Virus record (IMG/VR): IMGVR_UViG_3300011008_000009
Span: 32,001 to 96,000 of that record
Length of the DNA: 64,000 nt
Reading direction: 5' to 3' (one strand)
Origin: a virus
Both the position numbers and the translations under genes were made by a program. The notes under the pieces were generated by a model. That model was not told the DNA's origin. It saw nothing but the letters and a program-made list of their open reading frames with translations, and searched no databases. Below are positions 1 to 64,000 of this stretch, in pieces (within the stretch, counting starts at the first letter, position 1; each line of letters opens with the position of its first letter).

Positions 1-1
1 T

Positions 2-1117
2 AATAAATCTATAAGTCACTCATATGTAAGATTTAATCATTATGGATTATACTTTGTGAAAGATAGTGACCAATTTGACCAAGACTTGTTAACAAAGACA
101 AGTGGCTCTGGTGGAAAAATTACAGCAGACGCACTTAATTTCATTATGAATAACGCAGACGTGGCTGTTACTTATAATGGTTTTGCTATTAATGGTCTTT
201 CGGGAAAGGTTAGATTTACTTCTGCTGACGGTATTGTAATGAAAGACGATTCTGATGAAGAGGTTATTAGATTAGGTCATATTACAAATACTGAATTAGA
301 CGATGATATCAAGGACTTCTGGGGCTTATATGCGCGTGGAGCGTATATAGAAGGTAAAATATATACCAATAAGGTAATCCAAAGAACTGTTGATTTAGGA
401 GTAACAGGTAGAGTTAAAGTCGATGATATAAGTCGTAGTATGCTAAACGGTGGTAGACTAGAAATATCTAAGACTGTAGTTGAGTCCGGATCGGTTGACG
501 TAAGCAATAGAGAGCTAAAGAAGATTACCTCTTTTGGCGCCGCCCTGTATAATATGGGAACGACCGATGATGATTTATCAGTAAATGACCAATTAAGTAA
601 TTTAGGTAGTACAGTCTATGTCCATAAAGACGGATGCTTCTGGAGTGTAAGTAGTTATAATGATACTGCGAACACATATAATGCTAAATTATTATATGTT
701 CGTAAACAAATGGGCGAGTATGATGAAGATACTTTTGTAATAAAGTGTAATCATTTCAGAAATGACGCTCAAGCAGTAACCAATGCTGTGGCTCCGCAAA
801 CTCAATCCGATATTAAAATTAAGAAGAATATTGCTACTATTTCCGATAATTATTTAGACTTCATAGATAAACTGCAAGTAAAAACTTACAACCTTAAAAC
901 TCAAGACGACTCGGCGCCGAAACACATCGGACTAATCGCTCAAGAGGTTCAACAGGCTTTAGCTGATTGTGGCTTAACTGATAATGGCTTAGTATCACAA
1001 ATGCCCGATGATACCCTTACAATTAATTATACCGAACTTCTTACTCTCGCAATAGCAAAAATTCAGCAATTAGAAAAGCGTATAACAGAATTAGAAAATA
1101 AAAAGCCCGGAGTTTAA
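2..1117 (+). CDS. tail fibre/spike, C-terminal part, with an S74-type intramolecular chaperone (self-cleaving) domain; 5' end lies outside the window
   Basis: The frame is open from nt 2, with no stop upstream of the GTG at 56. The C-terminus SDIKIKKNI...KHIGLIAQEVQQAL...LTINYTELLTLAIAKIQQLEKRITELE fits the endosialidase-chaperone (peptidase S74) pattern. Confidence 0.75.
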   Translation, partial: NKSISHSYVRFNHYGLYFVKDSDQFDQDLLTKTSGSGGKITADALNFIMNNADVAVTYNGFAINGLSGKVRFTSADGIVMKDDSDEEVIRLGHITNTELDDDIKDFWGLYARGAYIEGKIYTNKVIQRTVDLGVTGRVKVDDISRSMLNGGRLEISKTVVESGSVDVSNRELKKITSFGAALYNMGTTDDDLSVNDQLSNLGSTVYVHKDGCFWSVSSYNDTANTYNAKLLYVRKQMGEYDEDTFVIKCNHFRNDAQAVTNAVAPQTQSDIKIKKNIATISDNYLDFIDKLQVKTYNLKTQDDSAPKHIGLIAQEVQQALADCGLTDNGLVSQMPDDTLTINYTELLTLAIAKIQQLEKRITELENKKPGV

Positions 1118-1127
1118 TCACTCCGGG
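1106..1127. terminator. bidirectional hairpin terminator between convergent genes
   Basis: cccggagt-ttaatc-actccggg is an 8-bp GC-rich stem. It is followed by tttctgttatttt on + and preceded by aaaa on +, giving a U-run on both strands. It sits at the stops of ORFs 56..1117 and 1114..1497. Confidence 0.7.
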
Positions 1128-1497
1128 TTTCTGTTATTTTCATTAAGGTTTGCGCCTGTTTTGGAGTTATCTTTAACTGCTCCAATTCATCTTGCATTAT
1201 TATAGTTGAAATCGCAAAATTAGTTTTTTCCAACTCATCAATACGCTCGTGCCATAAAGATACCTTATCTGGTATTAGAGCTAAGGTTCCGTCTTCAGCT
1301 ATGTCAACTGGGGTTCCGTCTTCTTTCTTTTCTACACATTCTTTTATAAGTTTATTTACTATATCAGTATAAATCTGTATATTGGAGTCAACTTCTTTAG
1401 CAAGTTTGGCTAATTTTATACTCAATTCACTAGGAAATATTGTATCACCATTTGTGTCCAACACATCTTTTAAATCTTTTAGTTCTCTTGGTACCAT
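1114..1497 (-). CDS. hypothetical protein
   Basis: 127-aa ORF tightly packed with the downstream gene. No motif recognised. Confidence 0.6.
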   Translation of the reverse strand: MVPRELKDLKDVLDTNGDTIFPSELSIKLAKLAKEVDSNIQIYTDIVNKLIKECVEKKEDGTPVDIAEDGTLALIPDKVSLWHERIDELEKTNFAISTIIMQDELEQLKITPKQAQTLMKITETRSD

Positions 1498-1500
1498 ATA

Positions 1501-2241
1501 TTACTCCCAAACAATAACTCTTAGTGCTAATTTTTTTGAATAGTATCTACCTATACAAATTGCGTCTGCGGCATCATCACTAGTAACATCTAAGTCATAC
1601 CACTGTTTAACTAAAAGCTGTGCGCTCTTTTTGCGGTCCGCTCTATACTTTCCTTTAACTCCACACCCTTTTCTCCAAACAGACGGATAAACGGTTTCAA
1701 AAGGAATTTTTAATTCAAAGGCAGTATTTTGTAATACTCCTTGTAGATGCGCCAAAACCTTATATGTGGTAACATTCTCTATGGCATCTCCATTAGCTCC
1801 TTTTTCATTTTGAAGCTGTATATCTTCTATGATTAAGCTATCGGGGCGCCAAATAGAAATCATATTAATCATCCACTGTTTAATAGCTTCTATACGTTCT
1901 ACTTCAGTAGATTGATTAACGGAGAATGTTCCAAATTTGATTAACTTACTATCATCAAATATTGCCCAACCAGTACTATATGTTGCATCATCTAAAGCAA
2001 GTATTCTTTTTTTAACACCTGTTTTAGGCATAACTCTGTTTTCAACGGGAGTGTAAGTTGTCGCATCACAGATTGGACAAGAATGGTTTTCGCGCCATAA
2101 TCGGTAAGTAAGAGTTACTTCGTGTCCTTGTGGACATTTATATTGAAGTTCAGTATCTAAATTTGTATAGGTATCACTAAGAAGCGTCCAATTTATCATA
2201 GACGCTTCTTTTTTCAAATCTTCTATATGAAATTTACTCAT
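1501..2241 (-). CDS. RuvC-like Holliday junction resolvase with N-terminal Zn-ribbon
   Basis: ILALDDATYSTGWAIF...IIEDIQLQ...DAADAICIG gives the RuvC-fold acidic residues. CPQGH...CPIC forms a Zn-ribbon. The start was chosen at MSKFHIE, overlapping the dUTPase stop; the track ORF extends to 2274. Confidence 0.7.
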   Translation of the reverse strand: MSKFHIEDLKKEASMINWTLLSDTYTNLDTELQYKCPQGHEVTLTYRLWRENHSCPICDATTYTPVENRVMPKTGVKKRILALDDATYSTGWAIFDDSKLIKFGTFSVNQSTEVERIEAIKQWMINMISIWRPDSLIIEDIQLQNEKGANGDAIENVTTYKVLAHLQGVLQNTAFELKIPFETVYPSVWRKGCGVKGKYRADRKKSAQLLVKQWYDLDVTSDDAADAICIGRYYSKKLALRVIVWE

Positions 2242-3070
2242 TGACGGTACTGGTTCCGCTAGAGCCGAAACCATTTTCTCCTCTAGTATTATCTGCTTCG
2301 GCGCTTACATCGCCTTCTTCAAAAATACCAATAGGCACTTCATTAAACACCATCTGAGCTATTCTATCTCCCTTAGCAATTACATAAGGTGCATCTCCAT
2401 AGTTATCAATAAGCACCTTAATTTCACCGCGATAGTTACTATCTATTGTTCCAGGAGCATTTGCTACTCTAAGTTTTGTTTTTGCACTCATTCCACTTCT
2501 CGGACGTATTTGTGCTTCATAACCCTTGGGTATCTTTAGCACAATACCAGTACCGACAGCTACTGTTTCATTAGGATTTACTGTACACGCTTCAACAGCA
2601 TAGATATCGGCGCCTGCATCACCAGCGTGAGCATAGGTAGGAACAATAGCATCTTCCGAGAGCTTCTTATACGCTACATTTATTCGTTTAGAGGGGTCTT
2701 CCTGATAGTCTAGAATGCCCTTATATGAAAGCTGCATTAATTTAAGAAGGAACTCTTTCTTTTGGTCTGAAATTTCGAAGCTATTAATAACTTCTATCAT
2801 TCCATCGTAGCCCTTTTTCTCTCTTTCGTAGTCTATGTCAGAATAAGAAGCTAAATGCTGACTTACTGTATTATGGTAAGCTGTGGAATTGAAAACTTGA
2901 TCCATAGAACCATATAGACCACTAGCAAGGTCATTAAACTCATTATCGTCCAGAGCGATTATTGCTGAAACTATACCACCAAGGTCTCCATCATTTAAAG
3001 CCTTTAACAGGTCCTGCTTAGGATCTGGAACACCATTTTTCTCAGCCATTTTAATTTTATTATTTGTCAT
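2234..3070 (-). CDS. dut: dUTPase with an N-terminal extension of about 130 aa of unknown function
   Basis: The C-terminal half carries the dUTPase motifs AGDAGADIYA, RPRSGMS, GTIDSNYRGEI, GDRIAQMVF and RGENGFGSSG. Confidence 0.9.
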   Translation of the reverse strand: MTNNKIKMAEKNGVPDPKQDLLKALNDGDLGGIVSAIIALDDNEFNDLASGLYGSMDQVFNSTAYHNTVSQHLASYSDIDYEREKKGYDGMIEVINSFEISDQKKEFLLKLMQLSYKGILDYQEDPSKRINVAYKKLSEDAIVPTYAHAGDAGADIYAVEACTVNPNETVAVGTGIVLKIPKGYEAQIRPRSGMSAKTKLRVANAPGTIDSNYRGEIKVLIDNYGDAPYVIAKGDRIAQMVFNEVPIGIFEEGDVSAEADNTRGENGFGSSGTSTVNE

Positions 3071-3085
3071 ATTTTATCTCCTTGA

Positions 3086-3274
3086 TTAGAAAGTTTTAGT
3101 AAGTTTAACAACAAACCAACTGTCTACTACTTCACCCTTAAGTTTCTTTTCCTTTTTATCACAACTATACTTAGCTAATGTGAAGGTGCTATCTGCCTTG
3201 GCTTTCTCTATAAGCCCCTCAGCCTGTTCTAGAGTATCTACCTGCCACTCTTCCGTTACTTTAGTCATTTCCAT
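3086..3274 (-). CDS. hypothetical small protein
   Basis: 62-aa ORF filling the gap between dut and thyX. Confidence 0.5.
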   Translation of the reverse strand: MEMTKVTEEWQVDTLEQAEGLIEKAKADSTFTLAKYSCDKKEKKLKGEVVDSWFVVKLTKTF

Positions 3275-3278
3275 ATTT

Positions 3279-3959
3279 TTAATCTCCCTTTAACTCATAA
3301 ATTGATGGACTGTAACCACAACCCTTTGATTCTTCACAAAGAGGTATTACGTGCTGTCTGCACTTAGGAACTAGCCAATAGTTCCCAAAAAATTCGGCTT
3401 CTTCATCAGTCATTGTGGAAAGAACTTCTAGCTTCATTAATTTAGCCAACTGCCGAATTTCCCACTGGGCGCGAGTACACAACCTTTCGCCCATAAAGTT
3501 ACCTAGCGCTCTTAAATTCATAGTTACTATCATTGTGGTCTTACAAGCATTAGGAAGTGTCATTCGAGCATCTTCCTTAGGAACGCCCGCCGCTACCAAA
3601 TAGTCATAAGTGGAATAAGCATCTTTCATACATTCCTTATATCGGTCATAGGTTTCTGATGTAACTGTAGAAGGTACGATAAAATTCGGTTCGTCTCCTT
3701 CTGCAAAAGGTTCTTCACAATATCTCTGACTACGCACACTATAACTTGCAATTCTATGACGGGTAATCTGTGCTAGCAGCGCTCTGCTAACTCCTTCGAT
3801 TTTAAAAGTATAGTTTGCGTGTTCAAGCACTGAAGTATGTCCACTTCTAACGCACGCCTTAAGTATGGTAAACGAGGGTTTACTATTATAACAAATTGAA
3901 GCACTTTCTTCACACGTTTTTATAGGGTTAGATGTACAATCAATTAAACTAACTTTCAT
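3279..3959 (-). CDS. thyX: flavin-dependent thymidylate synthase ThyX
   Basis: ThyX signature RHRIASYSVRSQRY, plus SVLEH. Confidence 0.9.
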   Translation of the reverse strand: MKVSLIDCTSNPIKTCEESASICYNSKPSFTILKACVRSGHTSVLEHANYTFKIEGVSRALLAQITRHRIASYSVRSQRYCEEPFAEGDEPNFIVPSTVTSETYDRYKECMKDAYSTYDYLVAAGVPKEDARMTLPNACKTTMIVTMNLRALGNFMGERLCTRAQWEIRQLAKLMKLEVLSTMTDEEAEFFGNYWLVPKCRQHVIPLCEESKGCGYSPSIYELKGD

Positions 3960-3988
3960 TTTATTACCTCTCCGTTTTTACTATATAT

Positions 3989-4017
3989 ATTATATCATAA
4001 TATTTAGAAAAAGTCAA
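3989..4017 (-). promoter_or_regulatory. sigma70/sigmaA-type promoter upstream of thyX
   Basis: Minus strand reads TTGACT-17 nt (ending TATGA)-TATAAT. Confidence 0.7.
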
Positions 4018-4020
4018 ATT

Positions 4021-5046
4021 TTAGCCTTTTATATTGTAACCATATCCTTGTCCTTCATAAAACTCGATCCAGTATTTTTCCTTTGCGGTTAGATCCTTTT
4101 TGTCACATTCCTCAACTACTTGCCAAGTAAAGCTATAAGGACCGTCCTCTTTCATAGCTGGATATAGTTTATTAGATGTCATAGGTTCGGCGCCGACAGC
4201 TCGTTTAAGGTGTTGCCGCCAACGCTCTGCTATATCTACTGCTTGACCTATATACACTTTTTCATTCAAAGTGTTTGTCAGCTTGTAGATACCAGTAATT
4301 TGTTTGGTTCCTATTACTCGACCTACCAAATCTGTATACGGCTTTTCGTAATAGGTTTTATAAATTAATTTGTCTAATATCTCTGGGTGATGAAGCAGAT
4401 GCTTTATACTTTGTAAAGCCTGTATATCGGATATGTCGTTTTCTGTTATATTTAACTGATAAAATTTAGCCTTTTCTCGTATCTCTTCTTGCTCTTTGTT
4501 TATCTTTATTATACTTTCTTGTTTATCACGATATTCTTTCAGTATATGTTCAAAATTAGCTTTTTCTTTTTCATACTCTTCGGTCATTTGCCGTTTCAGT
4601 CTTTCACACTGTTGTTTATAACTTTCTACTTCTTTATTGGCATTATCATACATTTGGTTCTTAAATTCTTGCGTTTCGGCGCCGATACTATCTTTCTTAT
4701 CTTTTAGTTGAGATTGATAAATCTCTTCTAAAGACTTTAGAGCTTCTTCTTTCTCTTTTACGCCATTAGATAATATCTCATAAGAACCAGTTAAATTATT
4801 AATTTTGTTTTCTAATGAAAAACTTTTGGATTGCTGCTCTCTTAGGTCTGCATAAACTTTATCTCTATTTGCAGATAAATTTTCATATTGTTCGTTTAAT
4901 TCTTTTATCTCGTTTTCTTTAGATTCGATACTTTCTTTTAATTCTTGAAGACGACGTTTGGCTTCTCTACTTAAATACCAGTAGAGAAGCGCAAGTAGAC
5001 AACTAAGAATTATAACAATTGCAATAATTATCATAACGCCGAACAC
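4021..5046 (-). CDS. membrane-anchored coiled-coil protein with C-terminal GIY-YIG nuclease core
   Basis: N-terminal hydrophobic helix MFGVMIIIAIVIILSCLLALLYWYL. About 200 aa of heptad-rich E/K sequence follows. The C-terminus is GIYKLTN..KVYIGQAVDIAERWRQH...KEKYWIEFY. Confidence 0.7.
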   Translation of the reverse strand: MFGVMIIIAIVIILSCLLALLYWYLSREAKRRLQELKESIESKENEIKELNEQYENLSANRDKVYADLREQQSKSFSLENKINNLTGSYEILSNGVKEKEEALKSLEEIYQSQLKDKKDSIGAETQEFKNQMYDNANKEVESYKQQCERLKRQMTEEYEKEKANFEHILKEYRDKQESIIKINKEQEEIREKAKFYQLNITENDISDIQALQSIKHLLHHPEILDKLIYKTYYEKPYTDLVGRVIGTKQITGIYKLTNTLNEKVYIGQAVDIAERWRQHLKRAVGAEPMTSNKLYPAMKEDGPYSFTWQVVEECDKKDLTAKEKYWIEFYEGQGYGYNIKG

Positions 5047-5047
5047 C

Positions 5048-5689
5048 TCAGCAAATAGTGTTTATTATTTCATCTATAAAGCCTAATTCAAGCGCCTGCT
5101 GAGCTGTGAACCAGTTATCATCTTTACTCATTTTGTCATAATCTTCTTCCGTTATGTTAGAGTTTTTAATGATATGGTCTTTGAGCTGTTGAAGTTGAGT
5201 ATTATAGAACTCAGCGTATTTCTTAAACTTATGTGCATCTTGCATACCACTACCAATAGAACCTTCGTGTAGTAGGAATGAAGTATGTTCATAAGCCATT
5301 CGCTTATCACCAGCAAGAGCAATAAAGAGTCCACTACTATATGCGGCGCCGGTAACAATAGTATAAACAGGAATTTTGGATGCTTTAATCGCATCTATAA
5401 CTTCAAAAGCGTCTATTATCGAGCCACCATAAGAGTCGATATAAATTTTAATAGGTTCTTTTTCAACCTTGCCAGCATCTAAGATATTCCATATTAGAAT
5501 ATTCTGATAAATCTGTGAACCAGTGTAGTTATTCTTGACATCATTTAATATAATTGTACGATTTTTAAAAGTTACAACATCTATTAAATCTTGAACTGCA
5601 CTGTCCTCATCCGGCGTTAGTGCGTTTTCAAGCACTTCCTCAAGAAAATCATCGAGGTCTTCTCCAGTCTTTAATTTGTCCTTATTCAT
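5048..5689 (-). CDS. ClpP-family serine protease
   Basis: YIDSYGGSIIDAFEVIDAI...TGAAYSSGLFIALAG...LLHEGS matches the ClpP/S14 core. The start was chosen at MNKDKL; the track ORF extends to 5854. Confidence 0.75.
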   Translation of the reverse strand: MNKDKLKTGEDLDDFLEEVLENALTPDEDSAVQDLIDVVTFKNRTIILNDVKNNYTGSQIYQNILIWNILDAGKVEKEPIKIYIDSYGGSIIDAFEVIDAIKASKIPVYTIVTGAAYSSGLFIALAGDKRMAYEHTSFLLHEGSIGSGMQDAHKFKKYAEFYNTQLQQLKDHIIKNSNITEEDYDKMSKDDNWFTAQQALELGFIDEIINTIC

Positions 5690-5921
5690 TGTTATCGCCT
5701 CCAATATTCTTTTTATGACAATAAATACATTCGTTATTTTCGTATTTATGTGGACATAATTGTCGTAGCTGAGTAATCTCTGCTTGCAAATTTTGCATTT
5801 CTGGATTAAGTACAAAAGTGTTACAAGACCAATTTGAAGTTTTGCAATTTTCAAATCTTAATTTAAGGTCTGCATACTCTTTTTCAATCCACTCTGTTGT
5901 AATGTTTTCTGGCTTGTTCAT
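5682..5921 (-). CDS. small Cys-rich hypothetical protein
   Basis: 79-aa ORF whose stop overlaps the ClpP-like start. Cys/His pairs CPHK...CIYCH. Confidence 0.5.
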   Translation of the reverse strand: MNKPENITTEWIEKEYADLKLRFENCKTSNWSCNTFVLNPEMQNLQAEITQLRQLCPHKYENNECIYCHKKNIGGDNNE

Positions 5922-6915
5922 CTTGGTACCTCACTGATAATGTGTAAGTTAATAACTGATAAAGCTCCGGGTCTTTAGCCTTTATTTTTACCATTAATTC
6001 ATATTTGTGTTTGTTATTAAAGTATGTATGAAATATGTCGGCATCTTCCTTTAGTGTATAATTGCTGCCGTACCACTTCTTACCACAATCAAAAAGAAAT
6101 TTATAAGTTACATTATTTATCGGAGCGACTTTTAAGTTAGGCTTCGGGTTCATAAATTTTCCCTTTTGCGCCATTCTCAAAAATTTCTTTAGCTCTAAAT
6201 TGTAGTTTTCTACCGAGCATTCTCCAAAAATAAAAGAAAATTTTTGTCTTTGTGCGGCAGGAAAATCCAATATTTTACTTATATCTTTTTCAATACAGTT
6301 TTTAACTATAAAGTTGATATTACCTATCGCACGACTATAAACCTTAGCATCAACCCAGCGTTTGGCTTGGGTGTAACTGTGAATAGTAACAGGATAATAA
6401 AAGGATATTTTTTTATTTAGCTTAATTATTTCTTCATAATCGCTATCTGTGATATCTGTATCGTAAAAAGTAATTTCTTGGTTAGCCGAGCTAATAAAGC
6501 GCTTGTTGCTGCTTTCGTGTAGGCGAATGAAATCAGACTTAATTAATTTATTTCTTAAGTAGCTATATCTACTGTCGGATAATAGTTTCCTTACTATCGG
6601 CGCATCATAGATAGTTGTATCAGGATAGATTGCTCGAATTTCTTTTGGAACGGCGCAATACTTATTATAAAAATAACTACCTATCAAAGTTACTTTTTCG
6701 CTCTTAATTAAGTGATCTATATAAATTTGCTTTTCGCCATTATAGATTACATATAGCATACTATACCATTCGATATCTTCTTTTTTCTCTGAGGGACAAA
6801 GTTTAACTTTATCCCCCATTTGTTTATGATATCCAGAGATTTGCATAACATCTAAATTAGCTTCGTAGCTTTGCGGTGTATATAACAAATCTAAGTCTAT
6901 AATTCCAACTACCAT
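5884..6915 (-). CDS. hypothetical protein
   Basis: 343-aa ORF. Its start abuts the dnaE stop. No motif recognised. Confidence 0.65.
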   Translation of the reverse strand: MVVGIIDLDLLYTPQSYEANLDVMQISGYHKQMGDKVKLCPSEKKEDIEWYSMLYVIYNGEKQIYIDHLIKSEKVTLIGSYFYNKYCAVPKEIRAIYPDTTIYDAPIVRKLLSDSRYSYLRNKLIKSDFIRLHESSNKRFISSANQEITFYDTDITDSDYEEIIKLNKKISFYYPVTIHSYTQAKRWVDAKVYSRAIGNINFIVKNCIEKDISKILDFPAAQRQKFSFIFGECSVENYNLELKKFLRMAQKGKFMNPKPNLKVAPINNVTYKFLFDCGKKWYGSNYTLKEDADIFHTYFNNKHKYELMVKIKAKDPELYQLLTYTLSVRYQDEQARKHYNRVD

Positions 6916-8428
6916 TAGGCTTCTGCACGCTCCGTTACTGTAGTTAATAAACCTTTATCATCTATATTTGTTATCAATTCAACTAGATGATAAGGAGTAC
7001 TTTTATATTTCTTAGGTATGAAGTTATTCTCTCTTCTAATACCCGTGAATATAATTTTATTTCCTCGACTAAACCAAGACTTTTCAATAACCTTTTTATG
7101 CCCGTCCGTACTCATAACGCTAATCTGCTTATCAAAGATACTAAACTGATTAGCATATATCTTAACATCTACAACTCCTGTAGTTGTTAAAATAGTGACT
7201 GTGTTCTTATTTTTATTCTTATCAATTACAGTTCCTGCTATTCTTGTAATTCGATAAATCGGAATATCTCTTCCCTTTATGGGTATGGTGTTTACTACTT
7301 CAGCGGTCTCCGGCATAGATTTGAAATCTTCCAGTTCATAAATTATCTTAGGTACTTTCTTAAGTTCGTGATCGTGGAAGTAGAAGTTTACACTATCCAT
7401 TTCCCATTTACTAATATTGCCCAAAGCATATTTGTTCCAGAAGTCGTCAAACAGCTCCTTATTGAGACCAATTAACAAATCATTCAAATGACTTTTAATA
7501 TAATCACTCAAAGGCTGCATTAACTTTTTATACATCTTATCCCACATAGCGCTAGGAATATATCCTATGGGTTCATCATTTTCATACTCTATGCTAACAT
7601 TTTCAGTATCAAAATTACTTTCGTAAAAACTAAAGCAATATAGGTCAAGATAATATTTATCTGTTAATCCCTTATCCTTGCTTATCTTTTTGATAAACTT
7701 GTTAAAGTTAAATACTTTTACATTAAAAGAAAGTTCTTCGGGGAACAATTTCTTTTCTATAAGTTTCTGCGCATTTCTCATATTGAGAGTAGTTTTCGCG
7801 CCACATATGGAAAGAATATAATCTTTCATTATTTCCGTTCTTTCGCCAAAGCTATCAAAAGCTCCACTTTTAATTAAGTTTACCATTTGCGGCTTATTGA
7901 CTTTTACCTTACACAAAAAGTCATTAATAGAGTTATAAGGTCTATTTCTTATGATATCTTTTGCAAGGTCTTTGCCTATCTTTAATATTCCTTTAATTCC
8001 ATAGTATATCTTATTTTCTGATTCTACTGGAGTAAAGGTAAAACTAGACTTATTAATATCTGGTAAAGCTATTGTTATTCCAGCGGACTGCATACTTCCG
8101 ATTGCTGTAGCAATCTTTCCGTAGTCAATTTTATTCGGTTTCTTTTTCTTGACCACGGTGCCATTCTCTTGTGGATTATCTTCTTCAGTATCCAGGAGTT
8201 CGTCCTCCTCTTCCTGTAGTTCTTCAGAGCAAAATACAGATTCAGTTGAACTCTCTGATTCGTTGTCTTGAGAATCATTTTCTTCATTTTCTTCTTCTCC
8301 GTCCGCAGCGCCACTATTAACTATTAAGTTTGCTGTGTTCCAATAAATTACTGGATACTTACAAGCAAGTTCCATTTCTTGAAGTCCGACAATTGAGTAG
8401 GCAAGGGTATGTGACTGATTGAAGCCAT
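6915..8428 (-). CDS. dnaE: DNA polymerase III alpha (DnaE-type), exon 3
   Basis: The frame is open upstream of the track ATG and reads (Y)GFNQSHTLAYSIVGLQEMELACKYPVIYW, the conserved YGFNKSH...YP motif region. A C-terminal OB-like part follows. The junction is inferred. Confidence 0.8.
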
Positions 8429-9652
8429 CAAGGTAGATGTTATTTTCATAACTGACTACTACCTTAGACTATATCTTCATCGTTTTTAGAGTCAAATAGC
8501 GGCTCTACCAACCGATATTTTCGACTAAGACAGATTTTACAATCTTTATACAAAATGTTAGCTAAACATTTTGCAGTTTTTTGTTTTGTAGTTTGACAAA
8601 CATATCCATTATTTTTCTTATCTTTTACATTTATTTTATTAGTAAACGAGGCTTCTATAGGAAGAAAAGAATTGCAAAAAGTTTTAAAATCCTCACAAGT
8701 GGATTGATAATTTGAAACAAAACCTATGTGATAATAATTATTTTTATCTATAGAAATCCAGCCGTCTCCATCTATCAAACCTCTTATAAAATGAGGTCGC
8801 ACAGCTAACGATAACTCTGGTAAATGTTTTGTTTTATGTGTTTTATCTGGCACTATACCATATTTAGCCAAACTATTACATAAATGTTCGCTTATCATTC
8901 GGATAGAACAAACTTCTGTATTACCTCTATTTCGATAAGAAATTTTACTATTAAGATTTAATTCCTTTTTAAATCTCTCTAATAATTCTCTGTCTTTAGC
9001 TTGTATTTCTATAGTTAATTGATGGTTATAAACGTTTCCATCTGCAAAAACAAATCCTAAAAAATAAGCCTTTTCTTCTGTATCAATATTATCAAAAAAT
9101 TCATCATTCTGTTCTTTATTGAGCTTAGGTTTATTAATTATTTTTATATTATTTTTAACTAAAACCTTATGGATTGTTTCGGTACAACAATTATATTTTC
9201 GAGCTATTTCGTTTTGAAACAAATCTGTAGTTGTATATAATTTAATTATTTCTTCTTCATCTTTTTTATTTAATATTCTAGGACTTTTTTTACTACGAAT
9301 TTCAATATTATTATCTTTTAATATTTTACTTATAGAATTTGCTCTGCAATGTAAAATTTGTGTAGCTATATATGAAATTGAAAATTCATCTTCGGTATAT
9401 AATTTTATGATATTTTTAATATCATTTTCTGTCCATTCTCTTCTTTTCGGCATTTTATCACCTCCTTTTAATTTAATGGTAGATAAACGATGCGTGGCAC
9501 TTGGGATTTCTCCTACTCTATACTAGATAGTCGTTGAACCTTCCGTTAGCTAAACGGCTTGGCTGCTGATAAGCATATCATATAGACTTAGCTTTCCAGC
9601 AATTCACCACGTTATTCAAATAATCTTACGATTATAGGGAGCAATTTTATTT
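8429..9652 (-). mobile_element. group I intron (dnaE intron 2) carrying a LAGLIDADG homing endonuclease
   Basis: 5' splice site after U (GGG U|AA) and 3' splice site after G (CUUG|AU). Joining gives SRG-Y-GFNQSH. The RNA contains GGUUCAACGACUAUC (R-like element, about 9526-9540) and CUAAGGUAGUAGUCAG (S-like element) near the 3' end. Confidence 0.75.
8464..9453 (-). CDS. LAGLIDADG homing endonuclease with repeated N-terminal HTH modules
   Basis: YFLGFVFADGNV and FIRGLIDGDGWI motifs. Intron-encoded, with GGAGG before the ATG. Confidence 0.85.
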   Translation of the reverse strand: MPKRREWTENDIKNIIKLYTEDEFSISYIATQILHCRANSISKILKDNNIEIRSKKSPRILNKKDEEEIIKLYTTTDLFQNEIARKYNCCTETIHKVLVKNNIKIINKPKLNKEQNDEFFDNIDTEEKAYFLGFVFADGNVYNHQLTIEIQAKDRELLERFKKELNLNSKISYRNRGNTEVCSIRMISEHLCNSLAKYGIVPDKTHKTKHLPELSLAVRPHFIRGLIDGDGWISIDKNNYYHIGFVSNYQSTCEDFKTFCNSFLPIEASFTNKINVKDKKNNGYVCQTTKQKTAKCLANILYKDCKICLSRKYRLVEPLFDSKNDEDIV

Positions 9653-10319
9653 ACCCACGGCTCATAGCTATCAGCACGTTCCAAACGTACTTACACAATT
9701 TCTCATTACAATTCTTTTGCTTGGTTACTTCAAAAAATTCTTTAGTTAATGCATCATATTCTTTAGGATTTTTCTTGGCAATAGACTTTCTTAACTTATC
9801 TGCCCAGCTTAACGAAAAGCCGCCGAGTTCGGGTAACTGAACCAACTGCATAAATTGTTCCTGCGCAATACACAATCCATAAGATATTCCAACTATAGGT
9901 TTAAGGATTTCTTTCTCCTTCTCTCCTAAGCCGTATTGCTTCAATTCTTTATCCCATTCCATTTCATTAACTTTAAATCTCGCTAGCTTATTTAATGGCA
10001 TTTCCGCGCCCTTTTCGGGAGCCATAAGTCTTAATGCAGAGTTAAGAATTGCCAAGTCATCGACTGAGGTCGGCTTCATTAAGGCGATACCCTTAATTCC
10101 ACTATCTTTTTCCATTTGAAAGAAAGACCATATTTCGTGGTTCCAAAGTCTTTGCCAACTATTTATATTATCTCTTTCTATTTTATAAACGCCGACTATA
10201 CTTTCATATGTTTCTCTAAGAGAACCTTTATTTTCTACTCTGCCCGCTTCAAGAAGCAAATCAATACAAACTCTCATTTTATCAAGAGCTTCGATTGAGA
10301 GTAGATCCCACTTGATCAG
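9653..10319 (-). CDS. dnaE: DNA polymerase III alpha (DnaE-type), exon 2
   Basis: The frame is open upstream of the track ATG and reads LIKWDLLSIEALD (equivalent to [13 protein letters not shown]). It ends ...IAMSRG plus 1 nt. Confidence 0.75.
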
Positions 10320-11547
10320 CGGTTTGTCATATATTTCTATATGTCCTGACTATCTTTTACCTTATAGGAACTCCGTTTCGAACTACGTATCAATAGTAGC
10401 CCTACTCCCAGTCTCACCCGGGATAGTCGATACACACATATTTTAGAGTAAATTTTTCCAAGTTGTGCCATTTATGACAGCCCTTATAGAAGTGGGTGTC
10501 ACTTGAGGGTAGGCTTTATAAATTTCAGAATTAGAAATGCCTTCTTTGTGCATTTCTCTTATTTTTAATACATCTTGAGTAGTTAATTTCGCTCGACCGT
10601 TATATTGTCCAGCTCTACGAAGACTAGAATGAATTTTTCTGTTTTCTTCTGTAAAAACTTCTGGCATTACTAGTTTATATCTATTACCATAATAAACATT
10701 CCAAAATGTCATTTCGTCTTTGTATGCCCATTTATAATCTTCGTAAACATCCTTCCAATACTCACCTTTTGCATATCTTTCTCTTAATTTTACCACGTCA
10801 TCATATTCGAGAGGACCGTTAGTGAATTGACCAGCAAACTCTCTATTAAAAGGATATTCTTCAGTGGTAGTTGTGAGATTTTTGTAAGTTATATGATGAT
10901 ATATTTTTCTAAAAGTTTCATATTTAATTTTTTCAGAAAATTGTTCATATAACAAGCAAATAGGAATATTTCGATGGTCTAAGATGTATTGTGCTTCTTC
11001 TTCTGTTAGATTAGCATTATTATTATCAGCTCCAGCTTTACCTTTATAAGTAGGAAAATATTTTCCACCAGGGTCAACATTATATCCATTAGGGACTAAG
11101 CTGTTAAACTCTTTAATATATTGTTCTTCTAGCACAATTGCTTCTTCAATTGAAAGGTTTCTATGTAGCACCTTAAATTCAAAGTTATCCTTTCCATATT
11201 TATGGATAGCTTCTTGAATTACTTGTCGATGTTTAAGGTCTTTAGGATAACTTTTTTCGTTTCCCCATTTTTTTTCTACATTGTTAGTAATACCAATGTA
11301 TATTTTTTGATTAATTAAATTTGTTATTTTATATACATACATATTAACACCTCGCACTTTATTACCCTCATAATAAAGTGGGATTTATGTAACGTCTACT
11401 CTAAAATTTTGGCGCGGGATTACCATATCACTGGGATTATGACTTAGGCTTCCCCGCCGCTATATAGGTACTGTTTACTTACGCTTTCGCTGCCTATATA
11501 ACGCTGCCGATAAGCAGTTAGAAGTTTACGAGCCTAACATTTCGTCA
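10320..11547 (-). mobile_element. group I intron (dnaE intron 1) carrying a GIY-YIG homing endonuclease
   Basis: Exon 1 ends ...GAU GUG AGU|, after U. The intron ends ...ACAAACCG|, after G. The RNA has GUAUCGACUAUCCC (about 10418-10431) and AAAGAUAGUCAGG (about 10345-10357), which can form P7. Confidence 0.7.
10443..11342 (-). CDS. GIY-YIG homing endonuclease
   Basis: MYVYKITNLINQKIYIGITNN...YNVDPGG. GAGGTG lies 5 nt before this ATG. The C-terminus has an HTH-like KIREMHKEGISNSEIYK. Confidence 0.85.
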   Translation of the reverse strand: MYVYKITNLINQKIYIGITNNVEKKWGNEKSYPKDLKHRQVIQEAIHKYGKDNFEFKVLHRNLSIEEAIVLEEQYIKEFNSLVPNGYNVDPGGKYFPTYKGKAGADNNNANLTEEEAQYILDHRNIPICLLYEQFSEKIKYETFRKIYHHITYKNLTTTTEEYPFNREFAGQFTNGPLEYDDVVKLRERYAKGEYWKDVYEDYKWAYKDEMTFWNVYYGNRYKLVMPEVFTEENRKIHSSLRRAGQYNGRAKLTTQDVLKIREMHKEGISNSEIYKAYPQVTPTSIRAVINGTTWKNLL

Positions 11548-13482
11548 ACTCACATCTTCGCACTGGTGTAGATCGAACTGAGTAATAATATCTCCACTTC
11601 TTGTTCTCATAAGTGCAGAATACTCACTAAACGGCTCTTCTACCAATATTACTCCACCTGCATGAGAGCCTACTCCATTAACTAATCCTTCAATTCGCTG
11701 AGCAACTTCCCATACTTTAGGATAATCTTCTGTCATAAGTTTAACAAAAGTTCTGTCGGGTTCTATACCATTTTCTTCATCACCATAAAAGGTCTGACTA
11801 AGAGTTCTGGCAATACCACGTTCAGCTTTTATAAAAGAAGCCAAGTAACTAGCTTCATCTATATCAATTCCTAATCCTCTGCAAGCTGTAAGTATTGCAC
11901 TCTTACTAGCCTCGGTTTTAAGAGTTTGAACTTTACTAATACGGATATCGTTCCAATCCTCTGTATCGTCAGAACTTTTGCGAGAAGCATTATACTTTTC
12001 GCCTAATGCCTTCAACACCGACTGGCGCTTATTTCCTTGAATATCTATATCAATATCCAATACAGATGCACGCTCAGGGTTCAAAAATCTCCAGGGGAAT
12101 GTTGATGTTCTTTCTCTTAACGGGTTAATCTGCGTGATGTCAAGCAAGTAAAGAAGAACAAAACCTACACCAGAACCTCTTCCCGCGCCAACCAGTGTGT
12201 CACCCTCATTCCAAGCTATTTTTACTAATTCACTCGTCTGAAGAAGATAACCTGACCACCGAGTGTTCATCTTTTCCGAAGATACCCACAACGAATTAAG
12301 ACATACATCAATTGCTTTATACATCTCTTCGTTCGCGCGCTCAATCGGGTCTTTCTCAATTGCTTCAACTATTCTACGAGCAAGGTGTCTATCACTATCG
12401 TACTGCGATGTGGCAAACTGCTTTAATAGCTTTATATCGCTGTACTTATCTATAAGTTCCATATCAGGCTCTCTCGTGTCTGACGGAACATAAGGTATGT
12501 GCAAAGGCTTTGTTAAATCATAGTTTTCACACATATCATATATAATTTTTGTGTTTGCAAGTCCACGACTTACCGCTTCGGCGCCGATATTGCTATCCAT
12601 ATATTCGTGAATTTCTTCTGTACTCATAAGATAAGTACTCGCGTAGAAATCCATTACTTCTCTTTCGCCGTCTTGCGATTTGAGAAATGCTTCGTGTATG
12701 GGGCGCTCTTCCTTTTTAAGATAATGTGAGTCGGTAGTTATTATATAAGGTATATACATCTTAAATGTACCTAAGTGTACTAACACCTTATTAACAAACT
12801 GCTGTTCTTCACTTGTCTTTGACGGTTGAAGCTCTAAAAAGAAATTTTCCTTTCCGAATATGGACTGAATATTTTCTATCCAAGAATACAATTCATTCCA
12901 AAATTCACCGCTCCACTCTGGGTCATTTGTTATTTCTGCTCTATGTTTTAATATCCAGCCGTCTATCCACGAGCCAAGACAAGCACTCGAAGCGATTACG
13001 TGACCAGGGTTCGCACCGATTATTTCTTTTAAGTCACTATAATAAGTTGGAACTCTTGTCATTCGTGCCGTTTCAAAACTATTGTTCCAAGCACGAGTTG
13101 ATAACTGACGCAACTGCTTATTTCCTATTTCATCTTTAGCTAATAGAATAAAGTGATAATACTTATCTTCGCCCTTGATGAAGTTCTCTTTACATAGTCC
13201 GTTACGACATAAATAAATTTCGTTTCCAAGTATCAGCTTAAAATTCTTAATACGTTCTTTTTCTTCACCTGTCGCGGCGTTCTTTAGTCTTTTCTGATAA
13301 TGTTTCTGCGCCATTAGGAAACCGCCAATAGTCTCGTGGTCTGTAATGGCTACTCCGTTATGTCCAAGTTCAATTGCATAATCTATAAGATTATCAACCT
13401 TATTAATACAATCCCTTAGACGATAATTACTGTGCTCGGTATGATTATGACAATCTACGAAAAATTCGGGTGTCAATATCAT
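11548..13482 (-). CDS. dnaE: DNA polymerase III alpha (DnaE-type), exon 1 (PHP domain and palm)
   Basis: PHP motif DCHNHTEHSNY...VAITDHE. Ends ...ITQFDLHQCEDVS, equivalent to [13 protein letters not shown] of E. coli DnaE. Confidence 0.85.
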
Positions 13483-13506
13483 CGCCTCCTTTTTCCTTAT
13501 ATTAAT

Positions 13507-13535
13507 ATTATATCATATTTTTTAAAAAAAGTCAA
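13507..13535 (-). promoter_or_regulatory. sigma70/sigmaA-type promoter upstream of dnaE
   Basis: Minus strand reads TTGACT-17 nt (ending TATGA)-TATAAT. Confidence 0.7.
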
Positions 13536-13558
13536 GAGTAGACTTATAGCCTACTCTT
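13534..13558 (-). terminator. hairpin terminator after the recJ-like gene, fused to the dnaE promoter -35
   Basis: aagagtag-9 nt-ctactctt is an 8-bp stem starting at the stop codon. On the minus-strand RNA it is followed by GACUUUUUUU, which is the -35 box plus a T-run. Confidence 0.6.
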
Positions 13559-15320
13559 AGAAATCAAATATTGTACCACCAATTTCGTAGTCTTTTATTA
13601 TAACTTGTGGACTTGTTGTTCCATTCCATTCGTTAATTGCTCCTTCCCCTATGATAGTAATAATAAACTCGTCTCCTGCTTGTCTTAGCTTTTCAATGTC
13701 TTGAGATGCAAAGAACTTAATATAAGTAATACCATTTACTTTAAAACGGAGTGTATCTGAACGGGCGCCGCACACTTGAATATCACTTTGGTTGAGAGAT
13801 AGACCAGTGACGGCTATTAAAGGTGCGTCATTTTTCTGACCCCAAATTCGGTCATCTTTATATACATCAAATATAAAATCACTAATAGTTTCATCTGTAC
13901 TAGGAGCAGCATATTCTACCTCATAGAAATTATCTGAAAAATTAACATCTTTTAGTTTTTCATTTGCATAGTTAAGGAACTTACCAACATTTTTATCGGG
14001 AATACTTACGCCAAAAGCATTTTCGTGACCTTGTGCATATTCAAAGTAGCCACTTTCAATTAAGAAAGAACGTAAATTTTTAAATTCTCCCTTTCCGTCA
14101 TTGCGCGCACTACCACGAAGAAAGCCTTCGTCGTTCTTTCTAACTATCAGCACTGGCTTTTTGTACTTATCAGCCAGCTTCATAGCAACTAAGCCGTTTA
14201 AGGTAGTGGGAAAACTAAAAGTATCATCTAATATTGCAATAATTACAGTATTATCTATTTCTCCCGTACCTTGCAAAAACATATCAATACTATCCATAGC
14301 TCTGGTAACGGAAGTATCTTGTCTATTTTTCGCGTTAGTTCCTTCACGCGCCATTTGATCTGCTAAACGTTCTGTTTCACCTTTTGCTCCACGCTTGGTG
14401 CTAGGAACTACTTTATCGCCGTCTATAAAGGCTCCAAACATTCTCTCTTTTTCATTTGGAGTTCCAACTCTAACGATAGAGTTTATTAATGGAGCAATAA
14501 AGAAACTTACTCCAGTGGGAGAGATGTTATTAGAACGTTTTAGGGAAAAGGATTGTTTACTAACGATAGCTTTTAGAAAGGCATTGTAGATAATATGCAA
14601 TCCATAATAAGAGAAAGCTCTATTCTCAATCTCTCTCATATCCATACAGTCGCCTATAATACCGACCGCCGCCAAATCCATAAGTGTATTGACTATGGGT
14701 GGATTGAAGTCTTCAGATGCCCAATCTGTAATCATTTCCTCATAATACTTACAGAACTGCCAGGTAACCCCTGCTCCAGAAAGAGCCTTATTGGTATAAT
14801 TCTTAGACAACTGATTATTAATGATAACAGTATGCTCGTTATTGAAATAGTAATCTTCATCTATATCATCAACCAAGTGGTGGTCGAGTATTAATATATC
14901 GGCGCCGGCATCGTTGAGAGCCTTTTGCTGCTCAAAATCATTGCTACCAGCATCGGGTACGATAATCAATCCATAATTTTTATTTATTAAGTTATCTATT
15001 TGATCCTCTAAGCCGTGTTGCTTGCCTTCGTGAATATAATAATCTATATCAATTTCATAATAGCTTTTTAAAAAATTATATATAATGGCGGCGCTAGTAT
15101 AGCCATCGCAGTCACAATCTACAATAAGAGCAATCTTAGAATGATTATGAATGTGTTTTTCTAATAGCTTATATCCTCTCTCAATATTATCTAAATTAAG
15201 AGGTGGCTCGATGTCGCTCATTAAAGGGTTGGCATATCTTTCGGGGTCTTCAATTCCCCTTTCTTTTAGTATTGTATTTAAATAATCTTGCTTAATTAAC
15301 GATTTGACCTTATATTGCAT
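13557..15320 (-). CDS. DHH-family phosphoesterase, RecJ-like ssDNA exonuclease
   Basis: DHH motifs VDCDCDGYTS, VPDAGSND and ILILDHH. Confidence 0.75.
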   Translation of the reverse strand: MQYKVKSLIKQDYLNTILKERGIEDPERYANPLMSDIEPPLNLDNIERGYKLLEKHIHNHSKIALIVDCDCDGYTSAAIIYNFLKSYYEIDIDYYIHEGKQHGLEDQIDNLINKNYGLIIVPDAGSNDFEQQKALNDAGADILILDHHLVDDIDEDYYFNNEHTVIINNQLSKNYTNKALSGAGVTWQFCKYYEEMITDWASEDFNPPIVNTLMDLAAVGIIGDCMDMREIENRAFSYYGLHIIYNAFLKAIVSKQSFSLKRSNNISPTGVSFFIAPLINSIVRVGTPNEKERMFGAFIDGDKVVPSTKRGAKGETERLADQMAREGTNAKNRQDTSVTRAMDSIDMFLQGTGEIDNTVIIAILDDTFSFPTTLNGLVAMKLADKYKKPVLIVRKNDEGFLRGSARNDGKGEFKNLRSFLIESGYFEYAQGHENAFGVSIPDKNVGKFLNYANEKLKDVNFSDNFYEVEYAAPSTDETISDFIFDVYKDDRIWGQKNDAPLIAVTGLSLNQSDIQVCGARSDTLRFKVNGITYIKFFASQDIEKLRQAGDEFIITIIGEGAINEWNGTTSPQVIIKDYEIGGTIFDF

Positions 15321-15337
15321 TTAATCTCTCCTATAAT

Positions 15338-16423
15338 TTATATTCTAACTCTCTTTGAAAGTAAGTATTCAAAAACGTCTTGACCTTTATCTATTGGAGA
15401 GTCTTTGTCTGATAATAACCCTTCTCTATCAAAGATAAAACTAAAATTACAATAGTGCTTATACTTATCACACATATTGTATAGTTTATTAAAATACAAC
15501 TCATTATCTTTAGTGGTTATATTTTCCTTATCATAAGCTATTATTATTTCTGATACATTTTTATTTAATAGTAACTTTAATTGTGCCTTATGAAAATTAC
15601 TTCCACAAGATGCTACTGCTATATTTTGTGGATAATATTTATCCATTAACAACACACTTTTTTCTCCCTCAAAGACAATGGCGCAATGTCTTTTATTAAT
15701 ATTGTTTTTATTAATATTAAGTCCATATAGATTGAGGGATAGTGGATGTGCATAAGTAATTCCTTGAATAGTTACTGGACGATACTTGCCTTTTTCTATA
15801 TCCTCTGGATTTAGGGCGCGACCTCTAATTCCTATTAATTCATTGTTTTCATCATAATGAGGAATGATAATTTTATTTTGAGAAATGGAATATAAAATAT
15901 TAAATTTATCCATACTTTCTGGCGTGATACCTTCGTTCAACCATTCGTATGTGTAATATTTAATAAATGGAGAAAGAGCAGCGTCAGGGAAGGTTTTCAG
16001 TTTTAAAGGTTCTTTCTTCTTAAACTTTTCTGATAAAGGAACATATCCCAGTTCATCAAAACTACTTCCTTTTATTAAAGGCTTTTTAGCTAACAGAGTT
16101 TTAATAGTTTCTTTATACTGTTGCTGAGACATCTGTCTTGTATCACAATATCTTTTTATCAGTCCAAATATATCAAAACTCTCGCCGCAGTCTGTATAAC
16201 AATGAAATAGTTTATTTGATTTGTAGTAGTATAATTTTAAGCTAGCCGTTTCAACATCTGCATTATGACAAATGGTCGGGAAAATTAAATAGTCATTTTT
16301 GTTTTCATAGTTATTGACGCCAAGTGTTTGTAAGAAACTTATTACATCTTCTTCCGTTAAACTATTCTTAAAGTTTTCAAAGAAAATACGTCTTTCTTCA
16401 TTAATCAAAATAACACACTCCAA
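15338..16423 (-). CDS. DNA primase (DnaG-like: Zn-finger plus Toprim)
   Basis: CHN...HCYTDCGESFDIFGLI is CHC2-like. VFEGEKSVLL gives the Toprim glutamate. Overlaps the helicase gene end. Confidence 0.7.
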   Translation of the reverse strand: MECVILINEERRIFFENFKNSLTEEDVISFLQTLGVNNYENKNDYLIFPTICHNADVETASLKLYYYKSNKLFHCYTDCGESFDIFGLIKRYCDTRQMSQQQYKETIKTLLAKKPLIKGSSFDELGYVPLSEKFKKKEPLKLKTFPDAALSPFIKYYTYEWLNEGITPESMDKFNILYSISQNKIIIPHYDENNELIGIRGRALNPEDIEKGKYRPVTIQGITYAHPLSLNLYGLNINKNNINKRHCAIVFEGEKSVLLMDKYYPQNIAVASCGSNFHKAQLKLLLNKNVSEIIIAYDKENITTKDNELYFNKLYNMCDKYKHYCNFSFIFDREGLLSDKDSPIDKGQDVFEYLLSKRVRI

Positions 16424-18054
16424 TCTATACTTTGCGGTTCAATAACTTCTCCGTCGTCTGTCAACTTAACATTATTAGTCTGTTCTAGAAGTTTCTTGGT
16501 ATACATTCTAGCTTCTGGCTCATATTGAGCTGCATTATTATATTCAAACTTATAGTTTATGACAGTGAAGTCGGGAACTTCTTCATATCGAGCATTGGTT
16601 ATAAACAAATCCCTTTTCTTTAAGGTTCCCAAATCGACGTAACTCCAAATTCTAACCTTAACATATTTACTACCACGATTCTTACATACATCCAATACTT
16701 GGTTCGGAGTAATCTTATATTTCTCTATTAAAGGAGCCAGAATTTCTAATTCATCTTGTGATATGGTCGCGCCTATTGCTCCGACATCAGCTTTATCCAG
16801 AATTGCTTTAGAACCTCTAATTAAAGACTGATCCTTAATCTCCTTTTTTCTACCTGCTTCAGAACTAACATCATTTAACTGAGTAGCTGTCATAACAAAA
16901 ATTTTGAGTTCAACGGCAAGGTTCTTCAAAGCCGTTGATAAGATATTTAAAATAACATCTTCTCTTATTTTCAAATCTCTGTACTCATTCAAAAGTCCAG
17001 GACCAGAAAAGATATAGTCATAAAAAAGATTTTCAATACCATCTTTAAAATAATGATATTTTACTTTAGCTCTAATCTGTTCTATTGTAGGGTCGGGCAT
17101 ATGAACTACTATAAGATTATCCTTATATTTTTTTATAACCTCTGCCGCAATTTTCAGTCTAGTCTTTATTTCATCACTATAATTTCCTTGAAGTATAATG
17201 TCTTCGTCCAAATCTGCTACATAAGCCAAAACCATAGTCTGAATTTCTTCCAGTTCCTGCTCTGTTGCAAAGTACAGACACTTTTCACTCATACCGGTGA
17301 CTTCCCACTCACCCTTAGCGCAATTGTAGACATAAGGGAAAGATAAATAGCAAACATCACCTATCATATTTCTTGTCTTACCAACGCCAGTTCCCATTGA
17401 ACGAACGTAGTATTTACTCTTACGGGCGCCACGAACAACTGTATTAAAGATATTTCCTTGTAATGGACTACCGACATCAGGGGTTGTGTTTAGGTTTTCA
17501 ATTAAATCACTAATTCCATCTGCAATAGAATAAGATTTGCTTTCTTGGCTAACCTTATACTTTTCTTCTAATACAGAAAGTTTTCCTGTAAAGTGATCTA
17601 TTATATCTTTAATACTTAATTCTTCGAACTTTTCGTTAATGGCTTGCGCACTATCCAATAACATATTCTCACAATAAATAGTGTTAGTTGGATATCCCAT
17701 TAACTTTAAATCTTGTATGAGTTTTAACTTCTTAAACTTATTATAGTAATAATCAAAGTTATCGACTTGAGCTAAATCCAAAGCGTCTTGCAAAAACGCT
17801 ATGCCTTTTTCTTTTTCAAAAATAGCATAACAGTTAGGTTTGTCGCTTAAGTAAGCATCTATATCTTGAGGAGATATGGTTTCGGCGCCGTTTATATATA
17901 GATTATAGATTGAAGCAAATATATACTTTTCAAAACTAGTACCAAAGTCTTCTGGCACTATATTATATTTATCGGTTTGAGCCATTAATGTCGGGTTTAG
18001 CATTAGGCTCCCAAATAATTGAATAATAATCTTTTTATCAATTAAAGAGTTCAA
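16405..18054 (-). CDS. replicative DNA helicase (DnaB family)
   Basis: Walker A SMGTGVGKT. DnaB-like N-terminal domain. Position next to the primase. Confidence 0.75.
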   Translation of the reverse strand: MNSLIDKKIIIQLFGSLMLNPTLMAQTDKYNIVPEDFGTSFEKYIFASIYNLYINGAETISPQDIDAYLSDKPNCYAIFEKEKGIAFLQDALDLAQVDNFDYYYNKFKKLKLIQDLKLMGYPTNTIYCENMLLDSAQAINEKFEELSIKDIIDHFTGKLSVLEEKYKVSQESKSYSIADGISDLIENLNTTPDVGSPLQGNIFNTVVRGARKSKYYVRSMGTGVGKTRNMIGDVCYLSFPYVYNCAKGEWEVTGMSEKCLYFATEQELEEIQTMVLAYVADLDEDIILQGNYSDEIKTRLKIAAEVIKKYKDNLIVVHMPDPTIEQIRAKVKYHYFKDGIENLFYDYIFSGPGLLNEYRDLKIREDVILNILSTALKNLAVELKIFVMTATQLNDVSSEAGRKKEIKDQSLIRGSKAILDKADVGAIGATISQDELEILAPLIEKYKITPNQVLDVCKNRGSKYVKVRIWSYVDLGTLKKRDLFITNARYEEVPDFTVINYKFEYNNAAQYEPEARMYTKKLLEQTNNVKLTDDGEVIEPQSIDWSVLF

Positions 18055-18653
18055 ACCAAATCCTCCAAATTAATGTCTTTTTTCCGTCTACTCGGCGCCT
18101 TTTTGATAACAACTACCTTTTCTTCTTGACTTAATTGCTTTTCAATATTAACTAATACTCTATTCTGTACATTAGTTAAATTTGAGTAGTAGTTCTTTGC
18201 ATCATCATAAATGTAAGGAAGAATACCTATTCTATTTTGAGATTTTTCTACAGAACCTTTTTTGACCTCAAAATAATATTTGAGAGCATAATACATACTT
18301 TTATAAGAATAACCATTCTCTTCGTGAAAACGCTTAATCATTGCCGAGTTTGTAGGTCCGGGCGCCTTAAGGTGAAATATTTCGCAAATATAATCATTTA
18401 ATTCTTTTTTATCCAAATCTTCGGAGCTAATACAACTCTTGTGAATATATCCGTTAGATTTCTTAATATATTCATCTGTTAGCTTATTGATACCTTTTCT
18501 ACAAATCTGACAAATAACAGTATTCTTTTTGATTTGAAAATTATCTTCACATTGTTTATGAGCATAGCCATTACTAAGTTTGACGTAATCATCAACGCGT
18601 TTATCTACTTGCTGACCGCATCTACGACACTTTACTATATCCATAAAATTCAC
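18051..18653 (-). CDS. duplicated Zn-ribbon protein, possible helicase loader
   Basis: Two copies of C-x2-C...D(D/E)Y(V/I)K(L/K)SNGY(A/I)HK(Q/S)C. The stop overlaps the helicase start (ATGA-type coupling). Confidence 0.6.
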   Translation of the reverse strand: MNFMDIVKCRRCGQQVDKRVDDYVKLSNGYAHKQCEDNFQIKKNTVICQICRKGINKLTDEYIKKSNGYIHKSCISSEDLDKKELNDYICEIFHLKAPGPTNSAMIKRFHEENGYSYKSMYYALKYYFEVKKGSVEKSQNRIGILPYIYDDAKNYYSNLTNVQNRVLVNIEKQLSQEEKVVVIKKAPSRRKKDINLEDLV

Positions 18654-18669
18654 CCCAATTCTATAATAT

Positions 18670-18698
18670 AGTATATCATAACTTTAATAAAAAGTCAA
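18670..18698 (-). promoter_or_regulatory. sigma70/sigmaA-type promoter
   Basis: Minus strand reads TTGACT-17 nt (ending TATGA)-TATACT. Confidence 0.65.
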
Positions 18699-18699
18699 G

Positions 18700-19944
18700 T
18701 TATTCTATTTCGTCAAGGTAAGCAGAAGCCTGTGCCGTTAAACTTCTTTCTATATTGTTTAATCTTACCATACCAAAGATAGGCGAGAACTTATCACTAA
18801 AGCGCAGTTTAGTTAAAAGTCTTAATCCGCTTCTATCTCTAAAAGTATCGCTATCAGCTTGCTTAATATCTCCGTCAAAGAAGATACGAGTGCCTTCGCC
18901 GCAGCGCCCTATAAGTAGTTTAATATGTTTATCGGTTAGATTTTGAGCTTCGTTGACTATAATAATAGATCTATCAAAACTACGACCTCTAGCTATTGAA
19001 ATCGGTACTAACTCAATTTTTGATTCATCAACATAAGACTTAAGTCTATCGTATCCTATCAAATCTATCCAGCTACCTAAATGAATTAACTCTTTATCAA
19101 ACAGCTCACCAGGAAGGGCGCCGATATCACGAGTATCTTCATTGAAGCTATTGTTTGGCACATAAACAATTTTATTAATCTTACCCTTCTCTAACATTTC
19201 AAGGGCATAGTTCTTTAAGCAAAAAGTCTTTCCGGTGCCAAAAGGACCAGTAGCTAAAAGTATGGATATCTTTTCATCACGCAGTAGATTAAACAGCGCA
19301 ATCTGCTCGGGATTTCTTGGCTTAATACTATCATAAGGATTTTTAATTTGCTGTTGAGTTAGGCTAAGTGGAACTAAGCGATTGTTATTAAAACGATAAA
19401 TACTATGCAATCTCTCTAAATCTCGAATACTATTGTCCTTTTCTTTTAGGTCGTATTGCTTTCGGTATACGATTAAAAACTCATTCTCATACATTTCTTC
19501 TTCGGTCCAATCTGTTTTCTGAAGAAGATTATCTAATCCTACGTTGTAATCGTTCTCGTCAAAATCTAGGGTTATGGTTCTTACTCCACTGTAGTCGGTA
19601 GCAACTGTCTGATATTTCTGAATTTTTACTTGATAATAATCTGCGATAGCCCAGAACACTACATTGTTAGTAATTATAATTAAGTTTTCTCTTTCAGAAG
19701 TGCTACCTAAACTTTGTATATATTCGTCTATATCTTTCTTAGGAGAGAAAAATATATTTTTGTACACTTCTGTTACAACTCGTATAGCTCTTTCCGCCTT
19801 TATCTTGTTGATATTATCTCTATACCTATCATTTGCTAAGGCATAAACCCTATCCATATCTCTTGTTAAAATAGTGATATCGGTTAATTCCTTTAATATA
19901 GAGGGTTGATTCATCAATAAATCTAAAGTTACTAGATAATTCAT
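18700..19944 (-). CDS. PhoH-like ATPase
   Basis: Walker A LATGPFGTGKTF. IIIVNEAQNL and FFDGDIKQAD are typical of the PhoH/YlaK family. Confidence 0.75.
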   Translation of the reverse strand: MNYLVTLDLLMNQPSILKELTDITILTRDMDRVYALANDRYRDNINKIKAERAIRVVTEVYKNIFFSPKKDIDEYIQSLGSTSERENLIIITNNVVFWAIADYYQVKIQKYQTVATDYSGVRTITLDFDENDYNVGLDNLLQKTDWTEEEMYENEFLIVYRKQYDLKEKDNSIRDLERLHSIYRFNNNRLVPLSLTQQQIKNPYDSIKPRNPEQIALFNLLRDEKISILLATGPFGTGKTFCLKNYALEMLEKGKINKIVYVPNNSFNEDTRDIGALPGELFDKELIHLGSWIDLIGYDRLKSYVDESKIELVPISIARGRSFDRSIIIVNEAQNLTDKHIKLLIGRCGEGTRIFFDGDIKQADSDTFRDRSGLRLLTKLRFSDKFSPIFGMVRLNNIERSLTAQASAYLDEIE

Positions 19945-19978
19945 ACGAACTCCTTATTATACAAGAATAAGGGGAGGC

Positions 19979-20974
19979 TTAGCTCCCCTTGCTCATATTC
20001 TTCATAAAGTCTACAACCTGTTGAAGAATTTCAATTTTATCTTCTGATATTGCTGAGATTTTAGTATGGGCGCCGGGAGTTCCCATTAGTTCGTCCACTT
20101 TATCTAATATCTTTTGAGCGTTTTCTCCATTGGCATTGGTAAGGTCAAGCCAATCTTGTTTAGCTTCATCCATAAGGCTGCTGTAGCTAACCTTGAAATA
20201 TGGATTGTATTCATCAGAAGTTTGGTTCTCTATTGAACCACCAGTAGTAGCCGATATCTCCTTATCAATCGCGGAGTATATCGCATTTGCAACACTTTCG
20301 TAAGAGAAATCTACAACTGGCTCAATATATTTGAACCTCGATCCTGCCCAGAATCTATCATTACCTCTTAAATAAATCTTAACGTTTCTTTCGTCGGGAT
20401 TAACTGGAGGCAATTCTCGGATATAGCCTATAATATCCACCAACTTATTAACTATATCATAAGCTCTATTGGGCATCGCGGGAGCAAGTTGAAGAAACTC
20501 TTCTCCCTTTTCATTAGTAAGTTTCTTTTCGGTTGAATGGCTAGTAAATGCTAAGCCATATCCCATAAACGCAAGTTCGTTTAAGGCGCCCGAAAATTCT
20601 TTCTTTGCTAAATCATATCCCTGTCCATAAGGAATATCTCCAAGCTGACTAACGCCATTATTGGAGCAAATCTGCTTAATGCATAGTTCATAAGCCATAT
20701 CAGCAGTATCTATACCTATAACATCAAACTTCTCTTTTAGTGCGGGAAGTCGAAGCTGACTGATAGCGGCTTTAAAATCACTCCAAGTCTGAATAGGAAC
20801 TGCATATACATTGTTTAATGCGTTCGTGCCGGGTTCAAAACTTAATATGAGCGACTTGGGCATTTTACTTAGAAATTCAGTTTTTCCTACTTTGGGTAAG
20901 CCATACAATAGTATGAACTTACCCTTTAAATTCTTACTTATGCGAGTCGGCTCAAGATGTAATAAATCTATCAT
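19979..20974 (-). CDS. Sak4-like (AAA_24) RecA-fold ATPase
   Basis: FILLYGLPKVGKT Walker A and VIGIDTAD Walker B. Confidence 0.6.
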   Translation of the reverse strand: MIDLLHLEPTRISKNLKGKFILLYGLPKVGKTEFLSKMPKSLILSFEPGTNALNNVYAVPIQTWSDFKAAISQLRLPALKEKFDVIGIDTADMAYELCIKQICSNNGVSQLGDIPYGQGYDLAKKEFSGALNELAFMGYGLAFTSHSTEKKLTNEKGEEFLQLAPAMPNRAYDIVNKLVDIIGYIRELPPVNPDERNVKIYLRGNDRFWAGSRFKYIEPVVDFSYESVANAIYSAIDKEISATTGGSIENQTSDEYNPYFKVSYSSLMDEAKQDWLDLTNANGENAQKILDKVDELMGTPGAHTKISAISEDKIEILQQVVDFMKNMSKGS

Positions 20975-20992
20975 TTAACCACCTCGCTGTTA

Positions 20993-21907
20993 TTAGAAAC
21001 CATAAGGATTGCTAGATTTTGTTGTAGTTGTAGTAGACTTCTTAGTCTTAGCCTTAGACTTGGCGCTCTCGATGATTTCATTTCTGAGCTTAAGACCCTT
21101 TTCTATCTCTTCCTTAGTGAACTTCTGCTCTTCGGGAAGGTCTTCTGTCTGAGAACCTATAATAAGCTCTCTGCAGTTAATGGTCTTAGTCTTTACAATC
21201 GGATCTCCAAAAGCAGTAGGTACTTCTATCTGTTCTGTCTTTACAGTAAATCTTACCTTACCACTTACCTGTACTGTATCACCGAGCTTCCAGTAAGTAC
21301 GAATGTAATCGATAGCGTTCTTGTTTTCCACAAAGAAGTCTATGGTATCCATTGTACCATTGTATCTACATATCATACCCTTAATCTTAAGGCGACCAGT
21401 AGAAATATTTTCCTTATCTACCTCATCTTCAATATTACCTACTACCATATCCACGAGGAACGTTGCTTCGGGAGTATAGTTGCCAGGGTTAGTGATGGAG
21501 TTAATAAAGTTTGCCTGAATACGCGGCGTGCAGAACACTCTTTCGCCGTCCATACTGTAAATGTTTTCAGTGATGTTAGCGGAGTTAATCATAACCTTTG
21601 TAGCCTTGCTTTCATCATCGCAAACAGCAAGACTAATATAGCTATCCATAGCTCTCTTCATAGACTCATAAGCCGGATTAGCCGCGCCTGTAGAAGTTGT
21701 TTCGGGAACCCAAGTGCTTACTGGGATTTCTTCAATTTCGTCCTTTCCACTAACGTTCTGAGGAACTCTAACCGTAAGAGTACCAGAAATGTAGTTAGTA
21801 TCTATTCCGTCCTTGTTCTTGTAAATACCTGACTTAAGGCTGTTCTCAACGAGTAGACCTATAATTTTAAGATTATTCTTAGACTGTTTTACATTATTAC
21901 TTGCCAT
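20993..21907 (-). CDS. putative ssDNA-binding protein
   Basis: Positional only: it lies next to the Sak4-like ATPase, has a Ser/Thr/Lys tail and ends in an aromatic residue. No diagnostic motif. Confidence 0.35.
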   Translation of the reverse strand: MASNNVKQSKNNLKIIGLLVENSLKSGIYKNKDGIDTNYISGTLTVRVPQNVSGKDEIEEIPVSTWVPETTSTGAANPAYESMKRAMDSYISLAVCDDESKATKVMINSANITENIYSMDGERVFCTPRIQANFINSITNPGNYTPEATFLVDMVVGNIEDEVDKENISTGRLKIKGMICRYNGTMDTIDFFVENKNAIDYIRTYWKLGDTVQVSGKVRFTVKTEQIEVPTAFGDPIVKTKTINCRELIIGSQTEDLPEEQKFTKEEIEKGLKLRNEIIESAKSKAKTKKSTTTTTKSSNPYGF

Positions 21908-21953
21908 TTAATTTTCTCCTTTACATTAAATAAATAATTGAGCAGCCGATTAT

Positions 21954-21983
21954 AAAGGAGTTGATAAGACTACCAACTCCTTT
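21954..21983 (-). terminator. hairpin downstream of the winged-helix gene
   Basis: aaaggagttg-10 nt-caactccttt is a 10-bp stem. The U-tract is weak. Confidence 0.5.
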
Positions 21984-22002
21984 TATTATCAACGTAATAA
22001 GA

Positions 22003-22263
22003 TTACTTCTCTTCCGTCTCTGCGTCAGGATCGAATGCCTTGCCATCATTTGTAAGAGAGATGTACTTAACGATCTTGCCCTTGCCGTCTTCGCCTACTG
22101 TAGTTTCCTCTCTACGAATAGCTCTGCCTTTCTTAACAAGCGCGTTTACAGAACCTGTTACTGCGTTTACAGATACGCCTAGAGCAGCGGAAATCTGCTG
22201 AGCTGTAAACTCCTTGTCGTTTTCCTTAAGGAAATCAAATATCTTTCTCGAATTTTCTGTCAT
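22003..22263 (-). CDS. small winged-helix DNA-binding protein
   Basis: FTAQQISAALGVSVNAVTGSVNALVKKG is a MarR/wHTH-like helix-turn-helix. It has an acidic tail, its own promoter and its own terminator. Confidence 0.6.
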   Translation of the reverse strand: MTENSRKIFDFLKENDKEFTAQQISAALGVSVNAVTGSVNALVKKGRAIRREETTVGEDGKGKIVKYISLTNDGKAFDPDAETEEK

Positions 22264-22311
22264 GGTGTTTTTCTCCTTGTTTTATAAAAATTTTAAAATA
22301 ATATATTTATA

Positions 22312-22327
22312 AATAGCGTTCGCTATT
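22312..22327. promoter_or_regulatory. 7+2+7 inverted repeat in the leader of the winged-helix gene (candidate operator)
   Basis: aatagcg-tt-cgctatt lies about 13-28 nt downstream of the predicted -10. A 2-nt spacer is too short for an RNA hairpin loop. Confidence 0.4.
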
Positions 22328-22347
22328 CATATCTTGATTGTATTATA

Positions 22348-22376
22348 ATTATAACATAACTTTTGATTTTTGTCAA
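22348..22376 (-). promoter_or_regulatory. sigma70/sigmaA-type promoter of the winged-helix gene
   Basis: Minus strand reads TTGACA-17 nt-TATAAT. Confidence 0.65.
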
Positions 22377-22387
22377 ATGTTTGCAAG

Positions 22388-22726
22388 TCAATTTTCTGAC
22401 TGAATGTTAGCTATAATTATTTTTCCTCTTTCTGCCGCCGCTTTGTATGCTTCTGAAAGATAATCCATAAGCACTACTGATGTGGCAAGTGCGCCAACAG
22501 CAACACTTTGGCTTTCTTTATCTAGCTCTTTTTTAGACTTTAGCATAATTAGAGCTTCATTAAGACGAAAAATATTGTCACAGATTTCTTTGTATTTCTG
22601 CCCATCAATTATTTTGCCTTTATTAGCTTCTAAATCCATTAAATCTCTGGAATTGCTGAGCATATCAATGGTTGCATTTATGGCAGATATAAATTCCTGT
22701 TTGTGTCGCGTAAACATCTCGTCCAT
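22388..22726 (-). CDS. hypothetical protein
   Basis: The start was chosen at MDEMFTRHK, which is preceded by AAGGTGA. The track ORF begins 9 nt upstream at a GTG. Confidence 0.6.
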   Translation of the reverse strand: MDEMFTRHKQEFISAINATIDMLSNSRDLMDLEANKGKIIDGQKYKEICDNIFRLNEALIMLKSKKELDKESQSVAVGALATSVVLMDYLSEAYKAAAERGKIIIANIQSEN

Positions 22727-22875
22727 TGGTATCACCTTATCCTTGTAACCTTTATGGGGTAGTAGAAAATACTCTTACTTGTTATCCTAACTACGACTGT
22801 TTTCTTCAAAACTTCCTTTGCAGTTGCGGTATAAATTATTCTCATAATCATTTCCCCTTTCGATTTACTATAATA

Positions 22876-22904
22876 ATTATACCACAACTTTCAATGAAAG
22901 TCAA
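22876..22904 (-). promoter_or_regulatory. sigma70/sigmaA-type promoter with a leader of about 130 nt
   Basis: Minus strand reads TTGACT-17 nt-TATAAT. Confidence 0.6.
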
Positions 22905-22915
22905 ATGTTTAGTAG

Positions 22916-25276
22916 TTATTCTATGCTACGAATTAATTTTCGTATCTTGTCGGTTTCGTCTATCTTCATACTATGCGTACCCTTTGTTGTTCGTGAAGAT
23001 AGCTGAATTTCATTGGTAGAAAATTTAATAATATTTCTACTTGAAAGAACCAAAATATCCTTATCACTACCAAGAGGAAGTACCGCCGCCAAATAATCAT
23101 CATCAGATATCTTTTGTACTGCCGATCCCTTAGTATAACGATTACATAACGGATACTCTTCTATATTAGTCTTTTTGATATAGCCCTGCTCGGTTACTGT
23201 TGCGAGATATTGAGCATCTGATGCTATTTTCGCGCCAGAAATTACATAATCATCTTTATTGAGTTTAATACCAATTACGCCTTGAGTTACTCTACCAGTG
23301 GCAGGAATGTCGGTAGTATTTATTGTTATACCCAAACCTTCGTGTGTAGCGATTACATAATTCTCGTCGTTTATGAAACTAATATCTACTATTTCATCAT
23401 TATCTTTGAGTTTGATACCCTGAATGCCAGTAGACCTTTTAGTTTTATATTCTGATATTAAAGTTTTCTTTATCATCCCCAGCTTAGTAAGGAAGAAGAT
23501 GTACTTAAAGCTATCAGTTTTGTTATATGCCATCGCGCCGACTAGATGCTCGTCAATGGGAATATCAAATGTTCCGTATATATTAGTAGTTTCTCCTATT
23601 GTGAGATCTGATAAATTAATATTGTAAACCTTGCCCTTATCAGAAACCAGTAACATAGAGCCTAAGTTTGTATCGTTGATTGTTGCAATTACATACTCAT
23701 CGGCGCCGAGTTTTAGCTTATTACCCTTTCCGCCCCTGCGCTGACTAAGTAGAGTAGTAGACTCACTTGTATAGATGTTACCTTTGTTAGTAACGTGAGC
23801 AATAAGAGTTACTTCTTCGATTATTTCATCTTCATTGTCTGACGAAAGATTTAATACCTGAGTCCTTCTTGCGTCGCCATACTTATCTCTTACAGTGATT
23901 AAATCCTTTTCTATTTCTTTCTTTAAAAGAGTTTCGTTAGAAAGAATTTTTTCAATCTCTGCTATTTGAGAAAGAAGTTTAACTTTCTCCTGCTTATACT
24001 TTTCAACTTCCATATGAGTAAGTCTAGCAAGTTTTATTTCAAGTATCGCAGTAGCTTGTGTTTCAGTAAGTAAAAAATTCTTCTGTAACTCAATATTTGC
24101 TATTGTCGCGCTAGTTGAAGACTTTATAGTATTAACTACTTCGTCAATATGAGCCAAAGCAATTATAATACCTTCAACTATATGGAGTCGCGCCTTGAGC
24201 TTATTGAGTTCAAAATTAAATACGTTAGTATAGACATTAATTTGGTGAGTTAGATAAGCCTGAAGTGCTTCTTTCCAAGTGAATGTTCGAGGATATCTAC
24301 CGTCTTCAAGCATAGTAAAATTAATGCCATAATATGATTGAAGAGAAGTATTCTTGTAAAGATACTTAATTACCTTATCGGGATTACCTCTACGATTAAG
24401 ATAAATCTTTATCAACGGATTTTCACCAGTAAGGTCATTATATCTTTCTATACCACAATCTGGCTCTTCATCGAGTATCTTATCAAGTTCTCCACATATA
24501 GTATTAGTGTAAACGCCATAAGGTATTTCTGTCACTACAAGCGTGCGCTCTTTTTCATCATACGATACAACCGAACGCAATTTACAAGCCTTGCCAGTAC
24601 CATTTTTAAGACTTTCTTTTACTTCACTTTCGTTTAGAAGTAAACCACCAGTCGCAAAATCGGGGCAACAATAAATATCTTCAAAAGGTATATCGGAGTT
24701 CCACAGTAATTTAATCAATGCATTGTTTACATCGGTTAGATTGAACTGAGGTATAGAACTTGCGGCGCCGACACCTATACCCATTGTGCCATTAACGATA
24801 TTGTAGTATCCTTTAGTCGGTAATACGGCAGGATACTGCTTTTCATTACTATAGTTGTCGCGCCATTCTGTAATAGCCTGTTTGTTTATATCTTTAAACA
24901 ATAAGCCCGAAATTTCAGAAAGTTTACTCTCGGTATAACGCGAAGCCGCCCAGTTACCACTTGCTATTAATGTACCACAGTTACCTTTTATGGCAACCAA
25001 AGGATATCTCATAGCAAAATGCTGCCCTGCTCTCATTATTACGCCTTCGCAAGATGCATCACCGTGAATGTAATAATCTGCCATAGCTAAACCGACAGCA
25101 TTCGCAGTTTTCTTAAACTTATTGTCATAAGTAAGTTTATTTTGCAACATTGAATAAAATATTTGTCTAGCCGATGGCTTAATACAATCACGAACATCTA
25201 CGAGCGCACGGCTTTGCAGCACAGCTCCAGCGTATTGACTAAACGACTGTTCTATTATTGTTTTAAGTTCGCTCAT
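22916..25276 (-). CDS. type II DNA topoisomerase, A subunit (GyrA/ParC-like)
   Basis: DCIKPSARQIFYSM...AASRYTESKLS gives the catalytic Tyr context. The C-terminal repeats are consistent with a beta-pinwheel. Confidence 0.85.
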   Translation of the reverse strand: MSELKTIIEQSFSQYAGAVLQSRALVDVRDCIKPSARQIFYSMLQNKLTYDNKFKKTANAVGLAMADYYIHGDASCEGVIMRAGQHFAMRYPLVAIKGNCGTLIASGNWAASRYTESKLSEISGLLFKDINKQAITEWRDNYSNEKQYPAVLPTKGYYNIVNGTMGIGVGAASSIPQFNLTDVNNALIKLLWNSDIPFEDIYCCPDFATGGLLLNESEVKESLKNGTGKACKLRSVVSYDEKERTLVVTEIPYGVYTNTICGELDKILDEEPDCGIERYNDLTGENPLIKIYLNRRGNPDKVIKYLYKNTSLQSYYGINFTMLEDGRYPRTFTWKEALQAYLTHQINVYTNVFNFELNKLKARLHIVEGIIIALAHIDEVVNTIKSSTSATIANIELQKNFLLTETQATAILEIKLARLTHMEVEKYKQEKVKLLSQIAEIEKILSNETLLKKEIEKDLITVRDKYGDARRTQVLNLSSDNEDEIIEEVTLIAHVTNKGNIYTSESTTLLSQRRGGKGNKLKLGADEYVIATINDTNLGSMLLVSDKGKVYNINLSDLTIGETTNIYGTFDIPIDEHLVGAMAYNKTDSFKYIFFLTKLGMIKKTLISEYKTKRSTGIQGIKLKDNDEIVDISFINDENYVIATHEGLGITINTTDIPATGRVTQGVIGIKLNKDDYVISGAKIASDAQYLATVTEQGYIKKTNIEEYPLCNRYTKGSAVQKISDDDYLAAVLPLGSDKDILVLSSRNIIKFSTNEIQLSSRTTKGTHSMKIDETDKIRKLIRSIE

Positions 25277-25301
25277 TTATTCACATCCTTTCTATAATAG
25301 T

Positions 25302-25330
25302 ATTATATCATAATTTTAGGTAAAAGTCAA
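25302..25330 (-). promoter_or_regulatory. sigma70/sigmaA-type promoter upstream of the topo-II A gene
   Basis: Minus strand reads TTGACT-17 nt (ending TATGA)-TATAAT. Confidence 0.7.
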
Positions 25331-25629
25331 TCATTTACGGGTTCAAAATATTTTTCTATTTCATTTCTATAAAATGGTACAAAAGCACCGCCTACTAATA
25401 GATACCAGCTATGTCGAGAAGGAATATCATAATTTATTTTTGTGATAGTACCAGCTGGAATATAGTTATTAGCCCAGGTTCCACCTACTTTGGCTCTTAC
25501 TAGTCGAACATTAAGAGACTTGGGCGGACTAGCAACGCCACCTATGCAGCGTGCTATCACTTCTCCCTCGGCATCGAAAAGAACTCCGCTTTCAATGCGA
25601 TATTGTCCATTTTCTTCAAATGCATTCAT
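25327..25629 (-). CDS. hypothetical protein
   Basis: 100-aa ORF in a tight operon context. Confidence 0.55.
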   Translation of the reverse strand: MNAFEENGQYRIESGVLFDAEGEVIARCIGGVASPPKSLNVRLVRAKVGGTWANNYIPAGTITKINYDIPSRHSWYLLVGGAFVPFYRNEIEKYFEPVND

Positions 25630-25639
25630 TATATTACTC

Positions 25640-25870
25640 CTAATCTAGAGGTGTTTCGTCTTTAGGCTCAATTTGTTCAAAAATTATATAACTTGAATAT
25701 GGATATTTTGAAACCATTCCATTAATTCTCGTAATAATTATTTCATAATTCTCTACATTGTTCCTAGGACTAGCAAAAGGTAAAGATACTTCTTTTACCT
25801 CATATTTCAGAGCGTGGTTTATAATCTCATAGCTGTGACTATGAACATTCATTACTAAATAGGTTTTCAT
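25640..25870 (-). CDS. hypothetical protein
   Basis: 76-aa ORF in a tight operon context. Confidence 0.5.
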   Translation of the reverse strand: MKTYLVMNVHSHSYEIINHALKYEVKEVSLPFASPRNNVENYEIIITRINGMVSKYPYSSYIIFEQIEPKDETPLD

Positions 25871-25877
25871 AATTACC

Positions 25878-26069
25878 TCATAAGGTTTTTAATACTACTA
25901 CTTGATGTTTACAAATCGGACATTTAATATAATATAAAGTACTCGGAAAAGAGGACATTGAACTTTCAGTGTCTCTCTTCTTTACATCTTCTTTCCAATT
26001 ATAAGAAAGTAAACTTTTACAAATTTTACATTCAACAAACCTGTCAGGTTCTTTAGTTACTATAATCAT
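25878..26069 (-). CDS. small Zn-ribbon protein
   Basis: CKICKS...CPICKH. It starts 2 nt after the topo-II B exon 3 stop. Confidence 0.5.
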   Translation of the reverse strand: MIIVTKEPDRFVECKICKSLLSYNWKEDVKKRDTESSMSSFPSTLYYIKCPICKHQVVVLKTL

Positions 26070-26071
26070 AA

Positions 26072-26253
26072 TTATTCCTTTATTTCTGAAAAGTCAATAT
26101 TATTAAACACGTATTCAGTTCTCGGTTCTACTCTACTGCCCATTAGCTGTTCAAGCATTTCAATACCTTCTTCCGAATACTCAATACGTTCAAGACGCTG
26201 ATATTCAGGACTAAACATTGATTTTCGCGCCGTTGCGGCAGGCAATTCACCTA
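26072..26253 (-). CDS. type II topoisomerase B subunit, exon 3 (not in the ORF track)
   Basis: My translation is (L)GELPAATARKSMFSPEYQRLERIEYSEEGIEMLEQLMGSRVEPRTEYVFNNIDFSEIKE*. This corresponds to the GyrB C-terminal KGLGEM...LMG..VE.R..FI region. Confidence 0.8.
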
Positions 26254-27212
26254 CGTATTACTCAATTATTACTAATTGTACTGACCATTTCTTCACATAT
26301 AGTGCATACCGTTTCCAATTGCGTATCAATAGCAATCGTACTCTCCAACAACGGAGATGGTCGATACAGGTTAATTATTCTTTTCTAAGTTCTTAATCCT
26401 TTTAAGATTAGTAGCTTTAAAGCTGTCGTAACTGGAATATATATTTTTAAAGTCTTCGTAAATGGTTCTTAAACTTTCACCATTTGCATATCTTAATCTA
26501 ATGCTTTCAAACTGTTGGTCACTAATTTTTGCTTTTGGGTTCTTTTCTCCTGGGTTGCTATAACTTTTAGAATTATTTCTATGCCACTCTCTATTTTCTT
26601 GTGTATTTAATTCGGGTAAAATATTTTTCCAAGTTTGCCAAGTATATACTTTTTTAAAACCGGTTTTTTCTATTTTATCCTGATATTCATAATACATTTC
26701 TCTTGTAGAGATAGTCTTGGATGCCCACAATAATCTTATTTCTATAACATCTTTTTCTGTTAATTTGTGCTTAGGATGTTTTTCGCCGTGAGTATCAACT
26801 AAATCTCCACCCGGAGTAGCATTATATCCTTTTTTAAAAGTATTGTAATAATTTATCCAATAAATTTCTTTTTCTTTTAGCTCTTCTGGTTTACATTCTT
26901 CTAAAACTTCCCATTTGAAATTTTCTAAACCATATTTTCTGAACGCTTGATACAATACTTTATCATACTCTTTATTATCACTATCAAAAGCTCTTTCTCT
27001 ATGAGATTTCCAGCGATTTTCAATATTTATAGATAACCCAATATAAGCATTATTATTAATTAAATTTGTAATTTTGTATATACCAGTCATACATTTCCTC
27101 CAAGAATAATTCTTCCCACGAGATTATCCAACTTGGGACTACCCTCGTTAGCAGTCAATGAAGACTACCCCGCCGATAAGCGGAAAAGTATGTAAGGACC
27201 AGACTACCTCTT
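26254..27212 (-). mobile_element. group I intron (topo-II B intron 2) carrying a GIY-YIG homing endonuclease
   Basis: Exon 2 ends AAA GGA U|, after U. The intron ends ...GUAAUACG|, after G. Joining gives RAKG-L-GELP, the KGLGE motif. GUAUCGACCAU and AGAAAUGGUCAG elements flank the 3' core. Confidence 0.75.
26371..27090 (-). CDS. GIY-YIG homing endonuclease
   Basis: MTGIYKITNLINNNAYIGLS...RWKSH...YNATPGG. GGAGG precedes the ATG. Confidence 0.85.
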   Translation of the reverse strand: MTGIYKITNLINNNAYIGLSINIENRWKSHRERAFDSDNKEYDKVLYQAFRKYGLENFKWEVLEECKPEELKEKEIYWINYYNTFKKGYNATPGGDLVDTHGEKHPKHKLTEKDVIEIRLLWASKTISTREMYYEYQDKIEKTGFKKVYTWQTWKNILPELNTQENREWHRNNSKSYSNPGEKNPKAKISDQQFESIRLRYANGESLRTIYEDFKNIYSSYDSFKATNLKRIKNLEKNN

Positions 27213-27411
27213 ATCCTTTTGCTCTCGTTACCTCTCCCTTTACTGTTGAACGAACCTTATTAAACTCCTCATCAGTAAAGTAGTAACTTTCTACTCCTTT
27301 ATTTTCTACTATATAAAGAGGAGATTTAAGCCAATACAGTCTACCTTCTTTTATAAAGTCTGGCGCAAGATACCATAAGTTTGCCATAATTAACAATCCT
27401 ATGTGACTTCC
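27213..27411 (-). CDS. type II topoisomerase B subunit, exon 2
   Basis: GSHIGLLIMANLWYL...LYWLKSPLY corresponds to GyrB DGSHIRTLLLTFFYR...YIAQPPLY. Confidence 0.8.
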
Positions 27412-28446
27412 CACGTTACCCATTATTTCTAATGGCGCTGACTATCTGTTACTCGTTAAAATGAGAATACTCTTTCCAATCACGTACCAATAGTGACTGT
27501 ACTTCCCTTCCGGGGAATAGTCGATACAGGCTTCATTTATTAACCCAAACCTTTTGTTTTTTCTTGTATATTGGCAGGTCTTTATAGGTGCGACCCCACA
27601 ATATTTGTTGTAATGTATTGTAACTGCATCTATCTTTAAAATCATTATAGATACTTCTTGCATCTTCATTAACGTACCGTTCTCGCATTTTTAAGACTTC
27701 TTCACTTGTAAATTTTGCGCTATCTGAATTAGAGCCATCTGTTGCGTGATATTTATAGAAATTTTTATTTTCCTCGGTATAAACTTCCATTTTAATATCT
27801 TTCCAAGTGGTTCCGTCCCAAATGGATGCGAAGCTGCTAAAACTTATTCTGTCTTGAAATTGTTTATATACTTCACGGCGTCGCATATGGTTGCCATAAC
27901 ACTCTCTAATATAAGCCACATCTTCATTAGTGAGTTTCGTTCTTCCATTATTTTCACCACGACTATTTCCGCCGCCTTCATTGCAATTATAACCAAATCC
28001 TTTATAAGTATTATAATATGCAATCCAGTATTTTTCTCGTTCATCTAATTGTTCTAATGAACATTCTTCTATAATTTCAAAATCAAAAGCATCAACGCCA
28101 TATTTCTTAATGGCTATTTCAATCGGTATATCAATTTTGTTTTTATGTTCGGAAAATCTTCTCTCTATATCATTACTTTGACCAATATATGATTTTCCAT
28201 TTTCTTTCTTAGTTATTTTGTATATGCCTATCATTGCGGCACCTCCACAATTATTAGGCTTGGGTCAATTCTGATTCCCACGGGATCTGCATGCCCACGA
28301 GGGGTTTAGCTTCTCTTATCACCATAACCTTTCGGTTTAGTTGCCCGTTAGCCTTCTATAATAATGTAGGGAATATGTAAACCCTCTCTACATTTTTCAG
28401 AAGACCCCGCTGGTTAGCGGTAAAGTATTTACGGACAGAGTTACTT
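27412..28446 (-). mobile_element. group I intron (topo-II B intron 1) carrying a GIY-YIG homing endonuclease
   Basis: Exon 1 ends GAU UCG GAU|, after U. The intron ends ...GGUAACGUG|, after G. Joining gives TDADSD-GSHI, the Toprim DxDxDGxHI motif. GUAUCGACUAUUCC and ACAGAUAGUCAG elements are present. Confidence 0.8.
27533..28234 (-). CDS. GIY-YIG homing endonuclease
   Basis: MIGIYKITKKENGKSYIGQSNDIERRFSEH...YNCNEGG. GGAGGTG precedes the ATG. Confidence 0.85.
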   Translation of the reverse strand: MIGIYKITKKENGKSYIGQSNDIERRFSEHKNKIDIPIEIAIKKYGVDAFDFEIIEECSLEQLDEREKYWIAYYNTYKGFGYNCNEGGGNSRGENNGRTKLTNEDVAYIRECYGNHMRRREVYKQFQDRISFSSFASIWDGTTWKDIKMEVYTEENKNFYKYHATDGSNSDSAKFTSEEVLKMRERYVNEDARSIYNDFKDRCSYNTLQQILWGRTYKDLPIYKKKQKVWVNK

Positions 28447-29937
28447 ATCCGAATCTGCGTCAGTTGCTATGGCAATTTTACCATAATGAAGTTTTTTGCT
28501 ATCATACTTTCCAGGCAGTATGTTCATGGCGCTTAACAGTAACTTTATCTCTTCGTTCTTAAATATTTTTTCTTCATCATTGGACAACGAATTAATCATC
28601 TTACCACGAATTGCCATAAGACCATACTTAGTTATATCTCTTGCCCGCGACAGTCCGCCTAACGCCGAGTCTCCCTCACAGATAAGTAAGGTACTGTCCT
28701 GTCCAAGAAACTCTGCGTCTTTCAGCTTATCGCTAGCAAACACTTTTTTCTTCTGATTTTTCTCGATATCCTTTGTAGCATCAAGCACAGCCTGTCTTGC
28801 CTTTTCAGCCGCCTTTTCAGCTTTCTGAATCTTATTCATCATTTCGATGATACTATTAAATTCACCACTATGTTTAAGCGCAAATTCATCAAGTCCAGAC
28901 TTAAAAGCCGTACTAGCTAAAGTTCTAAGATTAGGATTATTTATTTTAGACTTGGTCTGATTAGCAAAAGAGGGGTTAACTACTTTGCAGTTTATCGCAT
29001 AAACCAGACCCTTACGAATGATTTCGGGATCGAACTCCTTCTTGGACAAACGCTTCATAGAGGTTGTAAAAGTAGTTTTCGCGCCTGTAATGGGAGAGCC
29101 ACCCTCGCTGCAAAAAAGTCCGTTGACAAATACATAGCTGGCACCCGGACCATCTGTCCACATAAAAGCTACTTCTACTTCATCAGTATCATCTTTTGCT
29201 GTTGTAATGATTGGCGCAGACATCAATGGTTTTTTGACATTGTCCTTAATAAAATCGCCTATACCATTTTCGGAATAAAACTCTACTGTTTTTCCAGTAT
29301 TAACCAAACCAACTTTAAAATGTACACCTTTATTAAGATAAGAAATATTTCTTATTTCATTACATATTCTATCATAAGAAAAGCCGTCAGTCATTAATTT
29401 AAATACTTCGGGGTCTGGAATAAACTCTACCTTTGTGCCAGTATGGGCGCTTGTATTGGGTATTTCTTCATAATTTACGAGTATTCCTTTTTCAAAGGTA
29501 GCAGTAGCCTGCTTCTTTTCTCGATAGGAAGTAACGACAAAATTTTTAGAAGACATACATACCGCGGTTCCGCCTATACCATTCAATCCAGAAGAATTTT
29601 TGTATGCATTTTTGTCAAATTTTCCTCCAGTATGACTTTCGGTATAAATAGACACCAGAATATTTCTTCCGTCTTTAATACCAAAAGGTACTCCTCGTCC
29701 GTCGTCTATAATTGTAATTTTATTGTTTTGTTCATCAACAGCTATGGTTATTAAATTACCATATCCTGCCAATGCTTCATCTGTAGAATTGTTGACTATT
29801 TCTTTAAATGCTTGATAAATACCATCGGTATCATCAGAACCGAGATACATCTGTATCCTTGAACGCATAGCTTCACGCGTTTCTAAGTGTCTTATGCTAT
29901 CTATACCATAATTATCCATTCGCATTCTCCTTTTCAC
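28447..29937 (-). CDS. type II topoisomerase B subunit, exon 1 (GHKL ATPase, transducer, start of Toprim)
   Basis: EIVNNSTDEA, IDDGRGVP, GLNGIGGTA, then CEGDSALGG...IAIATDADSD. Confidence 0.85.
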
Positions 29938-29948
29938 TTTATAATAAT

Positions 29949-29977
29949 ATTATACCATAATATAACGAAAAAGTCAA
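29949..29977 (-). promoter_or_regulatory. sigma70/sigmaA-type promoter upstream of the topo-II B gene
   Basis: Minus strand reads TTGACT-17 nt-TATAAT. Confidence 0.7.
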
Positions 29978-29995
29978 GGGATTTGACCCTTGACT
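29972..29995 (-). terminator. rho-independent terminator whose 3' arm and T-run form the next promoter's -35 box
   Basis: agtcaaggg-6 nt-cccttgact is a 9-bp stem. The minus-strand RNA continues UUUUU. Confidence 0.7.
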
Positions 29996-30003
29996 TAATC
30001 GGT

Positions 30004-30345
30004 TTAAAGTATATTCAGATACTTAAGTAAGTTTCTATACTCTCTGTCTAAAAGCAGCGAATCATCTTCGGTATCATCTTTCTTGAAAGTTCCTTTTACG
30101 CTATATTTTATAATAGGAATTTCACCGTACTTTTCAAAATACTTTTCGGAAAGATTTGCTGCCTTATCTATGAGTTCCTGTATCTCTTTCTGCTTACTTT
30201 CTTTCTCTGCCTTCAGCGCTGCCTTTCTCTTGTCTTCCGCCGCCTTTTCAGCATTGGCTATACAATCGCGTTCGCACTGGTTTCTTTCAGCTACGGTGTT
30301 GTATCTCTTACCACATATTCCACAAGTATAAATCTGTTCTCTCAT
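30004..30345 (-). CDS. small Zn-finger / coiled-coil protein
   Basis: CGICGKRY...ERNQCERDC followed by a K/E-rich helix. Confidence 0.55.
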   Translation of the reverse strand: MREQIYTCGICGKRYNTVAERNQCERDCIANAEKAAEDKRKAALKAEKESKQKEIQELIDKAANLSEKYFEKYGEIPIIKYSVKGTFKKDDTEDDSLLLDREYRNLLKYLNIL

Positions 30346-31517
30346 TTTTTAATACCTCTCTTTAATAATATTATTGTAGTGAAACCTATTGTATATAATC
30401 CAAGTAATACCCAAAGTACCGGCATATATGCTCCCGTAACACCAAATACAATAGAACTAATATTGTTACCTACTAATCCTGCTATTCCCCAAGCAGTTAA
30501 TGACAGTCCGTGTATTGCACTAAGTCTGTTCATTCCATAGATATCAGATAACAATGTTGGCATATTACTAAAGCCAGCGCCATAAGTGCTAGAAATAATG
30601 CATAGACCAATAATAGTAACTATAATATTCTGTGTTAATAGCATAAGTACCATTGTGGCTACGGATATTAGAAAAATTACTAAGTAGATGTTCACTCTAC
30701 TATTAAGTTTATCAGAAATTGCGGAAAAAGTCAAACGTCCGAGTCCATTGCAAATTCCCATAATAGCAACTGCTGTTGCCGCGAGTCCAGGACCACAATT
30801 AATTGATACTAGTAAAGGAGATGCAATAGATATTAACGCTAGACCACACGCAATATTTAAAAAGAACATTAACCAAATTTTTCTAAATTTGCTGTCCTTA
30901 AACATAGTTAAAACTTTAAAATCATCTTTTGTAGTTTGTTCTACATAATTAGGCGGTCGCTTAATTAGTATAGAAGCTAATATTAAAGGTATTACTGATA
31001 TGGCGGCAAAACCTAAAAATGTAACAGTTAGATTAGTTGTTTCAAGTAAAAAGGTAAGTATAGGAGTAGCTATTGTACTTGCAAAACCAAAGCCCATAAT
31101 TGCTATTCCAGTTGCCACACCTTTGTGTTCAGTAAACCATAGCATTAGGTTTTTAATAGGTGTTAAATATCCTATGCCAAGTCCACATCCCATAAGAACA
31201 CCATATCCTAAGTATATAAGCCATATGGATTGCAACCAAGAGCCGAGCGCCGTAACGAGCAGACCGCCGCAGAAGAACAGCACACATAATCGAGAGCTTA
31301 GCTTAATATTGTGTTCAACTAATTTACCCAAGAACGCTGCCGACATTCCAAGAAAGAATATAGCTAAACTAAATGCGAACTGTACCCAAGCCACTGACAT
31401 TCCGACAGCCGCCGTTACGGGGTTTACGAGTAAACTCCAGGCATATACCGAGCCTATTGTACAGTGGATACATAAAGCTGGAATGGCGCCATGTATCCAT
31501 TTTCCTAATTTTCCCAT
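30342..31517 (-). CDS. MFS transporter, oxalate/formate antiporter (OFA)-like family
   Basis: About 12 hydrophobic segments. SVYAWSLLVNP and GLGIGYLTP...WFTEHKGVATGIAIMGFGFAS resemble OFA-family signatures. The start at MGKLGKW is preceded by AAGGAG and overlaps the nrdG stop. Confidence 0.75.
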   Translation of the reverse strand: MGKLGKWIHGAIPALCIHCTIGSVYAWSLLVNPVTAAVGMSVAWVQFAFSLAIFFLGMSAAFLGKLVEHNIKLSSRLCVLFFCGGLLVTALGSWLQSIWLIYLGYGVLMGCGLGIGYLTPIKNLMLWFTEHKGVATGIAIMGFGFASTIATPILTFLLETTNLTVTFLGFAAISVIPLILASILIKRPPNYVEQTTKDDFKVLTMFKDSKFRKIWLMFFLNIACGLALISIASPLLVSINCGPGLAATAVAIMGICNGLGRLTFSAISDKLNSRVNIYLVIFLISVATMVLMLLTQNIIVTIIGLCIISSTYGAGFSNMPTLLSDIYGMNRLSAIHGLSLTAWGIAGLVGNNISSIVFGVTGAYMPVLWVLLGLYTIGFTTIILLKRGIKK

Positions 31518-31999
31518 AAAACAACTTCTCCTTTTAATAGTGATTCTTGCACATCTATAATGCATTGATTGCTTGAACCTCTAAATTTTAGTGTAATATC
31601 TCGCTTATCTATCTCAAAAGGTCCGTCAACCAAAACGTCTATATATTGTAGTATTCTTAAATTTTTAGATAGTTGTTCAAAAGTAAAACCAGTATAGCAC
31701 CAAATAGTTTTGTCTTTATACTCATTCTTTATATCCTGTAAAAAAGATAATAATGTTTCATTACTACTATGATATATAGGGTCGCCGCCGGTTAGTGTTA
31801 AACCTTTAATGTAAGGATTTTTTAATAACTGTTTAATATTATTAATTTCAGCTTCTCCAAAAGGCTTTCCTGCATTAAAGTCCCAACTTTCTGGATTATG
31901 ACAACCTTTACAATGGTGGTCACAGCCAGAGAGCCAGAGGGTTACTCTGACTCCTGGACCATTAGCTACATCAAATTCATCTATTGCTAAATAATTCAT
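31505..31999 (-). CDS. nrdG: anaerobic ribonucleotide reductase activating protein (radical SAM)
   Basis: GCDHHCKGCHN is the CxxxCxxC cluster. GLTLTGGDP. It starts 2 nt after the nrdD stop. Confidence 0.85.
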   Translation of the reverse strand: MNYLAIDEFDVANGPGVRVTLWLSGCDHHCKGCHNPESWDFNAGKPFGEAEINNIKQLLKNPYIKGLTLTGGDPIYHSSNETLLSFLQDIKNEYKDKTIWCYTGFTFEQLSKNLRILQYIDVLVDGPFEIDKRDITLKFRGSSNQCIIDVQESLLKGEVVLWEN

Positions 32000-32001
32000 A
32001 C

Positions 32002-32493
32002 TTACCTCTTCCAGTTCGGTAATTCTTTTGAGTGCTTATATCTCATTTCAACTTCTTGCTGTTTACCTTTATTAAAAGCAGTTGTATAATTTCCTGTTAA
32101 ATAACCTGTTACTCGTCTTAATCTGCTAATGTCTGCGCTTCCACACTGTGGACAAACCTCATTAATTTCATCAGTATAACCGCATTGATTACACATATCA
32201 TTAGGAACATTAATAGCAAAATAAGGAACGTCCTTATCCATAGCGTAATTTACTAATGTTTCAAGTGCTTCGAGGTTATTTTTTACTGTACTTTCTAACT
32301 CTACATAAGTTATGCATCCAGCATTTGAATAATTAACGAGCTGTGCTTCTATATCTATTTTCTCAAAAGGATTTAATTTTTTCCATACCGGAACGTGCAT
32401 AGAGTTAGTGAAGAACTCTTTATCAGAAACATTCTTTATAATTCCATACTTTTCTTGGAATTTCTTCATCGCGGTATAGCATAAATTCTCAGC
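32002..32493 (-). CDS. nrdD: class III (anaerobic) ribonucleotide reductase NrdD, exon 3
   Basis: The frame is open upstream of the track ATG and reads AENLCYTAMKKFQEKYG. A Zn-ribbon CNQCGY...CPQCG follows, then the glycyl-radical motif RRVTGYL. Confidence 0.85.
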   Translation of the reverse strand, partial: AENLCYTAMKKFQEKYGIIKNVSDKEFFTNSMHVPVWKKLNPFEKIDIEAQLVNYSNAGCITYVELESTVKNNLEALETLVNYAMDKDVPYFAINVPNDMCNQCGYTDEINEVCPQCGSADISRLRRVTGYLTGNYTTAFNKGKQQEVEMRYKHSKELPNWKR

Positions 32494-33445
32494 CGTTTTT
32501 ACCCTCGGTTTCCCGATATTTGATAGGGGACTAGACTATATTATCATCTTATTATCTTTCTCATATAATAAGAGCCTTATCTTTTGCTTTATCAGCTACT
32601 CTACTCGCTTCTTCACTTTAGATTTTAACTAAAGCTATGCTTTCGATAGTCGTTAGAGAACAAAACCTTTTTCATCATATTCTTTAAGAAATCTATAATA
32701 GTAACCTTTTCTTGGTTTAGTTTTTAGTTTGTGGTTGCATTGGTACAAGATACCAGTTTTTGTCATACCAGTTTCTCTTGTTGCTTCACCAACCGAACCA
32801 TATTTTTTTATAAGATTAAAATTAAGGTCGAATTGACATACTGCTATAGATTGATTATCATCCCAACTCTTAGCATTTACTGCTAGCCCATCTCTATAAG
32901 CGCCTTGAGTGTTTTCTTGGACCGTGCCCCATTTGAGATTTAAATAATTGTTATTAGTTTTATCATTATCTAAATGTAACACTATTGATTGATTGTTAGG
33001 ATTTGGAACATAGGCCTCGGCAACCAATATATGTACTCTTCTTTGTCTTTGTCCAGTTGGATAAGTTATATTGCAATAACAATATCCATTACTTTTATTA
33101 ACAAAAACTGACTTTTTAAACATTTTATTATTGCCGTAATCTTTGTAAATTTGACCGTCGGGAGTAATATAATCTGTATTACTGTCTTTTATTAATCTTA
33201 GTTCTTCGGTTATTAAGTTTTTGTCTATTAGTTGATTTTCCAATTTTCTTTTAGCCATTTTTATCACCTCACTTTAAAGTGAAAGGTAACTTATTATACT
33301 CTAAAGAAAATCTGTGATAAGGTTTTATCCTACGGGATTAGCCTGCCTTACGGTTTAGCCTCTCTTACCATCTTATTACGATTGCCCGTTTAATAAGGTT
33401 ATTTTTTCACATAATCACTTATGCGACACCCAATCTGAGAGTTTT
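32494..33445 (-). mobile_element. group I intron (nrdD intron 2) carrying an HNH homing endonuclease
   Basis: Exon 2 ends ACA CCU|, after U. The intron ends ...GUAAAAACG|, after G. Joining gives YYTP-AENLC, equivalent to E. coli YSTPSENLC. CUAACGACUAUCGAAAGC and GAUAAUAUAGUCUAG elements are present. Confidence 0.8.
32653..33258 (-). CDS. HNH homing endonuclease
   Basis: HILVAEAYV...VLHLDNDKTNNNYLNLKWGTVQEN is the HNH core. The C-terminus has an IENR/HTH-like GSVGEATRETGMTKTGI. The start at MAKRK follows GAGGTGA. Confidence 0.8.
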   Translation of the reverse strand: MAKRKLENQLIDKNLITEELRLIKDSNTDYITPDGQIYKDYGNNKMFKKSVFVNKSNGYCYCNITYPTGQRQRRVHILVAEAYVPNPNNQSIVLHLDNDKTNNNYLNLKWGTVQENTQGAYRDGLAVNAKSWDDNQSIAVCQFDLNFNLIKKYGSVGEATRETGMTKTGILYQCNHKLKTKPRKGYYYRFLKEYDEKGFVL

Positions 33446-33967
33446 AGGTGTATAATATACTCCAAAATTCAGCTTATACTTTTGCTTAAATTCTGCACAT
33501 CTAGTTTTGAATAACTGTTCAATGCGCTTAGCCAGCTCCATTCCTTCGGGTTCGGTATGGTCTTTACCAATTAATATCTGTAAAGTTTCTGCCAATCCTA
33601 ACTGACCAATAGCAAGTGTTCCGTGCTTTAACGCACTACGAATACCCTCTTCGGGTTTGTAGCCAAGCATAAGACCGTTTTCGTACATAAAGGTCGCACT
33701 TTCTTCGTTTTGAGAACAAATCCACTCAAAGCGCTCTATTAATGTATCTTTTGCTTCGCTTATCTTTTTATCAAGTAATTGTAGGAACAGAGAGGAAATG
33801 TCATTGTCATATTCATAATTACACAATTCTTTAGCCATCATAGCAATAGTTGGCATAATAATGGTAACAGGACAAATATTTCCACGTCCGTCTTTAGTTT
33901 GCGGGTTAACGCCTTCTTCCGCATTAATATCGGCGCCATTGTATGTACGACAACCCCTTGTCGTAAT
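33446..33967 (-). CDS. nrdD: class III ribonucleotide reductase NrdD, exon 2
   Basis: ITTRGCRTYNG...DGRGNICPVTIIMP corresponds to E. coli SPMGCRSFL...GRNNLGVISLNLP. Confidence 0.8.
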
Positions 33968-34801
33968 CATTAGACTATGTCATCTTCCAATATTGTAATA
34001 ACCTTTATTGGAAGCCTATCGTTTTGGGGACAATGGACCCCTACTCTACTCACTTCTTCATATTAGTATTTTTCTAATATTATGCTTTCGATAGTCGTTG
34101 AGCTTTTAATATTAATAAGTATTACTTAAAATATCTACGAACACCAATTTTTCCTAAATCTTTATGGTGCCAATCTTTATAAAACCAACCTCTATTAATT
34201 GAAGCCTGAATGGTATTTCTTGACATAGGATAATCTATCAATAAATCTTCTCTACTAGAATATTCCTTGATAAGACTTCCAGTACTATAATCAAACACTT
34301 GATAGTAGGCATCTCCAGAACGGTGAGGTACATGAACGTGACGTAAATCGTTTCTGAAAGCGTGTAAATCATTTTCACTTCTTGTTACCCATTCTAAGTT
34401 ATCAGCCGCATTGTTTAATTTATTACCATCTTTGTGATTTACAACTAATTCTTCTTGGTAGCCATCACAAAAGTGATACGCAACCAAACGATGTATAAAA
34501 AAACGTTTCTTTACCGGAGCATATAATACTACTCGTCTATAACCACAAGTATTTATATCTCCTTTAAGTATTTGTTTGGTTTTATAATTTCGCACATTTC
34601 CTAAATTACTAACTTCATAATAGGTTTCATAATTTTTAATTGGTTTCCAAATTTCTTTCATACGCCCAATTCCTCCTTAAGAATATGGCTTTTATTAATA
34701 TATTTAGCACACGAGTAACGTCTTAGACGCTTCCTCCGTTTAGATAGGTTTATTTATACTACATTACTGTAGCAGACCACAGGTTGGTTTATGGTCGATA
34801 C
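33968..34801 (-). mobile_element. group I intron (nrdD intron 1) carrying an HNH homing endonuclease
   Basis: The RNA contains CUAUCUAAACGGAGG...CGUGUGCUAAAU (T4 td-like P3-P6 region), CUCAACGACUAUCGAAAGC and GAAGAUGACAUAGUCUAAUG| at the 3' end. The proposed join is KTY|ITTRGCR, with U before the 5' splice site and G before the 3' splice site. The 5' junction is less certain, by a few nt. Confidence 0.7.
34122..34661 (-). CDS. HNH homing endonuclease (NUMOD4-like N-terminus)
   Basis: EIWKPIKNYETYYEVSNLGNVRN...HRLVAYHF...VNHKDGNKLNNAADNLEWVTRSEN. AAGGAGG precedes the ATG. Confidence 0.85.
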   Translation of the reverse strand: MKEIWKPIKNYETYYEVSNLGNVRNYKTKQILKGDINTCGYRRVVLYAPVKKRFFIHRLVAYHFCDGYQEELVVNHKDGNKLNNAADNLEWVTRSENDLHAFRNDLRHVHVPHRSGDAYYQVFDYSTGSLIKEYSSREDLLIDYPMSRNTIQASINRGWFYKDWHHKDLGKIGVRRYFK

Positions 34802-37003
34802 ATAGGTTTTCGGATCCTCTCTGTTGTATCCAGCATTAGTGGACCAGTCTACATTAGCATAATTAGGATAAAGTCTTTTCGCAGTTGACCGTAATGCTAA
34901 TTTAAATAAATCATAATTTGGGTCTCCAGGCTTTCTATTAACTCCTATCATACACTGGAAAATTCCACAAGGAAATACAGGTGTTTTATGAAGTTTACCT
35001 ACACCCTTAATAGAACCGTGTAAAAGAGCCTCGGTCACCATTCTACCTTCGGTAAGTGTACAAGTACCATAGTTGATAGAAGTAAAAGGAAGCTGATTTC
35101 CTGCTCTACTTTGAAGAGTATTTAGGTTGTGATACATACTCTCAGCAGCTTGTTCGGTTTCTTTTATGGTGTGTTTAAGAGCGTACTTATACGCCTTATC
35201 ACAGCTATAAACTTTTCTATCATCTATACTAAATTTATCAATAGCTTCATAAGGAGGAAGCTGATATTTTGTAAGTAAATTTTCTTTTTCATCTTCCAAG
35301 TCAACATCTTCTATAAATGCAAGTGCATCTATATAGTGTTTATAAAAACTCTTTCTTACAAAAGGAACCATTGTCCAATCTAAGTGCGAAGCGGATACTC
35401 CACCGAACTGCTGAAGGCTCTGTAATTGGAAGATAACAGCTAAAAGTTGAAAAGCTGTATTAATAGACTGAGGCGGGCGCACGTCTGTCTGTCTAGTATT
35501 AAATCCTTCTTTAAATAGTTTGTCAAAGGGAATTGTAAGGCAATTACCAGTTGGAATACCATTCTCAAGAACAAAAGCATGTTCATCTTCTACATTCAAA
35601 CACCATACATCGTGTAATTCGGTGTCCTCTTGAGTTATATCCTTTACATACCAATTGAATTTATTTGAATGTTGTCCAAAAAATTGATAATTTTTAGTGT
35701 ATCCTCTAACAGTATAGTTGGTTTCTTGCCCAGTCTTATCTTTTATTGAATTTACATACAAACCAGCAACTGGGAAATATTCTTCCACAAAATCACATAA
35801 TTCTTTGCTTGTAAATTGGATGCTATAAATAGGTTTTCCCGTAGTAGCGGAAACGCTATGAGTTCCGTCAGCATCGTACAAACCGTGGATAAAACTAATT
35901 AGACATTCCAATGGTAGATTGGTGAAATCTGGAATGGTTTTGTCATATTTAATACCTGTAATTTCCGGCTCTTGTGAAGAACAATTTAAACCATATCCTA
36001 TTTCTTGGAAACGATATAAATATTTCGCTTTATCCTTACATAATTTTACTTTAGTGAAATTTGATTTATAATATTTCTTTTCTTTTTTAGAATATCTTGT
36101 TTCAATAATTCCGTCCCCCATAATAAAACCATAGCACCAATATTCTTTTCCGAGTAAACTTAAAGATTCAAAATCAAAATCTTCCCAAAACCACGGAGAG
36201 TCTAAAAGTTTATCATTAATAGACAATCCTTCTTGGAAGTCCCCGTCTATATTTATCCACCTGTGGTCTTCTGTTGATTTTATGGTTATTTCTGTCCTAT
36301 TCTTTTTTAAAGTATAAGACAATAATTTTTGTTTTCCATGGTAGTTTACAGTTGCTTTCCTCCAAACTCCACTTGGAGTTAGCACAGTAACGATATCCCC
36401 GTCTTTAAAATTACTAAAAGCCTTAACTCCTTCAGAGGTTATAAATCTTGTAGAGGGGTCGAAACAGTTATGCGAACCAACTGCGTAATCAGTTAAATCG
36501 TGTATGTAAATGATATTGTCTATATGATTACGGCGCGAAGTCTCTGACATATAATCTTCCAATGCTATTTTCTTCATCAGCAGATCAGTTACTTCACCCT
36601 TTCTACCATTAAAAGACTTTTCATCTACGTTAGCGTTTTGGTGTTGAGGGTCTGCCGCCGTTAATTTCTTCTTAACGTCCTTCATTAAAGAAGCATATCT
36701 ATCTCTTGCTAAAGCGTGACGATAGCGATAGGTAATGAAGTTTTTAGCCATTATCTGGTCATACTTCATTAACTCTTGTTCTATAATATCTTGAACATCT
36801 TCTATGAAAACTTGCTCACCATATTTATCTGCTACTATTTGTGTGATTTCTTCTGTCATTTTCCGCAAATCTTTTGAGAAATCTTTTGTTGAGCATTCGG
36901 GATAGGTGTCGAGCGCGGCATTGGTGAGAGCATTGTAAATTTTACTTGGGTTAAAAGATACTTTACTTCCATTTCTTTTGATTGCATATTTTGTTGTACT
37001 CAT
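34802..37003 (-). CDS. nrdD: class III ribonucleotide reductase NrdD, exon 1 (ATP-cone and N-terminal barrel), interrupted in frame by an intein
   Basis: ATP-cone YAIKRNGSKVSFNPSKI. ...YIHDLTDYAVGSHN[intein]CLTIPFDKL. The track ORF tail after ...KTY (34754-34801) is read-through into the intron. Confidence 0.85.
35543..36466 (-). mobile_element. intein (308 aa) with a LAGLIDADG endonuclease domain inside NrdD
   Basis: Starts CFDPSTRFITSEG (block A). STEDHRW is block B. YGFIMGDGI and IHGLYDADGT are the LAGLIDADG motifs. Ends FVLENGIPTGN, followed by extein Cys. Confidence 0.85.
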
Positions 37004-37021
37004 TAATATTCTCCTTATATG

Positions 37022-37052
37022 AAAAAATCAAGAGATTATTTCTAATCTCTTG
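37022..37052 (-). terminator. rho-independent terminator immediately upstream of nrdD
   Basis: caagagatt-6 nt-aatctcttg is a 9-bp stem followed on the minus strand by UUUUUU. Confidence 0.7.
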
Positions 37053-37059
37053 TCGAAAA

Positions 37060-37461
37060 TTATTTTACATCCATATCCATCATTATTTCAAAATACTCAT
37101 CAACGTGATGATTGCCGTGAACATCATGATAATCTTGATGTAACTCAACCAAATCTTTTTTATCGGCTACTGTTATGTATCCTCGTGCAGAACTTCTATC
37201 ATAAATGGTCATTATTGAATGTCCTAGCTTAGCTCGTTCTCTCTTTTCTGAGTTGTTTAGTTTTTCAACTAAATTAGTTAAGCTATCGTTGATAGGTTTC
37301 AGTTGTTCATTAAATTCATCTTTAGTTATTGTTATAATCCATTCCTTTAGCCATTGCTTAGGTTTTTTAAACACTAAAGAAATTAAAGCAACCAGAGCCA
37401 TAATAGCACTACAAACGGAGCCGATAGTAATAATAGTTGTAATTATTGGTTCCATACTCAC
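37060..37461 (-). CDS. membrane-anchored hypothetical protein
   Basis: N-terminal hydrophobic helix IITTIITIGSVCSAIMALVALISLVF. Confidence 0.6.
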   Translation of the reverse strand: MSMEPIITTIITIGSVCSAIMALVALISLVFKKPKQWLKEWIITITKDEFNEQLKPINDSLTNLVEKLNNSEKRERAKLGHSIMTIYDRSSARGYITVADKKDLVELHQDYHDVHGNHHVDEYFEIMMDMDVK

Positions 37462-37518
37462 CCTCCTATTGTTTCTGTCAAAAAATAAGTAAAAGGGCTT
37501 ATAAAGAACTCCAATTTT

Positions 37519-37905
37519 TTACTTCGGCGGCTTCAAGATATAGTTATGACGCTTATCCGTTACTACAAAATGTGGATTAGTAAAAATTTTTTCGTAAGTA
37601 AGATTTTCTATCTCCCAATAAGGTATCCTAATTAATTTGATATTTTTTAACAGACAATAGTGATTTTTCTTTTGGTCATATGCCTGTTGGCGCCGAAATT
37701 CTGATTTTCCGTGTATTGGGTGAAAATGATATTCTCCGTCTACCTCAATGAGACACAATAATAATCCTTTATTATATATAGCAAAATCAAATCTTAGAGG
37801 GGTATTTTTCATACCTGAAAGACCAGGGAAAGTCACTTCTCTTTTATAGCTGACTTTCCCCTTGAGTAAGTTCTCTACTTTCTTTTCATAACTACTTGTC
37901 GCCAT
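37519..37905 (-). CDS. PD-(D/E)XK-type nuclease-like protein (Vsr/DUF559-like core)
   Basis: FDFAIY...LIEVDGEYHF...QKK pattern. Confidence 0.45.
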   Translation of the reverse strand: MATSSYEKKVENLLKGKVSYKREVTFPGLSGMKNTPLRFDFAIYNKGLLLCLIEVDGEYHFHPIHGKSEFRRQQAYDQKKNHYCLLKNIKLIRIPYWEIENLTYEKIFTNPHFVVTDKRHNYILKPPK

Positions 37906-39022
37906 ACACCTTCTCCCAAGTGCAGTCCTTCCAAGTTATATCGTCTCTGAATTGGAGTATCTTACCGTGACGAAGGCAACCACTTTCATTATCCAATTCC
38001 ATAGCACTAACTAGGCAAGGTTTATTAATGTAGCTTTCATCTCTATTGGCTATTGCAATTTTGACTTCATCAGATACCCCGCTTATCCAACCAATGGGTA
38101 TTATCTCTTGTGTGGACTCTTTATATAGTCCAATCTCCAGAGAGCCGGGAACTCCATTGAAGTAATTAGCTTTGACGGGAACGATGTCTGCGCCGTTAAC
38201 ATACTTCTCATAATACTTACCTTTCATCTTGGCGTGTGTTAAATTGCTTTCCCAGAACAGCCAATCTTCTATATTCTTTCCTTCATAAATTCGATTAGCC
38301 ATTTTGTAGTTGCCCGTGAGGAAAGCATCTATTGGAGTATCCAATTCTTTCTTTATCTTTAAAGTTTTTCTAGCTGTGCGCTTGCCAGGCTCTGCGTGTG
38401 ATGTAGCTTTTGTAATTACTATACCTTCTTCATCATTTTCTCTTGCCCACTGAAGAAGCTCCCATAACTCCGAACCCCGTTTATAACGTGCTATTTCTAC
38501 ATACGGCGCGCTTATAGTGCCTTCCAGATGTATGGTTAGCTGTTTGAGCATCTTAATTCTATCTGTTGCTGCTATGTCCAATAGCGACTGTCCATTATAA
38601 GCCCATATATCGAATATGTAATAGTGTAATGGATTGGTTTTCTGACGTTCGAGCGCCTTAGGAGTAAGACACCCAAGTATAGTGGTTACATTCTTACTGC
38701 CCGGATTGTCGGGGAAGTAGGCTTCTCCAAGTAATACAGTGCCATTGGGAAGTCTATCAAAGAAGCTATTGAACTGGGGTACTTTGTCTATTTTGTTGAT
38801 GTAGCCGCCGTTTACGCTTTCACTTCTGCCCTGCCAAGACATTTCACCATTCTCGTCCTTAACGAAACGCATATAGTGACCGTCTTTCTTTATGGCGCCG
38901 ATATAGTCTCCAGACATAATGTGGTTTTTGATTTCGTGCTTTTTCTTGTTCTGGTCGTATCCTTTGGTGTACTCCCAATATTTTTCAGCGGGCAAATTGA
39001 AAAAATCTATTCCAGAAATCAT
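37892..39022 (-). CDS. ATP-dependent DNA ligase
   Basis: Adenylation motif AIKKDGHYMRF (KxDG), LLGEAY, EGIVITK and a C-terminal OB-like region. Confidence 0.8.
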   Translation of the reverse strand: MISGIDFFNLPAEKYWEYTKGYDQNKKKHEIKNHIMSGDYIGAIKKDGHYMRFVKDENGEMSWQGRSESVNGGYINKIDKVPQFNSFFDRLPNGTVLLGEAYFPDNPGSKNVTTILGCLTPKALERQKTNPLHYYIFDIWAYNGQSLLDIAATDRIKMLKQLTIHLEGTISAPYVEIARYKRGSELWELLQWARENDEEGIVITKATSHAEPGKRTARKTLKIKKELDTPIDAFLTGNYKMANRIYEGKNIEDWLFWESNLTHAKMKGKYYEKYVNGADIVPVKANYFNGVPGSLEIGLYKESTQEIIPIGWISGVSDEVKIAIANRDESYINKPCLVSAMELDNESGCLRHGKILQFRDDITWKDCTWEKVYGDK

Positions 39023-39034
39023 ATAATTCTCCTT

Positions 39035-39580
39035 TCATATATCGCCTATTTGTTCTATAATGAAATTTTCAGCTTGCTTCTCTAAATTTTCAAATGTACT
39101 GTTATTGTCTATAATTATATTATATTTGTAGTTTTCAACTTCTGTATCGGACTTAGTTAATTTTTGAGAACCACTTAGAACTGCTCGTTTAGCATTATCA
39201 TTTTTAATAAAAATCGTCGGGGCGCCGAAAGCACAAGAATATTTAAAAATATTTTCAGGTTCTCTACAATGAACAAATACTATATTTCCTTTTGACTGTT
39301 CTTCTTTTATTTTTTCGCTTGTTAGTACAAAAGGAATATCATTCCAAAGAGCTAATTCATTATGTATAACAGATAATGCTCTTCTAGCTTGCGGCGTTTT
39401 ATTGCCGTCCCAGTTAAATTCCTTTTTAAAGATATCTTTAAGATAATCTATTGTTGAAATGTTAATTACCTCTGTCGTGTCTAATCCTAGTCGATATCGC
39501 CACTCCTTCCAAAGTTTAGAAACCATTGTTACGAAGGTATCTTTACCAGACCTTAGATACCCGTTAATTATAAATACCAT
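39035..39580 (-). CDS. deoxynucleoside monophosphate kinase-like P-loop protein
   Basis: FIINGYLRSGKDTF P-loop. Size and context resemble phage dNMP kinases. Confidence 0.5.
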   Translation of the reverse strand: MVFIINGYLRSGKDTFVTMVSKLWKEWRYRLGLDTTEVINISTIDYLKDIFKKEFNWDGNKTPQARRALSVIHNELALWNDIPFVLTSEKIKEEQSKGNIVFVHCREPENIFKYSCAFGAPTIFIKNDNAKRAVLSGSQKLTKSDTEVENYKYNIIIDNNSTFENLEKQAENFIIEQIGDI

Positions 39581-39594
39581 TTATCCTTCTCCTT

Positions 39595-40044
39595 TTATTC
39601 TATATGGTCACGAGCATAAACGGCTAACGCATCAGCTTTCTCGTTATATTCGTTTCCACCGTGACCTTTTACCTTTTCTATTATTATATCACATTTTTCG
39701 TAAAAAGTCAACAATTGTTCCCATAATCCACGATTTTCGACAGGCGTTCTTTTGGAAGTTAGCCAACCATTCTGGCGCCATTTAATATACCATTTTTGGT
39801 TTATACAATTATAAATATACGCGCTATCTGTATATATTATATTTTTTTCTTTTTCTTTACTATTATTAATAATATATTGTAAAGCCATTATTACTGCTGT
39901 TAATTCCATTTGATTATTAGTAGTATTTTTAGAGTTAGTGTACTCTGTACAAACTTGTTCATTATCATTGTTTAATACTACCATTGCCGCGCCGCCATTC
40001 CAAGTTCCATTGGTGCTACAAGCTCCGTCAGTGTAAAATATCAT
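39595..40044 (-). CDS. rnhA: ribonuclease HI
   Basis: IFYTDGAC...NNQMELTAVIMAL...IYTDSAY...GHGGNEYNEKADALA gives the DEDD catalytic residues. Confidence 0.85.
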   Translation of the reverse strand: MIFYTDGACSTNGTWNGGAAMVVLNNDNEQVCTEYTNSKNTTNNQMELTAVIMALQYIINNSKEKEKNIIYTDSAYIYNCINQKWYIKWRQNGWLTSKRTPVENRGLWEQLLTFYEKCDIIIEKVKGHGGNEYNEKADALAVYARDHIE

Positions 40045-40114
40045 ATTTGCTCCTTTTCTTAGATAGTAATGCTTAAAAATTAACTTATATTTAGGATTGT
40101 TAGCCTATATTTTT

Positions 40115-40143
40115 ATATTATCATAATTTAACAATATTGTCAA
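40115..40143 (-). promoter_or_regulatory. leftward promoter of the divergent pair
   Basis: Minus strand reads TTGACA-17 nt (ending TATGA)-TAATAT. Confidence 0.6.
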
Positions 40144-40147
40144 GTGA

Positions 40148-40176
40148 TTGACTTTTTTAAAATTTTATGATATAAT
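40148..40176 (+). promoter_or_regulatory. rightward promoter of the divergent pair
   Basis: TTGACT-17 nt (ending TATGA)-TATAAT. GGAGG lies at about 40187-40191, before the ATG at 40200. Confidence 0.7.
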
Positions 40177-40199
40177 AATAATAAATGGAGGAATAGAAA

Positions 40200-40448
40200 A
40201 TGAATACATTTACTATACAAATAAATAATGATATTAATAGTAGAGAAGCTGTGGGTTTATCTCAGGCTTTATCTCCTATAAAATCAGAAATATATTTACA
40301 CATCGAAGACCGTAAGGTCAATGCTAAGTCTATCTTAGGTTTGCTTAGCTTAAGTATTAAAAAAGGAGATATACTTAGTTTTGATGTAATCGAAGACAGC
40401 GAGGTAGACGGTATTCGCGCGGCAGTAGAGAAAATATTAACAGAGTGA
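40200..40448 (+). CDS. HPr/Crh-like phosphocarrier-fold protein lacking the active-site His
   Basis: VNAKSILGLLSLSIKKGDILSF matches the HPr Ser46 region (N-L-K-S-I-M-G-V-M-S-L-G). Asn13 sits at the His15 position, in DINSREA versus GIHARPA. Confidence 0.7.
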   Translation: MNTFTIQINNDINSREAVGLSQALSPIKSEIYLHIEDRKVNAKSILGLLSLSIKKGDILSFDVIEDSEVDGIRAAVEKILTE

Positions 40449-40458
40449 GGTTTGAATA

Positions 40459-42942
40459 ATGGCAGATAAAAATTATTTATATGATAGTGAAGATTATTTA
40501 GAAAGACCTTCACATTACGATAATTTTTTTAATCCTATTATTACACCTTACAAGTTTCAAAACGTAAACGAAGAAAAGTATAATAATAATGTTGACCTTA
40601 TTAATAAGGAATTTCCTAAATCTATTTTACAAGATAGCACGGGACATTGGATAAGAATTATCAACACAGAAGATTATATAGATGAAGAATCTGCCACTAT
40701 TGAAGCAGAAATAATTAAGAAGTATGGAGAATTGGTTCAAAATTACTATGGTTTAGGCAATCGTAATTTATTACAAAATCCAGACGTAGATTATGAAGTA
40801 ATTCGTAGCTATGGATATGAAGTATCTGAAGATTCGATATTATATCCACAGAGCGCCTTGCGTTGGAGTGAAACCTACAATAAATGGTTTGCTATTTGGT
40901 ACACTCCTATAAAAGAAGATGGGTCTATAATTAGCAAAGCCAATGCAAAAAGTTATTTAACTACTTTATTTACTAGTACAGACTTCCTGGTGGCAGATAA
41001 AGAAGGTAATAATATAATTTTAAGAATAGACAAAGAGTTAGGTTTCAGTGCCATAGACGTTATTAGTGTAGATAAAACCTACGAAACTGATAATGTTAAA
41101 AGAGTAAAACAGGAATTATCCAATTGGAGTACTGCACTTACTCAGGCTCAACAGTATTACTGGGATTTGGTGGAAACCTATGGAAATGTAGACGGAAGCA
41201 ATTATCTATTCATTGATGAAGATAAAAATATTTTTAGTAGGACTAACAGAAAGTCCTACTTTACCTTTAAAGTAGAAAATAATAATTATACCGATTTAGG
41301 AATAGCATTAGATGAAGAAATAAGTAGTCTCCAAGATTGGCAACAAAATACCGATTATAAAATTGGAGATTATGTGCTACACAGCGAGACAATAAGCGGG
41401 GTTGAAACGCCCTGTTTGTACTATTGTGTAAAGGATAATAATAGTGGAGAAACTTTTGAAGTAGCTACCATTGTTAAAAGAAAACAATATGGACAAGAAG
41501 TAGATGTCTTGGTGGCTCAATGGAAATTAGTATCTACCGAATATGGAAAAGAATTAAACAAAATCCTAGAAAGATTTCCAAATTTCAATCCAGAAGGATA
41601 TTATAGATTTGTTTTTCCTGCTCTTGAGAGTCGGCGCCCGCGCCAATATTATCCCAACGGTGAATTAAAGCCTGATGCACAGCGTGGTAGCCTATATATA
41701 AATCAAAGTAATAATGAAGAAAATCGGTTCTTTGCCATTACTCCTTGTTATGCTTACGACCCAAACACAGGGAAAGACAACATCGAGTATAAAATTATTG
41801 CGAACGCGGATATTTCGAGTAATTATATCGAAGAAGAAGAAGGATATGTCGGACCTAAAAAATATATAACTTCCGCGCAGAAAATAATAGTTTACTTTGA
41901 GAAACTTGCTTTAGCTAATAATAATATAGTATCAATGAGTTTTGATAGTAAAGTAACCAAGATAACCAAAGATGCTTTTTATAAAAGAGATGACTTGCTA
42001 AAGGTTTCAATACGCCAAGGCGCCCAGTCAATAGGTAACAGAGCTTTTGGCGGCTGCACCAATCTTCAGCAGGCTTTGCTTCCTAGTAGTTTAGTTATTA
42101 TGGGAGACGGTTTATTTGCAGGTTGCCGCCTATTGAAACGAGCCACGGTGCCGCCTAATATTATTTCTTTAAATGCAACTTTTAATGGTTGTGAAAATTT
42201 AGAAAGCGCAGTATTAAGTCCTTTTACAGTTGAAATAGGAGACAGTGCTTTTTCAAACTGCTTGAATTTAAAGAAGGTTTATAACACAAGTAAAGTTTCT
42301 ATATTAGGTAAATCAGCCTTTTTAAATTGCGAAAATTTAAAGAATTTTACAATTAATAAGGAAATAATTAGCATACCCGACAGAGCTTTCAAGAATTGTA
42401 AAAATTGTCATTTTACCCTTGAAGAAAGAGAGGAAGGAGAAGAGTTAGTAAGTTTAGGAATAAGCAGCTTTGAAGGCTGTGAACAGCTAACCAAAACTTT
42501 TGATTTATCCAAAATTCAACTCTTAGGTGACGGCGCCTATAAGAATTGCTTTAATATACAAGAAATGAATTTCAATTTTGGAGACGATTATGTAAGTAAA
42601 CTTATTCCTAAAAATTTTTGTTATGGTTGCTATAATCTGAAAACTATTAATTTAGGAGAAGCAGAAATACTTGACGACGGATGTTTCCAAAATTGTGCTT
42701 CTTTAAGAGAAGTTACTATCCCTACTACAGTTAAACAATTGGGTACTAACGTTTTCTATGATTGTTTTAATTTAAAGACATTAAAAGTTCCCACTGTTTA
42801 TCCTAGTGGTGTTGGCGCCTGGATAGAAAATCCTAATATAGTTTCAGACGCAAATAGAATAAATTGGATAGACCCTACCTTTACAACGGTTACTAATTAC
42901 AATGGGGATGTGATTAAATGGAAGAAAGCAGTAATACATTAA
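40459..42942 (+). CDS. large surface/adsorption protein with C-terminal BspA-type leucine-rich repeats
   Basis: The C-terminal roughly 330 aa are repeats of AFxxCxNLxxhxhPxxhxxIGxxAF. One CBM5/12-like segment: WQQNTDYKIGDYVLH...LYYCV. Confidence 0.7.
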   Translation: MADKNYLYDSEDYLERPSHYDNFFNPIITPYKFQNVNEEKYNNNVDLINKEFPKSILQDSTGHWIRIINTEDYIDEESATIEAEIIKKYGELVQNYYGLGNRNLLQNPDVDYEVIRSYGYEVSEDSILYPQSALRWSETYNKWFAIWYTPIKEDGSIISKANAKSYLTTLFTSTDFLVADKEGNNIILRIDKELGFSAIDVISVDKTYETDNVKRVKQELSNWSTALTQAQQYYWDLVETYGNVDGSNYLFIDEDKNIFSRTNRKSYFTFKVENNNYTDLGIALDEEISSLQDWQQNTDYKIGDYVLHSETISGVETPCLYYCVKDNNSGETFEVATIVKRKQYGQEVDVLVAQWKLVSTEYGKELNKILERFPNFNPEGYYRFVFPALESRRPRQYYPNGELKPDAQRGSLYINQSNNEENRFFAITPCYAYDPNTGKDNIEYKIIANADISSNYIEEEEGYVGPKKYITSAQKIIVYFEKLALANNNIVSMSFDSKVTKITKDAFYKRDDLLKVSIRQGAQSIGNRAFGGCTNLQQALLPSSLVIMGDGLFAGCRLLKRATVPPNIISLNATFNGCENLESAVLSPFTVEIGDSAFSNCLNLKKVYNTSKVSILGKSAFLNCENLKNFTINKEIISIPDRAFKNCKNCHFTLEEREEGEELVSLGISSFEGCEQLTKTFDLSKIQLLGDGAYKNCFNIQEMNFNFGDDYVSKLIPKNFCYGCYNLKTINLGEAEILDDGCFQNCASLREVTIPTTVKQLGTNVFYDCFNLKTLKVPTVYPSGVGAWIENPNIVSDANRINWIDPTFTTVTNYNGDVIKWKKAVIH

Positions 42943-43184
42943 TCAGAGAATTAACCAATTTATTTAAATTAATTTTAATTAGTGGTGAACCCACAAGTGA
43001 AGTAGAATATAGAGAAAATGTGCAGGATACTGCTCATCTATTAAATATTACGGTTCAACAAAAGGATAAGGGCGAAGCAAAGTACGAAGTTAGTAGATTA
43101 AGTAGTAAATATAAAACGCAATACAATACTTTGCCCGAAGAAGAGGGTGCCACCCGGAGATTATATTTTATAAAGGAGACTTAA
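42918..43184 (+). CDS. hypothetical protein
   Basis: 88-aa ORF overlapping the upstream stop and ending 1 nt before the next start. Confidence 0.5.
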   Translation: MEESSNTLIRELTNLFKLILISGEPTSEVEYRENVQDTAHLLNITVQQKDKGEAKYEVSRLSSKYKTQYNTLPEEEGATRRLYFIKET

Positions 43185-44924
43185 ATGTTACAAGAAGTTA
43201 GAAACATTAGCGGTTATTATATTAATGATGCTAACAATATAATAAATAACGCCAATGCTAATATTTTGGAATATAATTTCGCGCAGGTCATACAAGACCC
43301 AGATAATATAGTAAAGTACATAAAGGTAGTTTCGTCTGAGGATTTTAATAGCTTAGAGTTAAGAAATGATACTTTGTATTTTATTAATGATATTAACGAA
43401 GAAGTCTCTGAGGTTACAGATATACTTGATATTGCATTAAGTAACTACGGAAGTGAAGATGGTGAACCTAACACATTATGGGTATTAACCGTAGATTACG
43501 AAATGGAAATGGTTTATCTATGGAGTAGCGCGGTTAATAAAGGACTTTTTACCATTCGTAAGGTTTGGAAAGGTTTTAAAAATGGCGCGATGGCTTTTGA
43601 TGGAACGTGGGATTATGTTAGAGGAAAAGATTATAGTGTACTTTACACTGAAGCCGAACCTTTTGTAGTCCTTATCCGTAATGATGATAAGCTATTTGCT
43701 TTTCCAAGTTTAAATTATAAAACCAGTGGTGGAACCTATGAAGCTAAATTAATTGCTCCCGCCGAGTCCGAAACCGAAGCAACAGTAACCTATGTTAGTG
43801 TGGATAAGGGATACGGATCAAAGCTATTTAAAGATACCGATATGGGTATGGTTATCTGCTTTATTCAAGCAAATTCTGGTAGTTATAAAATTGCTTACTC
43901 AATGTACACCTATCCAGATGAAAATACCGATACCAAAGAATTAATAGGACCAGAGACTATATTCACTCAAAATGAAGCAATTACTCAGGTAACGGTTCGG
44001 CGTCTAAATGACTATCGAGTTGGTATTACATATAATTACAATAAGACAGTAGATGGTACTTTAACCTATAAAACTGGTTTTAGATATAGTAGAAGAGAAT
44101 ATTCGGGAGTTGCTTTTCACCCCGAATTTTTTGAAATAGAAAATAAATTTCGACCAAGTAGTATACTATATGGCGCTGTAAGAACAGATAATAAGAATAC
44201 AGTACCAGTACCTAGATTAGTTTTGGAAAATGATAGGCGAGATAATAGTTCAACACTATATTTCCAACTTGGTTTAGGTAGCGAACTAAATCTACAATTA
44301 GTCAAATTAGAGGCTTTAAATCCTAATGACCCTAATAGCAAAGGCGCGATCACGTTATTTGCCGATGCAGGATTTGAAGTGGTGAATGATTATCCTTATG
44401 GTTATTACGAAGTAGATGGAACACCTTCTAAAGCTGAAATTGAATGGATAAGAGCTGAGGGTACAAGATTAATTGTTAAATTAATGGGCGATAAAATGCC
44501 CTTAACGCCTTTTGTGTTACAGCCTAATTATCAATCAACTTATAGCTATTTGCTTCGCTTTGATGGTAGTGTAGATAAACAGCAACAGCATGGAGATGTT
44601 AAAGGTTGGTTTGCATTTACTAATGGAACTTCTTATGAGTATAAGAAAAATCCAAAAAGAAGTTGGGGAGCTTCTGCAGATGAAATCTTTTGGGGATTAG
44701 GCACTAGCACATTTCAAGTAGATTGGTCCAGTTGCTTTTATGCTACTTTTATGACCTCAATAACTATTGGTGTAGAATTAGGTTTTTATCATTCTACTTA
44801 TAATAATAATCATATGGACTCTGTTCAATTTATTACTCCTACCTTGTCAGAGCCTTATATTCGTCTTAATGTAACAAGCAGTTACTCTAATGTTATGAGT
44901 TCTGGAGGTATTATAGATGTTTAA
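43185..44924 (+). CDS. hypothetical structural protein
   Basis: 579-aa ORF in a tightly packed + strand array. No motif recognised. Confidence 0.65.
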   Translation: MLQEVRNISGYYINDANNIINNANANILEYNFAQVIQDPDNIVKYIKVVSSEDFNSLELRNDTLYFINDINEEVSEVTDILDIALSNYGSEDGEPNTLWVLTVDYEMEMVYLWSSAVNKGLFTIRKVWKGFKNGAMAFDGTWDYVRGKDYSVLYTEAEPFVVLIRNDDKLFAFPSLNYKTSGGTYEAKLIAPAESETEATVTYVSVDKGYGSKLFKDTDMGMVICFIQANSGSYKIAYSMYTYPDENTDTKELIGPETIFTQNEAITQVTVRRLNDYRVGITYNYNKTVDGTLTYKTGFRYSRREYSGVAFHPEFFEIENKFRPSSILYGAVRTDNKNTVPVPRLVLENDRRDNSSTLYFQLGLGSELNLQLVKLEALNPNDPNSKGAITLFADAGFEVVNDYPYGYYEVDGTPSKAEIEWIRAEGTRLIVKLMGDKMPLTPFVLQPNYQSTYSYLLRFDGSVDKQQQHGDVKGWFAFTNGTSYEYKKNPKRSWGASADEIFWGLGTSTFQVDWSSCFYATFMTSITIGVELGFYHSTYNNNHMDSVQFITPTLSEPYIRLNVTSSYSNVMSSGGIIDV

Positions 44925-46596
44925 TACAGAAAAACAAAATTGTATAGAATGTCATAATAAATATGAATTTATTGTTTTAGATGAAAATAGAGAAGTCGTT
45001 GAAAAAGGAACTTACTATAATTCCGCTGACTCTGGAGTATATGCAGAGGAAATTGGAAGTTCCAAAACTAATTCTACTACTGTTAATCTTATCTATACAC
45101 CGCCCGAAGGAGAAGAAAGTACTACTGGTTTCGGAGTAAGTTTTAGTAAGGTTAATGCTGAAACTATATATGATTTTGGAGATACTATTGAGTTTGTTGG
45201 CTCATTAGAAATTTCTTCTAATCAGTTGATAGGTAGTATAAGTAAAATAGCTTTAGGTCATGGAAAAAGGAATGAAGATGACGAAGAGTCAAATGAAGTT
45301 AAATATTGGTCAGAAACTAATTGTAGTATTAGTATGGGTGAAAAAAACACTCTAATTCTGAATATATATTTAAACTTTAGCGTGTTGGCGCCGAGTGGCA
45401 AAAGATATGACAAAAAATTTAGTTCGTTGTTGAATAACGGATACAATTATTTTCCGACCCCAGGCGCGCTTTCTATAGAAATAAGTTCTGTACCAATAAG
45501 TGGATTACCTTCTCCACTTGCCAAAAGAGTACCTACCTTTATGTCATTACCTACAACAACAGAGTTAGGAGATTTTAGTTCTCCTTGTTTTATTAGAAGA
45601 AATCCTAGTAATTTGGAAGACCAAGAAGGGGTATTGTTTTTACCCTCTGTGGGTGTCAAAAAAGTATACGGTTTTGGAGACAAGAGTAATTTCAATTGTG
45701 GAATTATGGAAACTATGGTCTTTCCAGATATTGGCGCATCAACCTTTACCGCTTCGGGAGCAGGAGGCGGGGTATTTACAACTATTATACCCGTCGTTAA
45801 ACTTTACGCACAGGATTTAAGAGAGTTATCAGACCAAAATACTGACCAGTATTTCTACTGTGCAATACCTAAGTGTTGTTTATTAGAAGAGACGCAAATA
45901 GTAGTAAACAATACAGTTATAGAACCAGGCAGTATTACTTTTACTGACCCTAGTGAATTACATACAATTGGGGTTACGGCAGTTGGTATGACTTCTGATG
46001 AGCAAGTAAGTATCAATACTTATCGAAATACGAATGTAGGTTCCAGTTATGCCAATTATCTCTTTGAGACTGATGGTTACTGGGAGCCGCCAAGCGGATC
46101 GGCTGTTAGTCCTACTTATGTATATTTAGCATCGGCGCCAAAATATGTAGTAACAGGAGCAAATATTAGTTGCTCATTCCAAGGGAAGAATGTAAATACA
46201 GACGATTGGGAAAGTATTGGTTCTGCATCAAGATATGATAAAGTAACTCTAAATTATGACACTTCATTATATAACGCTTACCGAGCTATAGTGTCGGCGC
46301 CGAGTAGTAGCAGTACAGGATATTATCTAAACGAAACAGAAAAAGTAGTTTTATCTTTAAAATCATATGACGAAATGATTTTGAGAATTGGTGACGAGTC
46401 CAATAATTTTACTAGAACAGGTATTAAGATTACAATTGGACAAATTAATACTTGGCTTGCAGCGATGGGAGCAGACCAATCAAAGACAGCCTATACGGTA
46501 GGCTTGCAGGTTACAATACGTAATGCTATGTTTAAGTCTGCTAACACCGTAGCATATATGCAATATAATGTTACTACAACGGGGGCGAGTGTATAA
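44917..46596 (+). CDS. hypothetical structural protein (N-terminal HNxYE family, member 1)
   Basis: N-terminus IECHNKYEFIVLDENREVVEKGTYYNSA is shared with the next two ORFs. GGAGG precedes the ATG. Confidence 0.65.
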   Translation: MFNTEKQNCIECHNKYEFIVLDENREVVEKGTYYNSADSGVYAEEIGSSKTNSTTVNLIYTPPEGEESTTGFGVSFSKVNAETIYDFGDTIEFVGSLEISSNQLIGSISKIALGHGKRNEDDEESNEVKYWSETNCSISMGEKNTLILNIYLNFSVLAPSGKRYDKKFSSLLNNGYNYFPTPGALSIEISSVPISGLPSPLAKRVPTFMSLPTTTELGDFSSPCFIRRNPSNLEDQEGVLFLPSVGVKKVYGFGDKSNFNCGIMETMVFPDIGASTFTASGAGGGVFTTIIPVVKLYAQDLRELSDQNTDQYFYCAIPKCCLLEETQIVVNNTVIEPGSITFTDPSELHTIGVTAVGMTSDEQVSINTYRNTNVGSSYANYLFETDGYWEPPSGSAVSPTYVYLASAPKYVVTGANISCSFQGKNVNTDDWESIGSASRYDKVTLNYDTSLYNAYRAIVSAPSSSSTGYYLNETEKVVLSLKSYDEMILRIGDESNNFTRTGIKITIGQINTWLAAMGADQSKTAYTVGLQVTIRNAMFKSANTVAYMQYNVTTTGASV

Positions 46597-48794
46597 TGGA
46601 TTTAAGTCTTTTAAACCCCGATATTCAAATAACTAATAATTATTATTTTACATTAAAAAACTCAGAGGGAAAGGTTATTCAACAAGAAGTTGTTCATAAT
46701 GAAGCTCAATGGAAAAAATATATTAGACACCGAATGACAAGTTTAAGTTTATATTTAGGAATTTTTACTGAACGAGATGCTTTAAGATATCAGACTAATG
46801 GATATTGGAATGAAGGATATGCTGCACAAATTAGTGGAAAAACCATAAAAGACTCAGAGGGTAATGAGATTTTTATACCAACTGGTGGTTATACTGTAGA
46901 ATCAGGCAAACAGTATAAAGTAGGTGAGCCTAATGTAATATTTAAACCAAGTATGAAAAAAAATCCTTCTTCGTTATTTGGTACACAAGTATTTGCAGGA
47001 TCAATGAGTTGGTCTTGTGATAAAATATTTAAAAATGATGAAGGTTATTGTGTAAGATACGTGGGTAAAACCACTTGGGGATATCATAGTGACACTAATC
47101 CTTATAATCAATATCACGAAGGTTCTGGCAGCGCAAGCAGTAGTAATGCTGGTTTTGACTTTAGTGAACAATCACCAAACGAAAATAAATTTGGTATAAA
47201 ACTGTTTGATGGTGGGTTAGGCTCTCGTAATTTTGGCTTATTTACTCACTTCGCTACAAGTATGATTAAAGCTCCTACTGATATTCTAGAAATTAAAGTT
47301 GAAGTTGTTTTTATGCGAATAAAAATCGGTATAGCTGGCGGCACACCGATAGCTCCTTGTATGAACGCAGGATTTGGTCACAGTCTTAATTCTCCTAATT
47401 CTTCTTTAACTAGTTTTTATCCATCTACCTTTGGTGTTTCAGTGTATCCAACATATAGGGTGCAAAATATTGATGAAGTACCTGATGATATGACGGATTT
47501 TCAAACTGCAATTACTGGTAACATCCCTCCAATAGGAAGTCATAGTCTATTTAGTTTATCTAGTTATGACGTATACGATCAGTGGTTAACTACTGATACT
47601 CCAACAGATTGGGATGAAGAAACAAATGGAACTTGGTATGGTTTTCCATTACATCTTAATACTCATTGTGAAGGCTGGTCTCCTTATGTAATGCGTACTG
47701 AAATTTTAAAAGATGGTACTGAAGTTAAAAAATATGTTTGCGACACTGACGGAACACGAAGAATATCTTTTGGTGAGTTAGAACAATCAACTGTATTGAA
47801 ATACAGAAGTTCTTGTATTGGACCCATTTCATGCACTTTGATAAATGGTTTTACTACTTATGGTAACCAGAATCTTGTGCCACAAAATGGAGATAGTCAT
47901 ACAGTTACTTTTATAAATATAGGTTATGGAGATGGAGTAAGAACTAGATTTTATCATCCTTTTACAAAAGGAATAATTAAAGCCTATTATACAGTTGGTT
48001 CATCAATGTATGATGCACAAACCATTAACTATTATCGCACCTCCGATAATATATTTGCAAGATACCCTAACTTCTCTTGTTATAGAAATGGAGAAAAACT
48101 TTTTAGTCATCGACCTAGAAGTGTTGATGGTTCTCCAAGTTTACCTATTAATAATAGAATTTTTAATGAAGATTTAGCAGATAGAAAAAATATTGAGCAC
48201 CCCTACTCAGCTTATCAAAACTATTTTCCCGAAAGTAAACAGACTATTTTTGGTTTACATCCTTTTGATAATAATTACTATCCAATTAGAGGATTATTAG
48301 GGAAAAGCGAAATCGTAGTTCATGACTTTATTACTGCAGGTAAGATTATCGGTAGTGGCTGGAATGGACTTGACCGTGACCAATGGTGGTCGGCGCCAAT
48401 GCATATTATAACAGGTGACAACGAGGACGAGGTTGGACAAGGAATAGGACGAGAAATAGTGCTTCAATCTTTTCCTTCTCAGCACGATGAAACCAGATTT
48501 AATTTTGAATGTGACCGATACGTAGGTTTTTATGGTGGCGAATACTGGCAACTTGGTAGTGCTTACGCTGGAGGATTAAGATATGCAGGATATACTCCAA
48601 TGTCGGTAAGAATAACCGAAGGACGGGATAATGATGTAGAAGGTTATATAGAATTTGACCAACCGGTCCCTGCTAATGCCAAAGTATATGTAAATGTTGA
48701 TTTTAGTGGAGTTTCATTTTTGGGCAGCTTCTCAGAAGTTAGTGGTAAAGGATACTTTTCATTAGGGTCAAAGAAAGACAATGGTAAATCTTAA
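46596..48794 (+). CDS. hypothetical structural protein (N-terminal HNxYE family, member 2)
   Basis: N-terminus IQITNNYYFTLKNSEGKVIQQEVVHNEA. Confidence 0.65.
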   Translation: MDLSLLNPDIQITNNYYFTLKNSEGKVIQQEVVHNEAQWKKYIRHRMTSLSLYLGIFTERDALRYQTNGYWNEGYAAQISGKTIKDSEGNEIFIPTGGYTVESGKQYKVGEPNVIFKPSMKKNPSSLFGTQVFAGSMSWSCDKIFKNDEGYCVRYVGKTTWGYHSDTNPYNQYHEGSGSASSSNAGFDFSEQSPNENKFGIKLFDGGLGSRNFGLFTHFATSMIKAPTDILEIKVEVVFMRIKIGIAGGTPIAPCMNAGFGHSLNSPNSSLTSFYPSTFGVSVYPTYRVQNIDEVPDDMTDFQTAITGNIPPIGSHSLFSLSSYDVYDQWLTTDTPTDWDEETNGTWYGFPLHLNTHCEGWSPYVMRTEILKDGTEVKKYVCDTDGTRRISFGELEQSTVLKYRSSCIGPISCTLINGFTTYGNQNLVPQNGDSHTVTFINIGYGDGVRTRFYHPFTKGIIKAYYTVGSSMYDAQTINYYRTSDNIFARYPNFSCYRNGEKLFSHRPRSVDGSPSLPINNRIFNEDLADRKNIEHPYSAYQNYFPESKQTIFGLHPFDNNYYPIRGLLGKSEIVVHDFITAGKIIGSGWNGLDRDQWWSAPMHIITGDNEDEVGQGIGREIVLQSFPSQHDETRFNFECDRYVGFYGGEYWQLGSAYAGGLRYAGYTPMSVRITEGRDNDVEGYIEFDQPVPANAKVYVNVDFSGVSFLGSFSEVSGKGYFSLGSKKDNGKS

Positions 48795-48806
48795 TAACGT
48801 AGGTGA

Positions 48807-50645
48807 GTGATAGAATTGTTAAAAATTCATAATTATTATGAAATAGAAGTATTAGATTATGATGGAAATGTTAAATCTAGTGCGAAAGCCTATAACACAG
48901 CTTATAGTAAAAACTATAATGCAAGTCCAATGATTTATATTCTGCGACTTTTCAAAGCTAATGGTGGCTATCGTGAAAATTATATTGAACCATATCTCGA
49001 TCCCGATACTCACGAACCAATAAATGACGCTAACTACTGGGAACGAGAGGGAGAACCTAGTTTTGAAGGTACTGCATATAAATGCGTAGTTCTCTTTCTA
49101 GCCGACGGTAGTTCTGGACAACTTACTAGTGTTCAATTGCGCGGAAACTTGGAAATGTCAATGGCTGAGCTTCAAGATATAGAAGGAAAGGCTATATATT
49201 TAGATTATGGGGCAGGAGATAGTTTCCGTGTTACAGCGCATATCTATTTTGAGACAGATATAAATGAAATAAAAGGCGGCAGCGCCTCTACAAGTTCTTT
49301 TTATAGAAGACTAATGTCATTTTATCCTATTAAATTTTTTAACGCACAGAACTCTATATTCTGTGGCTGCATAGGGCGCCAAACAGAATTATTAAAAGTT
49401 GCGGATCGGCGCCCATCGAGAGAAGGATATACTAGCGACGGCTATTTACCTCAGTCTCATTCAAATCAATTGGGAATTAGTAAAAATCCTATTCCTTTGT
49501 TAGATGATAAGGGCTTCCTTATGGGAAACGCTGATAATTGTCAGTTATTTCAAAAGGTAACCGAAGGTTTGATTTATAAAAATTCCACGACTAAGGGTTC
49601 TCAATGGAAAGGTTTAATTACTTCTTTGGTCTTTCCCGGTATTGGATTGATAGATTTGCGCGACAGCAATATGGGACCGCTACATGAAGGAATATTGCCT
49701 GGGAACAAAGTAATAAAACAAAGCGTACCTAATAACGAAAATGGTTACTTATATGAATGTTTCGTACCGCAGGAGTATGTTAAAAATGGAGAAAGGTACG
49801 ACAGCTTAATTAGTATTACTAAGAACGCTTTTTATAATGCAGAAACCATTACGGTTAAAAGAGATAGGCTTGGTTTTATAGATGTTGTTCCTTTGGATAA
49901 ATCTTATTTTTCTGATTTAATAGATGATTATAGAATAAGAAGATGTAAGAGTTTTATTCAACCCATTCCACTTACCGACAAGCATTGGGTCGGCGCCGAA
50001 AGCATTATTCCTTGTGGTAGTGGTGATAGTCATAGGTACTATATTGAATATGGCAGCGACCCAGATAGTGATAAATTATTAACAGCTAATTATGCAGTAA
50101 CGGGAGAAGTTCTTGTTAAAACGGGAGTTGACCCAGTTATTTATAAAAAATGTACTTATTGCTATAAATTAGAGTATTCATATAATGGTAATGATTTCTT
50201 TACAGCGATAGATTTTTCCGATACTAAATATTTACCATATAAGAAATATCCTTTCAAAGACTCGGAAGAAAATAATATTACGATATCGGCGCCGATATGG
50301 AGAGTTTCTAGTTCTATGACGGGTATGAGCGAGCCCATGACAACTTTTAGTGACCCTAGGATTTCTAGACTTTTCGGTCATATTGATAATAGAGTAGACG
50401 GCCCAGCTTCTTTGGGAGATGTAACTAATGGATATGAACATTTATATATGTTTGTCGGTTATGATAGTAAAATAGATACTAGACAAAATTTAACTCCCGA
50501 AGAACAAGAGTCTTTAATGCATACTCCAGACTATTCCTACGAAAATAAAGGATCTGACTTACCCAATACCTTTGAAACAATAGTTCCATACTTATATCAT
50601 GCGAACGATACTATTTTCTTTAGTGGAAAAATAGAGGTGAGATAA
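48807..50645 (+). CDS. hypothetical structural protein (N-terminal HNxYE family, member 3)
   Basis: N-terminus LKIHNYYEIEVLDYDGNVKSSAKAYNTA. The start is uncertain: GTG at 48807 or TTG at 48816. Confidence 0.65.
   Translation: MIELLKIHNYYEIEVLDYDGNVKSSAKAYNTAYSKNYNASPMIYILRLFKANGGYRENYIEPYLDPDTHEPINDANYWEREGEPSFEGTAYKCVVLFLADGSSGQLTSVQLRGNLEMSMAELQDIEGKAIYLDYGAGDSFRVTAHIYFETDINEIKGGSASTSSFYRRLMSFYPIKFFNAQNSIFCGCIGRQTELLKVADRRPSREGYTSDGYLPQSHSNQLGISKNPIPLLDDKGFLMGNADNCQLFQKVTEGLIYKNSTTKGSQWKGLITSLVFPGIGLIDLRDSNMGPLHEGILPGNKVIKQSVPNNENGYLYECFVPQEYVKNGERYDSLISITKNAFYNAETITVKRDRLGFIDVVPLDKSYFSDLIDDYRIRRCKSFIQPIPLTDKHWVGAESIIPCGSGDSHRYYIEYGSDPDSDKLLTANYAVTGEVLVKTGVDPVIYKKCTYCYKLEYSYNGNDFFTAIDFSDTKYLPYKKYPFKDSEENNITISAPIWRVSSSMTGMSEPMTTFSDPRISRLFGHIDNRVDGPASLGDVTNGYEHLYMFVGYDSKIDTRQNLTPEEQESLMHTPDYSYENKGSDLPNTFETIVPYLYHANDTIFFSGKIEVR
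50283..50298. repeat. 16-bp perfect palindrome centred on GGCGCC
   Basis: atatcggcgccgatat, inside ORF 48807..50645, where it encodes ISAPIW. Confidence 0.8.
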
Positions 50646-51068
50646 ATGGCAACTCGTAATTTAGACTTCTCAGACGAAGTCACACTTGGTGATAATCAAT
50701 ACAACAGTATAGTTATAGATATACCAACTCATCAAAAAGATACTAAACTCTATGATTATGGTTCGATAAAAAGCAATACCGTTCCTCCATTCTTTACTCT
50801 AAAAAGAGGAAATATTACTTTTGGAACTCCCGAAAGGGATTATGATAGGTTAGAAGGTGTACACCCAGTAGATACAGTTGGAAAGCAAAGTAAACCAATC
50901 ACTAATTTCTTTACATATAGTATTAAAGTTTTTCCACATTTCGGTGCCTATGGGTTTGTCAACTACAGTAGTCCCGAAGCTGAAGAAGAAGATAAAGTAA
51001 GTACGATTTTCTTTGGTGACAGTGCAGCTACTTTACGAGGGGAGATAAAGTTAGATGAGATTGAGTGA
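50646..51068 (+). CDS. hypothetical protein
   Basis: 140-aa ORF starting 1 nt after the upstream stop. Confidence 0.55.
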   Translation: MATRNLDFSDEVTLGDNQYNSIVIDIPTHQKDTKLYDYGSIKSNTVPPFFTLKRGNITFGTPERDYDRLEGVHPVDTVGKQSKPITNFFTYSIKVFPHFGAYGFVNYSSPEAEEEDKVSTIFFGDSAATLRGEIKLDEIE

Positions 51069-51882
51069 ATGTAAACAGATATTTTACGGAAAAGAAGACC
51101 CCGACGCCGAGATGATGGAACGTAAGGATATTATCTATCAGATTTTTCTCGGTGATAGACAAGTTTGGGAAAGAACTTCTGACGAAGGTACAGAAAAGGC
51201 AAGCAATAAAATTACTACCACTTGGAGAATTACAAACGACTTAACTCTTAAGAGTTTAACTGATAGCACAATCATTACAGGTAAAATTAATTGGGGAGAT
51301 AGTTCGGTAGACGATTGGCGGTCTGGAGAATTTAATATACATTATTATGTTGACAGTGGATTGTATGGTATAACCTTTGATTGTGAATTAATTAAAGATT
51401 TGCCTTATGGAGAGGTAGCCGCCATTTCGAGAATAGAAGAATATAACCCTGGCGGAACTTCAACTAATGAATTAATTGGAGTAACGTTAGGTAAAGTGCC
51501 GTTTGCTAGCCATAGACTTGACGATGATTCAAAGGGCGTTTTTGAAGATGTACTCACTATTGAAAATATAGTTGTACCACAAGGAGTTACCAAAATACCT
51601 CAGCGTCTATTTTATAATACTTCTTTTGAGGAAATTATAATTCCTGCAGCTATTGGAGAAGATGATGAAGAGTTACAAATAGATATTGGAGCTTATGCTT
51701 TTACGAGCAACGTGGCACAAAAAATTAGAATTGAATCAAAGAATACTATTATAGGAAATTTTGCTTTTGGATATAAGACAGATGGTACTTTAATTAATAA
51801 TTTAATCTATCAGTGTTATGAAAATACCAATGCCTATAATTATGCAATAAACAATGGAATTACTCCTACGATTATTACTTAA
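51055..51882 (+). CDS. hypothetical protein with a short BspA-type LRR segment
   Basis: VVPQGVTKIPQRLFYNTSFEEIIIPAAI...IGAYAFTS. Confidence 0.55.
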   Translation: MRLSECKQIFYGKEDPDAEMMERKDIIYQIFLGDRQVWERTSDEGTEKASNKITTTWRITNDLTLKSLTDSTIITGKINWGDSSVDDWRSGEFNIHYYVDSGLYGITFDCELIKDLPYGEVAAISRIEEYNPGGTSTNELIGVTLGKVPFASHRLDDDSKGVFEDVLTIENIVVPQGVTKIPQRLFYNTSFEEIIIPAAIGEDDEELQIDIGAYAFTSNVAQKIRIESKNTIIGNFAFGYKTDGTLINNLIYQCYENTNAYNYAINNGITPTIIT

Positions 51883-51931
51883 AAATTAGAGAAATCTAAC
51901 AGCAACCCTACTTTATATAGAGGTGATAGCA

Positions 51932-52282
51932 ATGCTTAGAATAGATAATAACAACAATATCTTCTTAACAAAAGGAGATAGTGGAATAATTAATATAAAA
52001 TTAGACAGTACTCCAGCAGGCTATGATGTTATGGAGTTTTATGTACGTCAGGCTCAAAATTTAGATAATGTTCTTATATCAATAGTTCAAGGCGTGTCTA
52101 GTGAATGTGGACAGATAGCTTATGACAGTGGTACAGGTATTTACACTTTAACTATTTTTAAAGCCGCTACCGAAAATCTAAAAAGGCGCTCGTATGTATA
52201 TGATTTTAAACTTAGTGGAACAAATGTAGTTACTACTTTTATTGGTGGAGACGTTAGTAAAAATCAATTTACAATAACTTAA
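51932..52282 (+). CDS. hypothetical protein
   Basis: The start at MLRIDN follows GAGGTG. The track ORF begins at a GTG 9 nt upstream. Confidence 0.55.
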   Translation: MLRIDNNNNIFLTKGDSGIINIKLDSTPAGYDVMEFYVRQAQNLDNVLISIVQGVSSECGQIAYDSGTGIYTLTIFKAATENLKRRSYVYDFKLSGTNVVTTFIGGDVSKNQFTIT

Positions 52283-52292
52283 GGAGATAATT

Positions 52293-53156
52293 ATGGCTGA
52301 TATTAATGGAAAAATAATCCCTGGTCAACAGCTAAATCCTAAAGTAAATACTACTGCTCCTAACATTAATTCTAACGTAGATACCGAAACAGAAGAGTTA
52401 GCTTCGGGCGCTGAGACGGGGGTAGATGTAAATGGAACTATCAATGCGGTCGGCGCCGTAAATCCCGAAGAAGTTAATTCAGTAGGTAATCTCAGTGGAG
52501 AGTTAGTAAACGATGTTCCTTCTGGTTATGGATATATTTACATCAGATATTCTCACGAATATCCTACTCAAGACTCCGATATGTTATTAGTACCCGATGA
52601 AGATACTAAATATATGGGTGTTTTGGGTTTAAATAGTCCATTCCCTCCAACGTCTTATACTCGATATCAATGGTCTTTAATCAGAGGATACGACGGAGAA
52701 AAAGGTGACAAGGGCGACAAAGGAGACAAAGGAGAAAGCGGAGACGCGGAAATTACCATTGTTAATGGTTTTTTAATAACTGGACAACTTAATGTAGAAG
52801 GATGGCAGTTAGACGTGTCGAGAGATAAGTCTTTCTACAGTCAAAGAATTGAAATCACAGAACCTTTATTGCAGGTTATAGAGCAAACATTAACGGCGCG
52901 AGAACCCAATATAGGTTCAGGTACTGTTTATAATACTTACGAAGATGTTATAAATTCTATGTCTCCTGTTGTAGATTTGATAGTTAGTTCAAATGTACAG
53001 ACTGGTCAGAATGAAATTGAAAATTGGAAATTTATTTCTCGCGCGTATTTAATGCGAGAAGATTATATAGATGATACATATGGATATTATATATGTTTTG
53101 AATGTTATAATGATAGACCAAGTGTATTATTAAGATTTCAAATGAAGGTGATTTAA
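52293..53156 (+). CDS. tail-fibre-like protein with a short collagen-like G-x-y run
   Basis: GEKGDKGDKGDKGESGD. YIYIRYSHEYPTQDSDM...YMGVLG...YTRYQWSLIRGYDG is shared with ORF 57973..60030. Confidence 0.6.
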   Translation: MADINGKIIPGQQLNPKVNTTAPNINSNVDTETEELASGAETGVDVNGTINAVGAVNPEEVNSVGNLSGELVNDVPSGYGYIYIRYSHEYPTQDSDMLLVPDEDTKYMGVLGLNSPFPPTSYTRYQWSLIRGYDGEKGDKGDKGDKGESGDAEITIVNGFLITGQLNVEGWQLDVSRDKSFYSQRIEITEPLLQVIEQTLTAREPNIGSGTVYNTYEDVINSMSPVVDLIVSSNVQTGQNEIENWKFISRAYLMREDYIDDTYGYYICFECYNDRPSVLLRFQMKVI

Positions 53157-53431
53157 TGGCTATTGATGTTGAGCTTCCGTATAGAGAAGGTGCGCAAGAA
53201 ATACAAAATGCGACTGAGTATAGTGAAGTTTCGCCCATAAACACCGTTGAGGCTTTTTTAGTTAATCACGGTACAATACCTCTTGAATTACCTTTTGAAT
53301 TATATGATACCCATGTGTGTATGGCTTATGAATATTCCGAATGTGCTTTATTAGAACCTGTAGATAGTGGAGAAGGCTTAGGCGGAATATTGATAGCAGA
53401 AAACGAAGAGGAGGAAATAAACGTTGATTAA
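53156..53431 (+). CDS. hypothetical acidic protein
   Basis: 91-aa ORF with ATGA-type overlap to the upstream gene. Confidence 0.5.
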   Translation: MAIDVELPYREGAQEIQNATEYSEVSPINTVEAFLVNHGTIPLELPFELYDTHVCMAYEYSECALLEPVDSGEGLGGILIAENEEEEINVD

Positions 53432-54785
53432 AGTTAATAATGACCTAACCTCTGGCGTGTTTGATAGGGATTTAGTAGTTATAAATAATGATGTTATAAC
53501 CGTAAATGGAGAAGAGATAAGTAATACTACTGGAAACTATTGGGTCGATTGGGCAATAGGTTTTCAGTCTTTTTGTATAAATACTTTGGGATTAGAAGTA
53601 CAAGACGGTCCAGGAACGAGCGTAGGAATAGTACAGAGTGAAATGGGACCAGTTCGTTTTCAATATGACTGTGATTGGAACGAACCTTTTGGAAGAGTTA
53701 AAACCTTTAATGGACAAGAACATTATGTCTATCAAGAAAATGGATATACTCTGTGGTCAGATGATGAAAATACTTTATGGGGTAATATTACTCGACAGAA
53801 TGGTATAGATAGTGTAAATAGACGCTTTGATTTCATTGTCTGGTTTACTGTTCAAGATGAAACAAAAGGTAGAATAGGATTAAGATTTAAATATCCAATT
53901 ACAACGGAAAGAGGTTATAGTTGTCCGTATTATATTTCTTCTTCTCCTTTTATACAACCTTGGTATGAGAAGGGAGATAAAACAGCGGTTAATTATTATA
54001 GAATTAATGATAGTTGGGGAAAGTATTATAGTTCAAGTGGCAGAAGAACGGCTACTATTTCTTTGAGTAGCGATGATTTAGTATCTAATAGTTATGCTGT
54101 ATTGGCTGGTCGTTATTTATATGCAACCACTAAAACTTTTCAAGATGAGGACGGCGCCAATAAGTTATGGATAGAATATTCTCAAGGCTTGTCTGGAACT
54201 TATTCCTACGAGACTTTAGGTGGTGAATACGCTTCTGATGGAGCTGCTTCCTTTTCTAAGCTAATGGCTGAGAACCCTAGTCATTTAAAATGTTTTGTTT
54301 CAAAAAATAAGCAACTTATAAATATTAAAATTTTAAATAATAGCGGGAAAGTAGAATTAGATATTCTTTATGGAGATTTAATGGATGATAATGGAGAAGT
54401 TAATTCTTTTGTAGAAGTAAAAAGCCATAATTCCCATACACCCTCTGGTGGAAGTACTATTTATGATATGGATAACTTTTTGATTACTGATAATCATTAT
54501 AATGTTAGAACAAGTAATCAAATCAATCGTCCCACTTCTACCGCCGTTAATGATTATAGTAAATATTGGGGTATTACTAGGGTATTACTTCAAGAAGAAA
54601 CTAAGCATTGCGCTGAATTGTATCAAGTTTTTAGTTTTGCGGATACTATGTCAAAGCATTTATATAAGCAAATTAATTTTATAGATACAAACAATGAAAT
54701 TCAGCCTTTTATAGTATTTAATTATGGTACTCAAAATAGTAATAATAATTTCTTTAACGCTACTTTGTTAGCTATGCCAATATAA
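53424..54785 (+). CDS. paralog family A, member 1 (unknown function, probably structural)
   Basis: WVDWAIGFQSFCINTLGLEVQDGPGTS...DCDWNEPFG...NGIDSVNRRFDFIVWF...GRIGLRFKYPITT...LLAMPI*. Confidence 0.65.
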   Translation: MIKVNNDLTSGVFDRDLVVINNDVITVNGEEISNTTGNYWVDWAIGFQSFCINTLGLEVQDGPGTSVGIVQSEMGPVRFQYDCDWNEPFGRVKTFNGQEHYVYQENGYTLWSDDENTLWGNITRQNGIDSVNRRFDFIVWFTVQDETKGRIGLRFKYPITTERGYSCPYYISSSPFIQPWYEKGDKTAVNYYRINDSWGKYYSSSGRRTATISLSSDDLVSNSYAVLAGRYLYATTKTFQDEDGANKLWIEYSQGLSGTYSYETLGGEYASDGAASFSKLMAENPSHLKCFVSKNKQLINIKILNNSGKVELDILYGDLMDDNGEVNSFVEVKSHNSHTPSGGSTIYDMDNFLITDNHYNVRTSNQINRPTSTAVNDYSKYWGITRVLLQEETKHCAELYQVFSFADTMSKHLYKQINFIDTNNEIQPFIVFNYGTQNSNNNFFNATLLAMPI

Positions 54786-54796
54786 GGAGGTTAAGT

Positions 54797-56404
54797 ATGA
54801 CAAATGAAACAACAGGTTACTTAACCTTTTATGATATGAGCACTGGAATTTTTAATGTTCCAGATCCAACTAAACAATTAAGTGATTACGAGTGGCCAGG
54901 AGAAGACCCAACAGACCCCACATCAGACCCAGATTATATGGTTAAAGATTGGACCACTTGGATGTTGGCTTTAAGTTATTGGTTAGAATATTATTTTGAT
55001 ATTGAAGTCTCTAGTGGAGATGGTAGTAGTTTAGGGCAGGTTGGTAGTAGACGTTATAATTCACAGGCATTATATAGCGGAAGATATCGTCAATATATAG
55101 AAAGAGATAATGACTGGAGTAGCGATGATTTAGGCAGATATGACCCACCTTTAGATGATAGTTGGCCCAATTTCCAACAATATAGATGTCCTAGTCCTTT
55201 TGATTATAGAGCGAGTGATAGTGACCCTTACACTTCAGCAACTGGCAAATGGCAAGGTACTGAAAAATTTGACTTTATTCATAATAGATTTGATATTATA
55301 TTAAAATTAAAAAAAGATAATAATAACTTAAATAATCTAGGAATTAGAATTAAGTATCCAATAACCACTACTGGCACAGCTGACTATGTCGAACAGTCAG
55401 ATGCATGGACAGTAGGATGCTCTTCTAACAGTAATGCAGCTTTTATAGTTCCTGGTGCTGTTCCCATAGTAATAGAAAATAATGATATTATACAACCAAT
55501 ATTTAACGATTATTATATGGATACATGTGGTAACGATGAACTAACTGCAGGGAACAAGGCTTTCGGTTATATAACCTTTTTTTCTTCTACAATTAACAGC
55601 GGTTCGTCCGAATATTTTAATGACTATGTAGTTAACCAATATAGAATTAAATACAAAGGAAATATATATGATAGGCACTCACTGCCAACTTACGGCGGCG
55701 GAGATAGAGTGACCACTTTTCTAAAATGGAATAAGGATTTTGAACAATATTTAAATTCCGGTTATAAATTTTCAGTTAAAGGTCGTCCTTATAATCATAT
55801 CTATTTTAGAAAATCAATGGATGATAAGAATATAAATATTTGTATTTTAGACCAATCCTATGGTAAAAAATTTGATTTTATAGTTTTTGAGAATACTGAT
55901 GGTAGTCAAACATTATTGTTAGGTAATGACAATAAGAGTTTTTATAATGGTCGCTGCCGTGACAATATGTATCGTTATATAGACCAAGAAGTGTCAGGAG
56001 TCTATTACAAAAATTATGATATTGCGAATACCTATGGTACCATTGGCAACACAATGATTTCTAACAAACAAGAAAATGGTCAATATTTAAACAAACTCAC
56101 TCCTTCAAAAGCAGGTTATTATTATGATGTAAGAGACAGTAATTATAATTTAATAGATGCCACAGGCAATTGGCGCCTTGAGCTTTTTAGTCCTTTTAAT
56201 AACGTGTATGCTACTAATTTATTTTTAGTTACTCGATGTGGTACACAAGACTTATTAAGTATAGACGGAAAATATATAATAGCTACACTTAATGGTGATT
56301 TAACTAAATTCTTGGTGTTCACTTTTAACGGCAGAACATTACACGAATATTCAACAAATGATAATAACACTATGTTTGCAATACCAATAGAGGTGATAGA
56401 GTAA
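54797..56404 (+). CDS. paralog family A, member 2
   Basis: WTTWMLALSYWLEYYFDIEVSSGDGSS...NRFDIILKL...NLGIRIKYPITT...MFAIPIEVIE*. Confidence 0.65.
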   Translation: MTNETTGYLTFYDMSTGIFNVPDPTKQLSDYEWPGEDPTDPTSDPDYMVKDWTTWMLALSYWLEYYFDIEVSSGDGSSLGQVGSRRYNSQALYSGRYRQYIERDNDWSSDDLGRYDPPLDDSWPNFQQYRCPSPFDYRASDSDPYTSATGKWQGTEKFDFIHNRFDIILKLKKDNNNLNNLGIRIKYPITTTGTADYVEQSDAWTVGCSSNSNAAFIVPGAVPIVIENNDIIQPIFNDYYMDTCGNDELTAGNKAFGYITFFSSTINSGSSEYFNDYVVNQYRIKYKGNIYDRHSLPTYGGGDRVTTFLKWNKDFEQYLNSGYKFSVKGRPYNHIYFRKSMDDKNINICILDQSYGKKFDFIVFENTDGSQTLLLGNDNKSFYNGRCRDNMYRYIDQEVSGVYYKNYDIANTYGTIGNTMISNKQENGQYLNKLTPSKAGYYYDVRDSNYNLIDATGNWRLELFSPFNNVYATNLFLVTRCGTQDLLSIDGKYIIATLNGDLTKFLVFTFNGRTLHEYSTNDNNTMFAIPIEVIE

Positions 56405-56405
56405 T

Positions 56406-57776
56406 ATGGCTATTTCAACTACAATTGAACAATCCTATTCTCTATACAGTATAACAGATAATAATATCCTTTATTGGTCAGATTGGATTAAACACTTTAT
56501 AGACTTTAGTGTTAATGTAATGGGTTGGGAAGTAGAATGTGGACCAGGCACTAGTTACGGCGCGATAATGCCATATTATTCCTATAGTTCATATGGTAGT
56601 AGCTATTGGTATAGTCCAGGTTCTCAAAATGCAGGCTGGGATTGTGACTGGACTCAGCCTGACGGTATAATGCAACAATATCAAGACAGCACGTATCGAG
56701 ACCGTCCATTATATACAGGCTGGTTTTATAACTATCCTTTATGGAATAGACTAAGTTATCCAAATGGGATAGATGAAACATATGGTCGTTTCGATGTGGT
56801 TATTTATATGAAAGAAAGTCCTAATAATGGAGAAAAAATAGGATTAAGAATTAAATTTCCATTGTGTTCTGTAGGATATGCTTATAATGGTATATCTGTA
56901 AGAAATAGCTTATTTACTGTTCCGGGATTTAGTGTGTATAGTAATTTAAAGGGAAATATACAATATCAATATTCAGAAAGTAGTCGAAGTACCTCAAATT
57001 ATGATTTAATAGATATTTCATTAAGACAATATCTGAGTGTGTTTTCTAATGCTTCTATGGGTGCTAATAGTGATATTTTCCTCGCACTAAAAGCAAAAAG
57101 TGGAGACCCTAGCGCAGATAACCGCGAATCACAATTATTTGATTATGATTATCAATACAATGATATAAATTACTCGGAGTGGCAAAGTTCTCCTGGTATT
57201 AACAATAATCGAGTCTTTAGATTACATTGGAAGAAATATAATAGAGTAAATTATCATATTTCTAAAGATGGCTATACTGATTATTTTTATGTATGGAACG
57301 ACGAAACTGGTGATATGGGTATGAAAGTTATTATTACCCAATTAGAAAATGGTGAATGGGCAGTAATGATTGATAGACACTACAATGAAAATGATAATAC
57401 TCTATGTCAACAAATAGGTTATACAGGTACTTTTAATAGTCCAGGTGTAGCTGACGGAAACTTTTTGGCGCGAGCGCCGTTACGTCCTTTTATTGGAAGA
57501 AACTCGCTCATAAATCGTTTTGCTTTTACTCGTATGTTAATGCCTTATCAATTAAGTTTGTGTAAAGATTTATACTATGTTAGCAAAAGAGATGTAGCCG
57601 ATATGGTAGAGTCTGGTCAATATGTAATGGTTAGAGATAAAAATAACGAACCACATTATTTCAGAGTAATTCCATTTGGCTCTTACCGAAAGAACGAAGG
57701 AAATTATTCAAGTTCATATAAAGATAACACCACGTTATTAGCTTTTCCAGTATCAGACCCAGAGGTGAGTGAATAA
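56406..57776 (+). CDS. paralog family A, member 3
   Basis: WSDWIKHFIDFSVNVMGWEVECGPGTS...DCDWTQPDG...NGIDETYGRFDVVIYM...EKIGLRIKFPL...LLAFPVSDPEVSE*. Confidence 0.65.
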   Translation: MAISTTIEQSYSLYSITDNNILYWSDWIKHFIDFSVNVMGWEVECGPGTSYGAIMPYYSYSSYGSSYWYSPGSQNAGWDCDWTQPDGIMQQYQDSTYRDRPLYTGWFYNYPLWNRLSYPNGIDETYGRFDVVIYMKESPNNGEKIGLRIKFPLCSVGYAYNGISVRNSLFTVPGFSVYSNLKGNIQYQYSESSRSTSNYDLIDISLRQYLSVFSNASMGANSDIFLALKAKSGDPSADNRESQLFDYDYQYNDINYSEWQSSPGINNNRVFRLHWKKYNRVNYHISKDGYTDYFYVWNDETGDMGMKVIITQLENGEWAVMIDRHYNENDNTLCQQIGYTGTFNSPGVADGNFLARAPLRPFIGRNSLINRFAFTRMLMPYQLSLCKDLYYVSKRDVADMVESGQYVMVRDKNNEPHYFRVIPFGSYRKNEGNYSSSYKDNTTLLAFPVSDPEVSE

Positions 57777-57976
57777 TGCAAATTTGGGAATGTATTATTA
57801 CTCGTAAAGTACAGGTTACGCGCCCTGACCCTACTTTTTATGATTATACTGATTGGTTTTCGGATACATCTGGGCGCCTAAACCCTGACTTTTGGGGAGA
57901 TTTTATAATGACAGTAACTCAAATACCTATTTGTACTGTTGAGGGAGAAAATATAGAGGAGTTGAAGAGTAGTTGA
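57776..57976 (+). CDS. hypothetical small protein
   Basis: 66-aa ORF overlapping both neighbours by 1-4 nt. Confidence 0.45.
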   Translation: MQIWECIITRKVQVTRPDPTFYDYTDWFSDTSGRLNPDFWGDFIMTVTQIPICTVEGENIEELKSS

Positions 57977-60030
57977 GTACAACAATAGCCAATTTACCAA
58001 AAGCTGGTAGTTTATATGATAACCATTTAATGATAGTAGAAGAGGTAAGTAATGGTACTTCTGTTGAAACTCAGAAAACTACTCTTCAAGACTTATATGA
58101 ATGGCTAAATAATGCTTTAAGTAACGTTTATACACAATCTTCACAAATACAAGTTATTGGTAGTAATATTGATAGAGAAGTAAATGATGTTACTAATACA
58201 GTAATATTCCACTTCGTTTTGCCTAATTATGAGCCTAAGACTTATTACGAAGGTGAAATTGTAGCCTATAAAGATTGTATTTATCAATGTATAAACGATA
58301 CTCAAAGCGCGCAAATTGATGATATAAATTGGAAAAGAATGGGATACAATCCTGGCAAGTATATTACTATAGACGAAGATAATATTATATCGGCGGCGGG
58401 AGTAAAAACTTGGCAAAGTGGAGAAGAATATGCAATAGGAGATTGTGTAATTCGTAATAAACAATTATATCAATGTTTAATAGCAAATACCGATACCACT
58501 TGGGATAAAAACAAATGGCAGAATATAGGCGAAGGTAATGGAATATTAATTTACGAAGATAGAAAATACTATGATGTTGGCGCCATTATAATTAAAGACG
58601 ATATGTTATATAAAAGAGTTAGTGGCGGCGCCGATATATCTTGGACTCCTAGCAATTGGATATGTATTTCAAGCGGTATTTATAGTATTGTCTATATAAA
58701 ATATTCATATGATGTTCCTACTAGAGATAGTGAAATGTCAGATATACCGAATAGATATATTGGTATATGTAATGGAAGTAACACTAATGTGCCGCGACAT
58801 TATACCGATTATGTATGGTATAAAATCAAAGGCGAAGATGGCACAGTTAATGTAGAAGCTAACTGCATTGTTATCGAAGCTACATTGGATAAAGATGATT
58901 GGAGTAATACTATTCCTCATACTATTACTGTTTTAGATAGTACAGTTACAGAAGATATGTACCCTATCGTTGATATCGTATTATCAGCTGATACTTCTCT
59001 TTGGGGAGACGAAAAAGAGAATTTTGTTTTAATAGACAAGGCGGTCGCCACTAATGGCGCTATAACTTTTTATTGCGGTAGTGATAAGCCAGCTATTGAT
59101 TTGAATATTAAGGTAAGATTTAATGGCGATGTTAATGAAAATAGCTTTGCAAGGAGAGACGAATTGCAATCTTTTGAAACATCTACTCAAAGTGCTTTTG
59201 TTGCTATGGGCGCCAGAGTGACTGATAATACTAATGACATAGAAGAACTACAGGCTGGAATACAGTTGATAATAGATAAGTTAGAAGAATTTAATATGGT
59301 GGATTATAAATATTGGTTAGTTTTGGGAGAAGTAACTACTGAGTACGACAGTTTAGCAGAAGTATTGGCTTCTACCGATTATCCAGTGTTGTTAAATAAT
59401 GAGCGTTCCGCCGCCTATGCAGCCTATATCTCGTCTGAAATTGCTACTGCAATAAAAAATAATCTAACATATTTAAGACAAGCATTATTATGTGATAATA
59501 GTGATATGTTCTTTAATTCTAGTTATGACTATGATGAACATATAGAAGAATTTACCGAGGTTAATCCTACTGTTACTAGTGGAACTTATCAAGGTATAGT
59601 AACTTGTAGTTCTGATAGAGAGAGTTATGGTTATTGTGGCTATATGGCTTTTGATGGTGGAGTTGATAGTAATGATTTGACTGTAGTAGGTGAAGATAGA
59701 CATATTTGGTCTGCTATGGGATTAAATCAATGGGTACAATATAAGTATAGCAGTCCTAGAAATTTATATAAGGTTAAAATCTATGGTATAAGAGATAATG
59801 CACCATTAAGTGTAGAAGTTCAAGGCAGCAATGATGGCGAGAATTTTACTACTATAGATGTGAAGAATTTAAATATTGTACTTGATGCACAAAATTACAC
59901 TGAGTTTATTTGTACTTGTAATACTAAGTATATGTATTATAGGTTTGTAATAAATGATAATTATTATAGTGGAACTTGCGCGGTAGGAGAAATTGAGATT
60001 TATACATTTGTGGAGGACAACAATGGCTGA
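57973..60030 (+). CDS. tail fibre / receptor-binding protein with CBM5/12-like repeats and a C-terminal discoidin (F5/8 type C)-like domain
   Basis: Three W/Y...Y.(I/E)G(D/E).V.....LYQC...W repeats. The IKYSYDVPTRDSEM...YIGICNG...YTDYVWYKIKGEDG motif is present. The C-terminus is NQWVQYKYSSPRNLYKVKIYG...VEVQGSNDGENFTTI. Confidence 0.65.
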   Translation: MSTTIANLPKAGSLYDNHLMIVEEVSNGTSVETQKTTLQDLYEWLNNALSNVYTQSSQIQVIGSNIDREVNDVTNTVIFHFVLPNYEPKTYYEGEIVAYKDCIYQCINDTQSAQIDDINWKRMGYNPGKYITIDEDNIISAAGVKTWQSGEEYAIGDCVIRNKQLYQCLIANTDTTWDKNKWQNIGEGNGILIYEDRKYYDVGAIIIKDDMLYKRVSGGADISWTPSNWICISSGIYSIVYIKYSYDVPTRDSEMSDIPNRYIGICNGSNTNVPRHYTDYVWYKIKGEDGTVNVEANCIVIEATLDKDDWSNTIPHTITVLDSTVTEDMYPIVDIVLSADTSLWGDEKENFVLIDKAVATNGAITFYCGSDKPAIDLNIKVRFNGDVNENSFARRDELQSFETSTQSAFVAMGARVTDNTNDIEELQAGIQLIIDKLEEFNMVDYKYWLVLGEVTTEYDSLAEVLASTDYPVLLNNERSAAYAAYISSEIATAIKNNLTYLRQALLCDNSDMFFNSSYDYDEHIEEFTEVNPTVTSGTYQGIVTCSSDRESYGYCGYMAFDGGVDSNDLTVVGEDRHIWSAMGLNQWVQYKYSSPRNLYKVKIYGIRDNAPLSVEVQGSNDGENFTTIDVKNLNIVLDAQNYTEFICTCNTKYMYYRFVINDNYYSGTCAVGEIEIYTFVEDNNG

Positions 60031-60217
60031 TGGATTTATAATTAAAAGAGGTAGTCAAGGTGGAACGAAGCAAGTGGAAACTCTAGCTTTTAAGGGAATT
60101 GACTATGGTAGTTTAGTCCCATTAAAACTTACCAAAGAGCAAGGATTAGATATGGCTAGTTTATTGCCATTGAATGATACAAAAAACCACGGTACTGATT
60201 ATAATATAAATAATTAA
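60023..60217 (+). CDS. hypothetical small protein
   Basis: The start at MADGFIIKRG follows GGAGG, with ATGGCTGA overlapping the upstream stop. Confidence 0.45.
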   Translation: MADGFIIKRGSQGGTKQVETLAFKGIDYGSLVPLKLTKEQGLDMASLLPLNDTKNHGTDYNINN

Positions 60218-60229
60218 TGGAGGTAAATT

Positions 60230-60961
60230 ATGCATACCTTAAATGAAATAGAATTAACCCTAGTATGCTCGCAAGAGGGAACAGAAACTATAGCTGAAGC
60301 ATATCAAAGAATGATACTTGATGCTTTATCTCAATATACTGGTCTTATTAGAGAGGGTAGTAAAGTATGGTTTGATTCTGAAAAAAGAATAGGCTTTGAA
60401 GTTTATTGTTATAACACTAATTATATATATACTAGATGGTCAATAGACAACGTTACAGTTGGAAACAATTTGAGTTATAATAATTTGTCTGCAACTGGGG
60501 CTATAAAAATGAGAATACATCGTAGTACACAAGAAAGCGTAACTTACTTTACTTTAAGTTATCTAACGTCTGCTACTGCAACGAACACAACTGAAACCCC
60601 TTTTATGTGTGCTGAAACCGCGGATGGTGAAAAAGTCGTTTTCAGTTATTATGATTATGGTTATGAAAGAACAGTGATTTATACTAATACCATTAATTCC
60701 TTAACAGATACTGTGCTTAGAATTACTCGCGGCATGTATTCAAGCTATTATTGTATTACGAAGTATCCAGATGCTTATCATAATAAACCTTTTAAAGAAT
60801 TATATTTAGTCTGCAGCTATACAGATACAGAAAAAGCTAACAATCAATTAGTATCTTTCCCAGATTCGGTTTATCGCTTCGTGAGAATGCACAATAGAAA
60901 CGATGCTAGTTATCGTTTTTCTTACGGCGGCTTCGCCTTCCCCGTTTCTGACCCAGCATAA
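60230..60961 (+). CDS. hypothetical protein sharing the C-terminal FAFPVSDP motif with family A
   Basis: Ends YGGFAFPVSDPA*, compared with LLAFPVSDPEVSE* of ORF 56406..57776. Confidence 0.6.
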   Translation: MHTLNEIELTLVCSQEGTETIAEAYQRMILDALSQYTGLIREGSKVWFDSEKRIGFEVYCYNTNYIYTRWSIDNVTVGNNLSYNNLSATGAIKMRIHRSTQESVTYFTLSYLTSATATNTTETPFMCAETADGEKVVFSYYDYGYERTVIYTNTINSLTDTVLRITRGMYSSYYCITKYPDAYHNKPFKELYLVCSYTDTEKANNQLVSFPDSVYRFVRMHNRNDASYRFSYGGFAFPVSDPA

Positions 60962-61022
60962 CTTTTTTAGACCCTATTATAAGCTCCTTCACCTAATGGT
61001 AGAAAATATTAAGGAGGGATAC

Positions 61023-64000
61023 TATGACCTATATCCAAACTACCTCTCCTAGGACGGCAGTATTCTACGGCGAATCAATGGCTGATTTAGCCTTAATGCC
61101 GACTACTACCAAAATAGGTGAGGGAGAGTATATACACGCCTTAGCCCAAGAAGGCAGTTATGCTATGATATTGCTCACAGACGGCTTGAAGAAATTTATG
61201 CTCCGTAGCACTGGCTGGGTTGAAGTAAAAGACCAAGGCGGTGGCGGTAGTTGGTTCGAGCCAGGCGGCAACACAACCTTTGCAGAATTGCCTACTCCAA
61301 GTGGAGATAATGTTGGTATTGTATATAATGTTACAGATGCCTTTACTACTGATGAGCGTTTTAATGAAGGCGCTGGGATAGATTATCCGGCGGGAACTAA
61401 CGTTGCGATAGTAAATGTTGGTACAGACTCTACTCCAGTGTATAAGTTTGATGCCTACGCGGGCGCCTATACGATTGATGATGAATTGTCGTTAGTGTCG
61501 GAGAACCCTGTGCAGAATAAGGTTATAACTAGTGAGATTAATGGGATTAATACTGCGTTACAAAATAAACAAGATACGCTTACATTCGATCAGCAACCTT
61601 CACAAGGTAGCAACAATCCTGTTAAAAGTGGTGGACTATATAATTCTCTTGGTGGTAAGTCTGCACTTACATTTTTACAGGCTTATGATGCTTCCGTTGC
61701 ACAACTTTCGTCAGGCTTTGTTTTCACGCCGCAAGGTGCCTACAATATGTACGAAAATGTTATGAGAACAATACCCTCTGTTGCCGGAAGCATAGCGGGT
61801 CAGTTAATTAATTCTGCAATACCACAAGTTATGCCAAAAGTTTATTGGTTTGCTGTTCAAGGTTCAGATTGGGACGAATATGGTGAGGCAGTAATAGATT
61901 TACAGAATGATTTCCAAATTGTTATTTCTCAAACTAATTATAACCAATTAATAGTACAAGATGGCTTGAATTACTGGAACGATTACGCGATGGAACTTCA
62001 TACCGTTAATACAGATGAAAGTGGGAATATTACCACAATACAACTTGTATGTGATATTTATAATACCCAAGATCCACCTAGTAACCCTCCTACTTATATG
62101 GAGTTTTTAATAATATCAAGCCCAGCGACCAAAAATGGAGCAGCTTCGCTTTCAGCTTTATATGAGTCGCCAGGATTAAAGGCTCTTGCTGATAAACCTA
62201 ATATAGATGACACTCCTAGTTGGACCAATACATATAGTTCGATGCGTATTGACGAAAAGGTCGCCGCGCTGATAGACGATACCACAGCCGCGCAGAACAA
62301 GACATACAGCTCGGCAAAAGTGGAAGAGAAAGTCGCCGGCGAAGAGATCACCACCACAGCCACCGGCTCTGACCTGACCCTTTCCACAAGCTCCGGCAAC
62401 ATCAACGCACTCACGGTTTACGGCAAGTCTGAAGTCGTGGACGGAAGCATTAAGAGTGCGGGTGAGGGGTGGAGTACTGTTGATTTAGGGACACTGACGT
62501 GGGGCTATAATTCATTCTCAGCTTCAAACCCGTTTTTTTATGCTTCTGACATAAACATCAAATTGGCTACAACGCAGGCAATAAATGAAAATCTTGTATG
62601 TGAGGCATATAACACATATTCCTTTAACACTGTGCTGTACGATGTAAATATAGACAAAGCAATCGGTGTAAATAGTGTTGATAATGCATATAAACTTGTC
62701 GCAACAAACACTGATTACGCCGACGCAGCCTCATTCAAAACAGCAATGTCTGGCATTATCCTCGCATACCAACTCGCAGACCCTACACAGGGCAACACAA
62801 TAGCTGTCAAGACCGACAATGGCTCGGGCATAGACGGCACTATGGCTGTATTCACAACGGGGGCACCGCTGTATGGTGTTTCTGATACCGTAAGAGATGT
62901 TATGCAGTGGAACGGTTCGAACGGTGAGGTTACAAAGAATTGTGCGAAAGGTAGATTAGCGGATTTGACATGGACTTTAGACAATGATAGACAGGCTTTC
63001 TATACTAACGATTTGACCAATATAATTAAGCCTGCAATCAACTTTAATAGTCGACCAAATCTTTTAATAGACGGCTACACCGTAGTCACTCCAAGCCAAG
63101 TTCTGACAAGCACCACTGACTTGCGAATATCAGCATACCATTATGGGCAATTCGACATACTTACGCTCCGAAACCTCGCGTACACAACAGTCTCCGACTT
63201 TGTAGCTGGTCTCGGTGACGCAGAACTCATCTACGAACTCGCAACACCTACAACTGAACAGCTGACAACAGCAGAGAACGCAAGCATTGCAGGGCTTCGC
63301 ACTTTCGCGCCACAGACACACGCGCAGAATAATGCAGGTGCGACGATGACAATTGAAGCATACGCTGGAACAGCGAACGGCAAGGCAATCAACTCTATAC
63401 AGTCGGACCTACAGGAACAGATTAACAACATTAAAAACACAATAAAGCCAAGAGTTTATGCGTTCTACGTTGATCCAAACGATAGCAATCCTGCAACTCG
63501 CGTTCATCCGTATTATAACACAAAATACGGCTGTGATAATTTACTTTATATAAACGCATATATGGACTACGAAAAAGACGAGTTCAACTATGGTTCATGG
63601 GAAGATTTTATCAAAGAGTTTTTCAAGCCTTGTATGCTTGCTTATGATGGTCACGTAGATTATTATCTTGACCCAGATGATTATGAGACTAAACTTGACG
63701 GTGGTACAAGTGATATTAAGGATATGACCTATAACGGTAATGTTATGGTTCAAATTAAGAAACTTTGGGTTAAACGTTGGACAACAAACGGAAAATACTA
63801 CTGTATTATTTCTGACAAAAAACTTGACAAATCTTTTAAGGCTTTTGCACATCACGATATAAAAGGTAATGTACTTGACTATATTTATCGCGCTTGTTAC
63901 GACGGCAGCTATGACGGAACAAGACTACGCTCTATCAGCGGCATTGACTATCATAATCTCAATGCATTAACTGTTGACAAAATAATGTCAAATACTACTC
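61023..64000 (+). CDS. large tail fibre/receptor-binding protein, 3' end outside the window (absent from the ORF track)
   Basis: ATG at 61023 follows AAGGAGGG. I read no in-frame stop to nt 64000 (about 992 codons). Fibre-type motifs ENPVQNKVITSEINGINTALQNKQD, SNNPVKSGGLYNSL and TYSSMRIDEKVAALIDD. Confidence 0.75.

Follow-up and report, generated by a model that had tools for sequence, protein, structure and literature searches.

What does a membrane transporter do in the ribonucleotide reductase (RNR) operon of a phage? Transporters are unusual phage cargo, and no transporter is known that serves a phage RNR. The window, a 64,000-nucleotide stretch of an uncultivated viral genome, carries an MFS transporter gene directly behind nrdD and nrdG. 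An earlier note on this DNA had placed the protein in the oxalate/formate antiporter (OFA) family, and had proposed that it supplies formate to the class III RNR encoded beside it.

The transporter gene and its phage setting

The window belongs to a large phage of anaerobic gut or rumen bacteria. It encodes a tail fibre, a RuvC-like resolvase, dUTPase, primase, DnaB, PolIII alpha, gyrA/B and a ligase, together with many homing endonucleases. As expected of a phage auxiliary metabolic gene, the transporter is flanked by phage genes on both sides, and it occupies the same position in the relatives L001–L003. Searches of GenBank gave no megablast match to a phage relative of the window, and tblastn returned only matches of 22–27% identity, in unannotated records. 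A scan of IMG/VR with the single transporter protein gave no matches; relatives of the transporter in IMG/VR were found with an alignment-based scan.

The features of the locus are listed in Table 1. The longest possible transporter ORF starts at 31565, within nrdG. The gene organization described in the earlier note is confirmed, with a Shine-Dalgarno-like site before the transporter start and a 13-nt overlap between that start and nrdG, whose stop ends at 31505. The protein is indeed a 12-helix MFS carrier: it matches Pfam MFS_1 at 88.7 bits (cutoff 33.4, E = 4.6e-25), its AF2 model (pLDDT 89.4, pTM 0.85) shows 12 long TM helices and one short amphipathic helix, and its top Foldseek matches are all MFS proteins. 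The YAWS and GxGxGYxxP-type motifs are found as GSVYAWSL and GCGLGIGYLTPIKNLMLWFTEHKGVATG. Between the window and L001, 44 synonymous and 2 non-synonymous differences are seen in the transporter (dN/dS 0.013), and the comparison of L011 with L012 gives a dN/dS of 0.18. The gene is real, intact and under strong purifying selection.

Table 1. Features of the transporter locus; nrdD exon limits are as predicted (see text).
Feature	Position	Strand	Remarks
113-aa Cys-rich/coiled-coil ORF	30004..30345	-	Start overlaps transporter stop (ATGA); conserved in closest relatives L001–L003 only
MFS transporter gene, 391 aa	30342..31517	-	Read from MGKLGKW, stop codon counted in; SfMCT/OFA-like, predicted monocarboxylate carrier; carboxylate-binding residues Y117, N257, R261 kept
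Shine-Dalgarno-like AAAGGAG	31528..31534	-	10 nt 5' of transporter ATG (31517), within nrdG 3' end
nrdG, class III RNR activase (radical SAM)	31505..31999	-	TIGR02491, 188 bits (cutoff 126)
nrdD exon 3: glycyl-radical domain (RRVTGY) and Zn ribbon	32002..32494	-	
nrdD intervening sequence 2	32495..33446	-	HNH-type endonuclease ORF 32653-33267; boundary ambiguous by +/-1 nt; absent from L001
nrdD exon 2	33447..33956	-	Begins within finger loop (..M/GCRTY)
nrdD intervening sequence 1	33957..34790	-	HNH-type endonuclease ORF 34122-34661
nrdD exon 1: ATP-cone and N-terminal half of barrel	34791..37003	-	
LAGLIDADG intein, 308 aa, in nrdD exon 1	35543-36466	-	Inserted at SHN/C, the conserved bottom-face Cys

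Carrier family and substrate pocket

Among the NCBIfam models, the transporter scores highest with SfMCT (260.6 bits), followed by the OFA subfamily (164) and OxlT (110). The PDB sequence matches (SfMCT 5e-23, OxlT 5e-20) and the Foldseek ranking (SfMCT, with a TM-score of 0.83–0.87, then OxlT, then human MCTs) show the same order, which agrees with a carboxylate-type MFS protein rather than a drug efflux pump. The scores nevertheless fall below the cutoffs of TIGR00890 (164 bits against 374.85), of the OxlT equivalog TIGR04259 (110.3 against 335) and of the SfMCT L-lactate equivalog NF049980 (260.6 against 320). Every subfamily member tried matches the SfMCT L-lactate model best, with five further members at 235–292 bits, all below 320.

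The carboxylate site of SfMCT, for which residue roles have been described (PMC6573034), is retained: Y119, N276, R280, Y331 and F335 correspond to Y117, N257, R261, Y312 and F316 of the transporter, all invariant in alignment A1. The segment N257-G-L-G-R261, equally invariant, aligns with N268..R272 of OxlT, the N-G-G-x-R motif of TM8. OxlT further possesses Lys355 and Gln34, a conserved pair of OFA proteins that holds the second carboxylate and acts as the gate latch (PMC10070484). In the transporter, Lys355 (TM11) is replaced by Trp343 and Gln34 (TM1) by Val24, and both replacements are invariant across the subfamily. Since Lys355 is the second-carboxylate binder of OxlT, its replacement indicates a monocarboxylate rather than oxalate (PMC10070484). 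Four lactate-specific pocket residues of SfMCT are also changed, namely L28V, L145F, F359L and C362W (Val24, Phe143, Leu340 and Trp343 in the transporter).

Judged from its sequence, the transporter is not an OxlT-type antiporter, and is nearest to the SfMCT/SLC16-like monocarboxylate:H+ transporters while remaining below every curated cutoff. Its subfamily is a neighbour of the SfMCT lactate carriers and of OxlT, and is uncharacterised, as are all OFA members other than OxlT (PMC10070484). The OFA label of the earlier note is therefore valid only in the loose sense in which NCBI and JGI use the name: the family cutoffs are failed, the two diagnostic residues are absent, and the SfMCT model scores best.

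The neighbouring NrdD is predicted to be of the formate type

The nrdD gene is interrupted by two intervening sequences and an intein (Table 1), and its intron boundaries were placed by reference to homologues and to the intron-less relative L001. The predicted splice of intervening sequence 1, ..ACCAU^ / G^GGGUUGU, restores S-T-M-G-C-R. Searched against Rfam for group I introns, nrdD and gyrB gave nothing at E<=0.01. After the predicted splicing and intein removal, NrdD contains STMGCRT with a single finger-loop Cys, SHNC (the N-C bottom Cys) and RRVTGY. In the PDB, the closest sequences are Prevotella copri NrdD (2e-108), S. thermophilus NrdD and T4 NrdD (1e-76), while T. maritima NrdD reaches only 7e-11.

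In the formate-using NrdD proteins of E. coli, T4 and L. lactis, which are of the Met-Gly-Cys type, the finger-loop Met partners the bottom Cys (PMC4493059, PMC4390871). Under the published classification (PMC4493059), and given the predicted splice sites, the window NrdD falls in this formate type, with a Met-Gly-Cys finger loop, and not in the thiol type. The active-site check suggested in the earlier note, which could have turned against a formate supply, thus comes out in its favour, through the finger loop, the bottom Cys and the P. copri and T4 matches.

Association of the transporter with RNR genes

The association of the transporter with nrdDG is real and recurrent: no fewer than 17 lineages of uncultivated phages have the nrdD-nrdG-MFS arrangement, and often the stop of one gene overlaps the start of the next. 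The nrdG and MFS genes overlap or nearly abut in the window and in L001, L004/5, L006, L012, L014, L015, L038, L174, L327 and L330. Two further gene orders occur, NrdD-MFS-NrdG (L138, L189) and MFS-NrdD-NrdG (L022, L082, L119). These cases are scattered over different branches of the MFS tree (in which the L085 "outgroup", a wrong-frame ORF, was disregarded), showing that the genes were brought together independently, several times. NifS-like genes also turn up repeatedly around nrdDG-MFS, consistent with an "RNR support" module, and in L026 a formyltransferase gene lies directly upstream of the MFS gene.

Of the 14 MFS-linked NrdDs examined, 12 have a Met-Gly-Cys finger loop. In phages L011 and L018, the MFS gene is kept beside a Thermotoga-type thiol NrdD (NCCR/SCCR; 1e-144 to 4COI), in a cassette with its own thioredoxin-like and FeThRed_B-like (FTR-like) genes. 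MFS conservation in these two phages is 76–86% (DNA/aa), and L018 is 85.6% identical to L038 in DNA. By these comparisons, the NrdD cassette of L011 and L018 was replaced by a Thermotoga-type one, with retention of the MFS gene. Formate use is not expected of T. maritima-type NrdD (PMC4493059). In addition, one bacterial MAG has the MFS gene directly behind a class II RNR. Together, the thiol-type and class II cases point to a link that goes beyond formate as the reductant of class III RNR.

Most phage nrdDG modules lack the transporter, and the 80 closest phage loci for NrdG in IMG/VR are all without it, so it is dispensable for phage class III RNR in general. In 80 loci, no FNT gene or other membrane protein of at least 200 aa lies beside phage nrdDG. 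The earlier note had named absence from relatives with the same nrdDG as evidence against its proposal; the association recurs in the lineages listed above, but the 80 closest NrdG loci do count against it in part. For the cellular homologues, clustering of the flanking ORFs at 80 GTDB loci revealed no recurrent metabolic partner.

Riboswitch and NrdR control of cellular homologues

Eleven of the 12 pocket residues are the same in the bacterial homologues as in the window protein, and the remaining position is I/V. In four loci (L215, L221, L132 and L244), a ZMP/ZTP riboswitch (RF01750, pfl motif) scoring above the gathering threshold lies immediately 5' of the MFS gene, which is the first gene downstream, and a terminator overlaps the aptamer. 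This riboswitch switches genes on at 10-formyl-THF shortage.

I also considered NrdR sites, defined as tandem 16-bp boxes with a 15–16 bp spacer following the C4/A6/A8/T9/T11/G13 rule (PMC13584703). Only 5 such sites occur in 3.8 Mb of loci, where ∼0.13 upstream matches are expected by chance. Box pairs are located directly 5' of the MFS gene in L122, L141 and L145, before the MFS-containing phage operon in L027, and before nrdD in L119. The window gene itself has neither a ZTP riboswitch nor NrdR boxes upstream, a point against the formate proposal. Through the riboswitches and the NrdR boxes, the subfamily can be tied to 10-formyl-THF supply and to dNTP synthesis, with formate at their meeting point. 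A literature search retrieved no paper connecting an OFA/MFS transporter with nrdDG, NrdR or a ZTP riboswitch.

The idea of a formate supply for class III RNR thus survives in modified form: the formate-type NrdD and the regulated homologues with the same pocket support it, but a role as reductant alone cannot explain L011, L018 and the class II RNR case.

Proposed function and alternatives

With moderate confidence, I favour a putative importer that supplies formate to nucleotide synthesis in the phage; from the evidence above I infer what is carried (formate), in which direction (inward) and how the phage gains by it. The transporter would be a functional proton-coupled monocarboxylate importer, most likely for formate, expressed from the operon that holds the phage's nucleotide-metabolism genes, its translation coupled to that of nrdG. 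Formate taken up by the infected anaerobic cell from its surroundings would have two uses: it could act as the stoichiometric reductant of the phage formate-type class III RNR, and, through the formate-THF ligase of the host, it could donate one-carbon units to the making of purines and thymidylate. Since the transporter lies within the nrdD-nrdG operon and the regulatory signals of its bacterial relatives point to formate, the phage probably carries with it the means to supply its own synthesis of DNA building blocks. A broader proposal, which I put forward more tentatively, is that the subfamily may be an unrecognised dedicated formate importer of anaerobic Firmicutes, belonging to the NrdR (dNTP) and ZTP (10-formyl-THF) regulons, and captured by phages several times into RNR operons.

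The foremost alternative, though an unlikely one, is a general monocarboxylate (L-lactate or pyruvate):H+ symporter that sustains fermentation, energy or reducing power during infection. From pyruvate, the cell could then obtain formate by way of PFL, or reduced ferredoxin by way of PFOR, so that either RNR type is served, and the link to nrdDG would be indirect. Such a symporter would explain retention beside thiol-type and class II RNRs, and the nearest structures are SfMCT complexes. That the best-scoring curated model, for all members tried, is an L-lactate transporter counts against formate; every score is, however, below the equivalog cutoff, and the four pocket residues differ. Control by the ZTP riboswitch suggests a 10-formyl-THF precursor instead (PMC2864571), and lactate or pyruvate genes are not recurrent beside the cellular homologues at the 80 GTDB loci.

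It is improbable that the gene is a passenger "moron" from a Firmicute host, sitting in an early DNA-metabolism region that is merely insertion-tolerant and having a non-nucleotide role, such as pH/membrane-potential control or superinfection exclusion. The variable gene contexts, the many nrdDG modules without a transporter, and the same-clade members that stand alone in some cellular genomes would suit a passenger, but not the repeated independent joining to RNR genes, in three gene orders and with overlapping codons, nor the purifying selection that has kept it over 22% DNA divergence and despite cassette swaps, nor the NrdR and ZTP control of cellular homologues.

Slightly less probable again is an importer of nicotinate, or of another heteroaromatic carboxylate such as orotate, that rebuilds NAD+/nucleotide pools, whether to supply an NAD-dependent ligase or to counter an NAD-depleting defence. 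Two contexts count against formate here: in L331 the MFS gene follows a complete nicotinate-to-NAD pathway (PncA-like, PncB and NadD/NadE directly upstream, the MFS start overlapping the preceding gene), and in one group of rumen phages (L019-L021, L025, L027) it is followed by an NAD-dependent LigA. An NAPRTase gene is also located four genes upstream of the MFS gene in L026, and in L325 there are phosphoribosyltransferase genes on its flanks. Aromatic carboxylates are known ligands of SfMCT (PDB 6ZGS, 6ZGR), and F143 and W343 are extra aromatics in the pocket. In the reverse test, however, a single one of the 28 PncB loci of phages in IMG/VR had the MFS gene; niacin fits neither NrdR nor ZTP control, and in the window the ligase is ATP-dependent and genes for NAD salvage are absent.

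Since ZTP and NrdR control specifies only a C1 or nucleotide precursor, import of another one-carbon or folate precursor (folate or a formyl-folate fragment, glyoxylate, glycolate) has to be weighed; it appears very unlikely, as the carboxylate site is a single Arg-based one in a compact, aromatic-lined SfMCT-like pocket, the transporter is unrelated to known folate carriers, and the association with formate-type NrdD is strong. An OxlT-like exchanger, whether oxalate:formate antiporter or formate exporter, is scarcely credible despite the OFA name given by JGI and NCBI and the rank of OxlT as second-best structural match, because Lys355 and Gln34 are lost (PMC10070484), the TIGR04259 score is far below its cutoff, and a riboswitch that is on at 10-formyl-THF shortage argues for import, not export.

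If the transporter does import formate, a function would be provided for a large "dark" branch of OFA/SLC16-like carriers, and a transporter would be added to the NrdR and ZTP regulons. The thiol-type and class II RNR cases would then argue for a dual role of formate, as reductant and as one-carbon donor, and phages of gut and rumen anaerobes would be seen to handle formate, an important metabolite in cross-feeding, as a resource that limits their DNA synthesis. Should the dedicated-importer proposal hold, this would be the first transporter known to be encoded by a phage for supplying substrate to ribonucleotide reduction and to nucleotide synthesis that depends on one-carbon units, and phage DNA replication would be limited by formate availability in gut and rumen anaerobes.

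Comparison with known systems

The closest characterised protein by HMM, sequence and fold is SfMCT, the SLC16 homologue and L-lactate:H+ symporter of Syntrophobacter fumaroxidans (PDB 6G9X/6HCL; NF049980). The two share the 12-TM fold and the five conserved residues of the carboxylate site, and a second basic residue is absent in both. They differ in that SfMCT is only 23% identical to the window protein, with the four pocket changes and the sub-cutoff score described above, and that no link of SfMCT with RNR genes, or with regulation by ZTP or NrdR, is known. OxlT, the oxalate:formate antiporter of Oxalobacter formigenes (TCDB 2.A.1.11; PDB 8HPK), is of the same clan and fold, and formate is one of its physiological substrates. 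Its N-G-x-x-R motif on TM8 (Arg272) and its Tyr124 are conserved in the window protein; the absence of Lys355 and Gln34 and the low OxlT score would exclude oxalate binding in the manner of OxlT, and obligatory exchange is not expected.

With regard to regulation, the cellular homologues are direct predicted targets of the ZTP riboswitch, like the other members of its regulon (purH, fhs, pfl, glyA, folD), which include the formate-producing pfl and the formate-consuming fhs. The ZTP-riboswitch literature searched names no transporter of this subfamily as a target, and the phage copy differs in having no riboswitch. The proposed role, movement of formate across the membrane of fermenting bacteria, is also that of FocA and the FNT family, which are pentameric channels of unrelated fold.

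Finally, the nrdD-nrdG pair of T4 provides a phage precedent. The T4 nrdD gene contains a group I intron. Like the window, T4 encodes a formate-type NrdD with its activase, and it uses formate of the host. That formate is derived from the host PFL and T4 encodes no transporter, whereas in the window the carrier is translationally coupled to nrdG.

The transporter and its phage setting

The transporter reading frame begins inside nrdG, with an overlap of 13 nt (the nrdG stop ends at 31505), and is preceded by a ribosome-binding-type sequence. It matches Pfam MFS_1 (E=4.6e-25), and its AlphaFold model, with 23 homologues as input, shows the canonical 12 helices (pLDDT 89.4, pTM 0.85). This confirms the 12-helix MFS protein following nrdG that an earlier note had described, and the motifs quoted there are all present. 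The window clearly belongs to a large phage, encoding tail fibre, RuvC-like resolvase, dUTPase, primase, DnaB, PolIII alpha, RecJ, PhoH, ligase, gyrA/gyrB and numerous homing endonucleases; a megablast-level search of GenBank phages found no close relative.

Compared to its nearest metagenomic relative, contig L001, the transporter shows 44 synonymous and 2 non-synonymous differences (dN/dS 0.013), while DNA identity in the neighbouring nrdG is only about 70%. The transporter is thus a genuine, intact gene under strong selection. Identity between the two contigs is sharply mosaic, at 93-99% in nrdD exon 3 and the transporter and 55-75% in nrdG and the 5' half of gyrB, which implies a recent recombination that kept the transporter.

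Positions of features, in the window unless a contig or locus is named
Feature	Location	Strand	Details
Transporter (MFS) ORF	31517 to 30342	-	391 aa, start MGKLGKW
AAAGGAG	31528-31534	-	10 nt before transporter ATG
nrdD exon 1	34791-37003	-	placed from relatives and junction DNA
nrdD exon 2	33447-33956	-	placed from relatives and junction DNA
nrdD exon 3	32002-32494	-	placed from relatives and junction DNA
LAGLIDADG intein	35543-36466	-	308 aa; in nrdD exactly at catalytic cysteine (after SHN, before C)
nrdD intervening sequences	33957-34790; about 32495-33446	-	HNH-type endonuclease ORF in each
gyrB	25900-29937	-	split by insertions 27412-28452 and 26254-27209, GIY-YIG endonuclease ORF in each
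PolIII-alpha (dnaE)	4021-13482	-	PHP/NTPase 11545-13482; HHH_6 6915-8375; endonuclease ORFs 10443-11357, 8464-9453, 4021-5046
BspA-type leucine-rich-repeat protein	40459-42942	+	827 aa; LRR_5, 200 bits
Rightward gene block	43185-57776		most large ORFs without Pfam or PHROG match
Mosaic region	28453-32493; L001 564-4611
Thiol-type NrdD cassette	L011 5155-9203; L018 about 7200-11164		thioredoxin-like and FeThRed_B-like flanking genes
Class II RNR and MFS	L086 5090-8798 (same in L087)		class II (B12-type) RNR with ATP-cone, 76 nt, then MFS
NAD operon and MFS	L331 386-6185		PncA-like, PncB, NadD/NadE fusion, then MFS
Tandem NrdR boxes	L027 8651-8697		GCACAATATATAGTGG, 15-nt spacer, ATACTATATATAGTAT; canonical
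NrdR-like box, promoter, ZTP riboswitch	L215 about 5920-6140; L156 (MFS at 5235)		one leader before MFS
Split MFS	L082 9983-11172		two ORFs (160 aa, 230 aa) beside nrdD-nrdG

Homing elements have invaded this phage's replication module to an unusual extent. The two gyrB insertions share a core sequence, unlike that of the nrdD introns, and gyrB is uninterrupted in L001; dnaE appears fragmented, endonuclease ORFs of the GIY-YIG and HNH types lying between its pieces. The leucine-rich-repeat protein opens the rightward gene block.

The neighbouring NrdD

The window nrdD comprises three exons and an intein. The exons were placed using relatives that lack some or all of the introns (L001, L005, L006) and junction DNA, from which the exact splice sites were deduced. 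Both intervening sequences have a common 3' core with GACTAT/ATAGTC pairing, and Rfam identified no group I intron in nrdD; in L001 the second is absent and the first is offset by a few nt.

After the deduced splicing, NrdD is 763 residues long and matches that of Prevotella copri (2e-108), as well as those of S. thermophilus and T4, whereas the match to Thermotoga NrdD is only 7e-11. It possesses an S-T-M-G-C-R finger loop, an N-C bottom cysteine and RRVTGY. The NrdD enzymes of E. coli, T4 and L. lactis use formate, and in them the bottom Cys has the finger-loop Met as its partner (PMC4493059, PMC4390871); the window NrdD has their characteristic features. Finger loop, bottom Cys and PDB matches, read with these deduced splice sites, thus place it in the formate type and not the thiol type.

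Carrier type and binding pocket

The best curated model for the transporter is NF049980, for SfMCT-type L-lactate transporters (SfMCT being the Syntrophobacter fumaroxidans L-lactate:H+ symporter), with 260.6 bits (cutoff 320). The OFA subfamily and OxlT (oxalate:formate antiporter) equivalog models reach 164 bits (cutoff 375) and 110 bits (cutoff 335) respectively, and five further subfamily members behave in the same way. A PDB sequence search and Foldseek give the same ranking, with SfMCT first (TM 0.83-0.87), followed by OxlT and the human MCTs.

I placed the published binding sites on the transporter by sequence alignment. The SfMCT carboxylate site (Tyr119, Asn276, Arg280, Tyr331, Phe335; PMC6573034) is wholly kept, as Y117, N257, R261, Y312 and F316, but four pocket residues differ (L28V, L145F, F359L, C362W). 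In OxlT, Lys355 is the ligand for oxalate's second carboxylate, and this residue and its partner Gln34 are described as conserved across the OFA family (PMC10070484); in contrast, the transporter has Trp343 and Val24 at these positions. This argues for a monocarboxylate carrier, which on these residues falls in an uncharacterised sister subfamily. The OFA assignment made previously thus holds only in the loose database sense, and not as an oxalate:formate exchanger.

Recurrence of the RNR linkage

Homologues number in the thousands, the closest (53-99% identity) being mostly metagenomic. Looking up gene contexts and scanning IMG/VR, GTDB genomes and JGI metagenomes yielded tight nrdD-nrdG-MFS strings at L001/2, L004/5, L006, L012/13, L014, L015, L038, L174, L327 and L330, most with a 1-14 nt overlap of nrdG stop and MFS start. 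The order is NrdD-MFS-NrdG at L138 and L189, and MFS-NrdD-NrdG at L022, L082 and L119, the last a bona fide bacterial locus; L016, L170 and L077 are more loosely linked. In a neighbour-joining tree, RNR-linked cases are spread over at least four distinct branches, interspersed with cellular genes that stand alone, so the transporter and RNR genes were joined repeatedly. Among IMG/VR transporter matches at 49% identity or more, seven of eight are RNR-linked. The co-occurrence is recurrent and takes several gene orders, but among the 80 phage loci with the closest NrdG, not one has the transporter, nor a different membrane protein of at least 200 aa; the transporter is an accessory in a minority of phage RNR modules.

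The split gene of L082 may be either a pseudogene or the product of faulty assembly. At L327, L330, L014 and L038, an Aminotran_5 (NifS/IscS-like cysteine desulfurase) gene lies 1-5 kb from nrdD-nrdG-MFS and may support the NrdG Fe-S cluster.

Other RNR types beside the transporter

Phage contigs L011 (198 kb) and L018 (140 kb) carry a Thermotoga-type NrdD (NCCR/SCCR; 1e-144 to 4COI). A 65-residue protein encoded there resembles the ferredoxin:thioredoxin reductase catalytic subunit, and judging by gene content these phages seem to carry an autonomous class III RNR cassette that depends on a redoxin. Synteny links L011 to L012 and L018 to L014/L038, yet in L012, L014 and L038 the NrdDs are Met-Gly-Cys. 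The swap was limited to the RNR cassette; the transporter stayed in place, at 77.5% and 85.6% DNA identity, diverging at the same rate as the backbone (dN/dS 0.18, L011 against L012).

In bacterial MAG loci L086 and L087, the transporter directly follows a class II RNR; FabV and SecA nearby indicate a bacterial chromosome. These MAGs are labelled Opitutales and 'Ca. Spyradenecus', yet their RNRs are 99% identical, so at least one label or binning is doubtful.

Upstream regulation of homologues

Since the cellular gene neighbourhoods were uninformative on substrate, I inspected the upstream DNA of all 253 fetched transporter loci. A ZMP/ZTP riboswitch (Rfam RF01750, pfl motif), an ON switch responding to 10-formyl-THF deficiency (PMC2864571), lies immediately upstream of the transporter above gathering threshold at L215, L221, L132 and L244, and L156 has the same element by sequence. 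The leaders run from promoter through aptamer, overlapping intrinsic terminator and RBS to the transporter start codon.

Tandem NrdR boxes were defined as a pair of 16-mers set 15-16 bp apart, in which C4, A6, A8, T9, T11 and G13 are invariant (PMC13584703, PMC12051234). There were five matches in 3.8 Mb, with about 0.13 expected upstream of MFS genes. Three lie directly upstream of the transporter, in two Ruminococcus MAGs (L122, L141) and Chakrabartyella piscis (L145; second box weak); one precedes nrdD at L119, a built-in positive control. The fifth precedes a phage operon (L027) whose later genes include the transporter and an NAD-dependent ligase, and which is apparently under the host's dNTP-sensing repressor. 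The leaders of L215 and L156 combine an NrdR-like box with the ZTP riboswitch, which would mean dual control by dNTP and 10-formyl-THF status. Identity between the homologues under such control and the window protein is 41-46%, and they share 11 of 12 pocket positions, the remaining one being I/V, so the same substrate would be expected for it.

Substrate and alternatives

This regulation suggests a carboxylate whose import is switched on when 10-formyl-THF runs short and is controlled together with ribonucleotide reductases. Formate fits best, since formate-type NrdD uses it as reductant and Fhs makes it a one-carbon donor for purines and thymidylate; the latter role would explain why the transporter has been retained next to RNRs of thiol type and class II. 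Of the earlier proposal of formate supply for class III RNR, the supply finds support in the window NrdD type and the ZTP/NrdR-controlled homologues, but a purely reductant role does not stand.

A generic lactate/pyruvate carrier, as the SfMCT ranking might suggest, is unlikely, the score lying below that model's cutoff and the pocket being altered. That the gene is an unrelated passenger, as its absence from most similar NrdG loci would allow, is improbable given its selection and repeated joining. Transport of nicotinate or another aromatic carboxylate would suit a full Preiss-Handler NAD operon preceding the transporter on a phage-like contig (L331), NAD-dependent ligase contexts (L019-L021, L025, L027), phosphoribosyltransferases (L325), and an NAPRTase (L026, where a formyltransferase gene is also present). 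However, in the reverse test only one of 28 phage PncB loci has the transporter, and I regard this as quite improbable. PncB occurs on 28 further IMG/VR contigs (L332-L359), often with PncA and NadD/E, and nicotinate-based NAD synthesis seems widespread in phages. Another C1 precursor would share the ZTP logic, but formate also serves NrdD, and such a substrate is very improbable. OxlT-like exchange, with Lys355 and Gln34 replaced, is scarcely credible.

I therefore favour, with somewhat better than even confidence, formate import for both class III RNR and host C1 metabolism. During infection, a single transcript would cover nrdD-nrdG-MFS, and translational coupling would yield the carrier. 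Once in the host membrane, the carrier would import formate from outside together with protons, in the way SfMCT handles lactate. This formate would feed the phage class III RNR, at one formate per dNTP, and host C1 metabolism as well. The analysis shows the gene structure, coupling, selection, carrier type, NrdD type and the regulation of homologues, while the substrate, the direction of transport and the benefit to the phage rest on inference. The proposal is specific enough to be tested and bears on phage metabolism, RNR biology and a transporter family that lacks annotation.

The literature searched contained no paper joining an OFA/SLC16-like transporter to nrdDG, NrdR or the ZTP riboswitch, and no description of a phage nrdDG-transporter cassette. 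MFS carriers, class III RNRs and phage auxiliary genes are each of an already known kind; the combination of such a carrier with nrdDG, together with the regulatory evidence, appears to be new.

Follow-up and report, generated by a model that had tools for sequence, protein, structure and literature searches.

The nrdD gene, for the anaerobic (class III) ribonucleotide reductase (RNR), on the minus strand (37003..32002) of a 64,000-nt phage window (IMGVR_UViG_3300011008_000009), the window being the whole stretch of DNA analysed here, very probably carries one intein and two group I introns, each intron containing an open reading frame (ORF) for an HNH endonuclease; the probability of this reading is put at about 0.88. 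That an intein and two group I introns with different HNH ORFs share a single nrdD was the central claim of the preliminary description, and it is borne out by the exact excision of the elements, by the structure of the introns and by a model of the intein. The evidence concerns element boundaries, covarying RNA pairings, protein folds and families, and the presence or absence of the elements among relatives. A functional NrdD would need RNA splicing plus protein splicing. The window is part of a large phage genome, whose relatives are metagenomic contigs of ~116-170 kb; the nearest GenBank isolates are Thomasclavelia phages. The features of the locus, in the direction of transcription, are the following.

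36467..37003, minus strand: nrdD exon 1, N-extein part, residues 1-179, ending in ...GSHN (Pfam ATP-cone, 6.2e-16, and NRDD).
35543..36466, minus strand: predicted in-frame intein, 308 aa, with a LAGLIDADG homing-endonuclease domain (missing from uninterrupted homologues; exact junction).
34791..35542, minus strand: nrdD exon 1, C-extein part, residues 180-430 (in blastn against contig L001, the block 35546..34791 stops exactly at 34791).
33957..34790, minus strand: predicted group I intron 1, 834 nt, subgroup IA2-like (absent from contigs L001 and L002; match to the model CM R1).
34122..34661, minus strand: intron 1 ORF, 179 aa, HNH endonuclease (Pfam NUMOD4, 1.2e-15, and HNH_3, 2.9e-11; phrog_59).
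33446..33956, minus strand: nrdD exon 2, from the third base of the Met430 codon to Pro600 (Pfam NRDD model positions 260-414).
32494..33445, minus strand: predicted group I intron 2, 952 nt, subgroup IA2-like (contiguous L001 alignment across the site; CM R1).
32653..33258, minus strand: intron 2 ORF, HNH endonuclease (Pfam HNH_3, 2.5e-08; phrog_59, 7.6e-29).
32002..32493, minus strand: nrdD exon 3, residues 601-763 and stop (Pfam NRDD 426-562 and Gly_radical; blastn against L001, 32493..31959).
31505..31999, minus strand: nrdG, radical-SAM activase of NrdD (Pfam Fer4_12, 1.9e-50, and Radical_SAM).

Three minus-strand ORFs match the Pfam NRDD model colinearly (positions 53-255, 260-414 and 426-562), and two ORFs located between these pieces match HNH_3, the first of them also NUMOD4. 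The N-extein part comprises the ATP-cone and the first portion of the NRDD domain, colinear with P0001-P0008; exon 2 holds the thiyl-radical cysteine of MGCR, and exon 3 the glycyl-radical domain (RRVTGYL) and a CxxC...CxxC zinc ribbon. The nrdG gene lies directly downstream, a gene order repeated in the related contigs L001, L002 and L147. Because the gene in the syntenic L001 is uninterrupted, the element boundaries are fixed to the base: it aligns with the window as four DNA blocks, with breaks exactly at 36466/35543, 34791/33956 and 33446/32493. The block from 37497 to 36465 spans the N-extein part, and the ends of exon 2 were also given by blastn, the start (33956) against L002 and the end (33446) against L001.

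Removal of all three elements leaves exons of 2,292 nt including the stop, encoding a NrdD of 763 aa, values that replace the 664 aa and 1,992 nt claimed previously for the processed product. With this corrected length, the alignment to NrdD that had been proposed as a check runs from end to end: uninterrupted homologues, 765 aa long and 88-90% identical, are covered to 100% with no junction showing a gap, and the product also aligns over its full length with the solved NrdD structure 8p23 (E 1.5e-107). The catalytic motifs are all retained (Cys180, MGCR, RVTGY and the zinc ribbon).

The intein, found at 36466..35543 as a 308-aa in-frame insertion with two LAGLIDADG motifs (GFIMGDG and GLYDADG) just as first described, reads CFDPSTRF...PTGN, from Cys1 to Thr-Gly-Asn308, and is followed by Cys. 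Its junction, SHN|CLTIPF, agrees exactly with 13 homologues and with the uninterrupted L001 DNA, and is located directly before Cys180, the equivalent of the active-site cysteine Cys79 of T4 NrdD. The TIGR01443 (intein_Cterm) model scores above its cut-off on this sequence; Pfam Intein_splicing, LAGLIDADG_3 and TIGR01445 are all under theirs. An AF2 model of the intein has a pLDDT of 90.5, its best Foldseek matches are PI-SceI and PI-PfuI, and blocks A, B, C, E, F and G are kept across eight homologues. The penultimate His usual in inteins is absent, the ending being Thr-Gly-Asn; the TGN|C ending is invariant in every homologous intein with a C-terminus, including those of cultured phages. The comparison with NrdD inteins suggested in the preliminary description places homologous inteins at the same NrdD site in other phages, among them Morganella phage MP1 and Vibrio phage V6Aob.

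Intron 1 splits the last codon of the C-extein part, the Met codon (AU|G) of MGCR, two codons ahead of the thiyl-radical cysteine (T4 Cys290). By blastn against L001 and L002, exon 1 ends at T34791 and exon 2 begins at G33956, and the join reads PKTYVSTM|GCR, with PKTYVSTMGCRTYNG as in all homologues. The join proposed at first, PKTY|ITTRGCR at 34802/33967 (intron 34801..33968), was thus wrong; both ends move by 11 nt and the length stays at 834 nt. A fallback join, YV|GCR, was rejected, since blastn against both contigs and all homologues give M|GCR. This junction is the one that the earlier reader had flagged as least certain.

The td-like core strings reported for intron 1, CCUAUCUAAACGG...GUGCUAAAU, are present at about 34748..34700. 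With the corrected join, a proper P1 would be formed by GACCAU (34796..34791) with GUGGUC (34780..34775), where a U·G pair marks the 5' splice site, and P10 by CAACC (34786..34782) with GGUUG of exon 2; P3 pairs 34748..34743 with 34020..34015, P7 pairs 34096..34091 with 33978..33973, P8 pairs 34014..34006 with 33992..33984, and the terminal G is at 33957. CM R1 matches at 34103..33970 with 95.2 bits (E 1.5e-17). In the intron 1 family, a small set of four homologues scored on a MAFFT alignment without P5 and P6a, 95.4% of cells are paired and 15 compensatory pairs occur, versus 7.1±1.6 in shuffled and 0-2 in slid controls. The P4 register is unlike between the pair formed by the window and contig L014 and the pair formed by L003 and L147.

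Intron 2 lies between the codons of Pro600 and Ala601. Its junction had been placed correctly: 33446/32493, YYTP|AENLC, agrees exactly with 13 homologues and with the L001 DNA, in which positions 7806/7807 correspond to 33446/32493. P1 pairs ACACCU (33451..33446) with GGGUGU (33431..33426), P10 pairs CUCAG (33439..33435) with CUGAG (32492..32488), P7 pairs 32651..32646 with 32539..32534, and the terminal G is at 32494. The CM R1 score is 70.9 bits (E 1.8e-12), and L002, L147 and L013 carry homologous introns at this site. In a small family set of three sequences, 98.2% of cells are paired, with 10 compensatory pairs versus 3.3±1.5 after shuffling.

Common to both introns are a U·G pair within P1, a G as the last base, a P10 of 5 bp and a P3/P7 pseudoknot supported by compensatory changes, which are located in P1, P2, P3, P7.1, P8 and P10. 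CM R1, for which 70 IMG/VR sequences not including the window were used and whose seed was gathered with a pattern derived from the window's own introns, also matches the proven T4 introns (nrdD 52, td 41 and nrdB 30 bits). The window has two occurrences of the core motif pair, and 100 shuffles have none; a chance origin of this pair and of the CM R1 matches is excluded. A scan of 5.2 kb with Rfam RF00028 gave no match at E<=10, its gathering score being 50; a 191-nt search on the 3' half of intron 1 gave 15.4 bits, below that score, and the ORF-less L147 homologue gave 21 and 19 bits, against 105 bits for the T4 nrdD intron. Both introns are assigned to the T4-like group I introns of subgroup IA2. 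It is highly improbable that the intervening sequences are instead free-standing HNH genes without a ribozyme, with conserved flanks that serve only as regulatory sequence of the endonuclease genes. Although mobC and mobE flank the T4 nrd genes and the Rfam gathering score is not reached, the conserved non-coding flanks of each ORF form covarying P1-P10 helices including the P3/P7 pseudoknot, L147 has an ORF-less copy of intron 1 at the same site, the same 3' core model finds the proven T4 ribozymes, and exact removal of the predicted introns restores the frame and the consensus protein.

The two introns encode different HNH endonucleases, as had been noticed, with 27% identity. The intron 1 ORF, looped out of P6a and preceded by its own ribosome-binding site (AAGGAGG), matches I-HmuI (PDB 1U3E) with E 1.6e-26. 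The intron 2 ORF, of 201 aa from an ATG or 204 aa from an upstream GTG, is 87.6% identical to its L002 counterpart and matches I-HmuI weakly (E 0.012); its stop codon adjoins the 5' strand of P7, an arrangement shared with I-TevI of the T4 td intron. In I-HmuI an Asp stands before the catalytic His; the intron 1 ORF has Asn in its place and the intron 2 ORF Leu, and therefore the nuclease activity of both is uncertain.

The elements vary among relatives. L002, with 87-91% DNA identity, carries intron 2 only, L014 and L003 carry intron 1, and the nrdD of L147 has the same intein and three introns, including sites 430 and 600; the same sites are occupied by other introns or inteins in relatives. 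Signs of mobility are the 78% identity of intron 1 to its L014 copy, versus 66-68% for the flanking exons, and, compared with L002, the 88-90% identity of intron 2 and exon 3, versus 73.5% for exon 2. Three independent homing elements have colonised nrdD, each at a highly conserved catalytic motif. The mosaic identity to L002 along nrdD would also fit a chimeric metagenomic contig assembled from nrdD fragments of different phages, and the assembly collection has no record of the window's exact exon 1 product. Such an artefact is the least probable alternative: the element order recurs in independently assembled contigs (intron 2 in L002, the intein and the introns at sites 430 and 600 in L147, intron 1 in L014 and L003), the junctions keep the frame and are exact at base level, and on both sides of nrdD the contigs L001 and L002 remain syntenic.

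RNA splicing, protein splicing and endonuclease activity of the elements are inferred. In the primary transcript, the internal guide sequence of each intron would pair with both flanking exons (P1 with its U·G pair, and P10), and guanosine-initiated transesterification would take out both introns to give a 3,216-nt ORF, translated into a 1,071-aa precursor. Self-excision of the intein (Cys1, TxxH, terminal Asn and +1 Cys) would then yield the 763-aa enzyme, to be activated by NrdG. During co-infection, the endonucleases may cut intron-less or intein-less alleles, and the elements would spread by recombinational repair.

It is unlikely, though less so than the alternatives above, that nrdD is a disrupted relic with one or more non-splicing elements, or that its fragments are translated separately and assemble non-covalently, like the mobE-split NrdA of Aeromonas phage Aeh1. 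The lack of a penultimate His in the intein would be in keeping with a relic, but TGN|C is invariant among the homologous inteins with a C-terminus. An in-frame ORF that contains an ATG opens exon 2, an ATG lies inside exon 3, and split yet functional RNR genes are on record (PMC3653736); however, no ribosome-binding site is recognisable for the ORFs of exons 2 and 3, in contrast to both HNH ORFs. The low RF00028 scores point the same way as the missing His, but compensatory changes maintain the helices of the introns, the exon-binding P1 and P10 among them, an upkeep expected only under selection for splicing. The exon pieces, moreover, are all intact, with catalytic motifs and 88-90% identity to uninterrupted homologues retained, which speaks against this alternative.

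The parallel with T4 nrdD (sunY), drawn from the beginning, holds in part, as an analogy only. The T4 intron with I-TevII resides in the same host gene, the class III RNR large subunit, and belongs to the same subgroup (IA2, P7.1/P7.2). T4 nrdD, however, has just one intron, elsewhere in the gene (Glu179/Tyr180 codons, ~residue 317 of the window NrdD), its ORF is of the GIY-YIG type instead of HNH and lies 3' of the ribozyme core instead of in P6a or before P7, and the gene lacks an intein. With I-HmuI, an HNH nicking endonuclease from the DNA polymerase intron of Bacillus phage SPO1, the alignment of the intron 1 ORF spans residues 5-99, with the whole ββα-metal core, and the weak alignment of the intron 2 ORF spans residues 58-190; host gene, target site and the diverged C-terminal DNA-binding parts differ. 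The NrdD inteins of Morganella phage vB_MmoM_MP1 (NC_031020) and Vibrio phage V6Aob (PV454620), both unannotated, are homologous to that of the window (33-34% identity), with insertion at the same point (..N|C...TGN|C, before the T4 Cys79 equivalent) and the same Thr-Gly-Asn end. Both are phages of Gammaproteobacteria, the Morganella phage being in Straboviridae, the family of T4; in the stretches of them that were read, no intron was seen nearby.

The arrangement is not unique, given L147 and published RNR genes with introns plus inteins (SPβ, A9 and 'Jug'). According to PMC3653736, bnrdE of Bacillus phage SPβ carries a group I intron together with an intein (Derbyshire and Belfort, 1998, cited therein), nrdE of Brochothrix phage A9 three introns and an intein, and nrdE of Staphylococcus phage Twort two introns. 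Like the window nrdD, bnrdE is one phage RNR large-subunit gene needing RNA and protein splicing, but it is a class Ib nrdE with one intron and with unrelated elements and sites. The A9 and Twort genes similarly hold several selfish elements adjoining conserved catalytic residues, but are of class Ib, from SPO1-like phages of Bacillota, with other insertion sites. In the gut 'Jug' jumbo phages (360-402 kb; Bacteroides/Phocaeicola), nrdD is fragmented in 95 of 104 genomes, into up to four pieces, by group I introns, endonuclease genes and Intein_splicing proteins; the introns, ~206 nt on average, mostly lack an ORF, and splicing is supported by metatranscriptome reads (PMC12880540). The nrdD of the window is thus a further example of the multi-element RNR pattern already described in phages.

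The class III ribonucleotide reductase (RNR) gene nrdD runs on the minus strand from 37003 to 32002, where three open reading frames (ORFs) are colinear on the Pfam NRDD model (model positions 53-255, 260-414, and 426-562). An ATP-cone opens the first nrdD ORF and a glycyl-radical domain closes the last; both ORFs lying between the nrdD pieces match HNH_3, and the first of them additionally matches NUMOD4. The inserted elements were delimited by alignment with 13 homologous proteins and by DNA comparison with L001, a 116-kb ENA contig with an uninterrupted, syntenic nrdD; its alignment with the window falls into four blocks (37497..36465, 35546..34791, 33963..33446, and 32493..31959). The locus is best annotated as follows:

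37003..34791, 33956..33446, 32493..32002, minus strand: joined nrdD exons, encoding one 763-aa enzyme
36466..35543, minus strand: intein, placed by homologue alignment and L001 DNA
34790..33957, minus strand: intron 1, 834 nt, splitting a Met codon (AU/G)
33445..32494, minus strand: intron 2, 952 nt
31999..31505, minus strand: nrdG, radical-SAM activase (Pfam), directly downstream of nrdD

Without this join, annotation would yield two HNH genes and three truncated pieces of NrdD. Without the three elements, the product matched uninterrupted 765-aa proteins at 88-90% identity and 100% coverage, and one 763-aa protein at 77%. The intein junction (GSHN/CLTIPF) and the intron 2 junction (GVYYTP/AENLCY) align without gaps with the 13 homologues, every one of which has PKTY-VSTM-GCRTYNG at the intron 1 site. 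The alignment with L002, a relative having intron 2 only, restarts exactly at 33956, and the spliced window sequence, TATGTATCGACCAT joined to GGGTTGTCGT, equals TATGTGTCGACCATGGGTTGTAGA of L001.

The preliminary description of an intein and two HNH-encoding group I introns in nrdD is confirmed after two corrections, one to the junction of intron 1 and the other to the length of the product. According to the L001 and L002 DNA breakpoints, its coordinates for intron 1 were 11 nt off at both ends; its join PKTY/ITTRGCR and the fallback YV/GCR disagree with these breakpoints and with the consensus PKTYVSTMGCR, and neither yields a 6-bp P1 plus a P10. The join YYTP/AENLC proposed for intron 2 stands, being seamless against the 13 homologues and coinciding with the L001 block ends at 33446/32493. 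Excluding the intein-coding stretch, the exons total 2,292 nt and encode 763 aa, instead of 1,992 nt and 664 aa. The expected match with NrdD was found over the full length of this longer product (solved NrdD, PDB 8p23, E 1.5e-107). The ATP-cone, NRDD barrel, C-terminal glycyl-radical domain, and adjacent nrdG are those of a class III enzyme, and Cys180, MGC432R, RRVTGYL, and the CxxC...CxxC zinc ribbon are all kept. A megablast search of the locus against GenBank phages gave no match, and the exact exon 1 product was not found in an assembly collection look-up.

The splice sites of both introns are defined by pairing with the exons. The 5' splice site follows the exon U of the U·G pair that ends a 6-bp P1, the sequence just 5' of the P1 guide forms a 5-bp P10 with the first bases of the next exon, and a terminal G (ωG) closes each intron (ACAAG/ in intron 1, AAACG/ in intron 2).

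Table. Pairings in the two nrdD introns
P1 (exon / guide): intron 1, GACCAU / GUGGUC; intron 2, ACACCU / GGGUGU
P10 (guide / 3' exon): intron 1, CAACC / GGUUG; intron 2, CUCAG / CUGAG
P3: intron 1, CCUAUC / GAUAGG; intron 2, CCUUAU / AUAAGG
P8: intron 1, 9 bp; intron 2, 8 bp

Both introns also contain P2 hairpins with GNRA tetraloops, a P7 (GACUAU/AUAGUC) in pseudoknot with P3, and P7.1/P7.2 extensions. This layout is nearly base for base that of the T4 td intron, as read from the T4 record. Homologues at the same sites were found for intron 1 in L014, L003 (Thomasclavelia phage TR-TP2), and L147 (a relative with the intein and three introns), and for intron 2 in L002, L147, and L013. The P1 U·G pair is invariant among them, and compensatory changes occur farther along P1 (G-C to A-U in L014, A-U to U-A in L002); the L147 P10, UUCGG/CCGAA, differs from that of window intron 2 by two compensatory pairs. 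At these exon-binding pairs, a synonymous exon change is matched in the guide.

Pair counting used separate bracket types for P3 and P7, since these form a pseudoknot. In the intron 1 family (four sequences) 95.4% of cells were paired, with 15 compensatory pairs against 7.1±1.6 in shuffles and 0-2 in slid controls; in the intron 2 family (three sequences) 98.2% of cells were paired, with 10 compensatory pairs against 3.3±1.5. Both counts exceeded every shuffle and every slid control. Indels in the MAFFT alignment prevented scoring of P4, P5, P6a, and P7.2 of intron 1, which were inspected by eye instead and left out of the counts. On inspection, compensatory changes are seen in P5 and P6a, the P5 alignment being uncertain, and the P4 register, likewise uncertain, differs between subgroups. 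By structure, the two introns belong to the T4-type (IA2) group I introns, with scores below the Rfam threshold.

The shared 3' core pattern, CGACUAUCGAAA followed by GAGUAGAGUA, was found in at least 120 IMG/VR viral loci, often two or three times per contig, which suggests that phage group I introns of this kind form a large family, abundant in viral metagenomes. Alignment of 70 of the matched sequences showed an invariant P7 and strongly covarying P7.1 and P8. From these 70, with the window left out, a covariance model (CM R1) was built that covers P7, P7.1, the P7.2 region, P3', P8, and P7'. CM R1, the seed of which was gathered with a pattern taken from the window's own introns, gave 95.2 bits (E 1.5e-17) for intron 1 and 70.9 bits (E 1.8e-12) for intron 2; on the T4 introns it gave 52 (nrdD), 41 (td), and 30 bits (nrdB). 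In this model, the window and T4 introns share the P7.1/P7.2 extension that subgroup IA2 introns typically have between P7 and P3'.

With the Rfam model RF00028 (Intron_gpI), neither the whole window at the 50-bit gathering score nor the 5.2-kb region at E<=10 gave a match; in searches of smaller regions, a partial match of 15.4 bits covered the 3' half of intron 1, and the ORF-less homologue from L147 gave two partial matches (21.1 and 19 bits). All three family members tested stayed below threshold, which is taken as a genuine failure, as RF00028 does detect IA2 introns in the T4 control: nrdD reached 105 bits with its contiguous core, and td (40 bits) and nrdB (36 bits) both fell below 50. 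The shortfall is probably due to the ORF together with long P7.1/P7.2 inserts, which break the model. As Rfam misses this intron family at its curated threshold, CM R1 could improve intron calling in phage genomes.

Each intron encodes a putative homing endonuclease with its own predicted translation signals:

Intron 1 ORF, minus strand: 179 aa, in the P6a loop, its start preceded by AAGGAGG as ribosome-binding site
Intron 2 ORF, minus strand: 201 aa from ATG, with a stop codon abutting P7 and GAGGTGA upstream of the start

Both ORFs belong to phrog_59, and their HNH (ββα-metal) domains score 43.3 and 33.9 bits in HNH_3, above the curated cut-off of 24.8. The intron 1 ORF matches I-HmuI, the SPO1 intron nicking enzyme (1U3E), at E 1.6e-26, and the intron 2 ORF matches it weakly (E 0.012). 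The Asp beside the catalytic His of I-HmuI is replaced by Asn in one window ORF and by Leu in the other. The two proteins are only 27% identical to each other, as expected from the earlier view that they are different endonucleases. Placement of the intron 2 ORF at P7 is that of I-TevI in T4 td. A palindrome noticed by eye, UCACUUUAAAGUGA (33282..33256, minus strand), overlaps GAGGUGA, the ribosome-binding site of the HNH ORF in intron 2, which it could sequester, recalling the regulated translation of T4 I-TevI.

The intein agrees with what had been described, an in-frame element of 308 aa that runs from CFDPSTRF to GIPTGN, is followed by Cys, and contains the motifs GFIMGDG and GLYDADG. Removal of the 308 aa between SHN and CLTIPF restores the motif SHNCLTIPF of the 13 homologues and of L001 DNA. 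The residues expected of an intein are present as Cys1, Thr65-x-x-His68 (block B), Asn308, and Cys+1; the family alignment shows no variation at C1, T65, H68, or the two LAGLIDADG aspartates. The ending Gly-Ile-Pro-Thr-Gly-Asn/Cys occurs in all seven homologues reaching the C-terminus, with Leu-Ser for Ile-Pro in one (P0127). The penultimate His of block G ('HN') is absent, being Gly throughout the intein family, cultured-phage inteins included. Active inteins without a penultimate His are known. For the elements of this gene we infer that the introns self-splice, that the intein is spliced out of the protein even though it ends in Gly-Asn, and that the endonucleases are active.

The AF2 model of the intein (pLDDT 90.5, pTM 0.89) predicts a HINT fold split by a double-LAGLIDADG domain, with Foldseek matches to PI-SceI (E 7.6e-11), PI-PfuI (TM 0.60), I-DmoI, and mini-inteins. 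Among the intein profiles, TIGR01443 (intein_Cterm) scored 21.6, above its cut-off of 15.6, and TIGR01445 (13.1 vs 24.5), PF14890 (17.6 vs 35.8), and PF14528 (21.2 vs 22.5) remained below theirs. The intein is rare, with only eight similar protein clusters in a collection of 5.8 billion proteins, six of them at the same NrdD position. Homologous inteins of 33-34% identity, annotated merely as part of the reductase, were found at the same nrdD point in Morganella phage MP1 and Vibrio phage V6Aob. In the comparison of insertion sites suggested in the preliminary description, these NrdD inteins sit at the identical point, whereas the T4 nrdD intron lies elsewhere, at about residue 317 of the window protein.

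Comparison with close relatives suggests that the elements move. L002 lacks the intein and intron 1, its flanking DNA being 87-91% identical to the window. Intron 1 is 78% identical to its L014 copy, and the flanking exons are 66-68% identical. Exon 2 is 73.5% identical between the window and L002, against 88-90% for intron 2 and exon 3, a step compatible with co-conversion of one flank.

Among 21 IMG/VR relatives and ENA contigs, nrdD insertions were found at about residues 177-180, 226, 329, 430-432, 600, and 640-680. The nrdD of L147 (8001..13626) has the same intein and three introns, at sites 179, 226, 430, and 600. Two motifs are occupied by elements of several classes. At the MGCR motif, the HNH intron at AU/G is present in the window, L003, L014, and L147; a sunY-like GIY-YIG intron is inserted 6 nt downstream (GGU/UGC) in four other relatives, and in two more a LAGLIDADG intein lies at MG/CR, within 6 nt of the window intron 1 site. 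At the HN/C motif, the intein is present in the window, L020-23, and L147, and a further relative, L013, has an ORF-less insertion with a weak CM R1 match (E 0.015) 9 nt upstream of the intein site:

L015 7233..8166: sunY-like GIY-YIG intron at GGU/UGC
L016 6366..7339: sunY-like GIY-YIG intron at GGU/UGC
L020 6591..7458: sunY-like GIY-YIG intron at GGU/UGC
L022 6756..7876: sunY-like GIY-YIG intron at GGU/UGC
L017 7254..8329: LAGLIDADG intein at MG/CR
L018 93..1168: LAGLIDADG intein at MG/CR
L013 1434..1784: insertion of about 349 nt with no ORF, separating the Gly codon from the Met codon in AVG/MHNC

By alignment, the +1 cysteine of the intein site corresponds to T4 NrdD Cys79 and the MGCR cysteine to Cys290, which we take to be the two active-site cysteines of the published T4 structure. 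The same few catalytic-site codons are thus repeatedly targeted by different classes of homing elements. It is somewhat more probable than its opposite (about 0.6) that the two catalytic-cysteine motifs of NrdD are contested landing sites in this anaerobic-habitat phage clade, where unrelated elements insert 0-9 nt apart. Each occupant would disrupt the site that its competitors recognise, and the window nrdD would represent one of the states of a polymorphism in which each gene combines 0 to 4 elements. If true, this could provide a natural system for the study of competition and mutual exclusion between introns and inteins.

L147 (ENA ERZ27279228 k141_631405, 170.7 kb) has 12 in-frame TAG codons in its nrdD exons; those lying in the displayed ends of the alignment stand opposite Gln or Lys of the window, a sign that TAG is reassigned to a sense codon in this phage.

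Other genes of the window appear to be interrupted as well. A dnaE-like gene for DNA polymerase III alpha (6915..13482, minus strand) is apparently in three pieces, and gyrB (26075..29937, minus strand) is also in three:

11545-13482, minus strand: dnaE-like piece, PHP and NTPase
10443-11357: first dnaE-like insertion ORF, GIY-YIG
9651-10277, minus strand: dnaE-like piece, finger domain
8464-9453: second dnaE-like insertion ORF, LAGLIDADG
6915-8375, minus strand: dnaE-like piece, HHH_6
27533-28234: gyrB gap ORF, GIY-YIG
26371-27090: gyrB gap ORF, GIY-YIG

The dnaE-like insertion ORFs are flanked by td/sunY-like core strings (CGACUAUCC, GGGAGUAGGG, and ACGACUAUC), and CM R1 matches weakly at 10345..10435 (E 0.033). 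In gyrB, tblastn with L001 GyrB matched 29919..28453, 27411..27214, and 26254..26075, with a weak CM R1 match at 26280..26369 (E 0.15); L001 gyrB itself is interrupted by a single gap of about 310 nt that contains no ORF.

Adjoining nrdG on its downstream side, the phage genome encodes an MFS transporter (30342..31520, minus strand), whose best NCBIfam matches, all below curated cut-offs, are the L-lactate and oxalate/formate antiporter families. L001 has a FNT/FocA-like formate channel instead at this position (8801..9454; match below curated cut-off). Formate is the known reductant of class III RNRs, and for this reason an nrdDG-linked phage formate/monocarboxylate transporter may be functional. 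The idea that the MFS gene marks a prophage end was rejected, since the gene recurs at this position in L002, within a phage-like contig of 139 kb. A 128-aa ORF (37519..37905, minus strand) lying between nrdD and the DNA ligase gene matches homing-endonuclease families (phrog_559, phrog_9084) in their C-terminal part only. It may be a gene related to nucleases, either free-standing or degenerate; L001 and L002 have in its place genes of 127-128 aa without a Pfam match.

The nrdD arrangement is not very unusual and belongs to a well-known kind. RNR genes of phages are published hosts of introns and inteins: nrdE has one intron and one intein in SPβ, three introns and an intein in Brochothrix A9, and two introns in Twort (PMC3653736), and nrdD of Lactococcus phage 949 and of Clostridium phage c-st are also among the published cases (PMC3653736; PMC12880540). 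Among the gut 'Jug' phages, 95 of 104 genomes have a fragmented nrdD, in up to four pieces, and its splicing is confirmed by metatranscriptome reads (PMC12880540). To the short list of genes needing both RNA and protein splicing, the window adds an example from a class III RNR.

Follow-up and report, generated by a model that had tools for sequence, protein, structure and literature searches.

A widespread phage-borne family of HPr homologues without His15 and with the Ser46 motif retained

The window, i.e., the whole 64-kb stretch of viral DNA analyzed here (64,000 nucleotides), carries an open reading frame confirmed to encode a true homologue of HPr, as an earlier note made from the bare sequence had proposed. 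The protein is no one-off, since it belongs to a large and widespread phage-borne family. The members of this family have selectively kept the regulatory face that HPr displays in Gram-positive bacteria and have discarded the active site serving the phosphotransferase system (PTS). The function considered most plausible, with a confidence somewhat short of an even chance, is that of a non-PTS HPr analogue that would engage the HPr kinase/phosphorylase (HPrK/P) and/or CcpA of the host via the face formed by Ser46 and Arg17.

In a profile search the Pfam family PTS-HPr (PF00381) matched residues 3-70 of the protein with E=3.6e-12 and 46.6 bits, exceeding the gathering cut-off of 23 bits. The top phmmer matches among the PDB sequences were HPr chains: 3le1_A (1.1e-9), HPr of Thermoanaerobacter tengcongensis, and 1rzr_T (1.8e-9), HPr of Priestia megaterium in complex with CcpA. 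Crh of B. subtilis was matched at ~7e-6 and HPr of E. coli only at ~0.8. In the phmmer alignments N13 stands opposite His15, R15 opposite Arg17, and S44 opposite Ser46, in agreement with the residue assignment and the retained Ser46 loop of the earlier note. The active-site loop is DINSREA in the phage protein versus GIHARPA in HPr, and the Ser46 loop is VNAKSILGLLSL versus VNLKSIMGVMSL. The AlphaFold2 model, built on an input alignment of 36 family sequences, reached a pLDDT of 94.2 and a pTM of 0.81; its predicted topology, beta-alpha-beta-beta-alpha-beta-alpha, is an open-faced beta-sandwich, as in HPr. A Foldseek search with this model returned 37 PDB matches at E<=0.001, which were HPr or Crh without exception, with TM of 0.80-0.87 to HPr structures and, for the top-ranked match, TM of 0.85 and rmsd of 1.9 Å. 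Taken together, the Pfam match, the PDB sequence matches, and the modelled fold place the homology far beyond chance, and it is therefore real; both the profile search and the structural superposition that the earlier note had suggested as checks came out in its favour.

The closest known proteins are the canonical HPr proteins of Gram-positive bacteria (3LE1, 1RZR), the best matches at E ~1e-9, with 33% identity and the structural similarity given above; the Ser46 motif of the phage protein is of the Clostridia type, and the protein differs from them in having neither His15 nor the Gly13-x-His-Ala-Arg-Pro loop. Because His15 is absent, the phage protein cannot take part in PTS phosphotransfer. 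The NCBI HPr family model TIGR01003, a subfamily model, gave 40.5 bits, just under its trusted cut-off of 47.9. The name Crh-like, used in the earlier note, is apt as an analogy and fails as a statement of orthology. Common to the phage protein and Crh of B. subtilis are the HPr fold of ~85 aa, a non-phosphorylatable residue 15 (Gln in Crh, Asn here), Arg17, and the Ser46 loop of the form VNAKS-I-x-G-L-x-SL, and the phage model superposes at TM 0.80 on Crh of the CcpA-Crh-DNA complex (1zvv_J). The identity in structure-based alignments is, however, 19-28%, Crh retains Gly13, Ala16, and Pro18, which the phage type has lost, and Crh is encoded in a chromosomal operon of Bacillus, whereas the phage gene lies in an operon of the tail/structural type. 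With the Crh equivalog model NF010354 of NCBIfam the phage protein scored 39.4 bits and B. subtilis Crh 165.2 bits; as the cut-off is 123, the phage protein is not a Crh orthologue and would rather be its functional analogue, in which the loss of His15 arose independently.

The gene and the elements surrounding it are listed in Table 1. That it opens a rightward operon, as previously claimed, agrees with its being the first + strand open reading frame past the switch in strand use and GC skew at ~40.1 kb. The consensus promoter noticed earlier likewise stood up to scrutiny: TTGACT-17-TGaTATAAT at 40148-40176 conforms to the consensus at 11 of 12 positions and has an extended -10, and across four homologous loci with proteins 61-96% identical no change is seen in the -35, the TG, the -10, or GGAGG, the remaining spacer being variable. 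It is thus a near-consensus, conserved, and strong promoter of the σA type. The Asn at the His15 position is shared by the window protein and all five of its close homologues, and dN/dS of the gene relative to three homologues amounts to 0.06-0.20, a sign of purifying selection. From the low dN/dS together with the conserved promoter and GGAGG, the gene is judged to be real and expressed.

Table 1. Positions of the HPr-like gene, its expression signals, and its nearest neighbours in the window
Feature	Position	Strand	Remarks and basis
HPr-fold protein gene	40200..40448	+	82 aa, ATG start; N13 = His15 position, R15 = Arg17, S44 = Ser46
-35 hexamer TTGACT of the rightward promoter	40148..40153	+	Consensus scan; invariant in the homologous loci L001, L002, L004, and L005
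Extended -10 TGaTATAAT	40168..40176	+	Consensus scan; TG and TATAAT invariant in homologous loci
Shine-Dalgarno GGAGG, 8 nt 5' of the ATG	40187..40191	+	Sequence reading; invariant in homologous loci
Back-to-back divergent promoter TTGACA-17-TAATAT with TG	40115..40143	-	Consensus scan; GTCAA core invariant in homologues
BspA-type leucine-rich-repeat (LRR) protein, 827 aa, downstream in the same operon	40459..42942	+	Pfam LRR_5 E=1.1e-59
RNase H, first gene of the leftward arm	39595..40044	-	PHROG 531 E=3.7e-47; syntenic in all close homologues

The open reading frame of the LRR protein starts 11 nt 3' of the stop codon of the HPr-like gene, with no terminator in the gap, and the same order of the two genes is found in L001, L002, L003, and L005. 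The right arm (+ strand) continues beyond the LRR gene as a tightly packed run of genes for large unknown proteins, one of which combines CBM5/12 with F5/8-type-C domains and is in addition matched by a tail-protein PHROG. For the large proteins of the right arm, and likewise for the conserved neighbours at other loci, Pfam and PHROG matches were almost entirely lacking, and tblastn searches with one right-arm protein and with one tail-tube protein returned no matches. The leftward TTGACA promoter is that of RNase H and the replication arm. This left arm (- strand) is devoted to replication and nucleotide metabolism and encodes RNase H, a dNMP kinase-like protein, DNA ligase, NrdD/NrdG, GyrA/B, PhoH, DnaB, RecJ, PolIII-alpha, ThyX, and dUTPase. 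A defence role was considered and rejected, as PADLOC gave no defence matches for the HPr-like gene or its two downstream neighbours.

Megablast of the window DNA found no match among 50,697 GenBank phages. Over 99% of its length the PolIII-alpha of the window shares 39% identity with YorL of Bacillus phage SPβ and of related phages, and a contig of 139 kb, on which the genes follow each other as in the window, encodes a 96%-identical HPr-like protein; the SPβ-like polymerase and this near-identical contig point to a large SPβ-like phage as the carrier. No matches to the SPβ structural Pfam families were obtained for the right-arm proteins of the window, but these families do match in many relatives carrying the HPr-like gene. 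The samples from which the close relatives derive bear names that look like those of studies on the gut of ruminants, and a Hadza human gut sample is the source of one more distant relative. Among the best 80 matches in GTDB the closest cellular HPr proteins are those of Clostridia (Ruminococcus, Oscillospiraceae, and Butyricicoccus), and a phage-borne transporter of the OFA family shares ~54% identity with proteins whose names refer to MAGs of Firmicutes and Bacillales. A member of Bacillota is the probable host, given the SPβ-like polymerase, the extended -10 with GGAGG, the Clostridia-type HPr, and the OFA transporter; the Firmicute host assumed in the earlier note is in line with this indirect evidence. 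HPrK/P and CcpA operate in Bacillota.

The size of the family depended on the mode of searching. A word-index search returned five close relatives only, all at the same genomic position, and a search of IMG/VR with the narrow clade alignment returned nothing; the family surfaced only with an exhaustive HMMER search and a broader profile. The exhaustive search, covering 1.84 billion representatives, yielded 465 proteins at E<=1e-3. Among the best 150 of these 465 the His15 position is hypervariable, being occupied by N (34), H (27), T (16), E (16), Y (10), and other residues; Arg17 is present in 137 and Ser46 in 153 of the 155 aligned sequences, i.e., the matches of normal HPr length together with the window protein and, as references, HPr and Crh of B. 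subtilis. All nine His15-less relatives whose neighbourhood was read are located on phage contigs, and SPβ-type structural Pfam families (YonD, YonB, YomW, YomU tube, YonJ, and YonG) occur in five or six of the nine. In IMG/VR, 43 contigs, mostly of 70-170 kb, carry a copy, and His15 is found in none of the 43 copies and Ser46 in all of them. The window clade is 61-96% identical internally and at most ~45-50% identical to other members of the family. The best 80 matches in 185,579 GTDB species genomes comprise 48 proteins of the canonical type (GLHARPAT), 31 with Tyr15 (GLYARPAT), and a single one of the phage type. The cellular Tyr15 paralogues, from Butyricicoccus, Agathobaculum, and Intestinibacillus, resemble the phage proteins in the loss of His15 and the retained Ser46 loop; they differ in their location in bacterial genomes and in keeping Gly13, Ala16, Arg17, and Pro18, whereas the phage type carries D or N at position 13 and no fixed residue at position 18.

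No match to the window protein was found in PHROGs, nor among the GenBank phages by megablast and tblastn. With three family members as queries tblastn retrieved only records of uncultured 'Bacteriophage sp.' from human faeces, and no cultured phage with a copy was found either in the GenBank phage searches or with these three queries. One named phage, 'Staphylococcus phage SA 1306 Kay', was rejected as a carrier: the entry is an UNVERIFIED_ORG record with the host ptsH-ptsI genes and the canonical GIHARPAT. BFVD contains three weakly similar HPr-domain proteins of uncultured phages (A0A8S5S213, A0A8S5S9E0, and A0A8S5PSI8), which, like the IMG/VR proteins, share the fold and are phage-borne; they bear automatic names only, and one is mislabelled 'Catabolite control protein A'. 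A literature search for HPr-like proteins of phages found no paper on them, the papers that combine HPr and phage being concerned with hprA, the host ptsH, or 'HPR' hyperplastic regions. The suspicion voiced in the earlier note, that this is not described as a phage function, agrees with the silent literature, the lack of a PHROG match, and the lack of a copy in the cultured phages searched.

What the family keeps and what it loses was established by comparing 194 phage-type sequences, only ~30-45% identical to the window protein, with 28 canonical HPr sequences. The active-site loop has degenerated. Gly13, invariant in the canonical set (100%), is replaced by Asp in 66% of the phage type; His15 (canonical 100%) gives way to N (26%), T (20%), S (8%), and others; Ala16 (canonical 93%) is Gly or Ser; Pro18 (canonical 100%) is variable, and Thr20 is likewise not kept. 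Retained in the phage type are R17 (89%), N43 (94%), A44 (84%), K45 (91%), S46 (99%), G49 (100%), L51 (92%), and S52 (95%). The variant of the motif, with L48 and L51, is that of the Clostridia-type HPr and not of the Bacilli-type. No new conserved surface is seen in the 194 sequences, the kept residues being those of the HPr partner face, R17 and the Ser46 motif. Asn, Thr, and Ser are typical of a helix N-cap; the replacements at positions 13 and 15 are of a kind that promotes tight turns and helix N-capping, and in our reading the loop is kept for structure and not for catalysis.

The Ser46 motif is not a requirement of the HPr fold itself: HPr of E. coli differs there, with SASAKSLFKLQTL at the corresponding place. 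Enteric bacteria are not known to possess HPrK/P. Ser46 is also present in HPr of E. coli, in which it is not phosphorylated, and the serine alone therefore proves nothing. HPr packs on CcpA through Ile47, Met48, and Met51 in the complex of the two proteins, and its Ser46-P is bound to Arg304 and Lys308 (PMC10287919). At the positions of Ile47, Met48, and Met51 the phage protein has Ile45, Leu46, and Leu49, i.e., conservative replacements. It is this pattern of retained and lost residues that argues for the selective keeping of the Gram-positive regulatory face.

When the genes next to the HPr-like gene were clustered across 31 loci, two recurring arrangements emerged. In the first, comprising 13-15 of the 31 loci, the gene is fixed in a tail module of the SPβ type. 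On its 5' side are the genes of a YomW-like protein, a YomV-like protein, the YomU tail tube, a protein of ~105-118 aa, and a helical protein of ~190 aa; on its 3' side the gene of a YomN-like protein of ~160-180 aa is followed by that of a large tape-measure-like protein. The genes of this module abut or overlap by ~10 nt, sometimes with a stop/start overlap, and no strong promoter precedes the HPr-like gene itself. In the second arrangement, seen in the window clade and in the loci L008, L115, L116, L131, and L138, the gene is located at or near the junction with the nucleotide-metabolism arm. A near-consensus promoter lies directly 5' of it in the window clade, L008, and L116, ~22-24 nt before the ATG; it reads TTGACT-17-TATAAT in L008, a distant relative, and has the variant TTGATT in L116, and in L131 the same promoter is found ~120 nt upstream. 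The downstream genes resemble tail, adhesin, or lysin genes in both arrangements. Other sites were also encountered, beside a T4-type portal gene and a methylase gene, and between YonJ-like and YonG-like genes. A classical early host-takeover gene would hardly be expected in such a context, which would allow a late metabolic effector, a delivered protein packaged in the tail, or an assembly role internal to the phage.

SPβ itself has no HPr-like protein in the corresponding slot of its tail module. Its yomT gene (75 aa), located downstream of the tail-tube gene, was considered as a diverged HPr and rejected, the hhalign probability being 0.15%. A frameshift fusion with the upstream chaperone-like open reading frame (cf. 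gpG/gpGT) was dismissed as well: the frame is inconsistent, -1 in L006 and L134 and +1 in L101, and the window clade lacks any upstream open reading frame.

Lacking His15, the phage paralogue of HPr can no longer carry phosphate in the PTS, and it has retained the regulatory face, i.e., Arg17 and the helix-2 motif Asn43-x-Lys45-Ser46-[IL]-[LI]-Gly49-x-Leu51-Ser52. In the mechanism that we propose, the HPrK/P of the host would recognize the phage protein at Ser44, the counterpart of Ser46. The protein might then act as P-Ser-HPr or Crh does on partners of the CcpA type, or it might compete for the kinase and CcpA; by either route infection would entail a rewiring of the carbon-catabolite signalling of the host. 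We infer the phosphorylation, the partner, and whether the protein acts as a mimic or as a decoy. Several observations count against a signalling role. In most of the relatives the gene is packed between the tail tube and the tape measure with no promoter of its own, which is unusual for a host-takeover gene. No kinase, CcpA-like, other PTS, or regulator-partner gene was found within the 64-kb window. The cre operators (consensus WTGNAANCGNWNNCW) are not enriched, with one match in 64 kb versus 0.95 expected. This single match, at 40384-40398 inside the HPr-like gene, is disrupted in L001, L002, and L005, and 12 of 13 related loci contain no cre; it was rejected as a real operator and ascribed to chance, its frequency being as expected and the match unconserved. 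A negative charge near residue 15 disfavours the kinase in some species, and the Asp at position 13 could by analogy do so here, which would also count against signalling.

The main rival, and a serious one, is a tail-associated or phage-internal role, in which the HPr fold has been co-opted for tail morphogenesis with no link to catabolite signalling, the protein either assisting assembly or being a minor constituent of the virion, in concert with its chaperone-like, YomN-like, and tape-measure neighbours. We regard it as rather unlikely, and yet it has the gene order on its side: the fixed slot in 13-15 of the 31 loci, the abutting or overlapping genes of a module in which the HPr-like gene lacks a strong promoter, and, in the window, an operon composed of LRR proteins, the protein with CBM5/12 and F5/8-type-C domains and a tail PHROG match, and large unknowns. 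It accounts poorly for the conserved residues, which are those of the HPr partner face with no new surface added, and for the copies outside tail modules, next to the T4-type portal and methylase genes, between the YonJ-like and YonG-like genes, and at the divergent σA-promoter junction. The empty slot of SPβ, where yomT is dissimilar, and the lack of a consistent frameshift relation to the upstream open reading frame also speak against it.

Two further explanations were weighed. A dead-end HPr might bind Enzyme I or EIIA, accept no phosphate, and thereby block the PTS; it would stop the uptake of PTS sugars and the signalling to PRD regulators and spare PEP, and phosphorylation of Ser46 would not be involved. 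The helix-1/helix-2 face of HPr is common to EI, EIIA, and other partners, and its retention with Arg17 alongside the loss of His15 is what such a blocker would show. The loop facing EI, however, is degenerate (Gly13, Ala16, Pro18, and Thr20 are not kept), and the kept residues form the Gram-positive HPrK/P-CcpA motif and not the general HPr surface, so that this explanation seems improbable. We consider it slightly more improbable still that the protein is a sensor or effector, delivered with the virion or made late, which would be phosphorylated by HPrK/P according to the FBP and ATP of the host and would pass the host energy state on to the lysis-lysogeny decision or to late development of temperate SPβ-like phages via a LacI-type regulator of the phage or host. 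The tape-measure protein of siphoviruses enters the cell, and the placement beside it, the retained Ser46 face, and the SPβ-like nature of the carrier phages are in keeping with this idea; it is purely inferential, and neither a regulator partner nor integrase or arbitrium genes were seen within the 64-kb window. It is also compatible with the signalling through HPrK/P and CcpA that we favour. The most far-reaching proposal joins these elements into a family of dedicated effectors that, in SPβ-like phages infecting Clostridia of the gut and rumen, would be co-produced with the tail, possibly packaged, and phosphorylated by the HPr kinase, and would seize or read the HPrK/P-CcpA axis; as a whole it can be given only a low probability.

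The central carbon-sensing switch of Firmicutes, made up of HPr, the HPr kinase, and CcpA, also controls virulence and much of the fermentation in the gut, and the phage genes known to reshape host metabolism mostly encode enzymes. Regulators of the HPr/Crh type are known as such; undescribed are a phage-borne lineage with a degenerate active-site loop and its placement in a tail module. The family is abundant in the large phages of metagenomes from the human gut and from ruminants, is absent from cultured phages and PHROGs, and is unstudied. If the favoured mechanism is true, the phage pseudo-HPr would be a signalling mimic at the top of the CcpA regulon. Should the most far-reaching proposal be true, it would constitute the first example of the carbon catabolite control of Gram-positive bacteria being manipulated by a phage via a phosphoprotein mimic, with the energy state of the host perhaps coupled to phage development. 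If, on the other hand, the placement among tail genes reflects a role in the virion, a new use of the HPr fold would be at hand. The family may let phages tap the carbon-catabolite signalling of their hosts, and the 82-aa protein offers a concrete handle on whether and how phages influence catabolite repression in Gram-positive bacteria.

Many SPβ-like phages of the gut carry the HPr gene lacking His15 at a fixed site, between the genes for the tail tube and the tape measure, and in this tail position it frequently overlaps its neighbours by approximately 10 nt. Such a placement was seen in loci L006, L014, L097, L098, and L099–L135 (e.g., L101, 3645..8780). A single viral contig of 42 kb, IMGVR_UViG_3300031867_000163, carries two HPr-like copies approximately 10 kb apart (loci L130 and L138). 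In the 167-kb contig CANRAW010000001.1 of assembly GCA_947628715.1 (loci L008 and L009), the gene is located at or near the junction with the nucleotide-metabolism arm and is preceded by a TTGACT-17-TATAAT promoter. The translation of the gene called there differs from the query protein P0031, which may reflect another start codon or genetic code in this assembly. In the window itself, two near-consensus promoters are placed back to back at 40115..40176, with 4 nt between their -35 hexamers, TTGACA in the leftward and TTGACT in the rightward one; both are kept in related phages.

Other types of HPr without His15 were also found. A cellular variant in which Tyr replaces His15 (GLYARPAT), with the remaining active-site loop and the Ser46 motif intact, accounts for 31 of the 80 best HPr matches in the GTDB genomes; it is represented by loci L038–L062 and others, from Butyricicoccus, Agathobaculum, and Intestinibacillus genomes, with the match near 8001..8243. 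The representative search revealed another recurring type, with Glu at this position (GLEARPV, together with VNAKSIMGMMSL; P0035, P0046, P0062, P0078, P0079, and similar proteins), whose Glu15 could mimic phosphohistidine. Among the viral structures in BFVD, A0A8S5PSI8 of Siphoviridae sp. ct96x5 matches the HPr-fold model with a TM score of 0.63, and bears the name 'Catabolite control protein A' despite its length of 81 aa. Since CcpA is a regulator of the LacI/GalR family, several times longer than that, the name was probably assigned in error, by transfer from an entry for the CcpA-HPr complex.

The remaining features of the window are listed in the table below. The G+C content climbs from approximately 0.33 to 0.42 in the stretch holding the long stop-free frame near the right end, and a Pfam search of this frame gave no match.

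Features of the window outside the HPr-like gene
Feature	Position	Strand	Remark
Tail-fibre-type protein with Peptidase_S74 (endosialidase chaperone) domain	56..1117	+	far left of the window
ClpP-like protease	5048..5854	-	within the replication arm
Selfish elements among replication genes	6915..13482, 26371..29937, 32002..37003	-	
OFA-family (oxalate/formate antiporter-like) MFS transporter	30342..31565	-	407 aa
nrdG	31505..31999		adjoins the OFA transporter gene
nrdD, split	32002..37003	-	same neighbourhood as nrdG and the OFA transporter gene
Stop-free reading frame	61003..63999	+	at least 999 codons; continues past the right window end

The replication genes of the window are interrupted by many selfish elements. 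Both NrdD and PolIII-alpha are encoded in three pieces, those of NrdD being separated by HNH ORFs, with a LAGLIDADG intein inside, and those of PolIII-alpha having GIY-YIG and LAGLIDADG ORFs in between; two further GIY-YIG ORFs are located near gyrB and gyrA.

The OFA transporter gene, which immediately adjoins the genes of the anaerobic ribonucleotide reductase, encodes a protein showing 52–61% identity to related transporters, the majority of which are unnamed metagenomic proteins, and the transporter is also kept in related phages. Formate is the reductant of class III ribonucleotide reductase, and therefore the OFA transporter could be a formate importer supplied by the phage and feeding dNTP synthesis.
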